From an uncultured Gammaproteobacteria bacterium (GTDB taxonomy: Bacteria; Patescibacteriota; Patescibacteriia; CAZVIU01): DNA of 36,290 nt. Numbering within the stretch: the stretch's first letter is position 1; the number at the start of each line of letters is the position of its first letter. The translations under genes and the position numbers were made by a program. This document shows, piece after piece, positions 1 to 36,290 of this stretch. The stretch is taken from contig CAZVIU010000003.1 of the NCBI GenBank assembly GCA_964626935.1, positions 1 through 36,290 of the forward strand. The letters run 5' to 3'. Below the pieces are notes generated by a model. That model ran no database searches and was not told the DNA's origin. It saw only the letters and a list, made by a program, of their open reading frames with translations.

Positions 1-1
1 A

Positions 2-3000
2 TCAGCAGCCGGTGCCGGAGTTGGCACAGGTCTGACTGTTTCTTTAGCTCCGGATAATCCAGGAGCTTCAACTTGGGTTGTCGACGCAGCTAATGACACT
101 GCTTCATCACAAGGTTTAGCCACAGCTTTGAAGTTACGTTTTACTGCTTCAGCTGATGGCGCTGTTAAAGTCAAAACCTTGAAGCTCAAGAGAAGCGGTA
201 TTTCTGCTGATTCTGATTTGAAATCGCTTCACTTATACAGTGATGGTGTTCCAACACCGATGACTAGACTCGCCGATTATACTTCAATTGCTTCAGGCGT
301 TGTTACCTTTAATGATGCTAACGGCTTATTCACTGTGGCAGCTGGCAAAAGCTCTGATGTTGCAGTTCGTGTAGACCTTGATCGCAATACCGCAACTGGT
401 AAAACTCTTAGGTTTTCTCTTGAGGCTGCGGCTGATGTCGCCACTGATGGCAGTGCTGTTAGCGGTTCGCTCCCATTAACAAGCGCGACTCATGAAACTG
501 CTGCGGTCAGCGATTTTGCTCGTGTGCAGGTTTCAGGCGAAACTATTCCGGCGTCAGTTGATTCTGGCACCACCAATAAAGAAGCTTTACGCTTTAATTT
601 CCAGGCAACTGGTCAAAAAGTAGAGCTCCGTGGTGTTAATTTCAAAATGGTTGGCACGGCCGGAAACGCTGACATCACCAATCTTAAACTATTTGATGGC
701 GGCACCCAGCTTGGTTCAACCGTTCTCGGGTTAGCTTCAGATGGTACAGCTTGGTTTGATCTTTCGGCCAGCCCATTAGTAGTTAGCGCTGGTGTTACCA
801 AAACTTTAACAATTAATGTTGATGTTGTTGGCGGCGTAAACCGCACCTTTGAAATGACAGTACAGAAAGAAACAGACTGGGTTATTTGGGACACCAATTA
901 TAGCGCTTATGTTTTACCAGATGATTCTAGCGCTATTGGTACTTATACAGTGCTTGAGGGGGCTTCAAATATCTCTATCAATGCTGGTACGCTCACCATG
1001 AGCAAAGCCACTGATTCACCAACTGGCGATGTTACAAGAAGTTCTACCAATATTGAAGTTGCTAGATTTGATTTCAAAGCCAGCGGTGAAGCAGTTAAGA
1101 TTGAAAATGTTTATATGTGGTGTGACGTCTCTGACATTGGCGATACTGGAACCGGCGGTTTGGATAATATGAAACTTTTAGTTGATGGCGTGCAAGTTGG
1201 CACGACCGCCGATTGTACTGAAGAGGATGAAATTAATGTTAATCTTGGTTCAGCCTTCATTATTCCGGGTAATACCACTAAGACGTTATCAGTTAAAGCT
1301 GATACATATACTGTTGCTGCTGGCGCTCATACAGCTGGCGCGGTTGTTACTGTTTCTATTCGTCGAGATGACTCTACTTCTGCTCCGGGTACAGCTCGCG
1401 GTCAAGTATCGTTATCAGCTATTACCATGACTAATGTTACTGGCAATAGTTTGACCTTTAGAACTGGCGCTGTAACATCAGCCAGCAATGTTACACTCGG
1501 CAATTATTCAGCAACAAATCCAACAGGCGTAGCTAACGCCCAAGGCGTTCGTTTGGCCTCGTTTGTTGTCACTGGTGGTCTTGGTGAAGATGCCGATGTG
1601 ACGAGAATCCGATTGCGCGATGGTACAACTAACAGCAATCTAGGTGAAGACTTCCAGAATTTAAGAGTTATCCGCCGTGACACTGGAGCACAGGTTGGTA
1701 CCACTGTTGGCGCCTTAAATACTGGCTCAACAGTTGGTAATTATACCTTTACCCCAGGAACTGCTATTCGCGTTAAAAAATCAGAACAGTTAGTCTTTGA
1801 TGTCTATGCTGATGTTTTATCAACCGTAACTAACTCGGCTACTGTTTATACCGGTCTTGACCTACTGGACGTTAGCGCTACAGGTGTAGTTACTGGCGCT
1901 GCTGCTGATGACACTACAGCCAGACCCCTGCAGCAAATTTATCTAGCCGCTTCTGGAAACTTAACCGTGACTGCTGATGCGTCTACACCAAACGCTGATA
2001 ATCTAGTACTTGCTCAGACTGGAGTAGAATTGGCTCGTTTCAGGTTTGCAGCTGACGCGGCTGAAGCAGCCAATGTTTCGCAGGTTATTACCACCTTCCA
2101 GCACAGGAATCTTGGTGGTGATGTTTCAACCAACTCTGTTACTGGTACTTGGAGAAACCTGAAAGTCTATGAAGCAGAGTCAGGCGCACTTTTGGGCACA
2201 GCCGCAACCCTGTCAACTACGAACAATACAGTGCATCCGTATGCTACTTTTGCCGGACTTTCATGGAATATTCCAAAAGGCGGAGCTAAGACCTTAGTTG
2301 TTAAAGCTGACTTATCACCATTTGATGATGGTGGTGTGGCTAGCTCAACTTGGAGAGTGGAAATTCGTGAGAATTACACATCTAACAATGCTTCCGCCCA
2401 GGCGGACGAATCAGTCGCAGCTCGCGGCGTAGGCAGTGGTTCTGATCTTACTGGTGGCAGTTTAGATATTGGCGCTGATACTGATTCAGATGTTCGTGGT
2501 TCAGTAATGGATGTATTTAAGAGCAAGCTGACCCTAGCTCACGCGTCTGATGCCCCATCAGGAGTACAATCAGCTGGCACAGAGCAGACTGTGGCTAAGT
2601 TTGTGGTTAGTAACACTTCGGCTGGTGGTTACACTGCCATGCTTGAACTTCTGAATCTGACAATTACTGCAGCTGGCGCGTCACTTACCGGAGCTAGCGC
2701 TGATGTAAATGTGTACAAGTCATCAGTGACTACAGCCAACAGGTTATCAACGACTGATGACTGTTCAGTAACACTTGGTTGTCCGGCGGGTGGAAGTTGG
2801 GCTGGAACTGCCGGAGGCAATAAGACTTCAGTTACTGATGCTAACTTTACTGACACACAAATTAGCGCCGGATCAAGTCTTACCCTCATTGTTACCATGG
2901 AGACAAATACAGCCGGCTTTAGCGCCAATGAAACCTTAACGGTTGGTGTTGGTAGTCAAGCTGCGGTTAATTTTCTTAAATGGGATGATGATGCTAATGA

Positions 3001-3067
3001 CGCAACTGGTCGAGACTACACTGTTTCAACCAGCTTGCCGCTCACAGGTAAGACCCTCATCTACTAA
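2..3067 (+). CDS. Giant repetitive Thr/Ser/Ala/Gly-rich cell-surface protein (S-layer/adhesin-like), 5' end outside window
   Basis: The frame is open from nt 2 to TAA 3065-3067, with no stop before the TTG at 128 used by the ORF track. About seven divergent 130-150 aa modules share a pattern: hAxFxFxA, then V..h.h, then NhKLh.G...hGT, then KTLxVKAD. Examples are EALRFNFQATGQKVELRGVNF..NLKLFDGGTQLGST, IEVARFDFKASGEAVKIENVY..NMKLLVDGVQVGTT, VRLASFVVTGG..NLRVIRRDTGAQVGTT, VELARFRFAADAAEA..NLKVYEAESGALLGTA and TVAKFVVSNTSAGG. The composition is beta-rich, low-charge and Cys-poor, and a strong terminator follows. Function is inferred from composition and architecture only. Confidence 0.7.
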   Translation, partial: SAAGAGVGTGLTVSLAPDNPGASTWVVDAANDTASSQGLATALKLRFTASADGAVKVKTLKLKRSGISADSDLKSLHLYSDGVPTPMTRLADYTSIASGVVTFNDANGLFTVAAGKSSDVAVRVDLDRNTATGKTLRFSLEAAADVATDGSAVSGSLPLTSATHETAAVSDFARVQVSGETIPASVDSGTTNKEALRFNFQATGQKVELRGVNFKMVGTAGNADITNLKLFDGGTQLGSTVLGLASDGTAWFDLSASPLVVSAGVTKTLTINVDVVGGVNRTFEMTVQKETDWVIWDTNYSAYVLPDDSSAIGTYTVLEGASNISINAGTLTMSKATDSPTGDVTRSSTNIEVARFDFKASGEAVKIENVYMWCDVSDIGDTGTGGLDNMKLLVDGVQVGTTADCTEEDEINVNLGSAFIIPGNTTKTLSVKADTYTVAAGAHTAGAVVTVSIRRDDSTSAPGTARGQVSLSAITMTNVTGNSLTFRTGAVTSASNVTLGNYSATNPTGVANAQGVRLASFVVTGGLGEDADVTRIRLRDGTTNSNLGEDFQNLRVIRRDTGAQVGTTVGALNTGSTVGNYTFTPGTAIRVKKSEQLVFDVYADVLSTVTNSATVYTGLDLLDVSATGVVTGAAADDTTARPLQQIYLAASGNLTVTADASTPNADNLVLAQTGVELARFRFAADAAEAANVSQVITTFQHRNLGGDVSTNSVTGTWRNLKVYEAESGALLGTAATLSTTNNTVHPYATFAGLSWNIPKGGAKTLVVKADLSPFDDGGVASSTWRVEIRENYTSNNASAQADESVAARGVGSGSDLTGGSLDIGADTDSDVRGSVMDVFKSKLTLAHASDAPSGVQSAGTEQTVAKFVVSNTSAGGYTAMLELLNLTITAAGASLTGASADVNVYKSSVTTANRLSTTDDCSVTLGCPAGGSWAGTAGGNKTSVTDANFTDTQISAGSSLTLIVTMETNTAGFSANETLTVGVGSQAAVNFLKWDDDANDATGRDYTVSTSLPLTGKTLIY

Positions 3068-3135
3068 CCAGTTAGTATGAGGTAGTCTAAAGCAGAGACC
3101 CCACTACTTGCGATAAAGGCAATAGTGCAGTCAAA

Positions 3136-3168
3136 CCCCCCCCGATGTACATCGGGGGGGTTGTTTTT
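3136..3168 (+). terminator. Rho-independent terminator after surface-protein gene
   Basis: CCCCCCCCGAT-GTAC-ATCGGGGGGG is a perfect GC-rich hairpin (3136-3160) followed by TTGTTTTT. Confidence 0.85.
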
Positions 3169-3180
3169 CAGCTGTTTTTA

Positions 3181-3386
3181 GAGCCCGAAGCACCTTGGGC
3201 GCTTCTGGTTTTATTCTTGGGCCCGAAGCACCTTGGGCGCTTCGGGCCCGGCTATAGGCTTATCTTGTTTTGATCAGTTTATCGTGTTAATATCTTTGAG
3301 TCGGTTTGGTTATGAGCCCGAAGCGTCTTGGGCGTTTCGGATTTGGTTATATTTTCGGCCCGAAGCGCCCAAGGCGCTTCGGGCCC
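3181..3386. repeat. Four copies of palindromic REP-like element GCCCGAAGCRC-N4-6-GCGCTTCGGGC
   Basis: Copies lie at 3181-3208, 3219-3249, 3314-3340 and 3357-3386. Full copies read GGGCCCGAAGCACCTTGGGCGCTTCGGGCCC and are followed by a conserved RGCTAYNNGCT tail. Confidence 0.9.
3265..3293 (+). promoter_or_regulatory. Putative sigma70-type promoter for the first Wzy_C-TPR gene
   Basis: TTGTTT (3265-3270), a 17-nt spacer ending in TGT (extended -10), then TAATAT (3288-3293). This is a pattern match only. It would place REP copies 3 and 4 in the 5' UTR. Confidence 0.25.
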
Positions 3387-3392
3387 AGCTAT

Positions 3393-5744
3393 ATGCTAAA
3401 ATTTATTCGTAATCTTTTCTTATTTTCACCACTGATTTTTTTCGCTTACACGCCGTGGACTTTATATCCGGCGATCTTTGGCCGGACGATCATTTTTCAG
3501 ATCATTGTTGAAGTGATATTAGTTATAGTTATACTTGCTAATTTATTTGGGCGATCGTTAACCGGCGGAGAATTAGGAATTAAGCCCCGACGTAAAGCCC
3601 CGATATCTAAGATACAGGCTGCCGATCATAGTATCGGCACCCAAAGCGCTATTAGGAGCGCTTCGGGCTTTGTTTTGGGCCCGAAGCGCCTTGAGCGCTT
3701 CGGGCCCAGCTACTGGCTTCTCGGGATCCCAACCGAAGCGTCGGGAAATTATGAATTATGGGGACGAGCTAAGGAGATATTTTTTTCACCAATTGGGGCG
3801 AGCCTAATAATTTTTACTCTAGTTCAGTTTGTTTCTTATCTCTTTTCAGTTGATCAAGAGGCAAGCTTTTGGGGAAGTATGTCGCGAATGGATGGCATAT
3901 TTAGCTGGCTGCATATGGCAGCGCTTTTCTTTTTATTAGTTGCATTTTTGGATAAATCTGCCTGGTCCAAATTTTTAAAAATTAATGTTGTCATCGCTGG
4001 GGTCCTAAGTATTTTAGCCGTGATTCAGCATTTTTACGACCCTGTTCCTAAATATATAATTCAATCCGGTCGAGTTTATGCCACTTTTGGCAACCCAGTG
4101 TTTTTTGCCCTGTATTTATTGTTCACGATTTTTCTTACATTATATTTTTTATTGGGAGTTGAAACGAAACAAACATTGAGCCCGAAGCGCTATTATGAGC
4201 GCTTCGGGCTCAACAGACGACGCGTTGCGAAATATTTTTTTATCGGAATGCTCGCGATTTTACAAATAGTCGCGCTTTTTTGGACTGGGAGTCAGGGAGC
4301 AATTGGAGGATTTTTGGTTGGGATTTTGGTTCTTAGTTTAATAGGATTAATAAGGCAGTTCACTACCCCAGAGGTGGCGGCCACGCAAAGAATTAAGTTA
4401 GTGAGACTCATGGGAATTATAGGTATCGTCGGACTCATAAGTTTCATGGGTTTTTTCAAATTAGGTTTGGGGCAATTCGTTCGGTTACGCGAGCTTTCTT
4501 CAGTTGAAGGATTAGAAGCCCGAACAACTGTTTGGAAAATGGGTTTACAAGGATTTAAGGAACGGCCGATTTTGGGATTTGGCCCGTCAACTTTTGAATA
4601 CGTTTTTGATAAATATTATAATCCTGAACTTTTGCGGCACTCTTTTTACGAAACCGTTTCTAACAAGCCGCATAATATTTTTGTGGAAACGCTTGATCAT
4701 TTGGGGACTTTGGGATTTTTAAGTTATTTAGGTATATTTACCGCCGCCATCCTTGTTTTGCGAAAAATTAGAAAAATAGATTTTAAATTAGCTGTTATTG
4801 GTTTCGGACTTTTAGTCGCCTATCTTGGGGCCTTGCAATTTTCTTTTGATACAACTAATTCGTGGTATATGTTTGTGGTATTTTTGGCCTATATAACAGC
4901 AAGAGAACAAGAGAACAAGAGAACAAGAGAACAAGAGAACAGCGGGACTCTGTATCAGTCCGGTGGCCAGCCGATGGATACAAGACGGGCATCAAAACAT
5001 AAAAATAAACTTGTTTTCATGTTTTCATGTTTTAATGTTTTAGTGATAGCGGCGGCATTGTGGTTTGGCAACATTGAAGCTTGGGCGGCATCGGTACCCG
5101 GAGCCAGATCAAAAAATAAGTATTGGTTTCAAAAACCAATTAAGTGGGCCAATGAAGTTAGGAAAGCTATTGACGGGCCAAGTCCATATCATGATGAAAT
5201 TCGCGTAATTTTCGCGCAAGACTTGATCAAGTGGGAGGCGGGCGGCAATCTGCCAATGGTTGAGATTCAAGATCAAGTTAGTTTACTTAGGAGCAAGCTA
5301 GAAGAGAGCGCGAGTCAACACCCAAGTAATTTTCAATATCGTTTTACTTCGGCACAAATACAAGGCATTGAGGCAGAGAATTTTGACATGGCTAGATTAG
5401 GTGAAGCCATCAATTCCGCGCGTCAAGCGCGAGACTTATCACCGCGTCGTCAAGCGGCCTATTTAATTTTAGGCAAGCTTTTGCTTCAAAATGGAGATTT
5501 AAGAAGCGCCGAAGAGTTTGCGAATAAAGCGGTTGAGTTATATAAATTTGCCCCAGAATCGCACTGGTTTTTGGGCATAATCAAAAGCGCTGAAGAAAGA
5601 CTAGATGAAGCTGTTGCCGAATTCAGGCTGGCTCGTGAACTTGGCTACGATTTTAAGCCGCAAGAGATAATTTATTGGATGAGTATTAATAAAAAACGTG
5701 ATAGGGCGGAAGAGAATGATGAGCTAAGGTTGCTGCTTCAGTAA
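3393..5744 (+). CDS. O-antigen-ligase-family (Wzy_C) polytopic membrane protein with C-terminal TPR domain, paralog 1 (carries in-frame repeat insertions)
   Basis: The N-terminus MLKFIRNLFLFSPLIFFAYTPWTLYP aligns with paralogs 2-4. Shared motifs are SVDQEASFWGSMSRMDG, GNPVFFALYL, TGSQGA and ILGFGPSTFEYVFDKYYNPELLRHSFYETVSNKPHNIFVETL. The C-terminal TPR-like helices carry LSPRRQ and ESHWFLG. The ORF is open back to 3306 only because two REP copies are stop-free, so ATG 3393 is preferred. Confidence 0.8.
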   Translation: MLKFIRNLFLFSPLIFFAYTPWTLYPAIFGRTIIFQIIVEVILVIVILANLFGRSLTGGELGIKPRRKAPISKIQAADHSIGTQSAIRSASGFVLGPKRLERFGPSYWLLGIPTEASGNYELWGRAKEIFFSPIGASLIIFTLVQFVSYLFSVDQEASFWGSMSRMDGIFSWLHMAALFFLLVAFLDKSAWSKFLKINVVIAGVLSILAVIQHFYDPVPKYIIQSGRVYATFGNPVFFALYLLFTIFLTLYFLLGVETKQTLSPKRYYERFGLNRRRVAKYFFIGMLAILQIVALFWTGSQGAIGGFLVGILVLSLIGLIRQFTTPEVAATQRIKLVRLMGIIGIVGLISFMGFFKLGLGQFVRLRELSSVEGLEARTTVWKMGLQGFKERPILGFGPSTFEYVFDKYYNPELLRHSFYETVSNKPHNIFVETLDHLGTLGFLSYLGIFTAAILVLRKIRKIDFKLAVIGFGLLVAYLGALQFSFDTTNSWYMFVVFLAYITAREQENKRTREQENSGTLYQSGGQPMDTRRASKHKNKLVFMFSCFNVLVIAAALWFGNIEAWAASVPGARSKNKYWFQKPIKWANEVRKAIDGPSPYHDEIRVIFAQDLIKWEAGGNLPMVEIQDQVSLLRSKLEESASQHPSNFQYRFTSAQIQGIEAENFDMARLGEAINSARQARDLSPRRQAAYLILGKLLLQNGDLRSAEEFANKAVELYKFAPESHWFLGIIKSAEERLDEAVAEFRLARELGYDFKPQEIIYWMSINKKRDRAEENDELRLLLQ
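3644..3707. repeat. REP-like palindromes (one partial, one full copy) inside paralog-1 CDS
   Basis: 3644-3669 is AAGCGCTATTAGGAGCGCTTCGGGC (partial). 3677-3707 is GGGCCCGAAGCGCCTTGAGCGCTTCGGGCCC (full). They are translated in-frame as ..SAIRSASGFVLGPKRLERFGPSYW. Confidence 0.9.
4178..4211. repeat. REP-like palindrome inside paralog-1 CDS
   Basis: GAGCCCGAAGCGCTATTATGAGCGCTTCGGGCTC is read in-frame as LSPKRYYERFGL, in a loop that is shorter in paralogs 2-4. Confidence 0.9.
4901..4940 (+). repeat. Perfect octamer array (AAGAGAAC)x5 inside CDS
   Basis: This is a direct read of five exact units, translated REQENKRTREQEN. Confidence 0.95.
5013..5042 (+). repeat. Octamer array GTTTTCAT/GTTTTAAT x3.7 inside CDS
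   Basis: GTTTTCAT GTTTTCAT GTTTTAAT GTTTTA is translated FMFSCFNVL. The same array type occurs at 31392-31424 and, reverse-complemented, at 25549-25580. Confidence 0.9.
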
Positions 5745-5786
5745 AAATAAGCCATGGATTAATTGCGAATTGCAGTTTTCAGATTG

Positions 5787-5828
5787 CAAATTATAAATCT
5801 GAAATTTTAAATCATAAATTTGAAATTA
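5787..5828 (+). repeat. Heptamer array (NAAATYN)x6 abutting start codon of paralog 2
   Basis: CAAATTA TAAATCT GAAATTT TAAATCA TAAATTT GAAATTA ends 3 nt before ATG 5832. Confidence 0.8.
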
Positions 5829-5831
5829 TTT

Positions 5832-8054
5832 ATGTCTTTAGAAAAAGTGTGTTTTAAAATTTTGCGTCTTGGTGTTTATGCGAGCCTGGTCGCGCCTTTT
5901 TTTGTATTTCCGTGGACAATTTATCCGTATCTTTATGCCAAGGCATTATACATTAATATTATTGTAGCTGTAATGCTGCCATTTTACGTAGTTTTATTAA
6001 CCACAAATCCGGATTTTCGACCTAAAAAAAATCCCCCAACTATTGCCGTAATAGCATTTTTTCTTATCTTAATAGTTTCTAGTATTTTTAGTCCTGATCC
6101 GGGGCGGGCTTTTTGGGGAACACAAGAAAGATCAGCCGGACTATTTTTTCTGGCGCATTACTTCTTATTATTTTTAATCGCCAGCTCTATTTTTCGTAAC
6201 GAGGAGAGCTGGAAGAAACTTTTAATATTTTCTCTTTTTATAAGCATACTTGTCGCTGGCGGAACTTGGTGGGATATTGCCATGGAAAAAATCTGGAAGC
6301 CCGGAGCAGGGACAAGAACTGGCGGCACCTTGTCTAACCCTATTTTTTATGCCGCCTATCTCTTATTTCACATCCCCCCATCCCTTTGGTTAAGTTTCTC
6401 GGGTCGTAAAAAGGCGCATAAAATTGCTTGGCTGGCCGTTTTTATTTTTCTTAGTATTTCTTTGTTTTATACGCTTACTCGTGGCGCCCTACTTGGTTAC
6501 TTTGGTATGTTTTTCTTTGGTTTAATTTTAACTGGCTTATGTGTACAGAGATACCGAAAATGGATGTTTTTAGCTTCTAGTTTGATAGTAGTTTTTTTTG
6601 CCTTGATTTTTTTATTACGAACCAACCCGGTAATTTTAAAAAATCCGATATTAGGACGCCTCGCTTCGATTTCGCCCAAAGAAATAACCGCCCTAACCCG
6701 GCTAGAAGCTTGGCAAATTGCTTGGTATGGCTTTAAAGAAAAACCGATTTTAGGCTGGGGGCCGGAAAATTATTACGCTATTTTTAATAAATTTTATAAT
6801 CCAAAACTCTTGCGTTTTTCATATTATGAAACCTGGTCTGATAAACCGCACAGCATTGTTTTTGAAATTTTATCAACAACTGGTTTTTTGGGTCTAGCGG
6901 CTTATCTTGCGATCTATGGGTTGATCCTTGCTCATGGTTTTAAAAAATTGCGTAAAAAAACCATATCGGCAAAATTAACCATTCCGCTTTTAATGATTTT
7001 TGTCGGGTTTTTTATACAAAATCTTTTTGGTATTGATACAGTGAGTACCTACCTGATGTTTTATATCTTATTGGCTTTTGCCGGGTTTATTTTATATCCT
7101 ACAAATACTATAAGTCCCGTGAGTTTTGTAAGATCCGTAAACCCGATAGGAAATGTAAAACGTCCGGTAATTCTTGCCGGTATTGCAACAAGCATTCTTT
7201 CTCTTGTTTCAATCTGGCAATGGAACATCAAACCTGCTTACGCAGGCCATCTTACAGCCAAAGCAACAACCGTGGAGAATTTTGGTGCGGCTACGGATCT
7301 TTGGCAAAAAGCGTTAGATATTAAACATCCGTGGGCTTACGATGCCCAAGTTGAATACTTAAAAGGCATCACGAGAATAGTTCAGCGATCAGCAAATACG
7401 CAGTTTGAAGACTTAAAACCACTTCTCTTGCGCGGCGAGATGGCGGCAGAAGACCTAACAGCCAGTCACAAGCAAAATGCCTATTTTAATTATTTAGCCG
7501 GTAGATTTTATAGTGAATGGGGCAAGTTTGAATTTAAATATTTTGTTGAAGCAGAAAAATTATTTAAAAAATCTATTGAATTGAGCCCGCGTCGTCAGCA
7601 GCTTTTTTATGGTTTGGGTAGAATGTATTTGCTTTCCGGAAGAACTGACCAATCCTTAAAAGTATTTGAAGATTTAGTTAAGCTTGATCCCGGGGTTGAT
7701 GAATCTCACTGGTTTTATGGTTTGGCCCTGCGTCAAGCTGATCGCGGAGTCCAAGCCTACGAAGAGATAAAAGAGGCCATTCGTTTAGGATACAATGCGG
7801 TTGATTCAGGAGAGGTATTAGTTTTAGCCGAAGTAGCCACAAAAGAAAATGACCTCAAGGCGCTTCAAAAAATTTATGAAAACGCGATTGCCATTGATCC
7901 TAAGAATGGTGATTGGCACGCCCGGTTGGCGGCGTTGTATTTAGAATTGGGAAGAAAGGATGAGGCGCGCAAATTAGTTATCAGGGCAGTAGAGTTGGAC
8001 CCGACGCTTAAAGAAGAAGCAACCAAATTTTTGAAATTATTAGAAATTCAGTAG
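5832..8054 (+). CDS. Wzy_C (O-antigen-ligase family) membrane protein with C-terminal TPR domain, paralog 2
   Basis: Motifs are SPDPGRAFWGTQERSAG, TRGALLG and ILGWGPENYYAIFNKFYNPKLLRFSYYETWSDKPHSIVFEIL, with about 10-12 hydrophobic helices. TPR motifs are ELSPRRQQLFYGLGRMYLLSGR and DPKNGDWHARLAALYLELGRKDEARKLVIRAVELDP. ATG 5832 is preferred over the track's TTG 5820. Confidence 0.85.
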   Translation: MSLEKVCFKILRLGVYASLVAPFFVFPWTIYPYLYAKALYINIIVAVMLPFYVVLLTTNPDFRPKKNPPTIAVIAFFLILIVSSIFSPDPGRAFWGTQERSAGLFFLAHYFLLFLIASSIFRNEESWKKLLIFSLFISILVAGGTWWDIAMEKIWKPGAGTRTGGTLSNPIFYAAYLLFHIPPSLWLSFSGRKKAHKIAWLAVFIFLSISLFYTLTRGALLGYFGMFFFGLILTGLCVQRYRKWMFLASSLIVVFFALIFLLRTNPVILKNPILGRLASISPKEITALTRLEAWQIAWYGFKEKPILGWGPENYYAIFNKFYNPKLLRFSYYETWSDKPHSIVFEILSTTGFLGLAAYLAIYGLILAHGFKKLRKKTISAKLTIPLLMIFVGFFIQNLFGIDTVSTYLMFYILLAFAGFILYPTNTISPVSFVRSVNPIGNVKRPVILAGIATSILSLVSIWQWNIKPAYAGHLTAKATTVENFGAATDLWQKALDIKHPWAYDAQVEYLKGITRIVQRSANTQFEDLKPLLLRGEMAAEDLTASHKQNAYFNYLAGRFYSEWGKFEFKYFVEAEKLFKKSIELSPRRQQLFYGLGRMYLLSGRTDQSLKVFEDLVKLDPGVDESHWFYGLALRQADRGVQAYEEIKEAIRLGYNAVDSGEVLVLAEVATKENDLKALQKIYENAIAIDPKNGDWHARLAALYLELGRKDEARKLVIRAVELDPTLKEEATKFLKLLEIQ

Positions 8055-8160
8055 AAATTAGTTAGAAATTAAATAGAAATTAAGTATAAATAAATAGAAA
8101 TTAGCTCGCTCACGCTCGCGAAATTAGGTTACAACCTAATTTCTACTTAATTTCTACTTC
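8041..8160. repeat. Composite spacer element: phased TAGAAATT direct repeats, central hairpin, inverted AATTTCTA repeats
   Basis: TAGAAATT lies at 8041, 8052, 8063, 8074 and 8095 (11-nt phase, with degenerate TATAAATA at 8085). The hairpin AAATTAGGTT-AC-AACCTAATTT is at 8121-8142. AATTTCTA lies at 8138 and 8149. The array overlaps the paralog-2 stop codon TAG at 8052-8054. Confidence 0.85.
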
Positions 8161-8186
8161 GTTTCGTGAAGCTAATTTTTTTATTT

Positions 8187-10430
8187 ATGTTGGAAACCCG
8201 TCTCTTGCGATCAATTAAGATTTTATTGTACGCGGTACTTTTTGCTCCAGCCGTAGTAACTTACTCAACTGCTTATCCTTTTTTACATGGCAAGGTTTTC
8301 TGGATTGAGATATTCATAGAATTGCTGCTCGGTTTGTACTTAGTTTTAGTTTTAACCAGCAAAGATTATTGGCCAAAGAAAACGCCGCTTTTTTGGGCTA
8401 TGAGCGCGTTTATAGGCTCACTTGTTATTTCAACGATTTTTTCAGTTGATCGATCAATCAGTTTCTGGGGTGATTGGTCCCGTATGACCGGGCTTATTCT
8501 TTATCTACATCTTTTTGCATTTTTCATCATTTTTTCATCAGTTATAAAAAAAGATTATGAGCGACGCAACTATTTGATATTTTTTAGCTTACTCGGCACG
8601 GTTCTATCTATATTCGCCTGGATTCAAAGATACAATACAAAATTTTTAAAAGCAGTTTGGGTGGGTGGCCGTGTCGGTAGCACCATAGATAATCCGGCCT
8701 TTTTCGCGATTTTTTTAATATTCATAATTTTCATCAATCTCTGGTTAGCTTCTGTTGTTAGTAAAAAATACCGATTATTATTTTTTCTAAGCGCAATTTT
8801 TAATTTTCTAACCGTTTTTATTACCCAAACTAGAGGTGTTATTTTGGGTCTTTTTGCCGGAATGGCCATCTTTGCTTTTTTTAGAGTTATTAAGAGCACG
8901 CTTAAGTGGAAAATAGGCTTGGCAATATTTTTGGCATTGATCTTTGCCGCATTTATTTTTAAACCAACATATAATATTTTAACGCGCGCGCCTGGCCTTG
9001 GCAGAGTCTTAGAAAGTACCCTAATAGACTCCACCGCACAAACACGCCTCTTAACCTGGAAAATAGCAACGCGTGCCTGGCTCGCGCGACCAATTACTGG
9101 CTGGGGACACGAAGCCTTTTATGCGGCATTTAATAAATTCTATAAACCGGAATTTGTTCGTTTTTCTTTTTCTGAAACCTGGTTTGATAAAAGCCATAAT
9201 ATTTTTTTAGACCTTTTGTCAATGAACGGGCTCTTGGGTTTTTTTAGCTATATTTCTATTTTTATTTTTGGTTATATTGTAATAAGTCGAAGCAAAAAGT
9301 TGCCGATGGATTCGACGAGCTCGCCACAAGTGGTTACACAAAATAATGCATATATTAACAAATCACTAGTGCCACTTTATATCTCGCTAATTACGACCTA
9401 TTTCGTTGGAAATTTTTTTGAGTTTGATACGCCGGCCTCGCTTTTAGCCATATTTTTTATATTTGCCCTGATTTATTCATATAGCAACACAAATGATGCG
9501 AATGAGGCACGTTTGACGCCAGCGCAAATTGGGCGGCCAATACAGCCGTCAGTTGTCGCCCTCATCATTATAATTATCAGCATATTGTTATGGTTTGTGC
9601 CGATTAAAAGCGTTATTGCTTCCCGCGGTCTTGATCGCGCCAGTGACCTAATAAGAAATAATTTTGCCCAAGGCGCCAGCGCTTATCGCGAAATAATTGT
9701 AAAAAATAGGCGTTTTTCCGAGCCAGCAGCTCTGGAATACGCCATGCGCCTAAATCAGCTTTTATTAACTGATGACGAGGCCGTAATTAAATATAAAAAC
9801 GACTTTGATTTGACCATGAATAAACTTGAGGATAGCGCGAGGCGCCATAAATTTGATGTAAATTACGTTCTGGCCTATAGTCTTTTAGCCAATACCAGAG
9901 CCACAATGGAAACTGATTTTGCCAAAAAGGCTGAAAAATTATTAGAAGAAAATCGCTTGATGATTAATCCAGGTCGTCAGCAGGTTCTTCTCATGCTTGG
10001 AGAGACAAAACTATTATTAGACAAAAACGATGAAGCGATAAATATTTTAAAACAAGCGCAAGACTTGGCGCCAACTGCCCGTGAAATTAGTTATCGACTA
10101 GCCATTGTTTATTTTGCTAGTGGACTTGAAGAAGAAGGATTCGCGCAACTTAAGAAAGCCAAAATTTTAGGCATGGCTGATATCGGCGCGCAGCCGCTCT
10201 TAGTTTTAATAAGTGTAAACGCTTCCAGGGGTAATTGGGTAAAAGTCGCGGAACTTTACGAAAAATCTGTTAAGCTTGAGCCGAATAATGCCAAACTCTT
10301 TGCCCAAATGGCCACAGCTTATGCTACAATCGGGAATAAGAAACGAGCCCGAGAAGCTGTGGCGCGCGCTGTAGAACTTGACCCGAAATTGAAAGGAGAA
10401 GGAGAACAATTTTTAAGACAAGTTAAATAA
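8187..10430 (+). CDS. Wzy_C (O-antigen-ligase family) membrane protein with C-terminal TPR domain, paralog 3
   Basis: Motifs are SVDRSISFWGDWSRMTG, TRGVILG and ITGWGHEAFYAAFNKFYKPEFVRFSFSETWFDKSHNIFLDLL. The TPR motif is LEPNNAKLFAQMATAYATIGNKKRAREAVARAVELDP. ATG 8187 (MLETRLLRSIKILLYAV) aligns with the paralog N-termini. The track starts at GTG 8166. Confidence 0.85.
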   Translation: MLETRLLRSIKILLYAVLFAPAVVTYSTAYPFLHGKVFWIEIFIELLLGLYLVLVLTSKDYWPKKTPLFWAMSAFIGSLVISTIFSVDRSISFWGDWSRMTGLILYLHLFAFFIIFSSVIKKDYERRNYLIFFSLLGTVLSIFAWIQRYNTKFLKAVWVGGRVGSTIDNPAFFAIFLIFIIFINLWLASVVSKKYRLLFFLSAIFNFLTVFITQTRGVILGLFAGMAIFAFFRVIKSTLKWKIGLAIFLALIFAAFIFKPTYNILTRAPGLGRVLESTLIDSTAQTRLLTWKIATRAWLARPITGWGHEAFYAAFNKFYKPEFVRFSFSETWFDKSHNIFLDLLSMNGLLGFFSYISIFIFGYIVISRSKKLPMDSTSSPQVVTQNNAYINKSLVPLYISLITTYFVGNFFEFDTPASLLAIFFIFALIYSYSNTNDANEARLTPAQIGRPIQPSVVALIIIIISILLWFVPIKSVIASRGLDRASDLIRNNFAQGASAYREIIVKNRRFSEPAALEYAMRLNQLLLTDDEAVIKYKNDFDLTMNKLEDSARRHKFDVNYVLAYSLLANTRATMETDFAKKAEKLLEENRLMINPGRQQVLLMLGETKLLLDKNDEAINILKQAQDLAPTAREISYRLAIVYFASGLEEEGFAQLKKAKILGMADIGAQPLLVLISVNASRGNWVKVAELYEKSVKLEPNNAKLFAQMATAYATIGNKKRAREAVARAVELDPKLKGEGEQFLRQVK

Positions 10431-10440
10431 AAACTTAATT

Positions 10441-10553
10441 GAAATTCGGTGGAAATTTGATAGAAATTATCCCCATCTAAATCCTCCCCCTGCGATACAG
10501 GGGGAGGAAGTAGGAGAGGGTTAATTTCAACTGAATTTCGCGCAGTGAATTTC
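10441..10553. repeat. Composite spacer element: phased GAAATT repeats, GC hairpin, inverted AATTTC repeats
   Basis: GAAATT lies at 10441, 10452 and 10463 (11-nt phase). The hairpin CCTCCCCCTG-CGATA-CAGGGGGAGG is at 10483-10507. AATTTC lies at 10523, 10534 and 10548. The architecture matches 8041-8160. Confidence 0.85.
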
Positions 10554-10569
10554 TATTGAATCTCCGACA

Positions 10570-12786
10570 GTGAGTACCGAAAAACTATCAAAATATCTTT
10601 ACAGATTCATAGTTATTGGTCTGTATGCGGCATTACTCATGCCCTTTATTTATATTGATAATCTTATTTTTCCATTTATCACCGGAAAGGTTTTTATTTT
10701 TCAAATTTTGATTGAAGTCTTATTGGCAGCTTGTTTGCTCCTGATTTATTTAGACAGAAGTTTCCTGCCTAAACAGAGCCTTGTTCTCATCTCGGTTTTT
10801 TTATTTTTAATAAGCATAATTTTATCAACAATTTTTTCATATGACCCTGATCGCAGTTTCTGGGGTAATTATGAACGAATGAGCGGAACATTCACACTTC
10901 TGCATTTTGTCGCTTATTTTTTCATACTCGTTGGTATTTTACGCACGCCGCTTACCTGGAAACGGTATCTTACAGCCGCTGTAGCGCTCTCCGGAGTACA
11001 GGCGGTTATTGGTATAGCGCAATACTATTCTACGAATTTACTTTTAACAGCTGGTGGCGGAAGAATTTGGGGCACGCTGGGTAATTATATCTATTTAGCT
11101 ACTTATGCGATTTTTCACATTTTTATTGGCGCGATGCTTTTGGCGGAAGCAGGCAACAAATCGCCATCCAGTAAGAGCAAGTGGTCAAGGGTGGTTTTTG
11201 GCGGATTGATCTTCTTAAATGTGGTTGTGCTTTATCTCTCGGGCACGCGAGGCGGATATGTTGGTTTTTTATCAGGCTTGAGTTTGGTTGCTATTATTTC
11301 TGTTTTTGTAGCCAAAAATAAGAAAGTAAAATTAATTTTTATCAGCGCCCTCATTCTGGTAATTCTCTTCATGGTTATGGGGCGTGTTTATCGCAGCACT
11401 AAATTTGCGCGGAGCCTTCCCATTGTTGGGCCGCTTTTAAATTTAGACATTAAAGCCGATACTGGTTTTACTCGTTTGATCGGTTGGCAATTAGCCCTAA
11501 AGGGTTGGCAAGATAAACCAATTTTCGGTTGGGGACCAGAAAATTACTATTACGCCTTTAATAAGCATTTCGATCCTAGATCACTTGAAAGAGGGTATTA
11601 TGAAACTTGGTTTGATCGGCCGCACAATATAGTCTTTGATGTTTTATCTACCCAAGGGTTAGTCGGGCTCTTAACTTATCTAAGTATTTTTGTAAGTATT
11701 TTTATAGTTTCTTGGCGCGCTTGGCGACAAAAAATAATTTTAGGGTGGCAATTTGCCCTGTCCTTAGGGGGCGTGGGAGCATACTTTACACAAAATCTTT
11801 TCGTTTTTGATCAGCCAAGTTCTTTTCTTTTATTTTATTTGTTTATTGCTTATTTTCATTCATTGGCTGACGGAGAGCGTAAAAGTATTGAGATGGTTAA
11901 AAACGAGAATCAGAAACGTTCAAGCATTTATTTGGCGATTTTATTGGGGGTAGGGGTTTTGTGGCTGGGATATCAAAGCGTCCTAAAGCCATGGAAAGCC
12001 GGGGTTACCTCTATTGCGGCTGAAAGACTACTCACGACTGATTTTAATCAAGCTTTTGCTATATACCGGCGTGCCACCGAAATAGAAACACCATATAAAG
12101 ATGATATACAGGTTAGTTTAGCCAGAATCGTGCATGAGCGAGCCGGAACTGACGCGATCTTTATTCGCGATAATAAAGAAAAAATAGATTTTACCGTGAG
12201 CGAAGTTAAAAAATTCATTGAAATTCACCCTAACGATGTTTATCCATATATGGCCCTGGCGCAACTCTACGGACTTTTAGCCATTATTGATCCACAATAT
12301 TTTGCGCCGGCTGAAGAAGCCCTTGCCAGGGCCGCGCTTCTCTCGCCAAAACGGCAGCAGATCTATTTTGTCTGGGCCAGGTTTAAGGTCATGCAAAAAG
12401 ACTACACGCAAGCTCACGAGCTAATACAAAAAACCATAGATTTCGATCCTCAAGTTTCAGAAACTTATTGGTATCAAGCGTTAATTTATAATTCCGAAGC
12501 CAATGATGCTAAGGCCTTAGAATACATGAAAGAAGCAAGAAAAAGAGGTTATGGGTGGAAAAATACCACGGAAGCATTTTTATTCGGCAGATTGCTCGAG
12601 ATAAACAAAGATTATGATCAAATACCGCAAGTTTTAAAAGAGATCATTAGCTTAGATTCTAAGGCGGAAAACTATTATTATCTAGCCACTGCTTATCAGC
12701 GCTTGGGGAAAAACGAAGAAGCTCAAAGAGCGCTGGGAAAAGCAGTGGAGACGGACCCAAATATTTTACAAAAAATGCAAAAGTGA
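10570..12786 (+). CDS. Wzy_C (O-antigen-ligase family) membrane protein with C-terminal TPR domain, paralog 4
   Basis: Motifs are SYDPDRSFWGNYERMSG, TRGGYVG and IFGWGPENYYYAFNKHFDPRSLERGYYETWFDRPHNIVFDVL. TPR motifs are LLSPKRQQIYFVWARF, ETYWYQALIY and AENYYYLATAYQRLGKNEEAQRALGKAVETDP. The start is GTG. Confidence 0.85.
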   Translation: MSTEKLSKYLYRFIVIGLYAALLMPFIYIDNLIFPFITGKVFIFQILIEVLLAACLLLIYLDRSFLPKQSLVLISVFLFLISIILSTIFSYDPDRSFWGNYERMSGTFTLLHFVAYFFILVGILRTPLTWKRYLTAAVALSGVQAVIGIAQYYSTNLLLTAGGGRIWGTLGNYIYLATYAIFHIFIGAMLLAEAGNKSPSSKSKWSRVVFGGLIFLNVVVLYLSGTRGGYVGFLSGLSLVAIISVFVAKNKKVKLIFISALILVILFMVMGRVYRSTKFARSLPIVGPLLNLDIKADTGFTRLIGWQLALKGWQDKPIFGWGPENYYYAFNKHFDPRSLERGYYETWFDRPHNIVFDVLSTQGLVGLLTYLSIFVSIFIVSWRAWRQKIILGWQFALSLGGVGAYFTQNLFVFDQPSSFLLFYLFIAYFHSLADGERKSIEMVKNENQKRSSIYLAILLGVGVLWLGYQSVLKPWKAGVTSIAAERLLTTDFNQAFAIYRRATEIETPYKDDIQVSLARIVHERAGTDAIFIRDNKEKIDFTVSEVKKFIEIHPNDVYPYMALAQLYGLLAIIDPQYFAPAEEALARAALLSPKRQQIYFVWARFKVMQKDYTQAHELIQKTIDFDPQVSETYWYQALIYNSEANDAKALEYMKEARKRGYGWKNTTEAFLFGRLLEINKDYDQIPQVLKEIISLDSKAENYYYLATAYQRLGKNEEAQRALGKAVETDPNILQKMQK

Positions 12787-12856
12787 CATCTGTCCCCCGT
12801 AGGCGGAACATCTGACATCTGACACGGTGTTAAAAATAATATTTCAAATTGCAAAT

Positions 12857-14014
12857 TTAATATTTGTATAGCTTAACCGTTTTTATAAGCATTTTGTCAA
12901 AGTTGAATTTTTCTTGGAATTGCCTCGCGGTAGCGTGGCTTAAATTGTTGCGTAACTCTTGATTATCAATAAATTTTTTAAGAGCATTTACAATTGCCCT
13001 TGAATCAGCTGGCGGCACTAAAAGGCCGCTTGTTTCATTTTCTAACATTTCTGGTATGGCGCCCACATTTGTCGCTATAATTGGCACACCGGCTTGTATA
13101 GCTTCAAGCAAGGCATAAGGCAGACCCTCTTTTACCGAAGGGAGCACAAAGAGGTCAAAGGCCTTTAGATAGCGAGCTGCATCAGGCAGGGAGCCGATAA
13201 GATAAAAATTTTGCAATCCATAATTCTTAATTCTTAATTCTAAATTCTCGCGTTCTGGGCCAGAACCGATAATGATGAAACTTGGTTCGACCCCTTCTTT
13301 CTTAAGTACGGCTGCTGCATCAATGAGATATTCAATACCCTTGGTTTTATAAAGATTGGCGATGGTGATAATCCACAGCGGGGAATTAAGAATTGAGAAT
13401 TTAGAATTAAGCTTTGCACGCGCCTCATCGCGTGAAAGAAAACTAATTGGATTGATGCCGTGGGGGATTATGGCAAGTTTTTCCTGATCGCAGATTTTAT
13501 TTTTTAGCGCGGCGGCATAATCATATTGAGAGAGCGTAATTATTCTATCGTGAATTTTGCCAGCAACGCGCTCCATAAATACATATAGTTTTTTGCGCCA
13601 CCAAGGCAGAGGTTCGTTAAAAACCCAGCCGTGGGCAGTGTAAATTAATTTAGGTTTTAGGTTGTAGGTTGTAGGTTGTAGGAATTTTTTAGCCACTGTG
13701 CTGATGAGGCTGGCTTTGGAGCTATTTAGATGGACGATGCTGGGCTGCTCCTTTTTAAAAAATTGTGCTAGCTCAAAAATTGCCGCGATATCTTTAAGCG
13801 GATTAATTTCACGGACGAGATTTTTAAAAGTATGCGTATTAATATCCGCTTCTTTGCATTTTTGTATCAATTCCTGACTACCCTCCGCGCCAGATGCAAC
13901 AGTAATATCAAACTCATCTTTTAAGGCAGTTGCCAAATCAAAAACATAGGCTTGCGCGCCACCCCATTCGCCTTGAGTTACCACATAAATTAGCTTTAAT
14001 TTTGCTGGTTGCAT
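12857..14014 (-). CDS. GT4-family (GT-B) glycosyltransferase
   Basis: The N-terminus is KLIYVVTQGEWGGAQAYVFDLA. The C-terminal donor-binding motif is FVLPSVKEGLPYALLEAIQAGVPIIATNVGAIPEMLENETSGLLVPP (EX7E). Confidence 0.9.
   Translation of the reverse strand: MQPAKLKLIYVVTQGEWGGAQAYVFDLATALKDEFDITVASGAEGSQELIQKCKEADINTHTFKNLVREINPLKDIAAIFELAQFFKKEQPSIVHLNSSKASLISTVAKKFLQPTTYNLKPKLIYTAHGWVFNEPLPWWRKKLYVFMERVAGKIHDRIITLSQYDYAAALKNKICDQEKLAIIPHGINPISFLSRDEARAKLNSKFSILNSPLWIITIANLYKTKGIEYLIDAAAVLKKEGVEPSFIIIGSGPERENLELRIKNYGLQNFYLIGSLPDAARYLKAFDLFVLPSVKEGLPYALLEAIQAGVPIIATNVGAIPEMLENETSGLLVPPADSRAIVNALKKFIDNQELRNNLSHATARQFQEKFNFDKMLIKTVKLYKY
13221..13248. repeat. Heptamer array TAATTCT x4 inside GT4 CDS
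   Basis: TAATTCT TAATTCT TAATTCT AAATTCT is read on the minus strand as ENLELRIKNY. Confidence 0.9.
13383..13411. repeat. Heptamer array GAATTAA x4, inverted partner of 13221-13248, inside the same CDS
   Basis: GAATTAA GAATTGA GAATTTA GAATTAA G is read on the minus strand as KLNSKFSILNS. It lies 134 nt from the inverted array. Confidence 0.9.
13651..13682. repeat. Heptamer array TAGGTTK x4.6 inside GT4 CDS
   Basis: TAGGTTT TAGGTTG TAGGTTG TAGGTTG TAGG is read on the minus strand as QPTTYNLKPK. Confidence 0.9.
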
Positions 14015-14076
14015 ATAAGCATTGATCTTGATATTATAGTGTGATATAGTGGTTTATTCAAGTATCTGATTATTGA

Positions 14077-14140
14077 GCGTTTAGCGCATAGCGGTTAGCG
14101 TTTAGTTAATTGTTCTAAACCCTAAACCCTAAACCCTAGG
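14077..14140. repeat. Two heptamer arrays in divergent intergenic region
   Basis: GCGTTTA GCGCATA GCGGTTA GCGTTTA lies at 14077-14104. CTAAACC CTAAACC CTAAACC CTAGG lies at 14115-14140 and ends at the TTG start at 14141. Confidence 0.85.
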
Positions 14141-15139
14141 TTGGTGTACGAGAAACTAAAAAATGCAAAAGTATTGGTTACCGGTGGGGCCGGCTTTATT
14201 GGCTCGCATCTTTCGCGCCGGCTTTTGGATTTGGGCGCGTATGTCGTGGTTTTAGATAATTTAAGTACTGGCGACAAAAATAATTTGAAATCATGCTTAG
14301 ATTTTCCAAATTTTGATTTTTTTCAAGGTGATGTAAATATTAGAGAGCAGGTCGCCCATGTTTTTAATCATGAAAAAATTGATTATGTTTTTCACGGCGC
14401 TGCTGTTGTCGGAGTAAAAAGAGTTGAGGAGGATCCGCTTTTAGTCCTGCGAGATATTGACGGGATAAGAAATATTTTAGAACTGGCACGCGTTCATGGC
14501 GTAAAAAAAGTAGTTTTTTGTTCTTCGTCAGAAGCTTATGGCGAACCGCAAACCTTACCAGAGCGTGAGGATGGGCCGATAAATCCAAATCCGCGCGATC
14601 CTTACGCGCTTGTTAAGCTCCAGGGTGAGAATTTGATTAGAATTTATGCCGAAAAAATGGGACTTCCTGGCTGTTCTCTGCGTTATTTTAATGTTTACGG
14701 TCCCAATCAAATTGCTTCCGCCTATGGTTTTGTGGTAGGAATTTTTATAAATCAAGTTTTGCAGGGGATAAATCCAACCGTTTTTGGCGATGGCACTCAA
14801 ACACGAGATTTTGTTTATATTGATGATAATATTGAAGCCAATGTGAGAGCGTTAATTTTAGACACGGCTAATAATGGCGAAGTTATCAATGTGGGCAGCG
14901 GCAGACAAACAACCATTTTAGATTTAGCGGAAAGGATTGCTCGGTTGTCAGGAAAAGATCTGCCCTCATTGCGTTTGCCAGAAAGAAAGATTGAGATCCG
15001 TTATCGTGCCCCAGACATAACAAAAATGAAAGAATTACTTGGATTCACGCCGCAGGTTTCGTTGGATGATGGTGTGCGGAAAACAATTGAGTGGTACAAG
15101 AATTTCATTGAGCACCCATCGCCGAACGATTATATTTAG
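14141..15139 (+). CDS. NAD-dependent epimerase/dehydratase (extended SDR; UDP-sugar 4-epimerase-like)
   Basis: VLVTGGAGFIGSHL is a Rossmann motif. The SSSEAYG and YALVK (YxxxK) catalytic motifs are present, as is the FNVYGP motif. The start is TTG 14141 or GTG 14144. Confidence 0.85.
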   Translation: MVYEKLKNAKVLVTGGAGFIGSHLSRRLLDLGAYVVVLDNLSTGDKNNLKSCLDFPNFDFFQGDVNIREQVAHVFNHEKIDYVFHGAAVVGVKRVEEDPLLVLRDIDGIRNILELARVHGVKKVVFCSSSEAYGEPQTLPEREDGPINPNPRDPYALVKLQGENLIRIYAEKMGLPGCSLRYFNVYGPNQIASAYGFVVGIFINQVLQGINPTVFGDGTQTRDFVYIDDNIEANVRALILDTANNGEVINVGSGRQTTILDLAERIARLSGKDLPSLRLPERKIEIRYRAPDITKMKELLGFTPQVSLDDGVRKTIEWYKNFIEHPSPNDYI

Positions 15140-15220
15140 TAATTAAGTCATTGGTCACTAAGTCATTGAGACAATTTTAAATGACTGTTAATTACTTAAT
15201 TACTTAATTACTTAATGACT
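15140..15220. repeat. Inverted octamer arrays spanning the spacer between SDR and GT4 genes
   Basis: The left arm is TAATTAAGTCATT..CTAAGTCATT. The right arm is AAATGACT GTTAATTA CTTAATTA CTTAATTA CTTAATGA. CTTAATTA is the reverse complement of TAATTAAG. The element begins right after the stop codon at 15137-15139, and ATG 15215 lies in its last unit. Confidence 0.85.
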
Positions 15221-16495
15221 CGAGTTGTAATCTTCAGCACCTTCTACGAGCCCTTTATGTCTGGGGCCGAACGAATGGTTAAAGAAGTAGTAGAGCGGTT
15301 GCAAGAGCGCTATTCGTTTATAATTGTTACTTCTCGTTTAAGACGCAATTTGCCCCAGTTTGTTGAGGTCGAACATCGACGCACTTTGCAGCGAGCAGGA
15401 GCGAGCGAAAGAAGGAGGTTCGACCTCGATGACAGTCGAATTAAAATTGTGCGGATCGGTTTTGGTTGGAAATTTGATAAATTTTTGTATCCAATTCTCG
15501 CGCCGTTTTACGCATTAAGATATAGGCCGAAGATTGTTCACGCGATAATGGAGAGCTACGCGGGAATCGCGCTTTTAGTTTATTCGTATCTCGCCAAACT
15601 TTCAAAACCCTTAATTCTTAATTCTCAATTCTTAATTCTAACCTTACGGCGGAGATCGAATCTCGACGCACTCTGCAGCGAGCAGGAGCGAGCGAAAGAA
15701 GGAGATTCGATCTCGCATAAAAATGTATTCACCATTCTAACACTCCAGAGCGGTGACCTTGACCTACCAGAAAAACAGGCGCGGATTCCTAGGTGGCTTT
15801 GGAAGCGAATACATTGTGCGCCCAATCTCATAGTTTCTATTGGAAATTCAATGGCCGAGCGTGCAAGAAAGTTGGGAGCAAAGAGTGTTCGAGTTATTCC
15901 CAACGGTGTTAATCTTACGGAGGTCCGACCTCCAAATATACGGAGGTCGGACCTCCGTCAACATCATATTGTATGTGTTGCCCGTCTTTCTCCTGAAAAG
16001 GGAATTGAATATCTAATCGAAGCAATGCCCTTCGTAATAGCGCAATACCCTGATGCCGAGCTGGTTTTGGTGGGAAATGGCGCATTGAGAGAAAAGCTAC
16101 AAGCTACAAGCTACAAGCTACAAGCTCATGTTGAGTTTAGAGGCACGTTATCTCATGAGAAAACTCTTGAAGAAATGGCCACCTCTGATATTCTCGTTTT
16201 GCCATCTTTAGCCGAGGGCATGGGCATTGTGTTAGTCGAAGCTCAAGCGCTCGGCGTTCCAGTAATCGGTACTAATGTTGGCGGTATTCCAGATGTTATT
16301 GAGCACGAAAGAACAGGCCTGCTCGTGCCGCCACATGACCCGCGCGCAATCGCGCAAGCAGTCATTCGCTTATTTCATGATCACGAACTAAGAGAACGCA
16401 TGGTTGTTGAAGCGGAAACGCGTCTTCTTAAATTTGATTGGCAGAAGATCGCGGAAGAATATAGGAACATTTATGATCAGGTATCAAGCGTATAA
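15215..16495 (+). CDS. GT4-family glycosyltransferase carrying five in-frame repeat insertions
   Basis: The C-terminal motif is ILVLPSLAEGMGIVLVEAQALGVPVIGTNVGGIPDVIEHERTGLLVPP, and ARLSPEKGIEYLIEA is present. The N-domain is interrupted by repeat-encoded segments (see repeats at 15365, 15611, 15652, 15917 and 16094). Confidence 0.85.
   Translation: MTRVVIFSTFYEPFMSGAERMVKEVVERLQERYSFIIVTSRLRRNLPQFVEVEHRRTLQRAGASERRRFDLDDSRIKIVRIGFGWKFDKFLYPILAPFYALRYRPKIVHAIMESYAGIALLVYSYLAKLSKPLILNSQFLILTLRRRSNLDALCSEQERAKEGDSISHKNVFTILTLQSGDLDLPEKQARIPRWLWKRIHCAPNLIVSIGNSMAERARKLGAKSVRVIPNGVNLTEVRPPNIRRSDLRQHHIVCVARLSPEKGIEYLIEAMPFVIAQYPDAELVLVGNGALREKLQATSYKLQAHVEFRGTLSHEKTLEEMATSDILVLPSLAEGMGIVLVEAQALGVPVIGTNVGGIPDVIEHERTGLLVPPHDPRAIAQAVIRLFHDHELRERMVVEAETRLLKFDWQKIAEEYRNIYDQVSSV
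15365..15427 (+). repeat. 63-nt hairpin element, copy 1 (GAGGTCGAAC-N43-GTTCGACCTC)
   Basis: It has a 10-bp perfect stem and is translated EVEHRRTLQRAGASERRRFDL, with element position 1 at codon position 1. Confidence 0.9.
15611..15640 (+). repeat. Heptamer array TTAATTC x4.3 inside CDS
   Basis: TTAATTC TTAATTC TCAATTC TTAATTC TA is translated LILNSQFLIL. Confidence 0.9.
15652..15714 (+). repeat. 63-nt hairpin element, copy 2 (GAGATCGAAT-N43-ATTCGATCTC)
   Basis: The core CGACGCACTYTGCAGCGAGCAGGAGCGAGCGAAAGAAGGAG matches copy 1, which differs at one position within it (the Y). It is read in a different frame, as RRSNLDALCSEQERAKEGDSIS. Confidence 0.9.
15917..15957 (+). repeat. Two adjacent copies of palindrome ACGGAGGTCSGACCTCC inside CDS
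   Basis: Copies lie at 15917-15933 and 15940-15957 and are translated TEVRPPNIRRSDLR. The arms resemble the stem of the 63-nt element. Confidence 0.9.
16094..16127 (+). repeat. Heptamer array (AAGCTAC)x4 perfect plus a partial unit, inside CDS
   Basis: This is a direct read, translated KLQATSYKLQA. Confidence 0.95.
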
Positions 16496-16562
16496 TGTCA
16501 TCGCGAGGCAGAAGGCCGTGGCGATCTTTATAAAGATTGTAACGCTTTTGCTCGCAATGACA
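16496..16562. repeat. Intergenic inverted repeat TGTCATCGCGAG / CTCGCAATGACA with internal palindrome
   Basis: The stem is 12 bp with one mismatch. The loop contains the perfect palindrome ATCTTTATAAAGAT (16524-16537). It starts 1 nt after the stop codon at 16493-16495, so it is a possible terminator or processing structure. Confidence 0.7.
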
Positions 16563-16572
16563 TGACTGACGA

Positions 16573-17880
16573 ATGAAGATTTTAATAGCAACAGGAATTT
16601 ATGGAGGTTTGGGAGATATAGGTGGCCCGGCAATATATTCAGAGTCTCTTGCGCGAGAGTTGATTAAGCGCGGGCACAAAGTGACCGTTGTTACTTATTC
16701 TAGTTCATATAAATCCGAAATCCGAAATCCTCCGCCAAAGGCGGATCAGTCTCTGACTGAGAAATCCGAAACAAATCCGAAATCAGAAATTCAAAACTCT
16801 AATTTTTTATTAGTACGAGTTCAACGCGAATTACCACTGCTATTGCGGTATAGTTTTTATAAATTGACAGCACTCTGGCACGGATGGCACGCAGATATCA
16901 TATACGCTCAAGATTCAGTTTCTGCAGGATTTCCTACAATGTTGGCTAATCTAATTTTGCGAAAACCATTTATTTTGAAAGTTATTGGCGATTATGCGTG
17001 GGAGCAGTATCAAAATCAAAAATCAAAAATCAAAAATCAAAAATTAGGTATGTTGCCAAGCAGTATTGATCATAATGGTTTGTCGCTAGACGATTTTTTA
17101 AATGAAAAACCCAGTGGCAAGATTAAGGCTTTTTGGAATATTGAAAGATGGGTGGCAAGACGCGCCAACAAGATTATTGTGCCGAGCAATTATCTAAGAG
17201 GCGTGGTGCAGAAGTGGGGGATTCAATCAGCCAAGATTGAGGTGATTTATAATTCTTTTGACTGGAGCTCATTACAAAACTCGATCTCTAAAGTTCCGGT
17301 CGAGACCCCAGAGGCCACACCGCATGATACTATCTATTCAGTCGGTCGTCTTGTTCCGTGGAAAGGATTTGATACGTTGATTGAAATAATGCCCGAGGCA
17401 TTGAAAGAAAAACCAAATACAGAGCTCGTGATCTACGGCGATGGACCGATGCGTGAAGGTTTAAGATTTAAGATTAAAGATTTAGGATTAGAGACTCATG
17501 TGAAACTTTTGGGAAGAATAGATCACGCGAAGCTCTTGGAAGCCTTGCAGGGTGAGCGCAAGTTTTTTGTGCTTAACAGTTCGTACGAAGGTATGTCTCA
17601 TCAAATTTTAGAGTGTCAGGCTTTGAAAATTCCTTGCGCGGTTAGCCGCGTCGGCGGAAATCCGGAAATTGTGGAGAACGAAAAAACTGGTTTGCTTTTT
17701 GAATATAATAATAAAGAACAGATCAAAAACGCAATCATACGACTGCTTGACGAGCAAGCACTCGTCGAACATATAAGAGAAAAAGCCTATGCACAGATTA
17801 AAGATCGGCACGATTTTAATCAAATGATTGAAAAAACGATAACCGTACTCCAATCCACACTATCATACTATATAGTATGA
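16573..17880 (+). CDS. GT4-family glycosyltransferase carrying in-frame repeat insertions
   Basis: The N-terminus is KILIATGIYGGLGDIGGPAIYSESLARELIKRGHKVTVVT. GRLVPWKGFDTLIE is present. The C-terminal motif is FVLNSSYEGMSHQILECQALKIPCAVSRVGGNPEIVENEKTGLLFE. Confidence 0.88.
   Translation: MKILIATGIYGGLGDIGGPAIYSESLARELIKRGHKVTVVTYSSSYKSEIRNPPPKADQSLTEKSETNPKSEIQNSNFLLVRVQRELPLLLRYSFYKLTALWHGWHADIIYAQDSVSAGFPTMLANLILRKPFILKVIGDYAWEQYQNQKSKIKNQKLGMLPSSIDHNGLSLDDFLNEKPSGKIKAFWNIERWVARRANKIIVPSNYLRGVVQKWGIQSAKIEVIYNSFDWSSLQNSISKVPVETPEATPHDTIYSVGRLVPWKGFDTLIEIMPEALKEKPNTELVIYGDGPMREGLRFKIKDLGLETHVKLLGRIDHAKLLEALQGERKFFVLNSSYEGMSHQILECQALKIPCAVSRVGGNPEIVENEKTGLLFEYNNKEQIKNAIIRLLDEQALVEHIREKAYAQIKDRHDFNQMIEKTITVLQSTLSYYIV
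16711..16800 (+). repeat. 90-nt composite module: AAATCCG array, two hairpins, AAATCNG array; exactly 30 codons
   Basis: AAATCCG AAATCCG AAATCCT is followed by TCCGCC-AAA-GGCGGA, then TCAGTC-TCT-GACTGA, then AAATCCG..AAATCCG AAATCAG AAATTCA AAACTCT. It is translated KSEIRNPPPKADQSLTEKSETNPKSEIQNS. Confidence 0.9.
17011..17044 (+). repeat. Heptamer array (CAAAAAT)x4 perfect, preceded by CAAAAT, inside CDS
   Basis: This is a direct read, translated QNQKSKIKNQK. Confidence 0.95.
17460..17494 (+). repeat. Degenerate heptamer array TTTAAGA x5 inside CDS
   Basis: TTTAAGA TTTAAGA TTAAAGA TTTAGGA TTAGAGA is translated LRFKIKDLGLE. Confidence 0.8.
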
Positions 17881-17887
17881 TAGTGTG
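17856..17887. repeat. Perfect 32-nt palindrome spanning the stop codon of the GT4 gene
   Basis: CACACTATCATACTAT|ATAGTATGATAGTGTG. The TGA stop at 17878-17880 lies in the right arm. It encodes the C-terminal tail STLSYYIV and is a candidate terminator hairpin. Confidence 0.9.
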
Positions 17888-17926
17888 AGGTTCAGTTAGA
17901 TTGTCGCTGTTTCTACGGTGATAACT

Positions 17927-19153
17927 ATGCGGGTTTTAATAATAAGTCTTGATCAATCAATCCTAGATCCGGCGTCAGAAGCGCGAAGCAGGATGTTGGA
18001 ATATGCGGCGCTCGCAGATGGTTTATATGTTTTTGTATTTGCGAAACGCGGATCTACACGCGGATCTTCTCGCGCGGATCTACACGCGGATCAGAATTTA
18101 TTTATATATAGATTCAGTGCAAGCACTGTCGGTTGGATTAAGGCGTTATTTTTCGGTAGACGACTCGTGCGCGAAAAACAAATTGATGTAGTAAGTTCGC
18201 AGGATCCCTTTGAAACCGGCCTACTCGGATATCTAATTGTTAAATTGATGCACTTTCATACTATAAAGTATGAAAGTGCCAGTACAGTAGGTTTGAATGT
18301 GCAGTTGCACGGGGACTTTTATGGAAATCCATATTGGCGAATTGAACAATTATTGAATCGGTTGCGGTGGCATCTTGGATTATTTGTTATGCGTCGCGCT
18401 GGCAGCATTCGTGTTGTTAGCGAAAGAATAAAACAAAGCTTAGAAGCAAGAATTAAGAATCAAGAATTAAGGATTATCAAGGCTCCTATTTATACGGACA
18501 TAGAATTTTTTCGTACTGCCAAACCGATTTTCAACTTGAAAGAAAAGTATCCACAATTCAATTTTATAATTATCACCGTTGCTAATCTTGTGCCTGTTAA
18601 AAACTTAGAATTTCTTATTAACGCGATGAAAAAGCTGCATGAAATTTTAACCAATGCCGGATTGGTGATCGTCGGTGATGGTCCACTCCACAAAAAGCTA
18701 AAAGCTAAAAGCTACAAGCTACAAGCTAACAATTACATTATTTTTGAGGGTACGCAAAAAGGTTTAGTTTCATATTATAAAGGTGCTGATTGCTTGGCGC
18801 TTGTTTCCAAGTACGAGGGTTGGGGCAGGGTAGTGGTGGAGGCCGTCGCTAGCGGTTTGCCCATTGTGATGAGTGATGTTGGGTTAGCGGGAGAATTGAT
18901 TAGGGACGAAGAGAGCGGTCTTGTTGTGCTGAAGCGAAACTTCGACCAATGGAAGTTTCGCTTCGATCAGAACGCCGAAGATGACCTAGTTCGCGCGCTT
19001 TCACAAGTCTATTTTAACGAAAATTTAAGAAAAAAATTGATTGCTGGCGCGACAAATGCCTTGCAGCAGTTACCCTTAAAACAAGAAACACTAGAGTTGA
19101 TTAAAAAGTCGTGGGAGCTTGCAACGCGTAAAAGCAACGGTATTCACGATTAA
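17927..19153 (+). CDS. GT4-family glycosyltransferase carrying five in-frame repeat insertions
   Basis: MRVLIISLDQSILDPASEARSRMLEYA is the N-terminus. The C-terminal motif is LALVSKYEGWGRVVVEAVASGLPIVMSDVGLAGELIRDEESGLVV. ATG 17927 is preferred over GTG 17918. Confidence 0.85.
   Translation: MRVLIISLDQSILDPASEARSRMLEYAALADGLYVFVFAKRGSTRGSSRADLHADQNLFIYRFSASTVGWIKALFFGRRLVREKQIDVVSSQDPFETGLLGYLIVKLMHFHTIKYESASTVGLNVQLHGDFYGNPYWRIEQLLNRLRWHLGLFVMRRAGSIRVVSERIKQSLEARIKNQELRIIKAPIYTDIEFFRTAKPIFNLKEKYPQFNFIIITVANLVPVKNLEFLINAMKKLHEILTNAGLVIVGDGPLHKKLKAKSYKLQANNYIIFEGTQKGLVSYYKGADCLALVSKYEGWGRVVVEAVASGLPIVMSDVGLAGELIRDEESGLVVLKRNFDQWKFRFDQNAEDDLVRALSQVYFNENLRKKLIAGATNALQQLPLKQETLELIKKSWELATRKSNGIHD
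18047..18092 (+). repeat. Four copies of CGCGGATCT spaced 12/14/12 nt inside CDS
   Basis: CGCGGATCTACA CGCGGATCTTCTCG CGCGGATCTACA CGCGGATC is translated RGSTRGSSRADLHAD. The first two copies are read as R-G-S and the last two as A-D-L. Confidence 0.9.
18250..18279 (+). repeat. Hairpin GCACTTTCATACT-ATAA-AGTATGAAAGTGC inside CDS
   Basis: It has a perfect 13-bp stem and is translated MHFHTIKYESA. It shares the TCATACTAT..AGTATGA core with the palindrome at 17856-17887. Confidence 0.9.
18448..18475 (+). repeat. Heptamer array AAGAATT x4 inside CDS (same family as 13383 and 15611)
   Basis: AAGAATT AAGAATC AAGAATT AAGGATT is translated RIKNQELRI. Confidence 0.9.
18695..18729 (+). repeat. Heptamer array AAGCTAM x5 inside CDS
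   Basis: AAGCTAA AAGCTAA AAGCTAC AAGCTAC AAGCTAA is translated KLKAKSYKLQAN. The family and protein position match 16094-16127. Confidence 0.95.
18931..18964 (+). repeat. Hairpin GAAGCGAAACTTC-N8-GAAGTTTCGCTTC inside CDS
   Basis: It has a perfect 13-bp stem and is translated KRNFDQWKFRF. It shares the GAAGCG/CGCTTC core with the REP-like family at 3181-4211. Confidence 0.9.
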
Positions 19154-19164
19154 CGCGTTAAAAT

Positions 19165-19199
19165 AAAAAAGCTCGGGAACCCCGAGCTATGTATTTTTT
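19165..19199. terminator. Bidirectional rho-independent terminator between convergent genes
   Basis: An A6 tract precedes the hairpin AGCTCGGG-AAC-CCCGAGCT (19170-19188). ATGTA and a T6 tract follow. Confidence 0.8.
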
Positions 19200-19278
19200 A
19201 ACGTACTGCGGCATCAGGTGTAAATGATTATATGGCCTTTTCTAAAATCTATATAACTGCTTCGTTAAGGTAATCTTT

Positions 19279-20427
19279 TTAAGATGTCGTTCTGCCTGCG
19301 GCAATTTGTGCGTTGCTATAGCCTTCCTCATCGGTTACATCTTTCTGTGCCCTGATAAATGGAGGCACAATGAACTCCGTGTTCTCTTCAGTCAATTCAA
19401 TTTCCAAAATAGTTAGATCTGCGGGGACAATAAATTCGTCAAGATGAAAATATTGACTTCGGTAAGCAAATGAGTGTCGGCGTTTTTTAATCGTTACAAG
19501 ACGTGTATCACGATCTTCAAGGAGCGCGGCGTACTCGCGGCTAGAAATAATACGTTCGGTTTTGTACCAGGTTCCCGGGCCAATTTTCTTTTTTTCTGTG
19601 TATGTATAGAGAGTGCTTTTTGAGTCTACGCCGTACATTCTTGCTCGTACGCGGCGTTCAGCGCCAGAGTCTCCGGAATTTAGATATGTTTGTTCAATGG
19701 TGATCGTTGTTCTAGGCGTTGCTACGTCGTGCATGTCGAGTGTAACAAGAAAACGGCGAGCAATTTGGAGTGGCGCCGGAATATCGAGCGCGTGACATAC
19801 TTCAGCAACAAGTCGTTCCATTTTTTCATCAAAAGTTATTTTTTCCTCAACACCGATGATAATTTTTGTGTTACCGATAATGCGCAGATGTGGGTGTCCC
19901 ATCCAGGCGGAAAGCGTTGCGGTATCGCGTGCCATGGCGGCTTCAAGCGTTTTTTCGTATCGGGCTGGATTATCAAGATTGTAAAATTCTGGAGCGCCGT
20001 CTGCCGCAGTTACAAGGTGAATGACTGCAGTATAGCGTTCATCGCCAATAGTGCGCGGATCATATCCAAGTCCAGAAACAATGTTATCAAATACTGCCGC
20101 ATCAATATACGCTCTTCCATCCCTGAATCCACGATCACATACAAGGGCTTTCTTGCTCCCTGGTTGAATGCAGGCAAATCGTTTCCAGGCGTCCTCAATG
20201 CCGAGTTGAGTTCGCGCAATTTCTTTTTGAAATGCCGCATTCAAGGCGTGGTCCCCGACAATATCTTGAATATGCACACCACTTGTTAAAACGAGTGTAG
20301 CAACTTCTGGTACAAGAAATGGGGTTATACCAAATTCAGGTAGTTTTTGCATGAGAATAGAAAGTCCAGTGGATTTGCCAGCGCATGGCCCACCAGTTAA
20401 AACAATCCTAGGGATATGGTCGGTCAT
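19279..20427 (-). CDS. P-loop NTPase (AAA_28/NadR-kinase-like) fused to a C-terminal CYTH (triphosphate-tunnel) domain
   Basis: Walker A is VLTGGPCAGKST and Walker B-like is ALVCDRG. The C-terminal half carries CYTH-type strands: QIARRFLV (at the EXEXK position, degenerate), IEQTYL, RRVRAR, IKKRRHSFAY, YFHLDEF and ILEIEL. A canonical SD (AAGGAG) lies 9 nt upstream of the ATG. Confidence 0.7.
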   Translation of the reverse strand: MTDHIPRIVLTGGPCAGKSTGLSILMQKLPEFGITPFLVPEVATLVLTSGVHIQDIVGDHALNAAFQKEIARTQLGIEDAWKRFACIQPGSKKALVCDRGFRDGRAYIDAAVFDNIVSGLGYDPRTIGDERYTAVIHLVTAADGAPEFYNLDNPARYEKTLEAAMARDTATLSAWMGHPHLRIIGNTKIIIGVEEKITFDEKMERLVAEVCHALDIPAPLQIARRFLVTLDMHDVATPRTTITIEQTYLNSGDSGAERRVRARMYGVDSKSTLYTYTEKKKIGPGTWYKTERIISSREYAALLEDRDTRLVTIKKRRHSFAYRSQYFHLDEFIVPADLTILEIELTEENTEFIVPPFIRAQKDVTDEEGYSNAQIAAGRTTS

Positions 20428-20628
20428 CTTGGGCGTCTCCTTTTTAGTTGTTAAGGTCCGTCATCCTGTCCCTACTATGGCACTACACACATTCAAAAGT
20501 CAATAGTGACTGATTGAGGCTAAGCGCCAATCATCTGTCTATGATGGCTTACGAAGCTCGTTCTAGTTGCATAAATTATAAATAAACATTAAGATTATTT
20601 CAGGTCATTGAAATAAGGGAGGCGCACA

Positions 20629-21789
20629 ATGGACATTCAGGATGTTGATGTTTTAGTTATCGGTGCTGGAGCAATTGGGTTATCGATTGCGTGGGAGCTT
20701 GCTAAGCTAGGTCGCGATGTTATTGTGCTTGAGCGTGAGGCACATGTTGGCAGCGTACAATCTGCGCGGAATTCTGGCGTTATTCATGCGGGAATTTACT
20801 ATGAGCCAGGATCTTGGAAGGCGCGTACATGTAAAACAGAACATTTCTATGAGTTTTGCAGAACGTACGGTGTGCCACATAAGCAGACAGGTAATTTAAT
20901 CGTTGCTAGAACTATGGATGAGCTTGAGGTGCTTGGATCGCTCGAGCGACAAGCAGCCCTGAATGGCGTAAAAGATTGTCTGCTTCTTGGGGGTGCTGGT
21001 GTGCGCAAATATGAGCCAAACATTCAAGCGCTTGCGGCACTATATGATTCAGTGAGTGGTATTGTAGATGTGGCCTCGTATGTTGTCACATTGAAGCGTT
21101 TGTGCCAAGGTCTTGGAGTTATCATTTTGACGAAAACGAATGTTGATCGAATTTTTCTTGATACATTTCCCGTAGTTCATGCCACTGAAGCTAGCGGCAA
21201 CGAGCTCTACATTCGTCCAAAAATACTTGTGAACGCCGCAGGACTGGACGCAGCGCGTATTGCGCGTATGGTTAATCCGGGAAATCCTTGGAATTATGCT
21301 TTAACTCGCGGCGAATATGTTTCCTTCAATATGCGTAAGCGCAGTGATTTAGCGCTTCAAGGTCATTTGATCTATCCCATACCGTGTGTATATCAAGGTT
21401 CTGATGGAAAAGAATATACATCGCTTGGTATTCACCTCACTCCCACATTCCAGATTAATGGACATGGTGAATATGAGGTGGGACCAACTATATTAATTGG
21501 GCCTTCAGCAAAGCCGGTTCATGATGCTCTTGATTATGAAAAAGATCGGTACCCGATAAGGCACTTTATCGATAGAGTTAGTCAATTTTTTTCAACACTC
21601 CAAGAGGAAGATTGTGAATTAAGTTATAGTGGGATTGTTGCTCGTTTTGCCGCACCGCATCGTGATTTTGTTATTGAAAAAGATTCCCTGTTTCCAAATT
21701 GTATCCATCTTGTAGGTATTGATTCTCCGGGTCTTACTGCTTCGCTCGCGATTGGAGAAGAAGTAAGTAAGCTTGCGCACTCTATCTAA
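20629..21789 (+). CDS. FAD-dependent oxidoreductase (DAO family; L-2-hydroxyglutarate oxidase LhgO-like)
   Basis: VDVLVIGAGAIGLSIAWELAKLGRDVIVLE is the dinucleotide-binding fold. QSARNSGVIHAGIYYEPGSWKA is typical of LhgO-like enzymes. GIDSPGLTASLAIGE lies at the C-terminus. A strong SD (AAGGGAGG) lies 6 nt upstream. Confidence 0.75.
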   Translation: MDIQDVDVLVIGAGAIGLSIAWELAKLGRDVIVLEREAHVGSVQSARNSGVIHAGIYYEPGSWKARTCKTEHFYEFCRTYGVPHKQTGNLIVARTMDELEVLGSLERQAALNGVKDCLLLGGAGVRKYEPNIQALAALYDSVSGIVDVASYVVTLKRLCQGLGVIILTKTNVDRIFLDTFPVVHATEASGNELYIRPKILVNAAGLDAARIARMVNPGNPWNYALTRGEYVSFNMRKRSDLALQGHLIYPIPCVYQGSDGKEYTSLGIHLTPTFQINGHGEYEVGPTILIGPSAKPVHDALDYEKDRYPIRHFIDRVSQFFSTLQEEDCELSYSGIVARFAAPHRDFVIEKDSLFPNCIHLVGIDSPGLTASLAIGEEVSKLAHSI

Positions 21790-21810
21790 ACGCGCCCTAC
21801 AGCGCGTTTT
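21788..21810 (+). terminator. Rho-independent terminator
   Basis: AAACGCGC-CCTACA-GCGCGTTT is followed by T, overlapping the stop codon at 21787-21789. Confidence 0.75.
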
Positions 21811-22055
21811 ATATAATTCGCACACCACATAGGTGCGTACACATTGTGCGGCTCGATACATAAACGCATACATAAACTGATTAAATTATCGGACTGTATT
21901 ACTATAGAACCAATTGTTTTTTTACTCTTTGTAAGTCTATAGAGGGGTAAGGAGAAACGACACCTACATAAATCACGCATAATTCGTGATGCAGACGCGA
22001 TATGTGTATAAAAATAGTCTGAATTCATTAATAAAAGACAGAAAAGAAGGACCCA

Positions 22056-22460
22056 GTGTTAGTATTGATACCGGACGTAGTGTGTGAATCAGAGCGGAAA
22101 CCCGATCACGAGGACGCGCGTAGGACGCTGTGCACTATGTTTAATGGTGATCTTGGAGAATTCCGCGCGGCACAAGTCAAGTGTGTGTTTATAAAAGCGG
22201 ACGGTGTTTTAGGTGGACACTTTCATAGATATCACGAACTTTTTTATCTGCTCGATGGCGAAGCCTCATTTGTTCTACAGCATACATGTAGTCTTCTTAA
22301 GCAGCAGCTTGTATTGAGAAAAGGATCGCGAGTACTTATTCCTCCTTTTGTTGCGCATGCTGCGAAAGTCAAGGCTGGAACCATTTTGGTTGGTTGTACT
22401 GAAGTACCGTATCGATCGGCCGTAGAGAATGATCAACCATACGAAGTGAAGTTTGATTAG
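22056..22460 (+). CDS. Cupin-fold protein (WbuC/CapF-C-terminal-like, sugar-nucleotide associated)
   Basis: GGHFHRYHELFYLLDGEASFVL and LIPPFVAHA are cupin motifs 1 and 2. The start is GTG 22056, and an internal ATG is possible. Confidence 0.55.
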   Translation: MLVLIPDVVCESERKPDHEDARRTLCTMFNGDLGEFRAAQVKCVFIKADGVLGGHFHRYHELFYLLDGEASFVLQHTCSLLKQQLVLRKGSRVLIPPFVAHAAKVKAGTILVGCTEVPYRSAVENDQPYEVKFD

Positions 22461-22465
22461 TTACT

Positions 22466-22490
22466 AAAGCAACCGCCAGGGTTGCTTTTT
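22466..22490 (+). terminator. Rho-independent terminator
   Basis: AGCAACC-GCCAG-GGTTGCT is followed by a T5 tract. Confidence 0.8.
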
Positions 22491-22538
22491 AATTTATTTT
22501 AAGATAATATCAAGCCTATAACAGTCTCTATTTTGTAA

Positions 22539-23567
22539 ATGGAACTTTTGATTATTACTCAGAAAGTTGATTTAGTCGATCCAATACTCGGCTTTTTTCA
22601 TCGTTGGATTGAAAAATTTGCGCATCACTTTGAGAGAGTAGAAGTTATCGCGTTGGAAGTTAGAGAACATAATCTACCAGCAAATGTTTCAGTGCATTCC
22701 TTGGGAAAAGAAAAAGGTTATGGAAGATTGCATCGTGCTATATTCTATATTCTGTATTCTATATTCTTGCGATATGACGCGGTTTTTGTTCACATGAACC
22801 CAGAATATCTCGCTCTTTTCGGTTGGTACTGGAAATTGATGGGCAAACGCACAGCGCTATGGTACACGCATAAATCAGTAACCTGGTGGTTATGCTTGGC
22901 GGAGAAATTTGCTGATAAGATTTTTACCGCATCGCGCGAAAGTTTTCGCTTGCCGAGCAGAAAGGTTGAGATTATTGGACATGGGATAGAGATGGAACTT
23001 TTCATAAGAACACAAGAACACAAGAACACAAGAACAAATTTACGATTATTATCGGTCGGAAGAATAGCATCCAGTAAAGACTTGGAGACGATTATTCGCG
23101 CAGCTCAAAAATTATCTAACGACGGTATACAGGTTACGCTTGATATTGTTGGAGCGCCTGTAATGGGTGCTGATTTTGAATATGAGAAAGCACTGCATGA
23201 GACTATTAAAAATCTAAACCCTGAAGACGTCATTAAATTTTTAGGTCCGAAGAATTATGAAGGAATGCCCAAGATTTATGGTGAACACGATTTATTGATT
23301 CATACATCCAAAACAGGAAGTGTTGATAAAGTCGTTCTTGAAGCGCTCGCCTGTGGCACGCCAGTAATAAGTTCAAGCGAGGCATTCCACGATCTTCCAG
23401 AATATCTGCGGTTTAAGGAAAATGATGTAGAAGATTTGGCCAGTAAAATAATTAATTTCACGCAAGTCAAACCAGACATATCAAAATTGACTGAATTAGT
23501 TCGTAGCCAAAGCAATCTCGACACACTAATTAAAAAAATATCCAATTTTCTAAATTCTGCATTCTAA
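22539..23567 (+). CDS. Glycosyltransferase (GT-B/GT4-like, short form)
   Basis: Motifs are LLIITQKVDLVDPILGFFHRWIEKFA, LSVGRIASSKDLETIIRAA and LLIHTSKTGSVDKVVLEALACGTPVISSS. The stop codon lies inside a heptamer array. Confidence 0.8.
   Translation: MELLIITQKVDLVDPILGFFHRWIEKFAHHFERVEVIALEVREHNLPANVSVHSLGKEKGYGRLHRAIFYILYSIFLRYDAVFVHMNPEYLALFGWYWKLMGKRTALWYTHKSVTWWLCLAEKFADKIFTASRESFRLPSRKVEIIGHGIEMELFIRTQEHKNTRTNLRLLSVGRIASSKDLETIIRAAQKLSNDGIQVTLDIVGAPVMGADFEYEKALHETIKNLNPEDVIKFLGPKNYEGMPKIYGEHDLLIHTSKTGSVDKVVLEALACGTPVISSSEAFHDLPEYLRFKENDVEDLASKIINFTQVKPDISKLTELVRSQSNLDTLIKKISNFLNSAF
22738..22767 (+). repeat. Heptamer array CTATATT x4 inside CDS
   Basis: CTATATT CTATATT CTGTATT CTATATT is translated AIFYILYSIF. 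Confidence 0.85.
23006..23037 (+). repeat. Octamer array (AAGAACAC)x3 plus AAGAACAA inside CDS
   Basis: This is a direct read, translated RTQEHKNTRT. The family matches 4901 and 31355. Confidence 0.95.
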
Positions 23568-23582
23568 ATTCTATATTCTTGT
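23548..23582 (+). repeat. Heptamer array TTCTNNA x5 containing the gene's stop codon
   Basis: The array is TTCTAAA TTCTGCA TTCTAAA TTCTATA TTCTTGT. TAA 23565-23567 lies in unit 3. Confidence 0.85.
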
Positions 23583-23588
23583 TTTATT

Positions 23589-23640
23589 AAAATTCCTTGT
23601 TCTGTTACCATCCTCACTTTGAACTCAAGCAAGGAATTTT
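23589..23640. repeat. Intergenic stem-loop AAAATTCCTTG-N30-CAAGGAATTTT
   Basis: It has a perfect 11-bp stem (23589-23599 and 23630-23640). Confidence 0.8.
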
Positions 23641-23686
23641 GGCTGGCGCTCTCATGTAGAAAATTCCAGCTCACGTTAAATAAAAA

Positions 23687-23707
23687 AAGCTACAAGCTAT
23701 AAGCTAT
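23687..23707 (+). repeat. Heptamer array AAGCTAY x3 abutting asnB-like start codon
   Basis: AAGCTAC AAGCTAT AAGCTAT ends 2 nt before ATG 23710. Confidence 0.9.
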
Positions 23708-23709
23708 TT

Positions 23710-25557
23710 ATGTGCGCTATCAACGGATTTAATTTCCGGGATGAAAATTTAATACAACGAATGAACAAAGTAACACGCCATCGCGGCCCTGACGATACTG
23801 GTATCGCCCTTTTTGATAATTGCTCGCTTGGGCATGATCGCTTAAGTATTATTGATCTTTCATCCCGTGGTCGTCAGCCCATGAGTACGGCCGATGACCG
23901 TTACACTATTACTTATAATGGTGAGCTTTATAATTTTAAAGAAATCCGCGATGAGCTTGCGGGAAAATATAAATTTAGTTCTGATTCTGATACCGAAGTT
24001 GTTTTATATGCCTATGCTGAATGGGGCGCCCAAATGTTAAAAAGATTAAATGGTATTTTTGCCTTTGCAATTTATGATAGAGACAAGAATGAATTATTTT
24101 TAGCGCGAGACCGAGCAGGCGTTAACCCGCTTTATTACTATCATGACGGTAAACGTTTTTTCTTTTCTTCAGAAATGAAGGCGATACTTGAAGCAGGCAT
24201 GCCGCGCGCCGTAGATAAAACCGCGTTTAATCATTATATGCGGCTACTTTATGTTCCGGCGCCGCTTACGATGTTTGCGAATATTTTTAAACTTCCGGCT
24301 GCTCATTACGCATTTTTTCGAAACAACCAATTGTCAATTAGTGAATATTGGCGCGTAAGTGATTTTGAGGATTTACATGATTACGAAGACGCTAAAAACA
24401 TGATATTAAAAACAATAAAAGAAAGCGTTAGGTGGCAATTAATTTCAGATCGGCCGGTTGGAGTTTTTCTCTCTGGCGGCATTGATTCAACTGCTATTTG
24501 TGGCGCGGCGCGAGAATATATTCCGGGAAAAGTAAAAACATACTCTGTTGGTTATAAAGCAAACCTTGAAGAAGAAAAATACAATCACGATTTTTATCTG
24601 GCGCGTAAAACTGCCGAAGCGTGGAACACTGATCATCACGAATTAACTATTTCTGGAGCTGATGTTCGCGATAATTTAGAAAAGATTATTTATCATCTTG
24701 ATGAGCCCGTGGCAAATGCCACTGCCGCGTCTATGTTTTTGCTTGCGCGCGAAGCTAAACAAGATGTTGCGGTGGTGCTTGGCGGTGATGGCGGCGATGA
24801 GCTTTTTGGCGGCTATTCGCGTTATGCATTATCACGTTTTATCAGCCATTTTAGAGATAAACCAGTGCTCGTGCGGAAGATCGTAGAAACATTACTAAGA
24901 ATAAGCCGTAAAAGGGAAGTGCTTTTGAAGTTATCAACTAGTAGTGGAGCTGATCGCATCCTTACTTTCGTGGCCCAAAAGGATGATTTGCTTTGTAGCG
25001 TGTTGAATTCTAAAGTTTTTGATACGCAAGCAACGCATGATTTTTTTGAAAATAAATTCTTTCGTGGTGGTGTCCCCACGAATGACCTCGAGCGCTACTT
25101 TATGGAAGTTGATCGACAAACATGGCTCGTTGATGAATCGCTCCTCCGTTCTAACAAAATGACCTTAGCCCATGGGCTTGAGCAACGTGTGCCCATCTTG
25201 GATTACCGTATGATTGAGCTTACTGCTAAAATTCCAACAGCGTGGAAAATACGAGGAACGGGCACTTGTGCCGAAGGAAAAATTATTTGGAAAGAAGCCA
25301 TTGCCGGTTATCTGCCCGATCATATTAAGCGCGAACCAAAACGTGGGTGGTTTAGTCCAACAGCCAAGTGGCTTCGTGATGAATTACGTGAGACAGGAGA
25401 GGAGATCGTCTTTCGCGGATTAAACGAGGAACTTTTCAATAAAAAAGAAGTAGAGCGAATATGGCGCGATCACTTGGAATACCGTGAGTATAATGCTAAT
25501 ATAATTTGGGCGATCATAACATGGCATGTGTGGCATAAGACATTCGTTAAAACATGA
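23710..25557 (+). CDS. asnB: Asparagine synthase (glutamine-hydrolysing) family amidotransferase
   Basis: The N-terminus MCAINGF carries the Cys2 nucleophile of Ntn amidotransferases. HRGPDD and YNGELYN are present, as is the PP-loop VFLSGGIDST. In a glycan locus, a sugar or uronate amidotransferase role is as likely as Asn synthesis. Confidence 0.85.
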   Translation: MCAINGFNFRDENLIQRMNKVTRHRGPDDTGIALFDNCSLGHDRLSIIDLSSRGRQPMSTADDRYTITYNGELYNFKEIRDELAGKYKFSSDSDTEVVLYAYAEWGAQMLKRLNGIFAFAIYDRDKNELFLARDRAGVNPLYYYHDGKRFFFSSEMKAILEAGMPRAVDKTAFNHYMRLLYVPAPLTMFANIFKLPAAHYAFFRNNQLSISEYWRVSDFEDLHDYEDAKNMILKTIKESVRWQLISDRPVGVFLSGGIDSTAICGAAREYIPGKVKTYSVGYKANLEEEKYNHDFYLARKTAEAWNTDHHELTISGADVRDNLEKIIYHLDEPVANATAASMFLLAREAKQDVAVVLGGDGGDELFGGYSRYALSRFISHFRDKPVLVRKIVETLLRISRKREVLLKLSTSSGADRILTFVAQKDDLLCSVLNSKVFDTQATHDFFENKFFRGGVPTNDLERYFMEVDRQTWLVDESLLRSNKMTLAHGLEQRVPILDYRMIELTAKIPTAWKIRGTGTCAEGKIIWKEAIAGYLPDHIKREPKRGWFSPTAKWLRDELRETGEEIVFRGLNEELFNKKEVERIWRDHLEYREYNANIIWAIITWHVWHKTFVKT

Positions 25558-25580
25558 AAACATTAAAACATGAAAATAAT
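25549..25580. repeat. Octamer array AAAACATG x4 (reverse complement of the GTTTTCAT family) over the stop/start junction
   Basis: The array is AAAACATG AAAACATT AAAACATG AAAATAAT. It contains the asnB-like stop (25555-25557) and the ATG at 25554. Confidence 0.9.
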
Positions 25581-26258
25581 TTGTTTCAATGTTCTAGTGA
25601 CGCGCGTGCTTTCATGATGAACATTCAAGTTCCCACAACTCACTATACAAACGAACAGTATGATCACAAAGCTCGGTGGATTTCGTATTGGCAGCAAATA
25701 CACGAAGTTATGAAAGTGAGGCCACAGAATGTTCTTGAAGTTGGATTAGGAAGTGGTGTTACCGCAAATTATATCAGGGCGCGAGGAGCAGATTTAAAAA
25801 CGCTTGACATTGATGAAGCTTTGAAGCCAGATTATGCAGGATCAGTTCTTGCAATGCCACTGCTGGACAGCAGCTTTGATGTAGTCTGTGCATTTGAGGT
25901 GCTTGAACATCTACCATTTCAAGATTTTCAAAAGGCCCTGCGCGAGATGGCCCGCGTGGCGCATAAATATGTTATAATTTCTATTCCCGACAGCCGCCAT
26001 ACCCTGTTGCGTCTAACATTAAAAGTTCCATTTTTGCCCCAGATTGATTGGCTTTGGAAAATGAATTCATGGAAAGTGCATAAATTTAATGGCCAGCACT
26101 ATTGGGAAATAGGGAAACGGGGATACTCACTGTCGCGTGTGCGTAACGCAATGCAATTAGCCGGCCTAAAATTTATAAAAGACTATGTTACCACCGACTG
26201 TCCAACAAAACATTTTTTTGTACTAGAAAAAATATCTAGTGAGTCAATCGCAAAATAA
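25554..26258 (+). CDS. Class I SAM-dependent methyltransferase
   Basis: Motif I is VLEVGLGSGVTANYI, and DVVCAFEVLEHL is present. The ATGA start/stop overlap with the upstream gene suggests coupling. An alternative start at MMNIQ (about 25614) would remove the array-encoded N-terminus. Confidence 0.75.
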   Translation: MKTLKHENNLFQCSSDARAFMMNIQVPTTHYTNEQYDHKARWISYWQQIHEVMKVRPQNVLEVGLGSGVTANYIRARGADLKTLDIDEALKPDYAGSVLAMPLLDSSFDVVCAFEVLEHLPFQDFQKALREMARVAHKYVIISIPDSRHTLLRLTLKVPFLPQIDWLWKMNSWKVHKFNGQHYWEIGKRGYSLSRVRNAMQLAGLKFIKDYVTTDCPTKHFFVLEKISSESIAK

Positions 26259-26260
26259 TC

Positions 26261-26288
26261 ACCATCTTTAATATATTAAAGATGGTTA
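26261..26288 (+). terminator. Hairpin terminator after methyltransferase
   Basis: ACCATCTTTAATAT|ATTAAAGATGGT is a perfect palindrome followed by TATTTT. A second hairpin, CTTTGATACTT-GG-AAGTATCAAAG, lies at 26307-26330. Confidence 0.6.
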
Positions 26289-26381
26289 TTTTGCCACAAT
26301 TCTCTACTTTGATACTTGGAAGTATCAAAGTACAAATAAAGACTGCAGTAGATATTTTATAGATGTGCTGTAGGCCTTTTT

Positions 26382-27554
26382 ATGAGTAACGTAATCAAAG
26401 AGAAAAAATTAATATATATCGCTAATGCGCGGATGCCGACGGAGCGGGCGCATGGATGGCAGATTATGAAAATGTGCGAGGCCTTTGCTTATAATGACGT
26501 TCGTCTTACGCTAATCGTGCCTCGTAGGTGGCGCAATCCATTCCGTAGCGATCCATTTGAGTTCTATAAGATACAACGAAAATTCAGAGTCGTATATTTA
26601 CCATGTATTGATTTTTTATCACTTGTTGGCGATGGATTACCTGCGATTTTAGCTTTCAAGCTGCAAGCGGCAACATTCGCGCTCGTGGTTCTATTTTATT
26701 GTTTGTTTAAAAGATCAACTTTTTTTACACGCGATCATTTTTCTGGGCTCTTGCTCGCGCTTGCCGATAAAAAGGTATTTTTTGAAATCCATGATAATCC
26801 TCGCCCGAGCCAGTTGATGCGGCTACTTATGAGGAAAATTAGCGGACTTATCACTACTAATAAATGGAAGGGAGAAGAAGCGTGTCGGATTTTTGGATTA
26901 GCTAATGAAAAGATTTTTTTATCCTATAACGGCGTTGATACTGATCAATTTTTGGTCAGCGACGCGCAAGCTATTTGTCAGCGCAAACTAGGCATTCCCC
27001 AAGATAAAAAACTTATTGTTTACGCCGGGCATTTATATGCTTGGAAAGGAGTGCATACATTAGCGCGGGCAATACAATGGCTGCCGCAAGATGTAGAAAT
27101 CTTGTTTATTGGCGGCACAGTGAGCGATAGTCGCGAATTTGAGCAGTTTATAAACCAAAATTTACCACTATTTACAAACCGGCTGAAGCTCTTTGGCTAC
27201 AAGAGACATGAGGAGGTACCATATTTTTTGTGCGCCGCCGATGTTATTGTCGTGCCCACGAGCGCTAAAGAAAATATTGGTTCGCACGAAACCTCGCCCT
27301 TAAAATTATTTGAAGGCATGGCTGCGCGACGACCGCTTATTGTTTCGGATACGCCTGCGGCGCGAGAGATAGTTAGCGAGAATGAGGTTAATTTTTTTGA
27401 ATCTGATGAAGCAGAAAACCTGGCCGCAGTGATCAGTCAAATTTTAAATAATCCAGCCGCGGCAGAAGAAAAAACAAAAAACGCTTGGGAAAAAGTAAGA
27501 GGACTGGGCTGGGATAATCGTGCCAAAAAAATTATAAACTTCCTGTATTCCTAA
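26382..27554 (+). CDS. GT4-family glycosyltransferase
   Basis: Motifs are ERAHGWQIMKMCEAFA, YAGHLYAWKGVHTLARA and VVPTSAKENIGSHETSPLKLFEGMAARRPLIVSDTPAAREIV. Confidence 0.85.
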   Translation: MSNVIKEKKLIYIANARMPTERAHGWQIMKMCEAFAYNDVRLTLIVPRRWRNPFRSDPFEFYKIQRKFRVVYLPCIDFLSLVGDGLPAILAFKLQAATFALVVLFYCLFKRSTFFTRDHFSGLLLALADKKVFFEIHDNPRPSQLMRLLMRKISGLITTNKWKGEEACRIFGLANEKIFLSYNGVDTDQFLVSDAQAICQRKLGIPQDKKLIVYAGHLYAWKGVHTLARAIQWLPQDVEILFIGGTVSDSREFEQFINQNLPLFTNRLKLFGYKRHEEVPYFLCAADVIVVPTSAKENIGSHETSPLKLFEGMAARRPLIVSDTPAAREIVSENEVNFFESDEAENLAAVISQILNNPAAAEEKTKNAWEKVRGLGWDNRAKKIINFLYS

Positions 27555-27570
27555 TTCTGAAGTCTGTATT

Positions 27571-27960
27571 TTATTTTGTTTCAATCTCCCAATCTTTAGG
27601 ATCGGTAGGGCGACGATGCTCATCGTCGGTTGAGAATTTTTTATCAATATAGAAAACGAGCACAGCTGGTTCAAGCGATTTATATCCATGCCAAACACCC
27701 GGTGGGATAATTAAGGTTTTACGCGTGTGCTCAGAAATCACAAATTTTTCTTCGGGCCTACCATCTTCGTAGAGCAGTCGCACCAATATTGAGCCCTGGG
27801 CCACAGCAAAATAATCAGTTTGACGCTCATGCATATGCAAACCACAAATACGTCCAGCTTTCATGTGGGTGAAATTCATGTCGCCCGGAAGGCCGGGGAT
27901 AATATCGTAAAATCCTCGTCGGCGACCATCTTCGTTAAAACGTTGATCGTGAAATTGCAT
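27571..27960 (-). CDS. RmlC-like cupin (dTDP-4-dehydrorhamnose 3,5-epimerase-related, short form)
   Basis: FHDQRFNEDGRRRGFYD and GLHMHERQTDYFAVAQGSILVRL resemble the RmlC core RGLH..Q.KLV.V.G. At 129 aa it is shorter than canonical RmlC. Confidence 0.6.
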   Translation of the reverse strand: MQFHDQRFNEDGRRRGFYDIIPGLPGDMNFTHMKAGRICGLHMHERQTDYFAVAQGSILVRLLYEDGRPEEKFVISEHTRKTLIIPPGVWHGYKSLEPAVLVFYIDKKFSTDDEHRRPTDPKDWEIETK

Positions 27961-28069
27961 AATGTGATACGGATTTGCGAATTTTATGCAGATCTACAAA
28001 TGTGCGAATAGATAATTGTAATTAGCATATTCGTGCGATTCGCATAAGATTTGTAGATTCATATCATAC

Positions 28070-29110
28070 CTAGTAGTATTGTGCTTTTGATTGCCGTTCG
28101 TAATGTTCCAAAAACGTGGTTGTGTTTTTAATTTCCGTCCACCAATCACGGTTATCTAAATACCATTGTACTGTAGAGGCAAGGGCATCATCAAATTGAT
28201 ATACTGGTTGCCAGCCAAGTTCGCGAGTAATTTTACCAGAATCTGGCGCGTACCGTAAATCCGCCCCTGGCCGGTCGCTTGTGTGTACTGTATGATTTTT
28301 CAAACGATCTGCCATATTTAAGTTTTTTGCAATCTGCGATAAAACCTCGAGATTAGTTTTTGGCGCGCCGCCCGCATTATAGATTTCTCCGTCGCGGCCA
28401 TTGTGCATCACAATATCAATCGCGTTGCAGAAGTCTTGAACATAAAGCCAGCTACGGATATGTTGCCCATTGCCATGTACAGGAATTTGTTTACCCTCAA
28501 GCAAGCTGGATATAGTCAAAGGAATCAACTTTTCCGGATATTGGTACGGGCCGAAATTGTTTGAACCGCGCACGATTATTGCCGGAAGACGGTGGCTGCG
28601 AATGTATGATTTAATCAGTAAATCTGCCGCGGCTTTTGAGGATGAATACGGGCTTGAAGGATTAAGGGGCGTGTTTTCATCAGAAGCGCCGTTCGTCACA
28701 TCGCCATATACTTCATCGGTTGAAATTTGCACAAAACGATGAGTTTTAAATTGCTTTGCCGCTTCAATCAGCGCGTGCGTGCCCACCACATTCGTTCGAA
28801 TGAAGTGGTATGAGGAATGGAGCGAGCGATCAACATGCGATTCGGCAGCGAAATTTATAATTACGTCAAAGTTATCTTGAGCGAAAAGATTATCAAGTAA
28901 ACTTTTATCGCAAATATCCCCTTGGAAAAATGTGTAACGATTACTGCCCTCAAGGTCAAGCAAATTTTTTTTATTTCCCGAATAAGTCAAAAGATCCAAA
29001 TTAAAAATTTGGTAGGTAGAATAGGCGTGGTGCAAGTGACGAATGAAATTTGAGCCGATAAAACCAGCGCCGCCCGAGACAAGAATTTTTTTAAAATTAT
29101 GAGGACGCAT
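28070..29110 (-). CDS. rfbB: dTDP-glucose 4,6-dehydratase
   Basis: Motifs are KILVSGGAGFIGSNFIRH, NLDLLTYSGN, AAESHVDRS, ISTDEVYGD, YSSSKAAADL (YxxxK) and NNFGPYQYPEKLIP. Confidence 0.9.
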   Translation of the reverse strand: MRPHNFKKILVSGGAGFIGSNFIRHLHHAYSTYQIFNLDLLTYSGNKKNLLDLEGSNRYTFFQGDICDKSLLDNLFAQDNFDVIINFAAESHVDRSLHSSYHFIRTNVVGTHALIEAAKQFKTHRFVQISTDEVYGDVTNGASDENTPLNPSSPYSSSKAAADLLIKSYIRSHRLPAIIVRGSNNFGPYQYPEKLIPLTISSLLEGKQIPVHGNGQHIRSWLYVQDFCNAIDIVMHNGRDGEIYNAGGAPKTNLEVLSQIAKNLNMADRLKNHTVHTSDRPGADLRYAPDSGKITRELGWQPVYQFDDALASTVQWYLDNRDWWTEIKNTTTFLEHYERQSKAQYY

Positions 29111-30434
29111 GGGGGGAGATTTTTGAAGAGAGCGCGTAGTAGATCAGCGGATTAGTGGCGGCCTGTTTAATATCGCGAGCCGTTACTGTTTTTCCGGTTG
29201 GCAGAACAAAAACACCATCAGCCGCAAGAAATTCTTTTTCTTGTGGAATAATTACATGGGCATAATTCCAAGCGAGTAGGAGATAATAGTCAGGCAGATG
29301 CGCTAAAGCATAATCTTTGCCGACCACTGGTAGATGAGTACCCGGAGTGTAGAGTCCTTGTTTGGTTGGTATCTCATCAACTACAAAATCAAGAATTGCA
29401 TGATTAAGTCCGTAATAATTGAGTACTGTATTACCCTTGGCTGGCGCTCCGCGGGCGGCGAGTCTTTTACCTTGGGCTTTGGCCCTGCGGAACATAGTCA
29501 CGACCTTATTTTTACAAGTTTCTAATCGTTCAGCGAGCTTGTAGTAAGAATCAATTTTATCCATTTTAAGTTCTAGTTCTTTCTGAATTAAATAATTCAC
29601 ACTTGAATGAACTGGGCGTACGCCTTTGTGCCCGGTAAAGACTCGGATTGATTGGCCCTGCGACGGGGTGACCTGTACTTCAAATACTTCCAACCCAAAA
29701 CGCTTGGCCAGTCGTACCAATGGTCGAACCGCTAGGTAGGATAGGTGCTCATGATAAATTGTGTCAAAGGTTAGATTTTCAAACATATCCACAAGGTAGG
29801 GAGCTTCTAAGACAAAAACACCGTCTCTATCAAGAAGTTGGACAATCCCGCCCCACAATTCATCGTAATTATTTATATGGGCGATAACATTGTTGCCGAG
29901 GATGGCCTTGGCCTTTCCCTGTTTAGCAACTATATCTTTGGCAATGTCGGCGCTGAAATACTCGGGAATCGTGAGAATGCCGCGTTCGTTAGCAAGTTTG
30001 GCAATATTGCGAGCCGGATCAACGCCAGTCACGCGAAAGCCGTTATCTTTAAACCATTTTAAGAGGACGCCGTCATTACTGCCCAATTCAACGACTAAAT
30101 TGTTAGTTTTTAAAAATCGTTTCATTACATCTTCAGCGTATTTGCCAAAGTGGTCTGATAGCCTAGGCATGAGCGAAGAAAAGTAAACATAATCACGGAA
30201 CATAATATCCGGATTGACAATATGAATGAGTTGGGCTAGATTGCAATCTTGGCAAAAATATACATCGAGCGGAAAGCGAGCCTCTGAATCATTCAGCTGC
30301 TCTTTTTTTAAGAAAGAGTTGGACGGCGGATGTGCCCCCAAATCAATAACTTGCCGAAGGCGGGTACCTTGGCAAGCGCGGCAGGCCGTATTTGTGGTCA
30401 TAGATTGCGGCTTAGACAGCGTCATATTTAACAA
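29097..30434 (-). CDS. NDP-hexose C-methyltransferase (TylCIII-like; zinc-ribbon + SAM MTase + C-methyltransferase C-terminal domain)
   Basis: CRACQGTRLRQVIDLGAHPPSNSFL...FCQDCNLAQL is the N-terminal 4-Cys domain typical of sugar C-methyltransferases. VVELGSNDG is SAM motif I. It overlaps the rfbB start by 14 nt. Confidence 0.75.
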   Translation of the reverse strand: MLNMTLSKPQSMTTNTACRACQGTRLRQVIDLGAHPPSNSFLKKEQLNDSEARFPLDVYFCQDCNLAQLIHIVNPDIMFRDYVYFSSLMPRLSDHFGKYAEDVMKRFLKTNNLVVELGSNDGVLLKWFKDNGFRVTGVDPARNIAKLANERGILTIPEYFSADIAKDIVAKQGKAKAILGNNVIAHINNYDELWGGIVQLLDRDGVFVLEAPYLVDMFENLTFDTIYHEHLSYLAVRPLVRLAKRFGLEVFEVQVTPSQGQSIRVFTGHKGVRPVHSSVNYLIQKELELKMDKIDSYYKLAERLETCKNKVVTMFRRAKAQGKRLAARGAPAKGNTVLNYYGLNHAILDFVVDEIPTKQGLYTPGTHLPVVGKDYALAHLPDYYLLLAWNYAHVIIPQEKEFLAADGVFVLPTGKTVTARDIKQAATNPLIYYALSSKISPHASS

Positions 30435-30447
30435 TCTTAAATATAAA

Positions 30448-30484
30448 ACAAGACAATGTCAACAAGATAGTGCGACACAAGATA
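30448..30484. promoter_or_regulatory. Three direct repeats ACAAGAYA in divergent promoter region
   Basis: Copies lie at 30448, 30462 and 30477 (spacing 14 and 15 nt), between the divergently transcribed C-methyltransferase and GT2 genes. This is a candidate operator. The motif overlaps the AAGAACA octamer family. Confidence 0.3.
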
Positions 30485-30518
30485 GCGAAATTGTTAATAA
30501 TGTGTTAGTTTATAAGAC

Positions 30519-31379
30519 ATGAAGCCTGATTTATCTATAATTATCGTAACTTGGAACGTGCGGAAATCGTTTGAACAATGCTTAAATTCAATCGACAAAT
30601 GGGTTGACGCGCCCTTTGAATTATTTGTTATTGATAATGCTTCCGGCGACAGCACCCGTGTTTTTTTGGAAAATTTTAAGCCCCAAAATCAATTTTTAGC
30701 TCGCTATGAAGTGATTTATAATAATCAAAATTATGGTTTGTCCAAGGCGGCCAATATGGGTATGAGCCGGGCGCAAGGCGAGTTTATATTGTTGCTTAAT
30801 CCTGACACAAAACTATTAGGTCCTGTTTTTAATAAAATGATTACGGTTGCTAAAAACCGGCCTCGTCTTGGCATGCTTGGATTTAAGATTATGAATCCCA
30901 GCGGCAAGGTTCAGTGGTCAATTTCAAGACTGCCAACACTTGTCCGTCAAATAGAATCGCGTCTTGGTCTTTGGCGGCCAAACTTTGATTATGATCAACC
31001 CCAGGAAGTTGAACAAATTAATGCCTCGGTGGCTTTAATGCCTAAAGCCGTTTTAGATGAGATCGGCCTTTGGGACGATGGTTTTTTCATTTGGTTTGAG
31101 GAGAATGATTTTTGTAAACGCGCTCATAACGCCGGTTACAAAATCTATTATAGTCCAGAAATACAGGTAATGCATGAAAGTCAAGCCGGAATTTCTAAGA
31201 TTCCAATGTGGAAACGGCAATTGATTTGGCAGAAAAGCATGTTTCGGTATTTTAGGAAGCACCACGGTTTGCCGCAGGCAATTATGGTGTCGATTCTAGA
31301 TCCTGCTTGCATGATGATAGGGATGGCGTTTCAAAAAATCAAAAAGCGTTTATTAGAACACAAGAACAAAAGAGCATAA
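30519..31379 (+). CDS. GT2-family glycosyltransferase (rhamnosyltransferase-like)
   Basis: Motifs are LSIIIVTWNVRKSFEQCLNSI, FVIDNASGDST, LLLNPDT and FEENDFCKR. The C-terminal tail LEHKNKRA is encoded by an octamer array. Confidence 0.85.
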   Translation: MKPDLSIIIVTWNVRKSFEQCLNSIDKWVDAPFELFVIDNASGDSTRVFLENFKPQNQFLARYEVIYNNQNYGLSKAANMGMSRAQGEFILLLNPDTKLLGPVFNKMITVAKNRPRLGMLGFKIMNPSGKVQWSISRLPTLVRQIESRLGLWRPNFDYDQPQEVEQINASVALMPKAVLDEIGLWDDGFFIWFEENDFCKRAHNAGYKIYYSPEIQVMHESQAGISKIPMWKRQLIWQKSMFRYFRKHHGLPQAIMVSILDPACMMIGMAFQKIKKRLLEHKNKRA

Positions 31380-31424
31380 AAACAATTTTTTGTTTTAATG
31401 TTTTCATGTTTTAATGTTTTAATG
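31355..31424 (+). repeat. Composite element: AGAACANA octamers, 13-nt spacer, GTTTTMAT octamers, spanning a stop-intergenic-start junction
   Basis: AGAACACA AGAACAAA AGAGCATA contains the TAA stop at 31377-31379. AAAACAATTTTTT follows, then GTTTTAAT GTTTTCAT GTTTTAAT GTTTTAAT G, which contains ATG 31422. It is homologous to 4901-5042. Confidence 0.9.
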
Positions 31425-32294
31425 AAAGTCCTTATTCTCGGCGCCAAAGGTCTTTTGGGCGAGGCGCTTCAAAAGATATTTGAAGATCATGAGACAATCG
31501 TATACGATCGCGAGGAGCTTGATGTGACCGATTTTACCAAATTACGTTTAGAAATTACGCGACTACAGCCAGAGGTAATTATAAGTTGCGTTGCCTGGAA
31601 TGATGTTGATAGTGCTGAAGCAGAAGAGGGGCGAGAAAATAGTGGCGGTCTTAATCGCGCTCGATTTGTCAATTGTGATGTTCCACGAGAGCTTGCCGAA
31701 CGTAGTCGTAAACTCGGCATTATTTTTGTTACTTATTCAACCGATCATGTTTTTGATGGAGAAAATCCAGCCGGCTACAGGGAAGATGACCAGCCAAATC
31801 CTGTAAATGCATATGGGCGATCAAAATATTGTGGAGAGCAGGCGGTTCAAGCAGTCGGCGGCAAATCCTATATCATTCGAACATCAAGGCTCTACGGTCA
31901 TAAACCGCGAAGTCCGGCGGCTAAATTAAATTTTGTTTTAAGAATGATAGAACTGAGTAAAGCTAACAAAGAATTGTCAAGTGTTCACGAGGAGCCGGGT
32001 GTATTTACCTATGTGAAAGATTTAGCAGAAACAACCATGAAGTTGATTTTAGAAAAATATCCGTACGGCATTTATCACTTGACAAATAGTGGCGCGGTTA
32101 CATGGTATGAGTGCGCAAGAGAAATATTTAGATATTTAAATATTGAAATAAAACTCAAGCCGGCGGGGCGACGCGATTTTCCCAGGCCGGCTCGCACCCC
32201 AAAGCATAGTATTTTACAAAATACGAAGTTTCCGCCCTTACGAAATTGGAAAGATGCTCTCCATGATTTTCTTACAGAACTTGATCTAAAATGA
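31422..32294 (+). CDS. rfbD: dTDP-4-dehydrorhamnose reductase
   Basis: Motifs are MKVLILGAKGLLG, ELDVTD, VAWNDVDSAE, YSTDHVFDG and PVNAYGRSKYCGE. The track start 31398 (MFSCFNVL) is array-encoded, so ATG 31422 is preferred. Confidence 0.88.
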   Translation: MKVLILGAKGLLGEALQKIFEDHETIVYDREELDVTDFTKLRLEITRLQPEVIISCVAWNDVDSAEAEEGRENSGGLNRARFVNCDVPRELAERSRKLGIIFVTYSTDHVFDGENPAGYREDDQPNPVNAYGRSKYCGEQAVQAVGGKSYIIRTSRLYGHKPRSPAAKLNFVLRMIELSKANKELSSVHEEPGVFTYVKDLAETTMKLILEKYPYGIYHLTNSGAVTWYECAREIFRYLNIEIKLKPAGRRDFPRPARTPKHSILQNTKFPPLRNWKDALHDFLTELDLK

Positions 32295-32297
32295 TTT

Positions 32298-32987
32298 ATG
32301 TATGATATTTCGATCATCATTCCTGTTTATAACGAAGAGTTAGTTATATCTGGCGCGATTGAAAAGATCGGTGGGTACTTTAGCGCTCTTGACGCGCGAT
32401 TTGAGCTTGTGGTAGTTGATGATGGCTCAACTGACGATACGGTTGAAATTGTGAAGAAAAAAGCAAATCAATTTCCTGCAGTTCGCTTGATTGAAAATAA
32501 AATAAATTATGGAAAGGGTTTCTCAGTGAGACGGGGAGTTTTAGAATCACGCGGGGATTGGATGCTATTTTTAGATGCTGACTTATCAACTCAGCCGGAA
32601 GAATTTGAAAAATTTAGACCTTTCATGAACGATTGTGATATCATCATTGGTTCGCGAACACTGTCGGAGTCGCGTATTATTCTACGGCAGCCACTGTGGC
32701 GTGTTTTTGGTGGAAAATTTTTTAATCTTCTTACGTGCTTGTATCTTGGTCTTCCCTTCCGCGATACACAATGCGGTTTTAAATGTTTTCATAATAAGAC
32801 TAAATCTCTTTTTGAGAAGCAGACTATTTTTGGATGGGTATTTGATGTGGAGATCTTATATTTAGCGCAAAAAGCAGGTTTTCGTATAAAAGAAGTGCCG
32901 GTTATATGGAAACATCACCAAAGAAGCAGAGTGAAGGCGCGCCATATTGTAAAAACCTTGGCTGATCTTATAAAAATCAAAAATTAA
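32298..32987 (+). CDS. GT2 polyprenol-phosphate glycosyltransferase (DPM1/ArnC/GtrB-like)
   Basis: Motifs are ISIIIPVYNEE, ELVVVDDGSTDDT, FLDADLS and DTQCGFKCF. It is soluble-sized at 229 aa. Confidence 0.85.
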   Translation: MYDISIIIPVYNEELVISGAIEKIGGYFSALDARFELVVVDDGSTDDTVEIVKKKANQFPAVRLIENKINYGKGFSVRRGVLESRGDWMLFLDADLSTQPEEFEKFRPFMNDCDIIIGSRTLSESRIILRQPLWRVFGGKFFNLLTCLYLGLPFRDTQCGFKCFHNKTKSLFEKQTIFGWVFDVEILYLAQKAGFRIKEVPVIWKHHQRSRVKARHIVKTLADLIKIKN

Positions 32988-32994
32988 TTCTGTG

Positions 32995-33966
32995 CTACAT
33001 ACGTTGTATTTGTTTGTATATAGACAAGGAGGCGAGCGTTAGTTGATAGCCAAAATCAGCGTTTGTTGTTGGTTGGGTGTTGGTGTGTACACAATTTATG
33101 AAATGTTCTAATTCATTGCGTAGCGGTTCATTTGCCGTCACGGTTGGAATTTCCGGTTCTGGCAAATTAAAATATATCGATGACGGGAAAGTAGTGGCGG
33201 TAAAAGCTGGATAGCGGCAGCGCCAAACACGTAGTTTGTCATTCTCCTGACGATCATTTATCTCTGCAATACCCAGTTCTCCCACAACAGTAAATTTTTT
33301 TGTCTTTTCCGGCGCATACCAAGTAGTGAAAATATGCGCCCGGAGTCCTGAAGAAAACTTAATCGCGACAGAGGAGAAATCCTCGTTAACTCCGAAGCTG
33401 CTGCCGCTTACCTTTCTTGCCATGCCCGGGTTAAATAAGAAATAAATTAGCGATAGATCATGTACGCCGGCGTCAATGAAACTCCCAGCATCACTACGAA
33501 TAGGCCCGGGCGATTGGTGCTCACCAAAACAGTATTTAATTGTACCAAGTTCTGGCAGGAGGCGAGCTAAAGCACGAACAAAGTTATTATAGACATATTG
33601 GAAACCCACTAGGCACACCCGCCTCTTCTCTCGCGCGAGTATTCTAATTGTGTTAGCCTCAGCAACATTGGTGGTGAGCGGTTTTTCTACAAGCACATGC
33701 TTGCCGGCTCGCAGTGCGGCTACTACAAGAGCAAAATGCGTAGAAGCAGGCGTTGCAATCACCACACAATCAACCTGTGGGCTGGAGAGTACCTCGGCCG
33801 GATTGGTTGTTTGGAGAATATCCGGATGTAAGAGATCTTTGTGTGTGCGAAATACCTCCATGGTATCATTCGCAACGGCGATGAGGTAAACGTTTGGTAA
33901 TTCTTGCAAAAGACGAGCATAGTGTTTGCCGAAATGTCCCAATCCAATTAATCCAAAACGGAGCAT
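32995..33966 (-). CDS. Gfo/Idh/MocA-family NAD(P)-dependent sugar oxidoreductase
   Basis: Motifs are RFGLIGLGHFGKHYARLL, VVIATPASTHFALVVAALRAGKHVLVEKP and the EKP motif. Confidence 0.85.
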   Translation of the reverse strand: MLRFGLIGLGHFGKHYARLLQELPNVYLIAVANDTMEVFRTHKDLLHPDILQTTNPAEVLSSPQVDCVVIATPASTHFALVVAALRAGKHVLVEKPLTTNVAEANTIRILAREKRRVCLVGFQYVYNNFVRALARLLPELGTIKYCFGEHQSPGPIRSDAGSFIDAGVHDLSLIYFLFNPGMARKVSGSSFGVNEDFSSVAIKFSSGLRAHIFTTWYAPEKTKKFTVVGELGIAEINDRQENDKLRVWRCRYPAFTATTFPSSIYFNLPEPEIPTVTANEPLRNELEHFINCVHTNTQPTTNADFGYQLTLASLSIYKQIQRM

Positions 33967-33975
33967 AATGAAAAA

Positions 33976-35109
33976 TTATGAGTTGTTTTCCCGAAACCAC
34001 GTGAGTGTTCGTTTTAATCCGGTTTCAAGATCAACGCGTGGCAAGTAGCCGAGCGTAGTTTCTGCTTTGGTTAAATCAGGGCATCGTCGCCGCGGTTCAT
34101 CTTGCGGGTAGGTCTTCGGATAACTCACTAAATTTACCTTTATTTTATCATCAAAAATTTTTTTAGCTATTATTTCAGCTAACCCCAGCATATTTATTTC
34201 TTCTTTATCATTTCCAATATTGTATATTTCTCCGTCTTGACCAGAAAGCAATACTTTGAAAAATCCAGCAACAGCGTCAGAAACATAACAAAAACTTCTG
34301 GTTTGATTACCTTGGTCATGTACGGCGAGCGGTTTGCCCGCCAGTCCTTGGCTTAAGAAGGTGGGAACAACACGGTAATCCTTGGAATTCATCCCCGGGC
34401 CATACACATTAAATGGCCGGACAATTTTAATTGGTGTCCGGTGCACCCGATAGTAAGCAAGAGCTAGAGTTTCGCCAACCCGCTTTGATTCGTCATAGCA
34501 GGAGCGCGGGCCGGTGCTTGAAACATTGCCTTTGTAGGTCTCTGGAGTTGGAATAAAATTAGGATCCGGATCGCCGTAGATTTCGCTGGAGCTAAAATAT
34601 AAGATACTCGCAACATGTTTGGCGCGCGCCAGCTCCAAGGTGTTTTTAAGACCAAAAATCGTTCCTTCAATAGTTTCAATAGGAAACTGTTTATAATATA
34701 CGGGCGAGGCAACGCCAGCCGCGTTGATAATGTAGTCTACCGGACCATCGATCGCGATAGGCAGGCGAACATCATGTTCTAAAAAGTTAATGTATTCGCT
34801 CGTGATTGTGCGCAGCAAATTTTTCTGTTTACTAACAATATGATTATCAATAGCCACAGCTCGGCAAGTTGTTTTTAAAAAATGACGGTTTAGAAAATCG
34901 ATTGCAGCCACTATGTAACTGCCAAGGAAACCAGAGCCGCCAGTAATGACAATCGTTTTTCCCTCAAGTCTGCCTGCTTCCATGCCGAGCCATTTCGCAA
35001 TAACTAAAAGATCCTCGTCAACAACATCACGAGTAACAAGTTTTCGCAAGAGCGGCACATCGCTACGATATGAATTTAACTCTGACGGTATCTTGTTCAT
35101 AAGCCCCAT
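33976..35109 (-). CDS. UDP-glucuronate decarboxylase-like extended SDR (UXS/ArnA C-terminal-domain-like)
   Basis: Motifs are IVITGGSGFLGSY, SSSEIYGDPDPNFIPTPETYKGNVSSTGPRSCYDESKRVGETL, FNVYGPGM and GNQTRSFCYVSD. It has a 50-aa N-terminal extension and overlaps the upstream cupin gene by 47 nt. An alternative ATG lies at 35100. Confidence 0.8.
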   Translation of the reverse strand: MGLMNKIPSELNSYRSDVPLLRKLVTRDVVDEDLLVIAKWLGMEAGRLEGKTIVITGGSGFLGSYIVAAIDFLNRHFLKTTCRAVAIDNHIVSKQKNLLRTITSEYINFLEHDVRLPIAIDGPVDYIINAAGVASPVYYKQFPIETIEGTIFGLKNTLELARAKHVASILYFSSSEIYGDPDPNFIPTPETYKGNVSSTGPRSCYDESKRVGETLALAYYRVHRTPIKIVRPFNVYGPGMNSKDYRVVPTFLSQGLAGKPLAVHDQGNQTRSFCYVSDAVAGFFKVLLSGQDGEIYNIGNDKEEINMLGLAEIIAKKIFDDKIKVNLVSYPKTYPQDEPRRRCPDLTKAETTLGYLPRVDLETGLKRTLTWFRENNS

Positions 35110-35461
35110 CTTTACGAGATTTTGTAGCTAAGACCACCCAGACCGTGTCTTCTAAGAAACGCATCGCGTGCACGCGCATGGCTGGAGAAAAAATCATATC
35201 CCCCTCTTCTAAAACTATTTTTTCCGCTTCGGAATCCGGCGCATCAACAGCTTTTTCAAAATATTCCATTCGGCCACGCAGCATATAACAATAATGCGAA
35301 TCTTCCTTATGGTAGTGATTCGCGCGCACTGACCCCTTTTTCGATGTGATAATGAGCATGCTCCGCACATTGGTTTTACCGTCATCAAGGAGCATGGTGA
35401 TATCACCGCGTGCATCGCTAAATTCAGGCGCGATGTTTTTAATGATATGTAACATAACCAT
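35063..35461 (-). CDS. Cupin-fold sugar-nucleotide isomerase/epimerase-like protein (FdtA/WxcM-like)
   Basis: FSDARGDITMLL and GSVRANHYHKEDSHYCYMLRGRMEYF are cupin motifs, and SPAMRVHAM is present. Confidence 0.6.
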   Translation of the reverse strand: MVMLHIIKNIAPEFSDARGDITMLLDDGKTNVRSMLIITSKKGSVRANHYHKEDSHYCYMLRGRMEYFEKAVDAPDSEAEKIVLEEGDMIFSPAMRVHAMRFLEDTVWVVLATKSRKDGAYEQDTVRVKFIS

Positions 35462-35484
35462 TAACTATTATTAAGTATCAACTG

Positions 35485-36204
35485 TTAACTGTCAATTTTA
35501 GCAAATCGCCATTTGAAGATTGTCCAGAGAACCATAAGCCCATCGCGATAACGAATTTTTTTACCTTGAGCAAAGGTGCGTGGATGATAATGAATCGGCA
35601 CTTCAACAACACTTACTCCCTTACAAAACAACTTACATAAAAGCTCTATGTCATAGGCAAAACCGTCAGCTTGTATTTTTAAATCTTCAAAATAAGTGCG
35701 CGGCACTATTTTGTAACAGGAAAAAAAATCAGTACCGTTGCGGCCATAGAGCAGATTAATGCTTCCGATAATCAGCAAGTTGCCAAGATGCGTTAACGGA
35801 TGCGGATGTTGCCATTTTGTGTAATGACGAGTCTCTTCATTGTTATCAAGCGTGCGCGACCCCAGTGTTACTTGTGCTGTGCCAGAAAGGAGCGGCCGCA
35901 AGAGGGCGGCATAATCGTCTGGATCATATTCTAAGTCAGCGTCTTGAATAATTACAAAATCTCCTGTTGCGGCGCTAAGGCCAGTTTTAATGGCCGCGCC
36001 TTTTCCTTGATTGCGCGCTAAGAAAATTACATGATGCCGGGTAGCAAATTCTTTAAGTATTTCAGTTGTGCCGTCGAGGGATCCGTCATCAACGATGATC
36101 AGTTCTTTTTCGCATCGGAGCGTATCGGCATTTTCTACGCGATGAATTATCTCGCGCAGAGTAGCGGCTTCGTTGTATACAGGTATAATAATGGATAGTT
36201 TCAC
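35485..36204 (-). CDS. GT2 polyprenol-phosphate glycosyltransferase (DPM1/ArnC-like)
   Basis: Motifs are KLSIIIPVYNEAATL, LIIVDDGSLDGT, NQGKGAA and IIQDADLEYDP. The start is GTG. Confidence 0.85.
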   Translation of the reverse strand: MKLSIIIPVYNEAATLREIIHRVENADTLRCEKELIIVDDGSLDGTTEILKEFATRHHVIFLARNQGKGAAIKTGLSAATGDFVIIQDADLEYDPDDYAALLRPLLSGTAQVTLGSRTLDNNEETRHYTKWQHPHPLTHLGNLLIIGSINLLYGRNGTDFFSCYKIVPRTYFEDLKIQADGFAYDIELLCKLFCKGVSVVEVPIHYHPRTFAQGKKIRYRDGLMVLWTIFKWRFAKIDS

Positions 36205-36290
36205 ACGGTTGATTTTTTAGAGAGTTGCGCTATTATTAAGGGTAAAGTCTAAATATGGACACTTGCAAGCATAATTTCTAAGCTTGTAAG

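Follow-up and report, generated by a model that had tools for sequence, protein, structure and literature searches.

Short tandem arrays of seven-nucleotide units lie within an intact, functional glycosyltransferase gene of a Patescibacteria bacterium, where they are translated and where each unit that would bring a TAA into the reading frame carries a substitution that removes it. Patescibacteria are ultra-small, host-dependent bacteria that make up a large share of bacterial diversity. The arrays belong to a micro-array class that is widespread in this group, with lengths of roughly 25–35 nt and a period of 7 nt, less often 8 nt. On balance, they are probably heptanucleotide simple sequence repeats (SSRs) that arise by slippage or template-switching and are filtered by selection, here in an intact and functional GT4 gene. 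The stop-codon pattern that drew attention to them is this selection filter as seen within one gene, and two of the arrays would stand inverted simply because copies were made locally, without forming a switch.

Heptamer arrays translated within a GT4 glycosyltransferase

The host gene lies in a stretch of 36,290 nt, analysed here as a whole and called the window. Its 385-residue product combines an N-terminal Glyco_transf_4 domain (Pfam, 5e-21) with a C-terminal Glycos_transf_1 domain (9e-38), and also matches Glyco_trans_1_4, which places it among the GT4 enzymes. In its AlphaFold model (mean pLDDT 95.4, pTM 0.91), β and α elements alternate as in the two-Rossmann GT-B fold, and its sequence relatives in the PDB, including BshA and WbnH, are GT4 enzymes. 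We found 3402 homologues at E ≤ 1e-30, those bearing names being from Patescibacteria. The protein aligns with homologues from end to end, at conserved length, and the alignment has no insertion at the arrays. The 90%-identity cluster of the protein has one member. Pfam scans of the 27 large ORFs of the window returned glycan-biosynthesis families, an AAA_28 ATPase, an FAD oxidoreductase and cupins, with no match for ORF 128–3067, and an Rfam scan of the window returned no RNA family. The gene contains three heptamer arrays, which together with their variant positions are as follows.

12857..14014, minus strand: GT4 (GT-B fold) glycosyltransferase, 385 aa (ORF, Pfam, AlphaFold, PDB relatives)
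13220..13222, minus strand: TAT codon at the 3′ edge of the following array; one further repeat base (A) would give an in-frame TAA (codon trace)
13221..13248, minus strand: (AGAATTA)x4 heptamer array, as read on the coding strand (TRF, codon trace, secondary structure)
13242, minus strand: stop-removing substitution, T, in unit AGAATTT; codon 13243–13241 is TTA, not TAA (codon trace)
13249..13382, minus strand: 134-nt spacer between the inverted arrays, with the product PLWIITIANLYKTKGIEYLIDAAAVLKKEGVEPSFIIIGSGPER (translation, homologue alignment)
13383..13411, minus strand: (TTAATTC)x4 array in coding-strand reading; reverse complement of the array at 13221–13248 (TRF, codon trace)
13395, minus strand: extra variant, C, in unit TCAATTC, giving TCA, not TTA; not needed for stop avoidance (codon trace)
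13402, minus strand: stop-removing substitution, A, in unit TAAATTC; codon 13402–13400 is AAA, not TAA (codon trace)
13651..13682, minus strand: (CCTACAA)x4.6 array with a stop-free unit, third array of the gene, 96% matches (TRF)

Read on the minus strand, array 13221–13248 has the units AGAATTT AGAATTA AGAATTA AGAATTA (4.0 copies, 95% matches in TRF), and array 13383–13411 reads C TTAATTC TAAATTC TCAATTC TTAATTC (4.1 copies, 86%). By TRF and by direct reading, each is an SSR, with at least three head-to-tail copies of a short unit. The codons of the former, GAG AAT TTA GAA TTA AGA ATT AAG AAT TAT, specify E-N-L-E-L-R-I-K-N-Y (residues 256–265), which corresponds to helix H255–264 and is denoted site 261. 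Those of the latter, CTT AAT TCT AAA TTC TCA ATT CTT AAT TCC, specify L-N-S-K-F-S-I-L-N-S (residues 202–211) at the end of helix H195–206 and in a loop (site 207), close to the junction of the N-terminal and C-terminal domains as delimited by Pfam. Both arrays specify the final turns of surface helices together with the loops running into the following β-strand. The third array encodes residues ~111–121, the lowest-confidence loop of the AlphaFold model (site 116). The sequence bears out that the first two arrays are inverted copies flanking 134 nt. Their arms (23–26 nt) are AT-rich, imperfect, 85–91% complementary and 134–142 nt apart, and one register is 100% complementary over 17 nt. In this register the substitution at 13402 is the exact complement of that at 13242, and the C at 13395 is complementary to a G that flanks the 13221–13248 array.

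Several other arrays of the window bear on the same pattern.

4900..4941, plus strand: perfect octamer array, (CAAGAGAA)x5.2, unit stop-free; Wzy_C/TPR gene 3306–5744, between its Wzy_C and TPR domains (TRF, Pfam)
15610..15639, plus strand: (TTAATTC)x4 array in GT4 gene 15215–16495; C at 15626 gives CAA, not TAA (TRF, codon trace)
16094..16126, plus strand: perfect array, (AAGCTAC)x4.7, unit stop-free; GT4 gene 15215–16495; product KLQATSYKLQA, at the site 261 helix of that gene (TRF)
17012..17044, plus strand: perfect array, (AAAATCA)x4.7, unit stop-free; GT4 gene 16573–17880 (TRF)
17456..17489, plus strand: (AAGATTT)x4.9 array in GT4 gene 16573–17880; A at 17476 gives AAA, not an in-frame TAA, and two more variants are unrelated to stops (frame from ORF start)
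18448..18476, plus strand: (AAGAATT)x4 array in GT4 gene 17918–19153; C at 18461 gives CAA, not TAA, and G at 18472 is a synonymous extra variant, AGG for AGA (TRF, codon trace)
18693..18729, plus strand: (AAAAGCT)x3, then (ACAAGCT)x2; GT4 gene 17918–19153, site 261 helix; 22 nt in common with 16094–16126, 19 nt of these in the same reading frame (TRF)
23006..23036, plus strand: perfect octamer array, (AAGAACAC)x3.9, unit stop-free; GT4 gene 22539–23567 (TRF)
32122..32150, plus strand: (AAATATTT)x3.6 octamer array in the RmlD-like gene 31398–32294; G at 32145 gives GAA, not an in-frame TAA (frame from ORF start)

The original prediction held that array variants fall exactly where a consensus unit would create an in-frame TAA. 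Codon tracing confirmed that the unit that would put TAA in frame is substituted in all four AAGAATT/TTAATTC arrays, and two arrays that the prediction had passed over (17456–17489 and 32122–32150) show the same removal of in-frame TAA. The converse, that variants occur where stops would arise, holds for four of the six off-consensus bases in those first four arrays, the exceptions being 13395 and 18472. Likewise, each of the four was said to end just before the next TAA phase; two do so exactly, and the other two stop 7–9 nt earlier; one array ends in TAT (13222–13220) and another in TCC with CCG where the next TAA would fall, and about 4–5 units is the usual length of all arrays, including stop-free and intergenic ones. 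The proposed match between stop-free units and perfect arrays is right for the four families named at the time and fails for other stop-free coding arrays, which are imperfect (13651–13682, 96%; 22738–22767, 91%; 5012–5041, 95%).

We ran the proposed comparison of used and unused reading frames on 1.23 Mb of Patescibacteria DNA. This census covers Patescibacteria loci rather than the window's own genome; in a search of genome contigs, the best match was 47% identical. In-frame would-be stops were gone in 65 of 65 cases, whereas off-frame would-be stops were still stops in 147 of 166 cases on the sense strand (removed in 19) and in 382 of 445 on the antisense strand. The bias took the predicted direction, but it follows of necessity when the comparison is confined to intact ORFs: intact genes could not have failed the test, and the outcome adds no statistical evidence of its own. 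Less circular, and in agreement, is an excess of units that are stop-free in every sense frame: coding arrays use such a unit in 58% of cases, the antisense strand of the same arrays in 21% and intergenic arrays in 28%. Stop avoidance is the expected signature of any repeat within a working gene and has little weight alone. That the arrays are translated parts of functional proteins and not pseudogene debris is upheld by the Pfam matches, the end-to-end homologues and the pLDDT of 95.4. Because the arrays are translated, annotation should not mask them or treat them as frameshift-prone errors.

Abundance, structural sites and turnover

TRF detects 29 arrays in the window, compared with a mean of 0.93 in 30 dinucleotide shuffles. 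In 1.19 Mb of related loci, period-7 arrays form the peak of the period histogram, with 99 arrays against none in shuffles; the period in the Patescibacteria loci examined is mostly 7 and sometimes 8, and period-7 arrays, one or more per locus, are present in 45 of 80 distant Patescibacteria loci. Being short and AT-rich, the arrays might be taken for chance low-complexity sequence or an assembly artefact, but that explanation is refuted both by the excess over shuffles and by independent assemblies: the arrays are identical in the NCBI, JGI and ENA assemblies, and orthologues in Logan assemblies have arrays at matching sites. We give it virtually no chance of being correct.

Array lengths of ~25–35 nt peak at 31–35 nt (about 4.4–5 units) and drop sharply at 36 nt, and the limit of ~35 nt is the same regardless of location and period, intergenic arrays included. 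The distribution does not follow geometric decay, and some length limit is therefore at work. A sharp drop at 36 nt in place of geometric decay goes against a model of mutation and filtering.

Of 171 arrays, 130 (76%) lie wholly inside ORFs and 20 more at ORF edges. GT4 genes hold 82% of the coding arrays (odds ratio 12, p = 1e-25), the remainder falling mostly in Wzy-like or sugar-nucleotide genes that belong to surface-glycan clusters. A quarter of the GT4 glycosyltransferase genes bear one to three arrays; the set contains 72 array-bearing GT4 ORFs. Array density per 10 kb is 3.5 in GT4-like ORFs, 0.31 in other ORFs (an 11-fold difference) and 2.9 in non-ORF DNA, and the GT4 excess over non-ORF DNA becomes much larger if only five hot-spot segments are counted. 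A neutral process with a filter should not load coding loops above intergenic DNA, which speaks against the filter model; such an excess is expected only if the intergenic DNA of these compact genomes is tightly constrained. The units are diverse, with 77 distinct ones among 118 coding arrays.

In GT4 homologues with 27–67% identity to the query, arrays occur only at query residues 46–57, 112–120, 196–210, 239–246 and 259–264, and the units at these five sites are unrelated between genomes. All five sites are helix C-termini and α-to-β loops in the AlphaFold model. When the 10-residue windows of the family are ranked by entropy, four of the sites fall in the top five, and the fifth (256–265) comes eleventh. 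The segment at site 261 has 22–23 residues whether an array is present or absent, and at the loop sites the array carriers are only 2–7 residues longer, although an array encodes about 10 residues. These constant or nearly constant lengths indicate that the arrays mostly overwrite existing sequence, and an origin as insertions was rejected, there being no alignment gap at site 261. Transposon target-site duplication footprints (7–8 bp) and telomerase-like addition were both set aside, given the lack of net insertion at site 261 and the high diversity of units.

Three further contigs (L001–L003) align with the window without gaps; the four assemblies are 99.97–99.99% identical, their arrays are identical, and no array length variants occur among these four near-identical contigs, a tiny sample. 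A pattern anchored in the flanks and allowing a variable gap over both arrays matched a single contig in the metagenome contigs, at native length. Among orthologues, the closest (67% identical) carries both arrays in direct orientation, and two others have different units at these positions. The L004 array orthologous to 13221–13248 is identical at 26 of 28 nt, in genes that are only 68.6% identical; L004 removes the would-be stop matching 13242 by TAT instead, and it also has the edge TAT of 13220–13222. At site 116 the arrays differ unit-wide, with CCTACAA in the window, GCTAAAA in L004 and both units alternating in L005. Site 116 thus shows concerted evolution without length change, and from such evolution across orthologues it follows that arrays turn over in the long term. 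Since slippage by one unit frameshifts the gene, concerted evolution of a coding array calls for a templated mechanism that is length-neutral or else for alleles that are transiently OFF; direct sightings were made of neither.

Units are also shared between arrays of one locus. Within a locus, arrays have an identical unit, in either orientation, more often than arrays from separate loci do: this is so for 18 of 333 pairs, where 5.3 would be expected (p = 9e-6), 8 of the 18 being direct and 10 inverted. The two inverted coding pairs share variant units together with flanks, as is expected of copies, perfectly over 17 nt in the window and at 84% over 44 nt in another locus, L071.

Origin of the arrays and of the inverted pair

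In the mechanism that we propose, length-neutral slippage or template-switching would nucleate on chance quasi-repeats; the same process would make adjacent units alike, and it could place copies of an array close by, direct or inverted. Selection acts as a filter, as shown by the persistence of coding arrays almost only in poorly conserved helix-end and α-to-β-loop segments of surface-glycan enzymes. The filter passes only versions of an array without an in-frame stop, and consequently every in-frame TAA unit is substituted and off-frame TAAs are kept.

The suggestion that the inverted pair could extrude a cruciform or mediate inversion gained no support. A search of assemblies for inversion of 13249–13382 found no inverted junction in the metagenome contig collection scanned, and the four contigs all have the native orientation. 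The segment is flanked by inverted repeats, as an invertible switch would be, but only the native orientation was observed, and the Pfam scans of the 27 large ORFs (128–3067 having no match) gave no site-specific recombinase in the window. In-silico inversion leaves the frame open but replaces conserved motifs, including the nearly invariant ANLYKTKG; the spacer holds the nearly invariant residues N220, Y222, T224, K225, G226, G250 and G252. An inversion switch was rejected because the inverted allele scrambles these motifs and because the scan for inverted junctions was empty. Cruciform extrusion needs a spacer far shorter than 134–142 nt, and the arms here depart from the near-perfect complementarity, over a short spacer, that defines a cruciform. 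We accordingly regard it as highly improbable that the pair itself is functional, whether as a regulatory mRNA hairpin, a DNA cruciform or the arms of a switch. Such a function would suit the complementarity of the arms, whose perfect 17-nt register takes in both stop-removing substitutions, the predicted mRNA fold that pairs the arrays (−52.8 kcal/mol, z = −2.2), the inverted pair at a spacing of about 150 nt in the L071 GT4 gene and the open frame of the inverted allele. The z-score is weak, however, with 4 of 200 shuffles folding equally well, the orientation is direct in the closest orthologue and the units differ in the other two, and unit sharing within loci is about as often direct as inverted. 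A separate intergenic pair (14076–14105 and 14115–14138), considered as an RNA hairpin, folds no better than shuffles (z = −0.58).

It is unlikely that the arrays are contingency loci, in which the addition or removal of a single unit (7 or 8 nt) would switch individual surface-glycan glycosyltransferases off and on and diversify the surface against phages or hosts. The precedent is neuO of E. coli K1, a capsule-modifying gene with a translated, hypervariable AAGACTC heptanucleotide tract of 3–53 copies at its 5′ end, which is out of frame in 66% of complete genomes (PMC13001214). As in such loci, the tracts described here are coding and their 7- and 8-nt units shift the frame, their hosts are predominantly GT4 and other surface-glycan genes, and their concerted evolution implies repeated slippage-like events. 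A search of the 1.23 Mb for phase-OFF alleles, in a set that includes the 72 array-bearing GT4 ORFs, nevertheless found no GT4 homologue broken into two frames at an array or close to one, unlike the frequent OFF phase of neuO. The tracts are not long, reaching at most about 5 units, and show no copy-number difference across the four assemblies; they lie internally, two or three per gene, rather than at the 5′ end, and intergenic DNA has the same arrays with the same length limit.

Decidedly unlikely, in our judgement, is a targeted or positively selected device of GT4 genes, in which the arrays would be homology patches for in-frame module exchange or the footprint of a diversification or repair enzyme acting on ~33-nt patches. 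The GT4 enrichment with a density above that of non-ORF DNA, the sharp length limit of ~35 nt that is independent of location and period, the units common within a genome in both orientations, the 19-nt in-frame stretch shared by two window paralogues at the same helix and the position of one hot spot near the N-/C-terminal domain junction could all be read in its favour. Against it, the Pfam-matched ORFs of the window (128–3067 being without a match) include no candidate enzyme, and the 77 units among 118 arrays leave no common recognition sequence or template. Efficient RecA recombination in E. coli usually needs more than the 19–22 nt that the shared stretches offer. No chimeric or recombinant alleles were observed, and the hot spots are the least conserved segments, as a passive filter predicts. 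Quite unlikely, similarly, is that Patescibacteria have a lineage-specific process that writes or maintains ~31–35-nt tracts of 7-nt units at GT4 helix-end and α-to-β-loop sites; it could be a dedicated enzyme or a peculiarity of replication or repair exploited by selection, with tracts copied in either orientation.

If mutation and filtering are all that is at work, as in the explanation that we prefer, the arrays offer a natural map of the dispensable residues of the GT-B fold, and they would mark out replication or repair in Patescibacteria as unusual. A selected or targeted enrichment would represent a new way for bacteria to vary surface-glycan enzymes, and such variation, if real, bears on the phage and host interactions of a phylum with a large share of bacterial diversity. 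A lineage-specific writing process, if true, would amount to an undescribed system of localized diversification or recombination patches, and not to passive repeat litter.

Comparison with known repeat systems

The literature searched, with incomplete coverage, contained no description of heptamer arrays in Patescibacteria or CPR bacteria; it yielded general reports of heptamer SSRs, neuO and Borg repeats. As a mechanism, the closest parallel is quasi-palindrome or quasi-repeat correction, a form of template-switch mutagenesis reportedly set out in the Ripley model and studied in E. coli by Lovett and colleagues. It would perfect imperfect direct or inverted repeats at constant length and copy variants between arms, which fits the shared variants of the inverted pairs and the length-neutral homogenisation seen here. 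Quasi-repeat correction is known for point-mutation hot spots rather than for genome-wide 7-nt arrays, and we know of no link between it and a 7-nt period or a 35-nt limit.

The LOS/LPS loci of Haemophilus, Neisseria and Campylobacter have long tetranucleotide and homopolymer tracts with units of 1–5 nt and documented ON/OFF switching. These tracts are contingency loci within glycosyltransferase genes (PMC2651432). The arrays described here resemble them in being SSRs inside glycosyltransferase genes of surface-polysaccharide clusters, but we found neither units of 1–5 nt nor long tracts nor ON/OFF switching.

Heptameric SSRs are over-represented in many bacteria, and slippage related to the polymerase footprint has been proposed as their source (Mrazek et al. 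2007, as cited in PMC4692102). That source describes heptanucleotide SSRs such as the cyanobacterial STRR sequences of Calothrix and Nostoc, GGGAATC of Xanthomonas and GGGGA(T/C)T of Nostoc. Like the Patescibacteria arrays, these are, in that account, short head-to-tail 7-nt tracts far above chance expectation, with inverted pairs among them; in both cases, tracts at conserved positions differ in length and sequence from one related genome to another, and polymerase slippage has been proposed as the source. In the same account, however, they are mainly intergenic, with one or a few units per genome, whereas the arrays here have 77 units among 118 coding arrays, lie inside ORFs in 76% of cases, with 82% of those in one enzyme family, and occur in Patescibacteria.

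In neuO, as here, a 7-nt unit is translated in three phases within a gene that modifies surface glycans, and read-through needs a unit that is stop-free in every phase, or repaired. The arrays of the GT4 genes differ from the neuO tract in having at most about 5 copies at internal sites, no length variation between near-identical contigs and no array-bearing gene out of frame (0 of 72).

[quoted passage not shown] The arrays described here are likewise recent, fast-evolving repeats inside ORFs; they leave the reading frames undisrupted and contribute variable peptide segments. Unlike Borg repeats, their units of 7 or 8 nt are read in three phases, so that in place of a perfect amino acid repeat there is a peptide period of 7 residues, of which ~1.4 periods are present, and they overwrite helix and loop with little change in length.

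Heptamer arrays in a surface-polysaccharide locus

Surface-polysaccharide genes make up almost the entire 36,290-bp window. The GT4 glycosyltransferase gene that carries three heptamer arrays (the host GT4) has its named homologues in Patescibacteria/CPR. The relevant features are:

128-12786: four confirmed Wzy_C/TPR (O-antigen-ligase-like) paralogues in tandem and in the same orientation, together with the large ORF 5′ of them (128-3067), for which Pfam gave no match
12857-14014, minus strand: host GT4 ORF, 385 aa, identified by Pfam, containing arrays 13221-13248 and 13383-13411
13221-13248, coding strand minus: array AGAATTT AGAATTA AGAATTA AGAATTA, encoding ENLELRIKNY
13383-13411, coding strand minus: array C TTAATTC TAAATTC TCAATTC TTAATTC, encoding LNSKFSILNS
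13651-13682, minus strand: third host-gene array, CCTACAA, encoding loop 113-121
Window: six GT4 glycosyltransferases
Window: GT2 enzymes, sugar-nucleotide epimerases/dehydratases, RmlD, asparagine synthase and methyltransferases

TRF (score at least 40) finds 29 arrays in the window; 30 shuffles that preserve dinucleotides average 0.93, so the arrays themselves are beyond chance. The host GT4 protein aligns full-length to its homologues with no insertions where the arrays lie, and its AlphaFold model has a mean pLDDT of 95.4, with array 13383-13411 encoding the C-terminal end of helix 195-206 and the loop after it, and array 13221-13248 encoding helix 255-264. The original prediction that the arrays are translated as part of functional proteins is therefore right.

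Other repeats accompany these arrays. Short spacers separating the tandem Wzy_C/TPR paralogues carry arrays of GAAATT-N5 with an 11-nt period (5788-5827, 8033-8104, 8137-8159 and 10441-10468), whose phased AAATT tracts recur at about one helical turn. Reverse-complementing the 8033-8104 unit gives that of 8137-8159 (TAATTTCTACT). These arrays might act as curved-DNA promoter elements or form a terminator hairpin. An octamer array, (TTAATTAC)x4 at 15188-15220, lies directly upstream of the GT4 gene 15215-16495, and the presumed start ATG (15215) sits in its last, variant unit (TTAATGAC); the start codon thus comes from a variant of the repeat. The GT4 gene 17918-19153 has, close to its 5′ end, a GC-rich repeat (18046-18092, period 12/14, 3.8 copies of ACGCGGATCTAC with indels) that does not resemble the AT-rich heptamer arrays. 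Two GT4 paralogues separated by about 2.6 kb have an identical 19-nt stretch, read in one frame in both (16108-16126 and 18709-18727; 22 nt in another register); it encodes SYKLQA in each and falls inside arrays that occupy one and the same structural helix. As direct repeats, the two copies might produce an in-frame chimeric deletion.

Stop avoidance in coding arrays

As 7 mod 3 = 1, a perfect heptamer array passes through each frame once per three units, and the AAGAATT/TTAATTC unit carries TAA on both strands. Codon tracing bore out the central observation of the original prediction: in all four arrays that it named, the variant unit is the one that would otherwise place TAA in frame, giving TTA at 13242, AAA at 13402 and CAA at both 15626 and 18461. 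Two more arrays with stop-containing units likewise avoid an in-frame stop, 17456-17489 (AAGATTT) through AAA at 17476 and 32122-32150 (AAATATTT) through GAA at 32145. Of six off-consensus bases across the four named arrays, those at 13395 and 18472 (synonymous) are unrelated to stops. The statement that stop-free families occur as perfect arrays holds for AAGCTAC, AAAATCA, CAAGAGAA and AAGAACAC but not for some other stop-free coding arrays, and just two of the arrays stop precisely where the next TAA would fall in frame. Among coding units AAGAATT, despite needing a stop repair, is the most frequent, with 10 arrays across 7 loci.

We ran the proposed comparison of used and unused frames on the window and 83 related loci (1.23 Mb, 130 arrays within ORFs). 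None of the 65 in-frame would-be stops survives, whereas off-frame ones persist in 147 of 166 cases on the sense strand and in 382 of 445 on the antisense strand. This extreme bias is real, but intact genes could never have lacked it: an intact ORF cannot hold an in-frame stop, so the placement of array substitutions is forced. Unit choice is a less circular indicator of the stop filter. The unit is stop-free in all sense frames in 58% of coding arrays, as against 21% on their antisense strand and 28% of intergenic arrays. The observation is thus real but statistically forced, and its interpretation half right: the arrays are translated, but they are not a switch.

Placement of arrays across Patescibacteria loci

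The three closest orthologues (L004-L006; 67, 63 and 61% identity) match the window gene precisely in the three sites of their heptamer arrays but differ from it in units or orientation. Among 80 loci around more distant homologues of the host GT4, drawn from species-representative genomes, 45 contain at least one period-7 array. Among tandem-repeat periods in the related loci, 7 dominates by a wide margin (99 arrays; period 14 has 38 and period 21 has 22), and shuffles of these loci yield no period-7 arrays. We class the arrays as heptanucleotide SSRs, of a kind that occurs widely across the Patescibacteria loci examined.

When arrays of period 7, 8, 14 or 21 inside GT4 homologues (27-67% identity) were mapped onto query residues, they clustered only at residues 46-57, 112-120, 196-210, 239-246 and 259-264, with unrelated units within the clusters. 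In a family alignment of 106 sequences, four of these clusters fall among the five windows of highest entropy and the remaining one (256-265) ranks eleventh; in the AlphaFold model all five comprise the C-terminal end of a surface helix and the loop into the next β-strand. In Rossmann-type folds this helix-end/α-to-β-loop side lies opposite the ligand-binding β-to-α loops. Genic arrays demonstrably pass a selection filter, on position and on freedom from in-frame stops, and the stop-avoidance pattern is this filter.

Of the 130 coding arrays, 106 fall in GT4-like ORFs, at a density of 3.5 per 10 kb; 72 of the 257 such ORFs carry them. The remaining 24 lie among 643 other ORFs, at a density of 0.31 per 10 kb (odds ratio 12, p=1e-25), and the density in non-ORF DNA is 2.9 per 10 kb. 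Outside the window, 29 array-hosting ORFs not matched by tblastn with this GT4 were classed by Pfam, and include 11 GT4, 6 Wzy_C/TPR and 3 sugar epimerases. Arrays also occur in related Wzy_C/TPR genes of other loci. Neutral mutation plus filtering explains the hot spots, but it does not obviously explain an array excess in which permissive GT4 loops exceed intergenic DNA.

Origin of the arrays and comparison with phase-variable tracts

Arrays mostly overwrite existing sequence, as indicated by the small length changes at their sites: at site 261 (array 13221-13248), 22-23 residues separate invariant anchors with or without an array, and at the four loop sites carriers exceed non-carriers by just 2-7 residues, whereas an array encodes about 10. 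When the window is compared with L004, whose GT4 gene is 68.6% identical at the DNA level, the site-261 arrays match at 26 of 28 positions and the site-207 arrays (13383-13411) at 12 of 29, the latter being in opposite orientation. At site 116 (13651-13682) the same two changes recur in every unit (CCTACAA versus GCTAAAA in L004), which in these sequences is a signature of concerted evolution. Array pairs in the same locus have an identical unit, in either orientation, in 18 of 333 cases versus 5.3 expected from arrays of different loci (p=9e-6), and pairs within 200 nt in 4 of 25 versus 0.4. Array length peaks at 31-35 nt and falls abruptly at 36 nt in coding and intergenic arrays alike. Sense strands are A-rich (43.5% versus 30.5% in host ORFs), with K and L the residues most often encoded.

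The two arrays bracketing 134 nt are inverted relative to each other, as originally described, but the suggested inversion of 13249-13382 found no support. Three metagenome contigs 99.97-99.99% identical to the window are gap-free over every array; in the metagenome collection a flank-anchored pattern with variable gaps over both arrays matched a native-length copy alone, and an inverted-junction pattern had no match. Pfam detected no recombinase gene in the window. In-silico inversion leaves a 385-codon ORF, the reverse complement of the spacer having no stop in the frame to be occupied, but the motifs ANLYKTKG and GxG, which are nearly invariant, would be replaced. An open frame over 44 antisense codons arises by chance in roughly 10-30% of cases by our own estimate, and chance is probably the explanation here. 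In the predicted mRNA fold the two arrays pair with each other, though the advantage over shuffles is weak (z=-2.2). In the L004 orthologue, AAGAATT arrays occupy both sites in direct orientation. On this evidence we do not regard the inverted arrangement as a conserved functional feature. One register has 17 nt of perfect complementarity (13233-13249 with 13395-13411) and includes both stop-removing substitutions and the unneeded 13395 variant; judged by these common variants, the arrays look like copies of one another rather than independent repairs. A GT4 gene of the related locus L071 holds a second inverted pair (44-nt arms at 84%), with variant units and flanks in common.

Further array pairs occur in the window and in the orthologous loci. 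Upstream of the host GT4, in a divergent intergenic region, (AGCGTTT)x4 (14076-14105) adjoins (CTAAACC)x3.4 (14115-14138), the latter being the plant-telomere-like CCCTAAA; the units are complementary at 6/7 positions, and an RNA fold of the pair is not significant (z=-0.58). L006 keeps both families in unchanged arrangement (220-253 and 260-289) upstream of its 61%-identical orthologue, so these intergenic arrays are conserved while coding arrays changed. In L004, (ATGAATT)x3.4 (1384-1407, overlapping a gene end) and (AATTCTT)x4.9 (1427-1460, within an epimerase ORF) lie 20 nt apart near the 3′ ends of two convergent genes; complementary at 6/7 positions, they are a possible bidirectional terminator made of heptamer arrays. 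One near-identical contig, L003, matches the window at 99.97% only to 14697, within the epimerase gene 14141-15139, and is unrelated beyond (L003 1-1440). The break, at which no array lies, reflects either recombination at the strain level or chimeric assembly.

We infer that the arrays arise, and are homogenised, through slippage or template switching that is largely length-neutral; the variants shared within the inverted pairs, concerted evolution and overwriting without insertion are consistent with this. Selection then filters them, as shown above, confining genic arrays to dispensable helix-end/loop positions and to versions free of in-frame stops. Our literature searches, incomplete in coverage, found nothing on heptamer arrays in Patescibacteria, coding array hot spots in GT4 enzymes or the 35-nt array cap. 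Heptamer SSRs are already known; the GT4 enrichment, length cap and local unit sharing are unexplained properties that deserve follow-up.

Units of 7 and 8 nt inside surface-glycan genes also suggest contingency (phase-variable) loci, with neuO as precedent for a translated heptanucleotide tract. The behaviour that marks such loci was, however, not seen: array length does not vary among the near-identical contigs; as a MAG consensus may mask minority alleles, we retain phase variation as an unlikely explanation and favour length-neutral generation followed by filtering. The comparison with neuO points the same way: 66% of genomes are OFF at neuO, whereas no GT4 homologue in the 1.23 Mb is split between frames at an array, and neuO tracts span 3 to 53 units, whereas the arrays described here are capped at about five.

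Follow-up and report, generated by a model that had tools for sequence, protein, structure and literature searches.

Heptanucleotide tandem arrays recur at the same fold positions of GT4 glycosyltransferase genes and may serve as frameshift switches for surface sugars

Tandem arrays of 7-nt units are nearly restricted to the GT4 glycosyltransferase family across many related genomes. They persist at a few positions of the GT-B fold, mainly in helix Cα2 and otherwise in two surface loops of the N-domain, the Nβ5-Nα4 loop, the Nα5/Nβ7 segment and the linker between the domains. We analyzed a 36,290-nt stretch of DNA (the window) with a surface-polysaccharide (sugar-coat) gene cluster, together with 80 related metagenome loci. 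Its named homologs indicate that the organism is probably a Patescibacteria (CPR) bacterium. We prefer the explanation that slippage makes the repeats, protein structure filters them and they are kept as frameshift switches, and we judge the chances that it is right or wrong to be about even.

All five genes considered here, GT_A to GT_E, were assigned by Pfam to the GT4-type Glycos_transf_1 family. Only GT_A and its repeats lie on the minus strand. GT_A (12857–14014, 385 aa) matched Glycos_transf_1 at 9e-38 and Glyco_transf_4 at 5e-21. The GT_B assignment (15215–16495) was also supported by homologs, an AF2 model (pLDDT 88.7) and Foldseek matches to MshA, BshA and PimB'; its 426 aa compare with approximately 368 aa in typical homologs. 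GT_C (16573–17880, 435 aa) is identical to P0121, and GT_D (17918–19153, 411 aa) gave an AF2 model with a pLDDT of 91.8. GT_E (22539–23567, 342 aa) is a divergent GT4-like enzyme that hhalign related to the GT_B family with a probability of 97.8. An earlier note, made from the sequence, had called the first four genes GT4 paralogs. The family is correct, but the pairwise identities of 20–27% indicate distant paralogs.

TRF and a repeat search recovered all of the repeats named in that note, in the same places or a few bases away, and each lies in frame within an ORF. Sites were assigned using four family alignments, a 100-sequence four-family alignment, hhalign maps and AlphaFold models of GT_B and GT_D. 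The profile alignment and the two models bore out the proposal that repeats of the GT4 genes share fold positions. Site 1, the Nβ2-Nβ3 loop, contains the first copy of a 64-nt palindromic element in GT_B (15365–15428; ~15 added residues, pLDDT 50–62), an AAATCCG heptamer array broken by two small hairpins in GT_C (16711–16790; ~22 residues extra relative to homologs) and CGCGGATCT(ACA) direct repeats in GT_D (18046–18092; ~6 extra residues, pLDDT 63–69). The CGCGGATCT copies stand as direct repeats rather than as a hairpin. Site 2, the Nα3-Nβ5 loop, contains CCTACAA ×4.6 (coding strand) in GT_A (13649–13682), which encodes FLQPTTYNLKPK with 9 of 12 residues extra relative to homologs. In GT_B, CTTAATT ×4.3 (15610–15639), with one stop escape (TAA to CAA), forms the initial part of a 41-residue insertion at this site, where the second copy of the 64-nt element (15652–15715) also lies. 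GT_D carries a 28-nt palindrome there (18251–18278; ~11 extra residues). The length-adding repeats of sites 1 and 2 are extra relative to ~100 homologs per family and were modelled with low confidence (pLDDT 50–69 in GT_B and GT_D).

Site 3, the Nβ7-Cβ1 interdomain linker, contains CTTAATT ×4 (coding strand) in GT_A (13383–13411, encoding LNSKFSILNS), two GGAGGTC(C/G)GACCTCC palindromes in GT_B (15916–15956) and a AAGAACAC ×3.9 octamer array in GT_E (23003–23036). AAGAATT ×4–5 of GT_D (18442–18476), which encodes LEARIKNQELRII with zero added length, had been placed near site 3. It instead takes in the end of Nα5 together with strand Nβ7, a separate and partly core location.

Site 4 is helix Cα2, and all four of GT_A to GT_D carry an array there: AGAATTA ×4 (coding strand) in GT_A (13219–13248, encoding ENLELRIKNY, with two stop escapes, TAA to TTA and TAA to TAT), a perfect AAGCTAC ×4.7 in GT_B (16092–16126, encoding KLQATSYKLQA), AAGATTT ×4.9 in GT_C (17456–17494, encoding EGLRFKIKDLGLET) and an AAGCTAA/AAGCTAC array in GT_D (18691–18737, encoding KKLKAKSYKLQANNY). 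The unit AAGCTAC is thus common to two of the four, GT_B and GT_D, as the earlier note had it. The GT_A and GT_C arrays add zero length, and the GT_B helix is 2 residues shorter than in homologs. Occupancy in homolog alignments was 0.97–1.0 and pLDDT was at least 95. Since no length is added, the site 4 arrays are helix substitutions and not loop insertions. Sites 1 and 2 are loops, as described, but site 4 and the segment under the GT_D AAGAATT array are not: both consist of regular secondary structure of unchanged length. Site 3 is the linker between the domains, as claimed, but site 4 is within the C-domain, between Cβ2 and Cβ3, and does not flank the domain junction.

Further arrays lie elsewhere. 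A perfect AAAATCA ×4.7 (17012–17044, encoding QNQKSKIKNQKL), left unplaced in the earlier note, is in the Nβ5-Nα4 loop of GT_C, which makes a fifth site; CTATATT ×4.3 (22736–22767, encoding AIFYILYSIFL) lies in helix Nα2 of GT_E; a TTCTAAA-type array (23548–23579) runs across the final codons and stop codon of GT_E; and a TTAATTAC ×4.1 octamer array (15188–15220) is directly upstream of, and overlaps, the GT_B start codon.

The hairpin elements of the window fold well (z −3 to −9). The GGAGGTC(C/G)GACCTCC pair of GT_B forms a 17-bp hairpin (z = −9.3), and the two copies of the 64-nt element are 91% identical with paired changes in the stem. A perfect 28-nt palindrome (17858–17885) overlaps the GT_C stop codon and is a sister copy of the palindrome within GT_D. 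A relative of the 64-nt hairpin was found at another site in an ortholog (locus L001), which supports mobility of this element. For the heptamers there is no support for placement by a mobile element, a form of the targeted placement that the earlier note offered as one of two explanations. The palindromic inserts would form a distinct class of small mobile or REP-like elements under the same structural filter. They resemble RPEs as small palindromic repeats (the 64-nt and 28-nt hairpins and the GGAGGTC palindromes) inserted in frame at fold-compatible surface positions, with copies in different genes and sites. They differ from RPEs (~100–150 nt) in being 28–75 nt long, with only 2–3 copies seen, unrelated in sequence and often beside or nested in heptamer arrays.

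The repeats are clustered beyond random placement. In the window, 13 overlaps between repeats of different genes were observed against 5.9 expected (P = 0.004), and the chance of any single site being common to all four genes was 0.03. Arrays of at least 3 units numbered 11 with period 7 and 7 with period 8, compared with 0 in shuffled sequence; period 6 occurred once and periods 9–12 did not occur in the window. Nine of these 11 heptamer arrays fall in coding sequence, without exception in the five GT4 genes. Heptamer arrays also occupy intergenic spacers of the window. The 80 related loci comprise 881 kb, with 307 kb of GT4 coding and 522 kb of other coding sequence. Of their 7-nt arrays, 57 belong to GT4 genes, 5 are intergenic and 1 falls in the remaining coding sequence, where array density is ~90-fold lower than in the GT4 genes. 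Helix Cα2 held 22 of the 57 GT4 arrays against 2.7 expected (P~1e-15), although such array statistics are inflated by the phylogenetic non-independence of the loci. Cα2 arrays were present in at least 9 GT4 clusters (35% identity clustering). Runs of four or more identical residues were counted in 508 homologs, with 40 at lag 7 and 2–6 at other lags; the lag-7 runs concentrate at the same structural sites, and this signal was absent from non-GT4 ORFs.

These distributions bear on the possibility that the arrays are a functionless by-product, arising everywhere from a lineage-specific slippage bias toward 7-nt duplications and purged by purifying selection except where the GT-B fold can take any sequence. 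We regard this as rather unlikely, though several observations fit it: intergenic spacers of the window are also full of heptamer arrays, the array sites fall among the most variable 10–25% of each family alignment, the length-adding repeats were modelled as low-confidence excursions and the arrays are stable between near-identical genomes. Heptamer over-representation through polymerase slippage has also been proposed for many bacteria (PMC4692102, PMC4679880). However, the non-GT4 coding sequence is 1.7 times as long and has 1 array where the GT4 genes have 57, which would require GT4 proteins to be ~100 times more tolerant than all of their neighbours. Furthermore, the Cα2 excess was unchanged by weighting for sequence variability, and the C-terminal helices, which are as variable or more so, are almost array-free. 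Insertion tolerance of exposed loops, the other explanation in the earlier note, is supported for the length-adding repeats of sites 1 and 2. It does not explain the strongest hotspot, as helix Cα2 is well ordered and fixed in length, nor the ~90-fold GT4 density, which indicates that tolerance alone is insufficient.

Since 7 is not divisible by 3, every array is read in all three frames and its peptide has a period of 7 residues. Would-be TAA codons were lost through a single substitution in 8 of 8 cases in the window, as were in-frame stops in 16 of 16 cases in the metagenome arrays. The removal of each in-frame stop by one substitution indicates selection on the reading frame. In orthologs the position and length of an array are retained while the unit changes, sometimes by one change in every unit. 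The site 4 units of GT_D and three orthologs are AAGCTAA, ACGCTAA, AGCTTAC and GAATTAA at identical length, and the GT_D AAGAATT position carries the reverse-complement unit in orthologs. Judged from these sequence comparisons, the unit turnover is concerted evolution by slippage.

We consider it very improbable that the peptides themselves are selected, as heptad-periodic, Lys/Arg-rich amphipathic segments for membrane association of these peripheral enzymes or partner contacts, for example, with DNA repeats as simply the readiest way of making them. Three 7-nt units do make exactly one 7-residue heptad, and peptides such as KSKIKNQK, ELRIKNH and IGNWKLEIGN are basic and amphipathic. GT4 enzymes acting on lipid-linked acceptors bind membranes via amphipathic segments of the N-domain (PimA). 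The main hotspot, however, is in the C-domain, many different units occur per site, orthologs carry unrelated peptides at the same site, even from a reverse-complement unit, and selection on the protein would not preserve a 7-nt periodicity in the DNA.

Copying within the family would explain GT4 specificity and homologous placement together. Short-patch gene conversion, with the GDGP and VxFxG flanks as anchors, would spread rarely formed arrays among GT4 paralogs; this is a weaker version of the recombination idea in the earlier note. These two motifs, among the most conserved, do flank site 4. The site 4 peptide LELRIKNYGLQN occurs both in GT_A and in a GT_D ortholog (L054), and KLQATSYKLQA and NLKSQISNLK are each found in several families. 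Nevertheless, the same peptides could converge, as few units are both stop-free and helix-compatible; DNA identity between GT_B and GT_D around the shared array is no higher than at ordinary conserved motifs; and same-locus paralogs mostly differ in their site 4 unit (three units in L118, two each in L074 and L086). We consider this explanation improbable. Its stronger form, in which shared arrays at homologous positions promote crossover between paralogs and so generate new acceptor/donor combinations, seems to us barely credible. The AAGCTAC arrays of GT_B and GT_D, which lie 2.6 kb from each other in direct orientation, do have identical stretches of up to 22 nt. However, most paralog pairs have different units, and a crossover at site 4, within the C-domain, would swap no whole domains. 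The four assemblies of the cluster are collinear and no split or chimeric GT4 genes were found in the 80 related loci, which weighs against the predicted chimeras and also against copying within the family.

The arrays resemble the simple-sequence-repeat (SSR) contingency loci of glycosyltransferase genes, namely Haemophilus lic2A/lgtC/losA, Neisseria lgt, the poly-G/C tracts of Campylobacter and Helicobacter, and Pasteurella multocida GT genes (PMC2651432, PMC8437040, PMC9176279). In both, surface-glycan loci carry tandem repeats with a unit length that is not a multiple of 3 within their glycosyltransferase ORFs, the repeats are strongly enriched in one class of surface-structure genes and the organisms have small genomes and are (here probably) host-attached. 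One frameshifting variant in unit number was observed: an independent assembly (L057) matches 8.9 kb of the window letter for letter save for one lost AAGAACAC unit, and this loss shifts the frame of GT_E to give products of 176 aa and 134 aa. Several observations argue against a switch. This single case concerns an array of 8-nt units; the heptamer arrays of GT_A to GT_D do not differ between the four assemblies, and a comparison of near-identical locus pairs (~90 kb) in other lineages gave no array indel. In addition, the arrays are short (3–5 units), often imperfect, several per gene and mid-gene, whereas the tract of a classical contingency gene is longer, usually the only one and close to the 5' end (PMC3315296). 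The arrays also differ from SSR loci in their 7-nt (or 8-nt) units, in their fixed structural positions encoding ordered structure and in occurring in environmental CPR bacteria. The GT2 and Wzy genes of the same clusters contained no heptamer arrays, which is odd for general selection on glycan switching.

Heptanucleotide families are known from other bacteria, including the cyanobacterial STRR, the GGGAATC-type repeats of Xanthomonas and Nostoc and TAACTGA of Beggiatoaceae (PMC4692102, PMC4679880). The present arrays share with them the 7-nt tandem units in 2–6 or more copies, a limited set of favoured units in both orientations and a coding use limited by stop codons in the unit. Those families lie overwhelmingly between genes. 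Most of the present arrays are coding (9 of 11 in the window, 58 of 63 in the related loci), and they occur in a single gene family, in a different phylum and with different units. Borg tandem repeats (PMC9879509) are likewise perfect, recent repeats within ORFs that add peptide segments at permissive places. However, their unit lengths are multiples of 3 and their products disordered, whereas the arrays here have 7-nt units, pass through three reading frames and often take the place of an ordered helix at constant length.

In the explanation that we prefer, slippage would generate 7-nt, and a few 8-nt, arrays in GT4 genes, protein structure would determine the sites where they survive and second-order selection for switchable expression would account for their accumulation in this family. 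The gain or loss of one unit would turn a transferase off or on and thereby vary the surface glycan, in parallel with the contingency loci of small-genome, host-attached bacteria. The in-frame 7-nt arrays may therefore constitute a frameshift on/off switch for the surface sugars of these bacteria.

The window, a complete contig of 36,290 bp, encodes a large polysaccharide cluster in which four Wzy_C/TPR proteins in tandem are accompanied by GT2 transferases, sugar-nucleotide enzymes, methyltransferases, and GT4-type glycosyltransferases. Repeats are carried by five of the last group: GT_A (12857-14014, minus strand), GT_B (15215-16495), GT_C (16573-17880), GT_D (17918-19153), and GT_E (22539-23567); GT_F (26382-27554) is the sixth GT4-type gene. 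PF00534 (Glycos_transf_1, C-terminal) was detected in all five with E-values from 2e-20 to 2.5e-43, and the N-terminal PF13439 and PF13579 were significant in GT_A and GT_C and weaker in GT_B and GT_D. The AF2 models of GT_B and GT_D (pLDDT 88.7 and 91.8, respectively) consisted of alternating β/α elements in two Rossmann-like domains, and the top Foldseek matches of GT_B were MshA, PimB', BshA, and SPS (probability 1.00, TM ≤0.80). The translations contained the E-x7-E motif of the C-domain in GT_A (EGLPYALLE), GT_B (EGMGIVLVE), GT_C (EGMSHQILE), and GT_D (EGWGRVVVE); in GT_E (GSVDKVVLE) the first E is substituted. These results indicate that GT_A-GT_E are GT4 proteins by Pfam, with the GT-B fold modelled for GT_B and GT_D. 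GT_C and GT_D are identical to public proteins. All named close homologs of GT_B, GT_C, and GT_D belong to Patescibacteria, e.g., Parcubacteria and Giovannonibacteria; the source is therefore probably a candidate phyla radiation (CPR) bacterium, and a cyanobacterial origin, first considered in view of the heptamer repeats, was rejected on the same grounds.

Alignment of homologs favoured ATG 15215 as the start of GT_B (426 aa), 14 codons upstream of Met15 at 15257, where public gene calls begin (412 aa). The 412-aa form was rejected as a polymorphic variant, the difference being the choice of start codon in those calls. In P0002, P0093, and many Patescibacteria proteins of about 745 aa, a GT_B-type and a GT_C-type module are fused, and in the window the two are separate, adjoining genes. 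Elsewhere in the cluster, the four consecutive Wzy_C paralogs (3306-12786, 738-812 aa), each with a Wzy_C domain and C-terminal TPR repeats, are an unusual case of O-antigen ligase/polymerase-like proteins repeated four times in tandem. A 979-aa ORF (128-3067) gave no Pfam match, and an AAA_28 ATPase gene with a long uncharacterised C-terminal half (19279-20427) lies mid-cluster on the opposite strand.

We determined the positions of the repeats in the GT-B fold using per-family alignments, a joint four-family alignment, and the AF2 models of GT_B and GT_D. About 100 homologs each were gathered for GT_A, GT_B, and GT_D, and 38 for GT_C. Direct alignment of GT_A-GT_D was not relied on because these distant paralogs share pairwise identities of 20-27%. 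Every repeat listed in the earlier note was present and translated in frame. Repeats occupied the Nβ2-Nβ3 loop (site 1) in GT_B, GT_C, and GT_D; the Nα3-Nβ5 loop (site 2) in GT_A, GT_B, and GT_D; the interdomain linker Nβ7-Cβ1 (site 3) in GT_A, GT_B, and GT_E; and helix Cα2 (site 4) in GT_A, GT_B, GT_C, and GT_D. The co-location across genes that the earlier note had described at these four sites thus stood in the alignments and models, except that the AAGAATT array of GT_D, which it had assigned near site 3, spans strand Nβ7 together with the last part of helix Nα5. The four-family alignment placed the AAAATCA array of GT_C at a fifth site, after Nβ5. Between-gene overlaps of repeats numbered 13, against 5.9 under random placement (P = 0.004), and one site common to all four genes arose in 3% of the random-placement trials.

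Two kinds of repeat-encoded segment were distinguished. At sites 1 and 2 the repeats are genuine insertions when compared with the homologs, with 6 to 41 extra residues and model pLDDT of 50-75, in keeping with insertion into exposed loops, as originally proposed. That description did not apply to the AAGAATT array of GT_D or to any of the four arrays at site 4; these fall in fully aligned columns (occupancy 0.8-1.0), add no length, and are modelled as ordered structure with a block-mean pLDDT of at least 88; helix Cα2 of GT_B, with its array, is 2 residues shorter than in homologs. GT_D carries a further insertion at residues 340-354 (18935-18979), RNFDQWKFRFDQNAE, with a 21-nt duplication (FDQWKFR/FDQ), which was absent from the earlier list; two orthologs lack it, and one more has only part of it.

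Arrays of at least 3 units in the window had a period of 7 in 11 cases, 8 in 7 cases, and 5 and 6 in one case each; none had a period of 9-12, and the shuffled window sequence contained no arrays of period ≥7. Reading of a 7-nt array passes through all three frames, so that three units encode a 7-residue period. The consensus unit contains TAA in 6 of the 11 heptamer arrays. In the window, a single substitution abolishes each of the eight in-frame stops expected of perfect arrays, giving TTA, TAT, TAC, CAA, or AAA, and all 16 would-be stops were removed in arrays of related loci. AAGCTAC, which had been noticed as a unit common to GT_B and GT_D, is such a case, being the Tyr-escape form of AAGCTAA. 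These results show that the arrays are slippage-type repeats formed at the DNA level and are under reading-frame selection. The repertoire of recurrent units was limited (AAGAATT, AAGCTAC/A, AAATCTC, AAAATTT, and AAAATCA), and the arrays were of 3-5 units, many imperfect, and located mid-gene at structural sites.

The units turn over between orthologs. In four GT_D orthologs with 61-67% identity, the Cα2 segment is exactly equal in length and is built of AAGCTAA/C, ACGCTAA, AGCTTAC, or GAATTAA. AAGCTAA/C and ACGCTAA differ by one base changed in every unit, a pattern that marks concerted evolution through slippage. The unit at Nα5/Nβ7 in the GT_D orthologs is AAGAATT, the reverse complement of this (AATTCTT), or CAGATTT. 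The GAATTAA array at Cα2 of one GT_D ortholog (on the related metagenome locus L054, from another sample) encodes LELRIKNYGLQN, the peptide of the unrelated paralog GT_A in the window. About 31 of 36 bases of this array match GT_A at 13219-13248, in addition to the peptide, by convergence or conversion. The GT_B ortholog on another related locus, L001, has arrays at sites 2 and 4, no hairpins at sites 1 and 2, and at site 3 a hairpin with identical termini and another interior.

Mid-gene simple repeats with a unit length not divisible by three are expected to be purged. At the protein level, a 7-nt array is recognizable by identical residues at lag 7, and among 508 homologs we found 40 runs of at least four identical residues at lag 7, compared with 2-6 at the other lags within 4-12. 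Mapped on the query proteins, these runs fell on the same sites as the window arrays. The 65 runs of the GT_D family included 27 at Cα2, 13 at Nα5/Nβ7, 10 where Nα2 ends, and 6 at site 1; in the GT_C family, Cα2 and the Nβ5-Nα4 loop had 9 each. We also sampled 881 kb of sequence from 80 metagenome loci surrounding relatives of GT_D, where heptamer arrays numbered 57 within the 307 kb of GT4 ORFs, 1 within the 522 kb of all other ORFs, and 5 within the 52 kb of intergenic sequence. Lag-7 peptide runs numbered 21 in the GT4 ORFs of these loci (0-4 at other lags) and stayed at background in the non-GT4 ORFs (6, compared with 1-9 at other lags). GT2 and Wzy genes had no heptamers.

Helix Cα2, which comprises 18 states of a common GT4 profile, held 22 of the 57 arrays, compared with 2.7 expected under uniform placement (P~1e-15). 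Weighting by sequence variability gave an expectation of 2.4-2.7; the coincidence of sites, which might have followed from loop content, is therefore real and goes beyond what variability predicts. Collapsing the arrays by unit and site left 16 of 49 at Cα2 (P~1e-10), and the Cα2 arrays were spread across at least 9 clusters at 35% identity. Few arrays lie in the C-terminal helices, which are no less variable. These results show that the arrays occur at only a few places in the fold and are nearly exclusive to GT4 genes. A purely neutral account, in which the arrays have no selected function, must explain this roughly 100-fold specificity for the GT4 family. Spread of arrays between GT4 paralogs by conversion would explain both the specificity and the placement; against it, no gene-conversion signal was found between GT_B and GT_D, and the paralogs within one locus mostly carry different units.

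Many bacteria are known to have an excess of heptamer repeats, mainly in intergenic regions (PMC4692102, PMC4679880). The arrays resemble the STRR/LSSR heptanucleotide families in their tandem 7-nt units and limited unit repertoire. Those families are mainly intergenic, whereas the arrays described here are mainly coding (9 of 11 in the window and 58 of 63 in the related loci). A literature search of incomplete coverage gave no match on heptamer arrays in CPR bacteria or in GT4 genes.

The window also contains palindromic elements, which fold far better than shuffled sequences (z from -3.2 to -9.4). The 64-nt element has two copies in GT_B (15365-15428 and 15652-15715) and a related copy on L001. 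Its inverted termini are GAGGTCGAAC/GTTCGACCTC, and paired stem changes between copies (GAGGTCGAAC/GTTCGACCTC versus GAGATCGAAT/ATTCGATCTC) keep full complementarity. The 28-nt palindrome occurs at 17858-17885, over the GT_C stop, where it is terminator-like, and at 18251-18278, where it codes within GT_D. GGAGGTC palindromes, found in the GT_B linker, recur in the related sequences L094, L116, L118, L009, and L036; in the first three, a different GT4 gene has relatives of the palindrome at its site 1, and two Patescibacteria MAGs contain relatives as well. The CGCGGATCT repeats are direct repeats. When the hairpin's 3' end was used to scan genome contigs, 49 matches were returned, about the number expected by chance, of which only L009 and L036 were related, and Rfam gave no family match in the window. 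Generic GC-rich hairpins were at 1.04 per 10 kb in GT4 genes versus 0.63 elsewhere; this enrichment is weak and not site-specific, so the hairpin class is not a general GT4 feature. The palindromic class looks like small REP/MITE-like DNA passing the same structural filter as the arrays. Rickettsia palindromic elements have been described as passing such a filter (PMC10969869).

We compared the window with three further assemblies of the cluster. L056 (14.5 kb) differed by one SNP and L058 (3.7 kb) was identical. In L057 (8.9 kb, an independent ENA assembly), the sole difference was the loss of one 8-nt unit from the AAGAACAC array of GT_E (23003-23036 in the window, 7820-7845 in L057), a frameshift that causes the gene to be called as pieces of 176 and 134 aa. 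The heptamer arrays of GT_A-GT_D did not vary among the four assemblies, and no array indels occurred in 90 kb of near-identical locus pairs from other lineages; because consensus assemblies hold majority alleles only, this comparison neither proves nor rules out frequent switching. Chimeric GT4 enzymes, which the earlier note had envisaged as products of recombination between paralogs at shared arrays, found no support in the four assemblies or in the 80 loci; no GT4 gene was split at an array in those loci, and long tblastn spans were adjoining tandem GT4 genes.

Octamer arrays were also observed elsewhere in the window. The first Wzy_C (O-antigen ligase/polymerase-like) gene has two in frame (4898-4941 and 5010-5042): CAAGAGAA in 5.2 perfect units, the longest array of the window, and CATGTTTT in 4 units; among the four assemblies, the window alone covers this part. 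Others lie exactly on gene boundaries, at 15188-15220 (GT_B start), 25547-25576 (asnB stop and methyltransferase start), and 31355-31385 and 31391-31424 (GT2 stop and rmlD start), where a change of units could alter translation initiation or coupling. Nearly all spacers in the left half of the window contain tandem arrays with units of 7, 11, 14, 21/22, or 25 nt (5788-5827, 8033-8159, 10441-10573, and 14076-14138), including the spacers that separate the four Wzy_C/TPR paralogs and the region of the divergent GT_A/epimerase promoters.

The arrays resemble the simple sequence repeats of contingency (phase-variable) loci in lying within ORFs with units that are not multiples of three (11 heptamer and 7 octamer arrays) and in their enrichment beyond chance in genes for surface structures (57 in GT4 genes versus 1 in other coding sequence). 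They differ in that contingency tracts are long, perfect, and usually near the 5' end (PMC3315296). A frame switch by unit number was seen here once, at the octamer array of GT_E in L057, and at no heptamer array of the four assemblies or the 90 kb of near-identical pairs. We counted against switching that the arrays are short, mid-gene, and several per gene, that GT2 and Wzy genes lack heptamers, and that switching was seen once. The structure of GT-B proteins would determine where arrays survive, and selection for switchable transferases may have built them up in the GT4 family, as at contingency loci (PMC2651432, PMC8437040, PMC9176279). We tentatively suggest, while considering it rather doubtful, that the Patescibacteria (CPR) possess a lineage-wide set of phase-variable genes with heptamer arrays at permissive GT4 positions, above all Cα2. 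The ON state would be a working heptad-periodic peptide, gain or loss of a unit would cause a frameshift, and the outcome would be stochastic variation of surface glycans in regulator-poor, host-attached cells.

If these observations hold true, array-bearing GT4 genes are a regular and positionally conserved feature of many uncultivated genomes, and they would constitute a natural experiment showing where in the GT-B fold arbitrary heptad-periodic sequence is accepted. Such genes may be misjudged by gene callers and homology tools, as in the split GT_E of one assembly and the late start of GT_B. The surface glycans of CPR bacteria probably govern host attachment and phage exposure. If the arrays do switch, they would be, to our knowledge, the first evidence of repeat-mediated phase variation in the candidate phyla radiation.

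Follow-up and report, generated by a model that had tools for sequence, protein, structure and literature searches.

The window, which is the whole 36,290-nt stretch of DNA analysed here, consists almost wholly of glycan-synthesis genes, and it shows a ten-fold excess of perfect hairpins along with 52 tandem-repeat rows. Genome G+C content is about 40-43%, so the "AT-rich genome" of an earlier, sequence-only reading of this DNA is better described as merely moderately AT-rich. In one gene of the window, which encodes a GT4 glycosyltransferase, there are three in-frame hairpin inserts, and two tandem arrays of a 7-nt unit are in frame as well. The features of this gene, together with one related module elsewhere in the window, are listed below; L001 is the contig that carries the closest orthologue.

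15215..16495, + strand: GT4 glycosyltransferase host gene, intact ORF (Pfam Glycos_transf_1, 2.5e-43)
15365..15427, + strand: copy 1 (c1), 63 nt, residues 51-71, EVEHRRTLQRAGASERRRFDL; 76.6 bits (covariance model R1)
15365-15377, + strand: c1 outer stem, 5' arm
15378-15390, + strand: c1 5' joining region
15391-15406, + strand: c1 apical module, GCGAGC-AGGA-GCGAGC
15407-15414, + strand: c1 3' joining region
15415-15427, + strand: c1 outer stem, 3' arm
15610..15639, + strand: 7-nt tandem array immediately upstream of c2 (CTTAATT, 4.3 units); peptide LILNSQFLIL
15635..15646, + strand: left 12-nt imperfect direct repeat flanking the c2 insertion, ATTCTAACCTTA; encodes ILTL
15647..15651, + strand: 5 extra nt (CGGCG) inserted with c2, outside the family consensus (DNA alignment of window and L001)
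15652..15714, + strand: copy 2 (c2), 63 nt, reads RSNLDALCSEQERAKEGDSIS; 78.2 bits (covariance model R1)
15715..15733, + strand: 19 extra nt inserted with c2, GCATAAAAATGTATTCACC (DNA alignment of window and L001)
15734..15745, + strand: right direct repeat, ATTCTAACACTC; 9/12 identical to the left repeat, first 8 nt identical
15917..15958, + strand: short form (hp3), 42 nt, arms ACGGAGGTCCGACCTCC/GGAGGTCGGACCTCCGT, 8-nt loop; 30.7 bits
8104..8119, - strand: free-standing apical module, GCGAGC-GTGA-GCGAGC, in an intergenic spacer and nested in 11-nt repeats

The host protein is 426 aa long, compared to about 368 aa in its homologues. A total of 457 homologues were found, mostly of 361-385 aa, and they belong to Patescibacteria wherever they are named; from these names the host bacterium is judged to be a member of that group. 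The host protein retains all 56 alignment positions at which 58 homologues are invariant. In the AlphaFold2 model (mean pLDDT 88.6), confidence exceeds 90 outside residues 51-70 and 131-170, save for a few blocks of 78-89, and falls to 50-61 in the first of these stretches (c1) and to 52-54 in the second (c2). As such, the inserts are predicted to be low-confidence stretches in an otherwise confident fold, and the gene appears to be functional. A pseudogene host, which the sequence-only reading had raised as an objection to itself, was rejected because the ORF and every conserved residue are intact.

Copies c1 and c2 lie where they were originally placed, at 63 nt each, and are identical at 57/63 positions. 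The window holds exactly two occurrences of their 41-nt core (expected 0, from 100 shuffles), and this core is restricted to these two copies; the rest of the family has the ends alone in common. Stem 1 (GAGGTCGAAC/GTTCGACCTC) and stem 2 (GAGATCGAAT/ATTCGATCTC) were described correctly, except that the supposed 10-bp helix of c2 is really 13 bp long. The outer stem of c2 (GAGATCGAATCTC/GAGATTCGATCTC) carries its G>A and C>T changes at each of the four symmetric positions. Two doubly compensated stem pairs are thus real, but they are not independent, as each stem arm is itself a mini-palindrome and one change has been repeated at four symmetric positions. The reported reading phases also hold, c1 being read from codon position 1 of the ORF and c2 one base out. 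Since the two copies are 90% identical as DNA and yet encode unrelated peptides, conservation must lie at the nucleotide level. Fold stability is high on both strands (z = -3.0 to -3.8). The peptides encoded by the inserts include TLQRAGASER and SNLDALCSEQER.

Much had been made of the absence of stop codons from all six frames of c1, and this is correct for c1 and likewise for c2. Only 54 of the 36,227 63-mers in the window (0.15%) are open in six frames, forming four stretches, namely c1, c2 and two ordinary coding sequences; mononucleotide shuffles of c1 and c2 are open in 0.5-1.2% of cases. The openness follows in part from composition, since all six stop triplets, as read on the + strand, require T and the element holds just 8-9 T. 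Furthermore, it is not a family-wide trait, as the sequence-only reading would have it for a selfish element, because other copies contain stops in two frames (L006) and three frames (L009), and the conserved ends are the only portion of the family that is open in all six.

The sequence-only reading would have been undermined by a lack of further copies, but five more were found, in other genes and in one intergenic spacer. The family comprises seven full copies and one short form (hp3), five of the full copies coming from metagenome contigs. The source metagenomes number five (Ga0137829, Ga0114944, Ga0212128, Ga0185320 and ERZ27245644). A metagenome scan with the 21-nt 5' end matched 12 loci, of which the true copies are L006, L009, L015 (two copies, L015a and L015b) and the window's own gene in L010; 8/12 loci are chance matches in contigs of 45-64% G+C. 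At one rejected locus (L013), 27 nt of the 5' half matched and the 3' half is absent (14.5 bits, E 0.13). The L001 contig carries a 75-nt copy. The lengths of the full copies are 63, 63, 75, 69, 69, 69 and 54 nt and, including the 42 nt of hp3, all are multiples of three. Full copies score 58-88 bits under covariance model R1, which was built from these same copies, and their opposite strands 21-33 bits, giving the element a clear strand polarity.

Five or six of the seven full copies are genic, besides hp3, with four in sense and two in antisense orientation, and three of six frames are in use (+0, +1, -0); these counts are tiny, and several copies probably come from a single population. Frame +0 is used by c1, +1 by c2 and L001, and probably +1 by L006. 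The L009 copy is antisense within a GT4 gene, where it reads EVEPPSFSPDQNQGLQSASRFDL, and L015b is antisense within a FemAB-family gene. The intergenic L015a stands right behind a stop codon, between convergent genes. The further host genes are another GT4, a probable GT2 and a FemAB-family gene. Exact protein look-ups re-found the loci in other samples at 100% identity, and copies other than c1 and c2 were reproduced in three to five samples. The L006 contig ends 11 nt past its copy, and L027 joins foreign sequence of 68% G+C at the edge of the element.

Several wider searches were negative. An exact-pattern scan of 185,579 species-representative genomes with GAGRTCGAAYNTCGAYGCACT did not recover the family, and its three Paenibacillus matches were discarded as chance, having no hairpin. 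In IMG/VR viral contigs, the 5' end matched nowhere and the 3' end five times, in each case by chance and with no partner arm. Model R1 detected no additional copies in about 200 kb of DNA, and a concatenated six-frame peptide query returned no match at E <= 10. Similarly, PDB sequence searches with the L009 and L015 host proteins produced alignments that fell outside the insert regions.

The element has a strict architecture. From 5' to 3', the first half consists of a GAGGT-CGA-ACCTC mini-palindrome, GAYGCAC, a TCY half-helix, GCA and the apical hairpin; the second half consists of GAA, an RGA half-helix, AG and an inverted mini-palindrome, GAGGT-TCG-ACCTC. Each mini-palindrome is 13 nt long, with a 5-bp stem and a 3-nt loop (unit GAGGTCGAACCTC), and GAYGCAC, GCA/GAA and AG are conserved and unpaired. 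The arms are self-palindromic in 15/16 cases, and the outer arms also pair with each other over 13 bp, so two folds are possible, with the mini-palindromes paired together as a long rod or each folded alone. A three-helix rod is the minimum-free-energy structure in four copies with unrelated apical sequences. The apical hairpin, of 16-28 nt, is exchangeable and its sequence is particular to each subfamily; four of the five unrelated apical modules are near-perfect inverted repeats, while that of c1 and c2 is a GCGAGC direct repeat that pairs only with two central G.A mismatches. A search for the apical module of c1 and c2 gave 3 matches against 0.2 expected, and the free-standing copy of this module at 8104..8119 suggests that the apical hairpins are separable.

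The covariation that the sequence-only reading expected is present in this larger alignment. Paired cells amount to 98.2%, two-sided pair changes number 4, where shuffles give 1.0 (2/500) and slid controls 0-1, and the third pair of the short 3-bp helix covaries (T-A in 4 copies, C-G in 2). However, compensation alone is no proof of selection on structure, because template-switch correction of quasi-palindromes would yield the same compensated pattern. The conserved part amounts to 47 nt and is almost the same in organisms that share only 72% identity in their orthologous proteins.

Comparison with the closest orthologue (L001/P0001, 72% identical), which carries neither c1 nor c2, indicates what was gained at each site. 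Copy c1 adds exactly 63 nt, or 21 codons. At c2, the whole insertion in the DNA alignment is 99 nt, or 33 codons, and L001 has a single ATTCTTACCTTG where the window has the flanking direct repeat. This duplication of 12 nt is imperfect and set 5 and 19 nt off the element, and no flanking target duplication is present at c1, L001, L006, L009 or L015a. The tandem array at 15610..15639 is older than c2, since a related stretch exists in the orthologue. The short hp3, whose fold is stable (-37.7 kcal/mol, z -10.4), occupies the site of the full 75-nt copy in L001; the interiors are 8 and 49 nt, respectively, and the arms of hp3 depart from the consensus at pair 7 (GC>CG) and pair 8 (AT>GC), both changes being doubly compensated.

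A number of known systems resemble this element in part. REPINs combine conserved ends with a spacer that varies yet forms a hairpin, and compensatory changes are frequent in them (Bertels and Rainey, 2011, PMC3116915). Here too, the conserved ends are an inverted pair of short palindromic units, the spacer is less conserved yet forms a hairpin, compensatory changes are common, and the long rod and singly folded units provide two folds. The size is comparable (54-75 nt here, 71 bp between 16-mers in the Pseudomonas fluorescens GI REPIN), and there is no obvious target duplication at c1. In contrast, REPINs are extragenic whereas most copies here are inside ORFs, REPINs come with a RAYT gene whereas none was found in the about 60 kb scanned, and the mini-palindromes described here are much shorter than usual REPs.

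Rickettsia palindromic elements (RPEs) insert in frame (Ogata et al., 2000, 2002; reviewed in PMC10969869 and PMC1779305). The likeness extends to palindromic repeats in frame in unrelated functional genes of a reduced-genome bacterium, and also between genes, to copies at orthologous sites that persist across species, and to inserts that are compatible with the host fold. However, RPEs are 100-150 bp long with one conserved peptide per family, whereas the present copies are 54-75 nt long, use at least three frames (c1, c2 and L009 differ) and encode unrelated peptides; moreover, the host is of a different phylum, a Patescibacteria bacterium instead of one of the Rickettsiales, the comparison being with RPEs as described. 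Intragenic REP dimers are another precedent, encoding 20-30 aa, and the GTAG/CGTC-tagged REPs are, in the portion of that source drawn on here, likewise short stem-loop repeats within known genes of several phyla that interrupt orthologous genes at the same site (Di Nocera et al., 2013, PMC3733652). Those families are defined there by a terminal tetranucleotide, which is partly present here: if the complementary strand is read, the second mini-palindrome is immediately adjoined by CGTC in three of the seven copies (c1, c2 and L006) and by CATC in the other four (L001, L009, L015a and L015b), and GTAG is absent. The phyla that the same portion mentions do not include Patescibacteria (PMC3733652).

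More distant systems were also considered. Integron attC sites share conserved inverted end boxes, extrahelical or unpaired conserved bases and a variable central part that must fold, and they act as folded single strands. The attC box consensus is RYYYAAC / GTTRRRY, and the arms GTCGAAC / GTTCGAC are each one position off it. However, attC sites separate whole gene cassettes beside an integrase gene, whereas the present elements lie inside conserved ORFs; no integrase domain or cassette array was found in the window, and no integrase domain in the related contigs scanned. An attC identity was rejected on the deviating boxes, the intra-ORF location and the lack of an integrase domain. In a formal sense the 13-nt arms qualify as terminal inverted repeats, but a DDE-type MITE was rejected as there is no fixed-length target-site duplication. 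The GC-rich "byp" insertions of Magnusiomyces mitochondria and the T4 gene 60 hop are skipped by ribosomes. Like the present elements, they are G+C-rich, hairpin-forming insertions in the coding sequence of a more A+T-rich genome, but they break the frame or hold stops. Here each genic copy has a length divisible by three and no stop in the frame in which it is read, so that plain translation suffices, and an intron or translational bypass was therefore dropped as unnecessary. Finally, a tRNA T-arm origin of GGTTCGA was dropped owing to the wrong loop length.

The best reading of these data is an element that is built like a REPIN, behaves like an RPE and is tolerated in frame. With moderate confidence, we propose that c1 and c2 represent one subfamily of a non-autonomous palindromic repeat spreading at the DNA level in a Patescibacteria population. 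We infer mobility as such, as well as the mechanism. The folded single strand could be recognised by a trans-acting enzyme, for which our working guess is a RAYT- or IS200-like HUH/Y1 transposase; the conserved unpaired bases would then serve as its recognition or cleavage site. Genic copies would persist only where their length is a multiple of 3 nt, the frame used is free of stops and the insertion falls in a permissive loop, and the host protein would gain a hydrophilic, probably disordered loop of 18-25 aa. Stem symmetry may be kept partly by template-switch correction between the arms. No transposase domain (Y1_Tnp or other) was detected in the scanned ORFs of the 36-kb window and of about 25 kb from the related contigs L006, L009 and L015, and the DNA examined contained neither a parent IS with the same termini nor excision or insertion intermediates. 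The concentration of three elements in a single gene of 1.3 kb, with the remaining 35 kb free of them, is also unlike random transposition. Simple copy-and-decay gives no explanation for apical hairpins that are wholly different between copies, and the retention of 47 nt despite 72% protein identity could mean a host-level function over recent spread.

Such a function would arise if the elements were binding or recombination sites in cell-surface polysaccharide genes, serving rearrangement, pausing or diversification and kept by host selection. The unpaired bases and covarying stems are near-identical although the proteins have diverged, the orthologous hp3 site has kept an element with a doubly compensated outer stem while its interior went from 49 to 8 nt, and the three elements are clustered within one gene. 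The hosts are also mostly envelope genes (GT4, GT4, GT2, FemAB) in or near glycan loci, but this enrichment is a sampling effect of a window made up almost entirely of glycan-synthesis genes. Given that the copies sit in unrelated host genes, at sites that are likewise unrelated and do not correspond in position, that an orthologue does without c1 and c2 and that no partner protein is known, we regard host benefit as unlikely. It is quite unlikely, too, that the element is not a decaying selfish repeat but a structured nucleic-acid site of modular build that has a specific partner. Here the unpaired bases would be the site of a putative CPR ssDNA/RNA enzyme and the apical hairpin a swappable cargo or address module, the latter because one module is free-standing at 8104-8119. 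If true, this would be a new kind of mobile or recombination system, a hairpin within a hairpin, by which surface-glycan enzymes are given short variable loops.

A structured RNA within the transcript, whether a cis-regulatory hairpin, an RNase processing or stability site or a small ribozyme, was the alternative offered by the sequence-only reading. Conserved unpaired nucleotides, covarying helices and a freely varying apical hairpin are the pattern of a functional RNA, the stems are stable as RNA (-24 to -44 kcal/mol), and the location of L015a directly behind a stop codon, with convergent genes on either side, would suit such a role. However, two of the six or seven genic copies are antisense despite the strand polarity, so that the mRNA there carries the complement with other unpaired sequence, and a function at the mRNA level is unlikely for copies in both orientations. 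Positions relative to starts and stops are not fixed, and lengths in multiples of three with an open used frame are what plain translation would lead one to expect. Rfam 15 gave 0 matches over the window at the gathering score; at E <= 10, hits within 15300-16000 were far sub-threshold (three or four miRNA-precursor models on hp3 and two lncRNA-region models elsewhere), and no family counts as a match even at this cut-off. A known ribozyme or riboswitch was dropped on these grounds, and an RNA role in general is distinctly unlikely.

Local duplication alone is improbable to the same degree. According to this explanation, the older element at the hp3 site gave rise to c2 (and c1) inside this one gene, through segmental duplication or template switching and with no dedicated mobility system, and the other copies are similar local products. 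Copies c1 and c2 are mutually closest relatives 287 nt apart and the sole pair with a common apical module, the 24 extra nt and flanking 12-nt duplication at c2 are as in microhomology-mediated copying, and the surplus of perfect hairpins and tandem repeats points to slippage-prone replication. Nevertheless, copies with these 47 conserved nt are spread over four or more separate contigs, where their genes are unrelated, and a second organism has them too; dispersal on this scale exceeds local duplication. An assembly artefact or chance similarity is scarcely credible: contigs do break or turn chimeric at the element (L006, L027), but the region with c1 and c2 recurs at 100% identity over a 3,685-nt overlap in an independent JGI contig (L010), other copies recur in three to five samples, the chance expectation of the core is 0, and the ORF is open through every insert.

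To summarize, in-frame "protein-coding palindromes" have hitherto been treated as near-peculiar to Rickettsia, and the in-frame copies described here in a Patescibacteria bacterium make for a second lineage with a similar habit; no earlier report of such repeats in this group was found in the literature. Patescibacteria genomes are very small, and the habit may recur wherever genomes are reduced and gene-dense. There are also practical implications for annotation, in that proteins of this lineage carry inserts of 18-33 aa of non-protein origin and contigs break or become chimeric at these repeats. Provided that a complete genome reveals the partner enzyme, the strict architecture of the element would offer a small system for the study of REPIN-like recognition and palindrome symmetry.

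The sequence-only observation, that one gene carries a hairpin element twice, is confirmed. The two 63-nt copies, c1 and c2, are identical at 57/63 positions, the 41-nt core they share is found at just these two places in the window (0 expected, 100 shuffles), and both are reproduced at 100% identity in the independent JGI contig L010. Translation of ORF 15215-16495 bears out that they are read in two frames, c1 from codon position 1, giving EVEHRRTLQRAGASERRRFDL, and c2 offset relative to c1, giving RSNLDALCSEQERAKEGDSIS. Both fold better than shuffled sequence on either strand (z -3.0 to -3.8). Furthermore, copies beyond these two, which had been anticipated, were found on four other contigs. 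A metagenome scan with the 21-nt 5' end recovered real copies in L006, L009 and L015 and the window's own gene in L010, and another copy lies on L001, the contig of the closest orthologue. In genome_contigs the same query gave nothing but chance matches, and scans of viral contigs returned no real copy.

Copies of the element and a related module, with orientation and frame relative to the host ORF
c1: window 15365-15427, 63 nt, sense, frame +0
c2: window 15652-15714, 63 nt, sense, frame +1
L001 copy: 2737-2811, 75 nt, sense, frame +1
L006 copy: 7301-7369, minus strand, 69 nt, probably sense, frame +1
L009 copy: 4704-4772, plus strand, 69 nt, antisense in a different GT4 gene (EVEPPSFSPDQNQGLQSASRFDL), frame -0
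L015a: L015:1004-1072, plus strand, 69 nt, intergenic between two convergent genes, immediately past a stop codon, no frame
L015b, degenerate: L015:3567-3620, plus strand, 54 nt, antisense in a FemAB-family gene, frame -0
Free-standing GCGAGC-GTGA-GCGAGC: window 8104-8119, matches the apical module of c1 and c2

Copy lengths (63, 63, 75, 69, 69, 69 and 54 nt) and that of hp3, a 42-nt short-form relative at 15917-15958 in the gene that holds c1 and c2, are all multiples of 3. All copies have a 13-bp outer stem (GAGGTCGAACCTC / GAGGTTCGACCTC), a conserved 7-nt bulge (GAYGCAC) and a 3-bp helix (TCY/RGA), as well as a 3x3 internal loop (GCA/GAA), an apical hairpin and a 2-nt bulge (AG). The apical hairpins, of 16, 22, 22, 22 or 28 nt, are unrelated in sequence between subfamilies and form a near-perfect palindrome in four of them; that of c1 and c2 is a direct repeat, GCGAGC-AGGA-GCGAGC, whose pairing requires two central G.A mismatches. 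Both outer arms are mini-palindromes in their own right (GAGGT-NNN-ACCTC), and because of this the two compensated stem changes first read from c2 are present but amount to one change, GAGGT to GAGAT, at four symmetric positions. A 27-nt match to the 5' half of the element (GAGGTCGAACTTCGACGCACTCCGCAG), without the 3' half, occurs on the minus strand of the metagenome contig L013 (1025-1052; 58% G+C); it scores 14.5 bits (E 0.13) with R1, a covariance model built from known family copies, and is a chance match or else half an element carried by an unrelated organism.

Covariation was computed on a model-based alignment of seven copies, in which 98.2% of 112 cells are standard pairs. The covariation expected of a larger alignment is there, with 4/16 pairs changed on both sides compared to a mean of 1.0 in shuffles (four reached in 2/500) and 0-1 in slid controls, and the signal is consistent despite a small sample and a model-fitted alignment that leans towards structure. 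Four copies have T-A as the third pair of the short helix, and two have C-G. The outer stem of hp3 adds two further double changes (pair 7 GC to CG, pair 8 AT to GC).

The L001 orthologue has neither c1 nor c2 and holds a full copy at the exact site of hp3, where either an ancestral copy shed its interior, the stem being kept by double compensations, or the loop was hit twice. The c2 insertion is 99 nt long and consists of the 63-nt element with 5 nt before and 19 nt after it, 24 nt of extra sequence in all. An imperfect direct repeat of 12 nt brackets this insertion (15635-15646, 15734-15745); no duplication flanks c1 in the DNA alignment of the window with L001.

The host gene encodes a GT4 glycosyltransferase (Glycos_transf_1, 2.5e-43) within 36 kb composed almost entirely of glycan-synthesis genes. 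Its protein has 426 aa, compared to mostly 361-385 aa in homologues (Patescibacteria wherever the source is named), and alignment with these shows the extra length to be insertion: c1 adds exactly 21 codons, and comparison with P0001, the closest orthologue (72% identity, contig L001), shows that the c2 region adds 33. The AlphaFold2 model has a mean pLDDT of 88.6, and confidence is low in just two stretches, residues 51-70, which correspond to c1, and residues 131-170, which correspond to a 7-nt tandem array together with c2. All 56 columns invariant across 58 homologues are kept, and five separate length changes (three hairpins, two tandem arrays) all preserve the frame, which points to a gene under selection and not to the pseudogene that had been considered.

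The alternative offered by the sequence-only reading was a cis-regulatory or processing structure in the mRNA. The element has a clear polarity, scoring 58-88 bits on its own strand versus 21-33 on the opposite one (R1), and therefore the antisense copies in L009 and L015b place a different sequence in the mRNA, which argues against a function at that level. Openness in six frames, noted for c1, holds for c2 too but is not general: the L006 copy has stops in two frames and the L009 copy in three, while the conserved ends have none in any of the six. In the window, 0.15% of 63-mers are this open, in four stretches, namely c1, c2 and two of ordinary coding sequence; for mononucleotide-shuffled c1 and c2 the figure is 0.5-1.2%. 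Since every stop triplet on both strands requires a T on the plus strand and the element has just 8-9, base composition accounts for part of the openness.

The window is itself an entire contig recorded at NCBI/ENA. The L006, L009 and L015 loci recur at 100% identity across an overlapping set of five samples, form part of NCBI/ENA contigs of 23.4, 24.1 and 14.9 kb, and carry 7-nt motifs of the window. They may well belong with the window to one genome, in which case about 100 kb would hold five full copies, with four different apical modules between them, plus a degenerate copy and a short form, or some 50-60 copies per megabase were this density genome-wide. Assemblies apparently break or turn chimeric at the element. 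The L006 contig ends 11 nt beyond it (7370-7380), and on contig L027 the sequence upstream of an L006-type copy (2582-2700) has 68% G+C, foreign to this 40%-G+C organism.

Small repeats are unusually abundant in the window genome. A count of perfect inverted repeats with a stem of at least 10 bp and a loop of 3-60 nt gave 26, of which 12 lie inside ORFs; first-order Markov simulations averaged 2.5 and reached at most 6. The module at 8104-8119 and the apical module of L015a (GGTCCGAC...GTCGGACC), whose core is that of the hp3 arms, hint that small hairpins nest within larger ones. Tandem Repeats Finder returned 52 rows, with periods mostly of 7-8 nt and many within genes.

Several other repeats were observed. 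A second, G+C-rich hairpin family (GGGCCCGAAGCGC...GCGCTTCGGGCCC, up to 81% G+C; 3179-3250, 3313-3387, 3640-3708, 4176-4213) has about seven copies, which lie within the Wzy_C-like ORF 3306-5744 or upstream of it, several of them inside the reading frame. This ORF is the fourth with Wzy_C, beside three tandem paralogues at 5820-12786 (about 740 aa, O-antigen-ligase-like Wzy_C domain, C-terminal TPR repeats), whose spacers (8030-8165, 10428-10573) contain 11-nt tandem repeats (GAAATTAGNNN) as large inverted repeats, the first centred on the 8104-8119 module. Within GT4 ORF 17918-19153, a 34-nt hairpin at 18931-18964 (GAAGCGAAACTTC-GACCAATG-GAAGTTTCGCTTC), translated as ...LKRNFDQWKFRFDQ..., has mini-palindromic arms (GAAG-CGAAA-CTTC), a design like that of hp3 in a different sequence. 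Homopolymer-rich palindromes between genes (CCCCCCCGATGTACATCGGGGGGG; TCCTCCCCCTGCGATACAGGGGGAGGA; window 3137-3160 and 10482-10508, L001 4019-4061) may be terminators or another repeat class. Dozens of short arrays of 7- or 8-nt units (AATTCTT, AAGCTAC, AAAATCA, CAAGAGAA and TGTTTTCA among them) lie inside ORFs, at 13221-13248, 13383-13411, 15610-15639, 16094-16126, 17012-17044, 18448-18476, 18693-18729, 22738-22767 and elsewhere, and are reminiscent of the STRR heptamer repeats known from heterocystous cyanobacteria. Their translations include IKNQELRI, SYKLQA and SKIKNQK, and array motifs of the window also appear in L006, L009 and L015 proteins; the AAGCTAC arrays of two GT4 paralogues (16094, 18693) and of the L001 orthologue are found at equivalent positions.

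Of the readings weighed, a selfish element is the best supported and is somewhat favoured here, although the six-frame openness cited for it holds across the family only for the conserved ends. Like REPINs, REP doublets that form hairpins (PMC3116915), the element has conserved ends made of two small palindromes in inverted orientation and a variable spacer able to form a hairpin; compensatory changes are frequent, and two different folds are available to it. Its in-gene habit resembles that of Rickettsia palindromic elements (RPEs; PMC10969869; PMC1779305) and of intragenic REP dimers, which encode 20-30 aa (PMC3733652). Unlike REPINs, it is not mainly extragenic; the REP-type CGTC tag is present in 3/7 copies, and no RAYT (REP-associated transposase) gene was found in the approximately 60 kb scanned. 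Unlike RPEs, it is much shorter and has no conserved peptide. A full-text search of the Patescibacteria/Candidate Phyla Radiation literature, incomplete in coverage and thus absence of evidence only, returned no description of such elements. A trans-acting enzyme might recognise the folded single strand, and template-switch correction could help to maintain arm symmetry. As the features that define REPINs and RPEs are only partly shared, the element, which works like both, is best described as a separate new family of broadly this type and a member of neither.

Follow-up and report, generated by a model that had tools for sequence, protein, structure and literature searches.

In one of the assemblies compared here, the loss of a single 8-nt repeat unit truncates a glycosyltransferase gene that is intact in the DNA we analysed, and the array that lost it is one of many short arrays of 7- or 8-nt units in the same locus. 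The reading that we prefer, and to which we give about an even chance, is that these arrays belong to a lineage-wide, slippage-prone class of 7/8-nt repeats about 30 nt long, which can knock out dispensable glycan genes, and that they are not a dedicated five-gene switch.

The window, by which we mean the whole stretch of DNA analysed, comprises 36,290 nt (positions 1-36,290 of the forward strand of contig CAZVIU010000003.1, assembly GCA_964626935.1). Its locus is a gene cluster for the sugar coat of a Patescibacteria bacterium, ultra-small and uncultivated.

Short tandem arrays in the glycan locus

The window was found by TRF to contain 29 tandem arrays vs 1.6 in shuffled sequences at a score cut-off of >=40, and 18 vs 0.2 at a cut-off of >=50. 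Perfect arrays were assessed against 100 Markov shuffles; the nine with at least three copies all had a period of 7 or 8, and for these periods about zero were expected. Almost all arrays of the window, genic and intergenic, had 7- or 8-nt units and a length of about 30 nt; about 17 of them were coding and about 9 were intergenic or at gene edges. Heptamers were most often present in 4-5 units and octamers in 3.5-4 units, with a characteristic array length of ~28-35 nt, and arrays of two copies showed no excess. More than 15 different AT-rich units occurred among them, and no single G-rich unit consensus, of the kind seen in dispersed-repeat families, was found in the window.

A single gene could carry up to four arrays, at relative positions from 0.1 to 0.99. 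The GT4 glycosyltransferase genes held 14 of the 20 coding arrays of the locus (p = 4e-6), a density ~20-fold higher than in its other enzyme genes. This excess may partly stem from the shared ancestry of paralogues; speaking against the view that we prefer, it is also predicted by a dedicated contingency role.

A preliminary description of this DNA had named five exact arrays inside open reading frames and had read them as phase-variation switches of glycan genes. All five are present, exact and in frame, each in a long ORF that stays open across it, and Pfam matches their host ORFs to glycosyltransferase or O-antigen-ligase. The 7/8-nt arrays in the GT4 and Wzy_C genes have one feature of SSR contingency loci, a unit that is not a multiple of three inside an ORF for a surface structure. 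As a census, the five were too few, and the octamer array at 23006, though exact, is longer than the three copies first given for it (x3.9 at 23006-23036).

A natural frameshift allele in a GT4-like gene

For the comparison within the strain, we used 62 kb of contig sequence drawn from five other assemblies, which bears on the window outside positions 1-8748, the stretch that includes the array at 4900. These contigs and the window were set apart by two distinct SNPs and one indel, and the indel was the loss of exactly one AAGAACAC unit from the second of the following features:

22539-23567, forward strand: GT4-like glycosyltransferase gene, ON in the window but OFF in L136
23006-23036, forward strand: (AAGAACAC)x3.9 in the interdomain linker of gene 22539-23567, the sole array seen to vary in the same-strain set
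22738-22767, forward strand: CTATATT x4.3 in gene 22539-23567
23548-23579, forward strand: TTCTAAA-type array that runs over the end of gene 22539-23567, whose stop codon is the TAA of the array

The array has 2.9 units in L136 (ENA assembly ERZ27245644) and 3.9 units in L135/L142, L137 and L138. Over 8.9 kb, L136 and the window showed 0 mismatches, the 8-nt loss being the sole difference, and the resulting frameshift splits the GT4 gene into fragments of 176 and 134 aa. At least one of the named arrays therefore has a natural OFF allele. With a unit length not divisible by three, a gene is destroyed when one unit is gained or lost, and the natural loss in L136 suggests that the arrays act as frameshift hot spots that can turn dispensable glycan genes off.

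This was one change in 81 array-by-contig comparisons, with 80 of 81 unchanged, and a rough ratio based on this one event makes a change in an array ~250 times likelier than a change at a single nucleotide. The variation in unit number that the preliminary description had anticipated across strains was thus seen at one of its five arrays, that at 23006, and the arrays at 16094, 17012 and 18693 were invariant. About 20 further arrays did not vary in 2-4 other assemblies. The variant allele is a single one among five other assemblies, which may not be independent of one another. The glycan locus itself is mosaic between strains.

Coding arrays and the segments they encode

The array at 16094 lies in the first of the following features:

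15215-16495, forward strand: GT4 glycosyltransferase gene carrying the 16094 array
16094-16126, forward strand: (AAGCTAC)x4.7, perfect, in GT4 gene 15215-16495, encoding KLQATSYKLQA
15610-15639, forward strand: CTTAATT x4.3 in GT4 gene 15215-16495
15188-15220, forward strand: (TTAATTAC)x4.1 immediately upstream of GT4 gene 15215-16495, whose start it overlaps

The 16094 array encodes the predicted helix 292-305 of the C-terminal Rossmann domain (pLDDT about 85-90) and was unchanged in three other assemblies (L142, L136 and L143). In the 71%-identical orthologue L001, its place is taken by a degenerate array, likewise of 33 nt and with the same unit number; unit matches are perfect in the window vs 84% in L001, and the flanks are 21% diverged. 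In all data at hand, the 16094 array behaves as a stable helix-coding segment. The array at 15610, whose sole mismatch removes an in-frame TAA, is kept in L001 at 2521-2552. Contigs of two other assemblies start exactly at 15187, beside the TTAATTAC array, and in a scan of genome contigs the GT4 protein had no close relative, its best match being 41% identical.

The other coding arrays were as follows:

17012-17044, forward strand: (AAAATCA)x4.7 (= CAAAAAT), perfect, in GT4 gene 16573-17880
16711-16790 (16711-16730 and 16761-16790), forward strand: two AAATCCG-type arrays in GT4 gene 16573-17880
17456-17494, forward strand: AAGATTT x4.9 in GT4 gene 16573-17880, encoding LRFKIKDLGL in the helix that follows the GDGP motif
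18693-18737 (repeats to 18729), forward strand: AAAAGCT x3 then ACAAGCT x2 in GT4 gene 17918-19153, in the helix that follows the GDGP motif
18442-18476, forward strand: AAGAATT-type array in the interdomain linker of GT4 gene 17918-19153
13221-13248, reverse strand: AGAATTA x4 (coding strand) in GT4 gene 12857-14014, encoding LELRIKNY in the helix that follows the GSGP motif
13383-13411, reverse strand: CTTAATT x4.1 (coding strand) in the interdomain linker of GT4 gene 12857-14014
13651-13682, reverse strand: CCTACAA x4.6 (coding strand) in GT4 gene 12857-14014
4900-4941, forward strand: (CAAGAGAA)x5.25 (= AAGAGAAC), perfect, in the Wzy_C+TPR gene 3306-5744, with predicted pairing to 5012-5041
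5012-5041, forward strand: (TGTTTTCA)x3.8, part of the transmembrane helix FMFSCFNVLV, the partner arm of the 4900 array

The 17012 array was invariant in L142, L136 and L143. The L001 orthologue does not have this region and is 16 aa shorter there, which marks the region as a lineage-specific in-frame insertion. An 18-aa segment of the 16711-16790 arrays is missing from the L001 orthologue as well, and the 17456 array is kept in it at 4232-4258. The 18693 array was invariant in the three other assemblies covering it, and five orthologues have at its site an array of 31-33 nt built of other units; at the 18442 site arrays are also present in the orthologues L004, L005 and L006, in L006 as the reverse complement. 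For ORF 3306, the host of the 4900 array, no orthologue above 30% identity was found.

In all five perfect coding arrays, the units are free of stop codons. In near-perfect ones, the deviations often fall on a would-be in-frame TAA: in the 18693 array it is replaced by TAC, and the sole mismatch of the 13221 array, which is an inverted repeat of 13383-13411, coincides with one.

Arrays in orthologues and in other genomes

Arrays were present at the same GT4 helix in six orthologues (42-66% identity) and three paralogues, with ~4.1-4.7 units and 31-33 nt. Those of the six orthologues are in frame and are built of the units AAAAGCT, CTAAACG, AGCTTAC, AGAATTA, CTACAAG and the 8-mer TTACAGCT. Arrays of the same length with different units at one helix point to homogenisation inside arrays, with selection acting on frame and length. 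Overall, array position and length were kept over 42-71% protein identity, and a wide spread of unit number was not found among these six orthologues and three paralogues. In a sister species, the same 8-mer array was seen in three assemblies. A non-coding AAGCTAA array had 8 units in one and 10 units in the other of two contigs that are 99.6-99.96% identical.

Metagenomic contigs were scanned with an AAGCTNN query, a search that is biased by design to this core and cannot show AAGCT to be special. On other contigs, it revealed in-frame AAGCTNN arrays of 3.9-4.7 units in gyrA, leuS (three arrays), aspS and the genes for a class-V aminotransferase and a pseudouridine synthase. The arrays in gyrA, leuS and aspS argue that the class does not consist of dedicated glycan switches. 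These essential-gene arrays come from contigs of other organisms and not from the housekeeping genes of this genome.

Two simpler rules were considered and abandoned. An in-frame rule of one native unit plus three added units, as the whole cause of the 4.4-4.7 units, was rejected because arrays outside coding sequence, found in L035, L110 and the window, are as large as coding ones, and because array-bearing proteins are no longer at the helix site than their array-free homologues. A role of AGCT/AATT palindromic cores, e.g., as restriction-modification sites, was dropped, as many units have no such core.

We suggest that the arrays would be made and kept uniform by strand slippage or misaligned templated repair. 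Within genes, the survivors would be the frame-keeping versions without a stop codon, translated as peptide segments with a period of 7 or 8 residues in tolerant places, which would mainly be the surface helix that follows the GxGP motif of GT4 enzymes and the linker joining their two domains. Glycan genes silenced by a frameshift would presumably switch back on. Perfect arrays inside genes are hard to explain by the gain or loss of one unit at a time unless frameshifted intermediates are tolerated, and such tolerance would also favour real ON/OFF cycling.

Dedicated switches or stable repeats

The Patescibacteria (CPR) have a lifestyle of attachment to other cells, and the glycans on their surface likely matter for contact with host and phage. 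Contingency loci switch at about 1e-5 to 1e-2 per generation. That the arrays are dedicated contingency loci, kept by second-order selection for reversible, high-rate ON/OFF switching of glycosyltransferases, and hence for a combinatorial surface glycan facing phage or a host partner, is in our estimation unlikely, though it deserves to be weighed first. The one-unit frameshift allele at 23006 in an otherwise identical haplotype is what such loci would produce; the enrichment of arrays in GT4 genes, the perfection of arrays whose flanking DNA diverges, and the mosaicism of the locus, which fits a surface structure under diversifying selection, agree with it too. There is also a precedent in the O-acetyltransferase gene neuO of the E. 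coli K1 CUS-3 prophage, in which an AAGACTC heptanucleotide coding repeat mediates phase variation (PMC13001214). As in neuO, a translated 7-nt unit lies in a surface-glycan enzyme gene, and a one-unit change shifts its frame. However, the neuO tract lies at the 5' end, comprises 3-53 units with 20 the commonest, and is OFF in 65.6% of genomes (PMC13001214), whereas the arrays of the window have 3-5 units, lie mid-gene, are many per locus and up to four per gene, and keep the same unit number in all orthologues, with the single change in 81 comparisons and no change at 16094, 17012 and 18693.

The simple-sequence contingency tracts of Haemophilus influenzae, which include the hepta- and octanucleotide tracts at hmw1A/hmw2A, comprise 13-38 units, occur in small numbers per genome and differ among nearly all strains; an (AATTTTG)14 tract lying inside a gene, with a frameshift, is also on record (PMC2651432). 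The likeness to these contingency loci lies in slipped-strand unit changes that alter surface structures, but the tracts of the window are far shorter. Short tracts of threshold length in H. influenzae mostly vary by substitution and are not considered phase variable (PMC2651432). In addition, arrays of the class found in the window are abundant between genes and occur inside essential genes elsewhere. The phase-variation reading put forward in the preliminary description therefore keeps the OFF allele and the GT4 enrichment on its side, and is weakened by orthologues of fixed length and by arrays that are short, mid-gene and intergenic too. A literature search by title and abstract returned no paper on phase variation in CPR/Patescibacteria.

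There is a slim chance that the arrays are stable low-complexity repeats with negligible switching, and that the L136 allele reflects either a single pseudogenisation event, in a strain with no further need of the enzyme, or an artefact of assembly. The 80 unchanged comparisons would be expected then, as would the 8-mer array shared by three sister-species assemblies, the conservation of array position and length across distant homologues and the shortness of the arrays. Such stability is difficult to reconcile with a sole indel in 62 kb that is exactly one repeat unit, and an assembly graph of k=141, as the contig name k141_... suggests, would be unable to collapse a 31-nt array. Moreover, perfect arrays beside flanks diverged by 21% need ongoing homogenisation, and a long non-coding array of the same family differs by two units between near-identical contigs.

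Intergenic arrays and predicted RNA folds

The class of repeats that we regard as slippage-prone is not confined to coding sequence, as illustrated by the following arrays:

14076-14138, no strand assigned: inverted heptamer pair AGCGTTT x4.3 and CTAAACC x3.4, intergenic
23687-23707, forward strand: AAGCTAC/AAGCTAT x3, intergenic, 3 bases upstream of the asnB-like ATG
25549-25576, forward strand: (AAAACATG)x3.5 spanning two codons, the stop of 23710-25557 and the start of 25554-26258
31355-31424, forward strand: octamer arrays, AGAACAAA-type and TGTTTTAA x4.2, forming one long predicted hairpin between genes 30519-31379 and 31398-32294

The octamer arrays at 31355-31424, which are identical in L132, gave for the region 31350-31430 a predicted RNA fold of -25.1 kcal/mol (z = -5.9), a stability that none of 200 shuffles reached. 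Folds were also predicted for 4890-5050 (-42.1 kcal/mol, z = -5.5) and 8030-8170 (z = -3.2), and that of the pair at 14066-14145 was not significant (z = -0.8). A tRNA scan of the window gave 0 matches.

We hold it very improbable that the arrays are functional nucleic-acid elements, either RNA hairpins or regulator binding sites, in likeness to the elements proposed as regulatory in Geobacter metallireducens, with their coding location incidental. Complementary array pairs at 31350-31430, 4890-5050 and 8030-8170 do form long predicted hairpins with G-U pairs, several arrays lie at gene starts or stops, and about four units are also preferred in Geobacter, Xanthomonas and Nostoc. Against this, the 16094 array has neither a partner array nor a predicted RNA structure (z = -0.1), and the inverted pair at 14066-14145 falls short as well; the units are highly diverse with no one recognisable motif, an Rfam scan of the window gave 0 matches, and the different units at one orthologous site speak against a sequence-specific binding site.

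The cyanobacterial STRR heptamers, reportedly treated by Mazel et al. in 1990, are one known case of heptamer arrays spread over a whole genome and preferring about four units. In the window and its relatives, we met about four tandem 7-8-nt units both within and between genes, as in a dispersed four-unit repeat class. The 'four tandem heptanucleotide/octanucleotide repeat' elements of G. metallireducens were proposed as regulatory, their function being unproven, and have a single GC-rich consensus per family, e.g., GGACCGG in 49 copies (PMC2700814). The arrays described here resemble them in having about four units of 7/8 nt, dozens of copies, some opposite-strand pairs, and positions between genes and within genes, sometimes several per gene. 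They differ in their AT-rich, site-specific units and in the unit-number polymorphism with a frameshift shown here. The GGGNATC heptamer repeats of Xanthomonas and Nostoc are genome-wide and G-rich, prefer about four units and can form G-quadruplexes (PMC4692102), whereas the window arrays have no G-tracts and are mostly coding.

Array length and its meaning for surface glycans

The size of ~30 nt and about four units is common to 7- and 8-mers, to coding and non-coding sites and to Geobacter, Xanthomonas, Nostoc and these Patescibacteria, and an orthologous site has been overwritten by other units without a change in length; both could reflect a dedicated length-preserving process. It would be a long shot, in our view, that such a process, for instance templated patch synthesis or within-array conversion, and not stepwise slippage, writes and homogenises the arrays, and that CPR could exploit the tracts.

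With the slippage-prone repeat class as our preferred reading, the locus provides a concrete, testable case, with a natural one-unit frameshift allele in a glycosyltransferase gene and ~25 further arrays. Short 7/8-nt arrays can persist in genes over long spans of evolution, their position and length fixed and their unit sequence turning over, and this turnover at fixed length bears on the unexplained 'four heptamer' repeats of several phyla. If length-preserving array writing were true, genes would carry self-renewing hypermutable tracts, which could be exploited for the switching of surface glycans in CPR.

Short arrays in the glycosyltransferase genes

The preliminary description proposed that coding arrays of 7- or 8-nt units could act as slipped-strand ON/OFF switches of up to five glycan genes, independently of one another. 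The arrays themselves were confirmed at their positions, exact and each inside a long ORF that reads straight through them:

16094-16126: AAGCTAC x4.7, exact
17012-17044: AAAATCA x4.7, exact
4900-4941: CAAGAGAA x5.25, exact
23006-23036: AAGAACAC x3.9, exact
18693-18729: AAAAGCT x3 plus ACAAGCT x2

Four of the five host ORFs encode GT4-family glycosyltransferases and one an O-antigen-ligase-like Wzy_C+TPR protein; the closest homologues are annotated as Patescibacteria. These five are a subset of about 17 arrays in coding sequence and about 9 between genes or at gene edges in the window, a population far from chance: all nine perfect arrays of at least three copies have period 7 or 8 (expected, about 0), and TRF at a score of at least 40 detected 29 arrays versus 1.6 in shuffles. 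Array length has its mode at about 28-35 nt (4-5 units for 7-mers, 3.5-4 for 8-mers), and two-copy repeats in the window showed no excess in the length distribution. GT4 genes of the window hold 14 arrays in 7.2 kb versus 1 in 17.6 kb of other enzyme genes (p = 4e-6, with paralogues that are non-independent). ORF 128-3067 (979 aa), which has a high content of Thr, Ser, Ala, Gly and Val, lacks tandem arrays and matches no Pfam family; its product may be a surface protein.

Unit-number variation between assemblies

Same-strain contigs were recovered by exact-protein look-up from five other datasets (JGI 3300022563, ENA ERZ27245644, JGI 3300009691, Logan SRR5747841 and JGI 3300017437); over 62 kb of aligned sequence, they differ from the window at two distinct SNP positions (14548 and 15074) and by a single indel. 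The indel lies in the ERZ27245644 contig (L136), which shows no other difference from the window over 8.9 kb: an 8-nt deletion takes away exactly one AAGAACAC unit at 23006-23036, which frameshifts the GT4 gene 22539-23567 and leads to a stop after 176 aa; the source gene calls there are fragments of 176 and 134 aa. As a k=141 assembly graph (k being read from the contig name) cannot collapse a 31-nt array, we infer that this allele is real. In three other assemblies the 23006-23036 array has the unit count of the window. The arrays at 15610, 16094, 16711, 16761, 17012, 17456, 18046, 18442 and 18693 did not change in three assemblies besides that of the window; an octamer hairpin at 31355-31424 was unchanged in one other assembly. 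Altogether, 1 of 81 array-by-contig comparisons revealed a change. Elsewhere, a non-coding AAGCTAA array had 8 versus 10 units in contigs 99.6-99.96% identical, and an 8-mer array of a sister species was the same in three near-identical assemblies. The phase-variation proposal is thus partly supported: one of the five named arrays, 23006, shows the predicted ON/OFF polymorphism, and 16094 showed no variation.

The locus is mosaic between strains. The JGI 3300017437 contig matches the window without a difference over 11441-14697 and past 14697 bears no relation to it (positions 1-1440 of L141 compared); the junction creates a chimeric epimerase with the same first 186 aa and a different C-terminus, and the downstream gene also differs. 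Contigs of independent assemblies end at shared window coordinates (15187, the base that directly precedes the TTAATTAC array; 18871-18874; 24084; 26620), and 24682-26619 was covered by no other assembly, which suggests within-sample heterogeneity at these points.

Conserved sites with changing units

The 16094 array encodes KLQATSYKLQA, which in an AlphaFold2 model (mean pLDDT 78) is helix 292-305 (pLDDT about 85-90), flanked by strands 282-286 and 306-310 in the C-terminal Rossmann domain. In alignments, this segment takes the place of the helix that ordinary GT4 proteins have at the equivalent site, with no gain in length. The window paralogues 12857-14014, 16573-17880 and 17918-19153 have an array at the same helix, beginning at a conserved Leu (codon-level table), and the GT4 interdomain linker is a second recurrent site (13383, 18442, 23006). 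We propose that a 7-nt unit read across three frames gives a 7-residue period, matching Leu(i)/Leu(i+7) of the helix.

In L001, a 71%-identical orthologue of ORF 15215, the equivalent place is occupied by an array of 33 nt, as in the window, but degenerate (AGCTAAA AGCTGTA AGCTATA AGCTACA AGCTAG), with flanks of 79% identity. All five orthologues of ORF 17918 (42-66% identity, including two NCBI Patescibacteria MAGs) bear an in-frame 31-33 nt array at the helix site, with the units CTAAACG, AGCTTAC, AGAATTA, perfect CTACAAG x4.4 and the perfect 8-mer TTACAGCT x4.1; all units of the relative L004 have a CTAAAAG to CTAAACG substitution relative to the window. The unit sequence thus turns over inside the arrays with position, length and frame kept, which requires some homogenising process. 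Arrays 16711, 16761 and 17012 are missing from the L001 orthologue and are therefore lineage-specific in-frame insertions.

Near-identical modules occur in different GT4 paralogues of different species: the LELRIKNYGLQN module of L006 (1033-1065) has 4 synonymous differences in 36 nt from window 13215-13250 (minus strand), and 30 nt coding for LQATSYKLQA are identical between L007 (988-1018) and window 16094-16126. Either these modules have converged on a small set of permissible units, or paralogues have exchanged arrays.

The units of all perfect coding arrays are stop-free in all frames, and in near-perfect ones the departures from consensus coincide with would-be in-frame TAA codons. Such a codon is the site of the sole mismatch at 15610 and 13221 and of a precise TAA to TAC change at 18693; at 23548, the TAA of the array is the stop codon of the gene. 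Some of the sister arrays that had been described as imperfect could therefore not be more regular without a stop in the reading frame.

The same repeat class outside glycan genes

A metagenome scan with the pattern AAGCTNN x3.7 returned at least 120 loci. Among the matches listed, the longest non-coding arrays have about 23 units, apart from a single outlier of about 90, and arrays in Pfam-confirmed or recognisable genes have 3.9-4.7 units. The genes concerned, among the same matches, include gyrA, leuS (three arrays), aspS, a class-V aminotransferase, a pseudouridine synthase, DegT, GT9 and GT4; HypF and a GH57-like enzyme were identified by eye. Since essential genes cannot be phase varied, in-frame arrays of this kind without a switching function exist. 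The arrays thus appear not to be a glycan-specific device. In three loci (L019, L039 and L040), an AAGCTCA array sits within a shared stretch of 165-175 nt (87-92% identity), which suggests that some arrays travel within a larger dispersed element.

Palindromic inserts and predicted hairpins

The GT4 gene 15215-16495 also bears small palindromic elements inserted in frame, which we take to resemble Rickettsia palindromic elements; the segments that they encode have pLDDT <50. An element of about 64 nt (...TCGACGCACTyTGCAGCGAGCAGGAGCGAGCGAAAGAAGGAG...) occurs twice, at 15365-15428 and 15652-15715, and is missing from the L001 orthologue, which has a longer element at the site matching the GGAGGTCCGACCTCC pair (15917-15958). 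A GC-rich palindrome, GGCCCGAAGCGCC...GGCGCTTCGGGCC, occurs at 3183-3248, 3313-3387, 3676-3708 and 4176-4213, upstream of ORF 3306-5744 and in frame in its 5' part; the in-frame copies encode SPKRLxRFGP-like segments, and the ORF exceeds its homologues by about 80 aa. An AT-rich 28-nt palindrome, CACTATCATACTATATAGTATGATAGTG, spans the stop codon of gene 16573-17880, at its 3' end (17858-17885), and recurs in frame in GT4 gene 17918-19153 (18251-18278), where orthologues have a different insertion.

Some complementary array pairs are predicted to form long hairpins with G-U pairs: RNA of 31350-31430 folds at -25.1 kcal/mol (z = -5.9), 4900 pairs with 5012 at -42.1 kcal/mol (z = -5.5), and 8033 with 8137 at z = -3.2. 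The 16094 array lacks both a partner and a predicted structure (z = -0.1). Intergenic 31350-31430 and 4890-5050, inside ORF 3306-5744, both use AGAACA-type and TGTTTT-type octamer families, and a third copy of the TGTTTTCA-type array lies in reverse orientation across the stop/start junction 25549-25576. The spacers of four tandem Wzy_C+TPR paralogues contain GAAATT motifs that recur in phase every 11 nt and have inverted partners:

8033-8104 with 8137-8159
10441-10468 with 10523-10573
5788-5827

These elements (z = -3.2 for the fold of 8030-8170) could be terminators, processing hairpins or DNA-bending phased A-tracts.

Relation to known repeat systems

SSR frameshifting is a known mechanism; a literature search returned no paper on phase variation in Patescibacteria. 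In neuO, a proven heptanucleotide switch, the tract, of 3-53 units, lies at the 5' end, and the gene is OFF in 65.6% of genomes (PMC13001214), whereas the window arrays have 3-5 units, lie mid-gene and are constant in length among relatives; by this comparison, they look much more constrained. Their closest described analogues are the "four tandem heptanucleotide/octanucleotide repeats" in and between genes of Geobacter metallireducens, some paired on opposite strands (PMC2700814), and the heptamer arrays of four units in Xanthomonas and Nostoc (PMC4692102). What is new is the phylum, very short arrays with kept position and length but unit turnover, and the evidence that essential genes also house the same 7-/8-nt repeat class. 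Taken together, these results are in keeping with a repeat class that is lineage-wide and prone to slippage, is filtered by selection inside genes and is mutationally active enough to produce a natural null allele of a glycosyltransferase.

Follow-up and report, generated by a model that had tools for sequence, protein, structure and literature searches.

Among the described systems of short dispersed repeats, the SDRs of Nostoc punctiforme and its relatives, the subject of Elhai et al. 2008, are reportedly hairpin-forming dispersed repeats of 21-27 nt that often lie inside tandem heptanucleotide repeats, and they are said to show nested insertions and compensatory changes of their stems. We know of no enzyme that mobilises the Nostoc SDRs. 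The REP and REPIN elements are short GC-rich palindromes with stems of 5-13 bp and short loops, mostly arranged as inverted pairs (PMC3116915; PMC3733652). They are tagged by a GTAG or CGTC tetranucleotide at one end, some of their copies are located in ORFs, including replication and repair genes, and the tabulated REP families are each confined to few species or genera (PMC3733652). The Rickettsia palindromic elements (RPEs; Ogata et al. 2000) are inserted in frame in protein genes (PMC3184786; PMC3733652), measure about 100-150 bp and are marked by a CGTC tag (PMC3733652).

The locus described here belongs to a 1.0-Mb Patescibacteria genome and lies in a window of 36,290 nt, the whole stretch of DNA that was analysed. 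Positions 16711-16800 of this window comprise AAATCCG-type heptamers, two perfect hairpins with 6-bp stems and 3-nt loops, and further heptamers, as the initial annotation had described for both arrays and hairpins. The segment is found in frame in an ORF on the + strand (16573..17880), where it begins on a codon boundary, as had also been noticed ((16711-16573) mod 3 = 0), and is translated as KSEIRNPPPKADQSLTEKSETNPKSEIQNS. The 435-aa product (P0001) has the Pfam signatures Glyco_transf_4 (PF13439/PF13579) and Glycos_transf_1 (PF00534/PF13692) of a GT4-family glycosyltransferase; in NCBIfam it has partial GT4 matches alone, under the cut-off.

The left part of the host array (16711..16730, + strand) consists of two AAATCCG units and AAATCC, reported by TRF as period 7 with 100% matches and 2.9 copies, not the three first counted. 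It is followed by hairpin A, TCCGCC-AAA-GGCGGA (16731..16745, + strand), the canonical unit of a phylum-wide family of 15-nt hairpins, and by hairpin B, TCAGTC-TCT-GACTGA (16746..16760, + strand), a diverged inverted copy of the 15-nt unit. Together they form a 30-nt inverted pair (16731..16760, + strand; read P-PPKADQSLT-E), which is taken as the inserted element: deletion of exactly these positions rejoins the array as four uninterrupted perfect AAATCCG units. Within the interrupted heptamer, the insertion point follows C6 and precedes G7 (CC^GA), without target duplication. What had been interpreted as direct-repeat flanks is one heptamer array split by a separate element. To the right of the pair the split array continues as G AAATCCG AAAC, including its end motif (16761..16772, + strand), and these 12 nt are identical to those that follow a pair in a valine-tRNA ligase (ValRS) gene. 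The second, decaying heptamer run (16773..16800, + strand; TRF rows at 16761-16790) has the units AAATCCG, AAATCAG, AAATTCA and AAACTCT, identical to AAATCCG at 7, 6, 5 and 4 of 7 positions. Of the five AAATCCG-type units originally assigned to the right-hand side, a heptamer run is indeed present, but its last two members match at 5/7 and 4/7 only, and for this reason the 3' limit and the length of exactly 30 codons are partly arbitrary.

Both hairpins are retained in the centroid fold of the segment, as RNA and as DNA. The DNA fold has a z-score of -2.45, with 1 of 200 shuffles folding equally well, and the chance expectation for either hairpin 15-mer is 0.01-0.06 occurrences in the window. 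An Rfam search returned a chance-level match alone (RAGATH-33, 17 bits vs a 120-bit cut-off). The 90 nt are probably composed of two repeat types, both abundant in the host genome and one nested in the other, which gives two layers: i) an array of ~60 nt built of AAATCCG-type units, and ii) the 30-nt inverted pair of 15-nt hairpins at 16731-16760.

In the AlphaFold model of P0001 (mean pLDDT 79.5, pTM 0.80) strands alternate with helices, and residues 47-75, located between strands 36-43 and 79-84, have pLDDT <50. The segment is predicted by this model to be a disordered, hydrophilic surface loop of 30 residues between strands 2 and 3 of the N-terminal Rossmann-like domain. The claim that it constitutes an extra loop holds: among GT4 orthologues at 40-57% identity, 11 of the 12 taken from other genomes and 11 of 11 from databases have a far shorter loop at this site (roughly 0-13 residues), and because of these orthologues the loop appears to be tolerated rather than needed. 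The nearest of them, at 57% identity, has a different heptamer array, AAGAATT, in the equivalent loop. The protein search gave nothing between 57% and 100% identity, and the contigs matched by an exact-protein look-up and by the 24-nt left flank in a scan of metagenomes were all 100% identical to the window. The orthologues do lack the insert, as was anticipated, but they provide no clean empty site, because only 100%-identical contigs and orthologues of at most 57% identity are available.

The hairpin family is widespread. TCCGCC-N3-GGCGGA is the commonest 6-3-6 hairpin of the genome, with 28 perfect copies (13 for the runner-up stem) and 55 copies at <=1 mismatch; perfect 6-3-6 hairpins in general number 589, vs 331-355 in Markov simulations. 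Sampling of 201 genomes in the class revealed the same motif in 157, with a maximum of 74 copies (reversed control, 0-2 per genome). Of these 201 genomes, 106 contain the 30-nt pair, at most 33 times each, and so do 22 of 144 genomes of the phylum outside this class, while the reversed-pattern control was 0 in both samples. The purine-rich loop precedes the T-rich one in almost all of the 76 pairs listed. Hairpin B as written is unique in the genome, and corresponds to the TCAGCC-TCT-GGCTGA subfamily except at pair 5/11, where a compensatory change has turned C-G into T-A; the exact putative parent, TCCGCCAAAGGCGGATCAGCCTCTGGCTGA, is present at two loci in another genome. Watson-Crick compensatory changes within one 15-mer account for 31 of the 41 listed two-mismatch pair variants (1.4% expected); many of the compensatory variants belong to a few widespread subfamilies and are thus not independent events. 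The stems are maintained through compensatory change. Folding of the pair as a single long 15-bp hairpin was ruled out, with 0 of 41 two-mismatch variants compensatory under that model. The canonical pair contains no stop codon in any of the six frames and can therefore survive within genes as a 10-residue loop. A literature search by sequence and keyword yielded no description of the element, the sequence matches being BamHI cloning primers.

The two layers also occur separately. The genome contains at least 14 AAATCCG arrays, hairpin-free at no fewer than nine loci other than GT4, and >100 other genomes carry the 30-nt pair without an AAATCCG array, which contradicts the initial view of a self-contained 90-nt unit. 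Excision likewise restores the array in phase at six further hairpin blocks of this genome, one of them the ValRS copy, and inside an AAAAATC array of another genome; in-phase insertions were found in AAATCCG, ACATCTG and CAAATTT arrays. A further copy of the family in the window, TCCCCCGTAGGCGGA (12793..12807, + strand; intergenic by a rough gene call), splits an ACATCTG array in phase, with a junction score of 7/7 after excision. Period-7 flanks are found at 6 of 55 hairpins vs 0.8% of random sites, with no other period enriched, and contact with a TRF array is seen for 7 of the 55 vs 1.6 expected; the test of flank periodicity was added because TRF at score >=30 misses two-unit arrays. Hairpin copies within heptamer arrays are a minority of about 11-14%. 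Nested composites of a GAATTAA array, a CCCGACG hairpin and a TCCGCC hairpin occur five times in the genome.

The flanks of 60 pairs follow a common pattern, T-Y-Y before the pair and R-R-A after it; position -2 is a pyrimidine in 99%, and the flanks of the GT4 pair conform to its YY-pair-RR core. A direct repeat of the flanks was found at 1 of the 60 pairs, and MITE-type insertion with target duplication was ruled out on this count and by the size of the element, just 30 nt where MITEs usually exceed 50 bp. The junction of CCGAAATCC with TCCGCC..GGCGGA recurs, followed by a pair, in three other genomes; 2 of the 5 matches of the genome-wide junction scan are chance, pair-free occurrences in GC-rich genomes. 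According to rough coding calls (longest non-overlapping ORFs), 23 of 50 hairpin blocks (about 46%) lie in coding sequence vs a coding fraction of 85%, and are thus depleted from genes, yet not extragenic. In this genome in-frame copies are also present in the PolA, TrmD, triosephosphate isomerase (TIM), CobA-like and Wzy_C genes. Depending on the gene, the same hairpin DNA is translated in one of three frames; for pairs within the long ORFs of other genomes the small-residue frame, SAxGGSAxGG, prevails (9 of 10).

The recommended search for other copies with the same hairpin pair identified a second composite with a 55-nt core at C49:2704-2760, inside the ValRS gene (NF004349, 828 bits), whose orthologues are shorter at the insert site and have no insert. 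The ValRS composite is read as LRQRRSSLWPRNPKL and the GT4 composite as PPPKADQSLTEKSET; because the frames differ, the identity of the element resides in DNA and not in the peptide. The two copies have in common 13 nt of array, the pair and the 12-nt tail, and their pairs represent the same subfamily (loops AAA/TCT, CAG in hairpin B). A hairpin with a 13-bp stem adjoins the ValRS array; its left arm encodes the conserved native residues FAAL, and it looks like a local inverted duplication.

The sharing of array portion, pair and tail between these two genes is what would be expected if the composite itself were the mobile unit, block-copied from gene to gene, as proposed in the initial annotation. 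The same subfamily is present at both loci, whereas 0 of 20 such pairs from other genomes are in AAATCCG arrays; loop types track heptamer families (GCA with ACATCTG, TAA with CGAACTA); and by our reading of the sequences most of the AAATCCG-type arrays listed have a CGAAAC end. However, the composites share 55 of 90 nt, in two copies alone, and both pair-free arrays and array-free pairs are far commoner. Moreover, the same junction is occupied in three other genomes by other pair subfamilies with other right flanks, and therefore a preferred site (CC^GA) fits better than a fixed block. We regard block copying as unlikely. The proposed insertion of a mobile module survives in part: the segment is an insert relative to orthologues, its protein sequence is not conserved and its core belongs to a dispersed family, but a single self-contained 90-nt unit is not supported.

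We give considerably less credence to a slipped-strand contingency switch, in which gain or loss of a single 7-nt unit would shift the frame and toggle a surface-glycan enzyme. The length of the unit is not divisible by three, the array is within a glycan gene, and the genome is rich in tandem arrays of period 7 (269 per 1.0 Mb) and period 8 (204 per 1.0 Mb). On the other hand, interruption by the pair leaves perfect runs of just 2.9 units to its left and 1.6 to its right; the segment showed no variation in length between the window and two other, independent contigs from JGI metagenomes, all identical; and the same composite is present in ValRS, an essential gene whose silencing would kill the cell. 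Template switching can generate perfect inverted repeats. An origin within the GT4 gene by slippage and palindrome formation, with nothing moved, would resemble the apparent inverted duplication beside the ValRS array, but is highly improbable, as >100 genomes from many genera carry one and the same sequence for the 15-nt unit and for the 30-nt pair, against zero occurrences of the reversed control, and independent local origin therefore cannot account for the pair. A selected function, with the loop as a flexible linker or the hairpins as mRNA structure slowing translation between folding units, would agree with the compensatory maintenance of stems and with the predominance of the small-residue frame, but has hardly any probability in view of orthologues that dispense with the loop, the three frames in which the same DNA is read across genes, the lack of an Rfam family match, and a frame bias that is also expected from purifying selection on a neutral insert.

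In the nested-composite reading that we prefer, the AAATCCG array would have been present first, and the pair would have inserted into it. The pair presumably moves, or once moved, in the form of a single-stranded DNA hairpin that prefers YY^RR sites. The 55-nt core may have passed from one of the two genes, GT4 and ValRS, to the other by copying, or else the same pair subfamily may have struck the same site in two AAATCCG arrays. Mobility is deduced here from dispersal, because close relatives offer no comparison of filled and empty sites. Three genes for RAYT-like Y1 transposases, located at C99:758-1411, C50:1-587 and C38:453-1130, are no more than candidates for the moving enzyme; their products exceed the cut-off for PF01797 and reach 44-45 bits for NF047646, whose cut-off is 80. 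At none of the three in this genome were flanking TCCGCC hairpins found, and the Y1 gene on C38 is flanked by a different hairpin. Over the 201 genomes the presence of a Y1 gene is weakly associated with the hairpin count (median 5 vs 1.5 hairpins), and no Y1 gene was detectable in 6 class genomes with >=20 hairpins. The link between the element and a Y1 transposase, judged from these genome comparisons, is weak. As a tentative extension, the heptamer arrays and the 30-nt pair could interact as the two layers of a single, hitherto undescribed system of mobile DNA spanning Patescibacteria, in which the pair would insert as a single-stranded hairpin at YY^RR, favouring slipped or heptamer DNA, without target duplication and by means of an unrecognised enzyme, adding loops of 10-30 residues to essential proteins; we offer this as a possibility and not as our expectation.

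Patescibacteria genomes are among the smallest of any free or epibiotic bacteria. Despite its small size, the genome studied here holds hundreds of short repeats, many of them translated within essential genes, ValRS, PolA, TrmD and TIM among them. The same 30-nt sequence in many genera, together with compensatory stems, implies a conserved recognition machinery or horizontal spread, neither of which was described for Patescibacteria in the literature searched. The in-phase split of the array defines an insertion site (CC^GA), and thereby a testable substrate for finding the enzyme. If the system as outlined above is real, the pair is one of the smallest mobile elements known, and loops keep being added in genomes that are otherwise strongly reduced. 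In practical terms, such inserts distort and inflate protein alignments and gene calls in CPR genomes. To our knowledge, the pattern of hairpins in heptamers has so far been reported only for Nostoc; it is now extended to an unrelated phylum, Patescibacteria.

The element resembles REP/REPIN, RPE and the Nostoc SDRs, but is a member of neither REP/REPIN nor RPE. Like SSR contingency loci in surface-glycan genes, it includes a tandem unit whose length is not a multiple of three in a glycosyltransferase ORF; unlike them, the run is short and interrupted, and the composite is also found in an essential tRNA synthetase. With REP/REPIN, whose palindromes are imperfect and 20-40 nt long, it shares short palindromes arranged as inverted pairs (15-nt units, 6-bp stems, 30-nt pairs), and, as in genomes with REP/REPIN, RAYT-like Y1 proteins are encoded, three in number. 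In contrast to REP/REPIN, there is no GTAG or CGTC at the ends or flanks of 60 pairs (ends TCC...GGA, flanks YY/RR), the two units abut without a spacer, no Y1 gene here is flanked by the TCCGCC hairpin, one sequence is common to many genera, and copies are not predominantly extragenic. Like RPEs, the element is palindromic and is placed in frame in unrelated, often essential protein genes, where it is read as an extra surface segment, in the small genome of a host-dependent bacterium; it differs in its length of 30 nt, in its lineage and in being inserted within a heptamer array. The Nostoc SDRs are likewise tiny hairpin-forming dispersed repeats (15/30 nt here vs 21-27 nt there), and the combination of a hairpin of <30 nt embedded in tandem heptamers, nested insertions and compensatory stems is observed here as well. 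This likeness between Patescibacteria and Cyanobacteria is one of description, and the Patescibacteria element is distinguished by its abutting inverted pair, by its distribution across the whole phylum vs one coherent subgroup, and by the many copies that are translated in housekeeping genes.

The segment at 16711-16800 lies within the ORF of a 435-aa GT4 glycosyltransferase (16573-17880). It consists of AAATCCG AAATCCG AAATCC, the hairpins TCCGCC-AAA-GGCGGA (hairpin A, 16731-16745) and TCAGTC-TCT-GACTGA (hairpin B, 16746-16760), and G AAATCCG AAAC AAATCCG AAATCAG AAATTCA AAACTCT, and is translated as KSEIRNPPPKADQSLTEKSETNPKSEIQNS. Each hairpin has a perfect 6-bp stem closing a 3-nt loop, and the two make up the centroid fold of the RNA and of the DNA alike (DNA z-score -2.45). 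Apart from two minor points, the initial annotation described this sequence accurately. The left array, counted as three AAATCCG units, holds 2.9, and the length of exactly 30 codons, although the start on a codon boundary was confirmed, depends on a 3' limit that is partly a choice, because the final two units match the heptamer at 5/7 and 4/7 positions only.

The proposal of one self-contained 90-nt unit gives way to two layers; array and hairpin pair are each also found without the other. Excision of exactly 16731-16760 (30 nt) fuses AAATCC with G, so that AAATCCG stands four times without a mismatch ahead of AAAC and a second, decaying run; a shifted excision is not equivalent, because the boundary bases differ. 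The simplest reading is a heptamer array split by a 30-nt element. AAATCCG-type arrays occupy at least 14 loci in the host genome (1.0 Mb, 125 contigs), the majority without a hairpin, and the pair occurs at several loci with flanks other than those in GT4. Genome-wide, 269 period-7 and 204 period-8 tandem arrays were found. Most AAATCCG-type arrays end in CGAAAC, and this common end suggests that the arrays themselves may be copied elements rather than products of local slippage. At three loci (C5:10394-10424, C27:2113-2152 and C35:2172-2200), long hairpins with 12-16 bp stems, similar in shape and unrelated in sequence, directly precede AAATCCG/AAATTCG arrays.

An insertion relative to other GT4 enzymes, as initially proposed, was borne out by alignment with 12 orthologues of 28-41% identity in other genomes and 11 of 47-57% in the protein database: the loop has about 35 residues in the window's protein vs roughly 0-13 in all but one of the 23. 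In the remaining orthologue, which comes from another genome, the loop contains a different insert, long and derived from repeats; in the nearest orthologue (P0002, 57% identity, L030:383-1570) it contains 33 nt of AAGAATT-type heptamer array, which translate as RIKNHELRIKN. The loop is thus a permissive site, taken up by different repeats on independent occasions. In the AlphaFold model (mean pLDDT 79.5, pTM 0.80), residues 47-75 have pLDDT below 50 and lie between strands 36-43 and 79-84. No close relative was found in the sequence collections searched. The GT4 gene also has, at 17012-17044, a perfect array, (AAAATCA)x4.7, that encodes QNQKSKIKNQK and falls in a second low-confidence stretch (residues 152-168); NQKSKIKNQ stands at the matching site in two orthologues, P0029 and P0059, despite identities of only 47-48%. 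Another metagenome yielded a contig (L101) identical to the window over 15190 to 18874; leftward (1-136) it departs and continues into a DnaK-like gene, with the TTAATTAC octamer array (window 15188-15220) at the junction, which reflects either rearrangement at the repeat or chimeric assembly.

Perfect 6-3-6 hairpins number 589 in the host genome vs 331-355 in Markov simulations, and TCCGCC-N3-GGCGGA is the most frequent (28 copies; next stem 13), rising to 55 copies at one mismatch. The hairpin was detected in 157 of 201 sampled genomes of the same class (maximum 74 copies; reversed-pattern control 0-2), and the 30-nt pair, at up to two mismatches, in 106 of the 201 (maximum 33 copies) and in 22/144 genomes from other classes of the phylum (control 0 in both), these tallies being samples of related genomes whose counts are not independent. 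With few exceptions, the listed pairs carry a purine-rich loop (AAA, AGA) in the first hairpin and a T-rich loop (TTT, TCT) in the second, and hence consist of a unit with its inverted copy directly after it. Two-position departures from the consensus occur in 41 of the 76 listed pairs, and 31 of these are Watson-Crick compensatory changes within one 15-mer (1.4% expected), giving the stems TCAGCC/GGCTGA, CCCGCC/GGCGGG, TGCGCC/GGCGCA and TCCTCC/GGAGGA; because the variants are widespread subfamilies, the 31 represent few events. The stem structure of the 15-nt units is maintained. Hairpin B belongs to the TCAGCC-TCT-GGCTGA variant, from which it differs by one more compensatory change, C-G to T-A at pair 5/11, and another genome contains its presumed exact parent, TCCGCCAAAGGCGGATCAGCCTCTGGCTGA, at two loci. 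A single long hairpin was rejected as the structure of the pair, as 0/41 two-position variants are compensatory under that model. Five nested composites place the TCCGCC hairpin within a second hairpin, CCCGACG ... CGTCGGG (C10:15583, C2:18462, C27:7294, C51:6517 and C19:10223), and four of them lie within GAATTAA heptamer arrays.

The 55-nt core of the GT4 composite recurs at C49:2704-2760 as AAATCCG AAATCC, hairpin A, GCAGCCTCTGGCCGA and G AAATCCG AAAC, within an 813-aa ORF identified as that of an essential gene, valine-tRNA ligase (NF004349, 828 bits, cut-off 704). At this site the protein is about 15-30 residues longer than ValRS orthologues in ten other genomes. The reading frame differs from that of GT4, the peptide being LRQRRSSLWPRNPKL; read this way, hairpin B as found in the window would introduce a TGA stop, and the ValRS copy has G there, matched by C on the opposite arm. 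Further in-frame family copies lie in PolA, TrmD, triosephosphate isomerase, a CobA-like adenosyltransferase and a Wzy_C protein; the coding calls used in the census of copies were rough. The same DNA in several genes and frames indicates that the identity of the repeat resides in the DNA, with peptides varying by frame. Immediately 5' of the ValRS composite is a 30-nt hairpin with a 13-bp stem, TTCGCCGCGCTGC-TCTC-GCAGCGCGGCGAA (C49:2674-2703). Its left arm codes for F-A-A-L, residues that are native and conserved, and the right arm accordingly resembles native coding sequence duplicated in inverted orientation, which may be a clue to how such inserts start. The ValRS hairpin B (C49:2732-2746) is translated S-S-L-W-P, and the alignment sets L-W-P under the G-W-P motif present in most orthologues and otherwise absent from this ValRS, which may be coincidence.

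The GT4 and ValRS copies agree in pair subfamily, in phase and in every base of a 12-nt tail, a likeness that speaks for block copying between the two genes, which we consider improbable. Three other genomes (two Patescibacteria and one contig binned as Ignavibacteriales) also contain the junction CCGAAATCC|TCCGCC...GGCGGA followed by a pair; their pairs belong to different subfamilies and have different right flanks, which favours a preferred site. Period-7 flanks accompany 6/55 hairpins vs 0.8% of random sites (13x), with no enrichment of other periods at the 55, and excision restores an in-phase array for 7 of 50 hairpin blocks. For 60 pairs drawn from many genomes, the flanks conform to T-Y-Y on the left of the pair and R-R-A on its right, position -2 being a pyrimidine in 99%, and show no target duplication; CC^GA is the sole YY^RR-type step within AAATCCG. 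By counts made by eye from sequence contexts, loop type in the host tracks the flanking heptamer family: GCA/TGC with ACATCTG (~9 copies) and TAA/TTA with CGAACTA (~8 copies); AAA/TCT pairs go with AAATCCG arrays. In three other genomes (L082, L085 and L096), the pair stands at GGAAT(T/C)^GAACC within an apparent duplicated 3' half of a tRNA gene, a few bases upstream of matching intact T-arm sequence.

As a candidate mover, three Y1/HUH transposase-like genes were found above the Pfam cut-off in the host, and their best NCBIfam match is the REP-associated tyrosine transposase (RAYT), below its cut-off. One (C38:453-1130) lies between inverted copies of another GC-rich hairpin, GGGCCCGAAGCCCCGA / TCGGGGCTTCGGGCCC, as is typical of REP-RAYT units; TCCGCC hairpins flank none of the three. 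Among the 201 genomes, Y1 presence is weakly associated with hairpin number (median 5 vs 1.5, uncorrected for relatedness), and no Y1 gene was detectable in six genomes that carry 20-73 hairpins.

A literature search found no published description of the 30-nt pair, and it falls outside the three known systems that it works most like, failing membership of each; it also shows no target duplication. Unlike REP/REPIN pairs, the 30-nt pair has neither a GTAG or CGTC tag nor a cognate flanked RAYT. The small dispersed repeats of Nostoc, as Elhai and colleagues are said to have described them in 2008, are tiny hairpins in heptamer arrays with nesting and compensatory changes; the pair resembles them in all these features, whereas its patescibacterial host belongs to a different phylum. 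Rickettsia palindromic elements share with the pair the habit of in-frame insertion into essential genes (PMC3184786, PMC3733652), although they measure 100-150 bp rather than 30 nt and reside in a different phylum.
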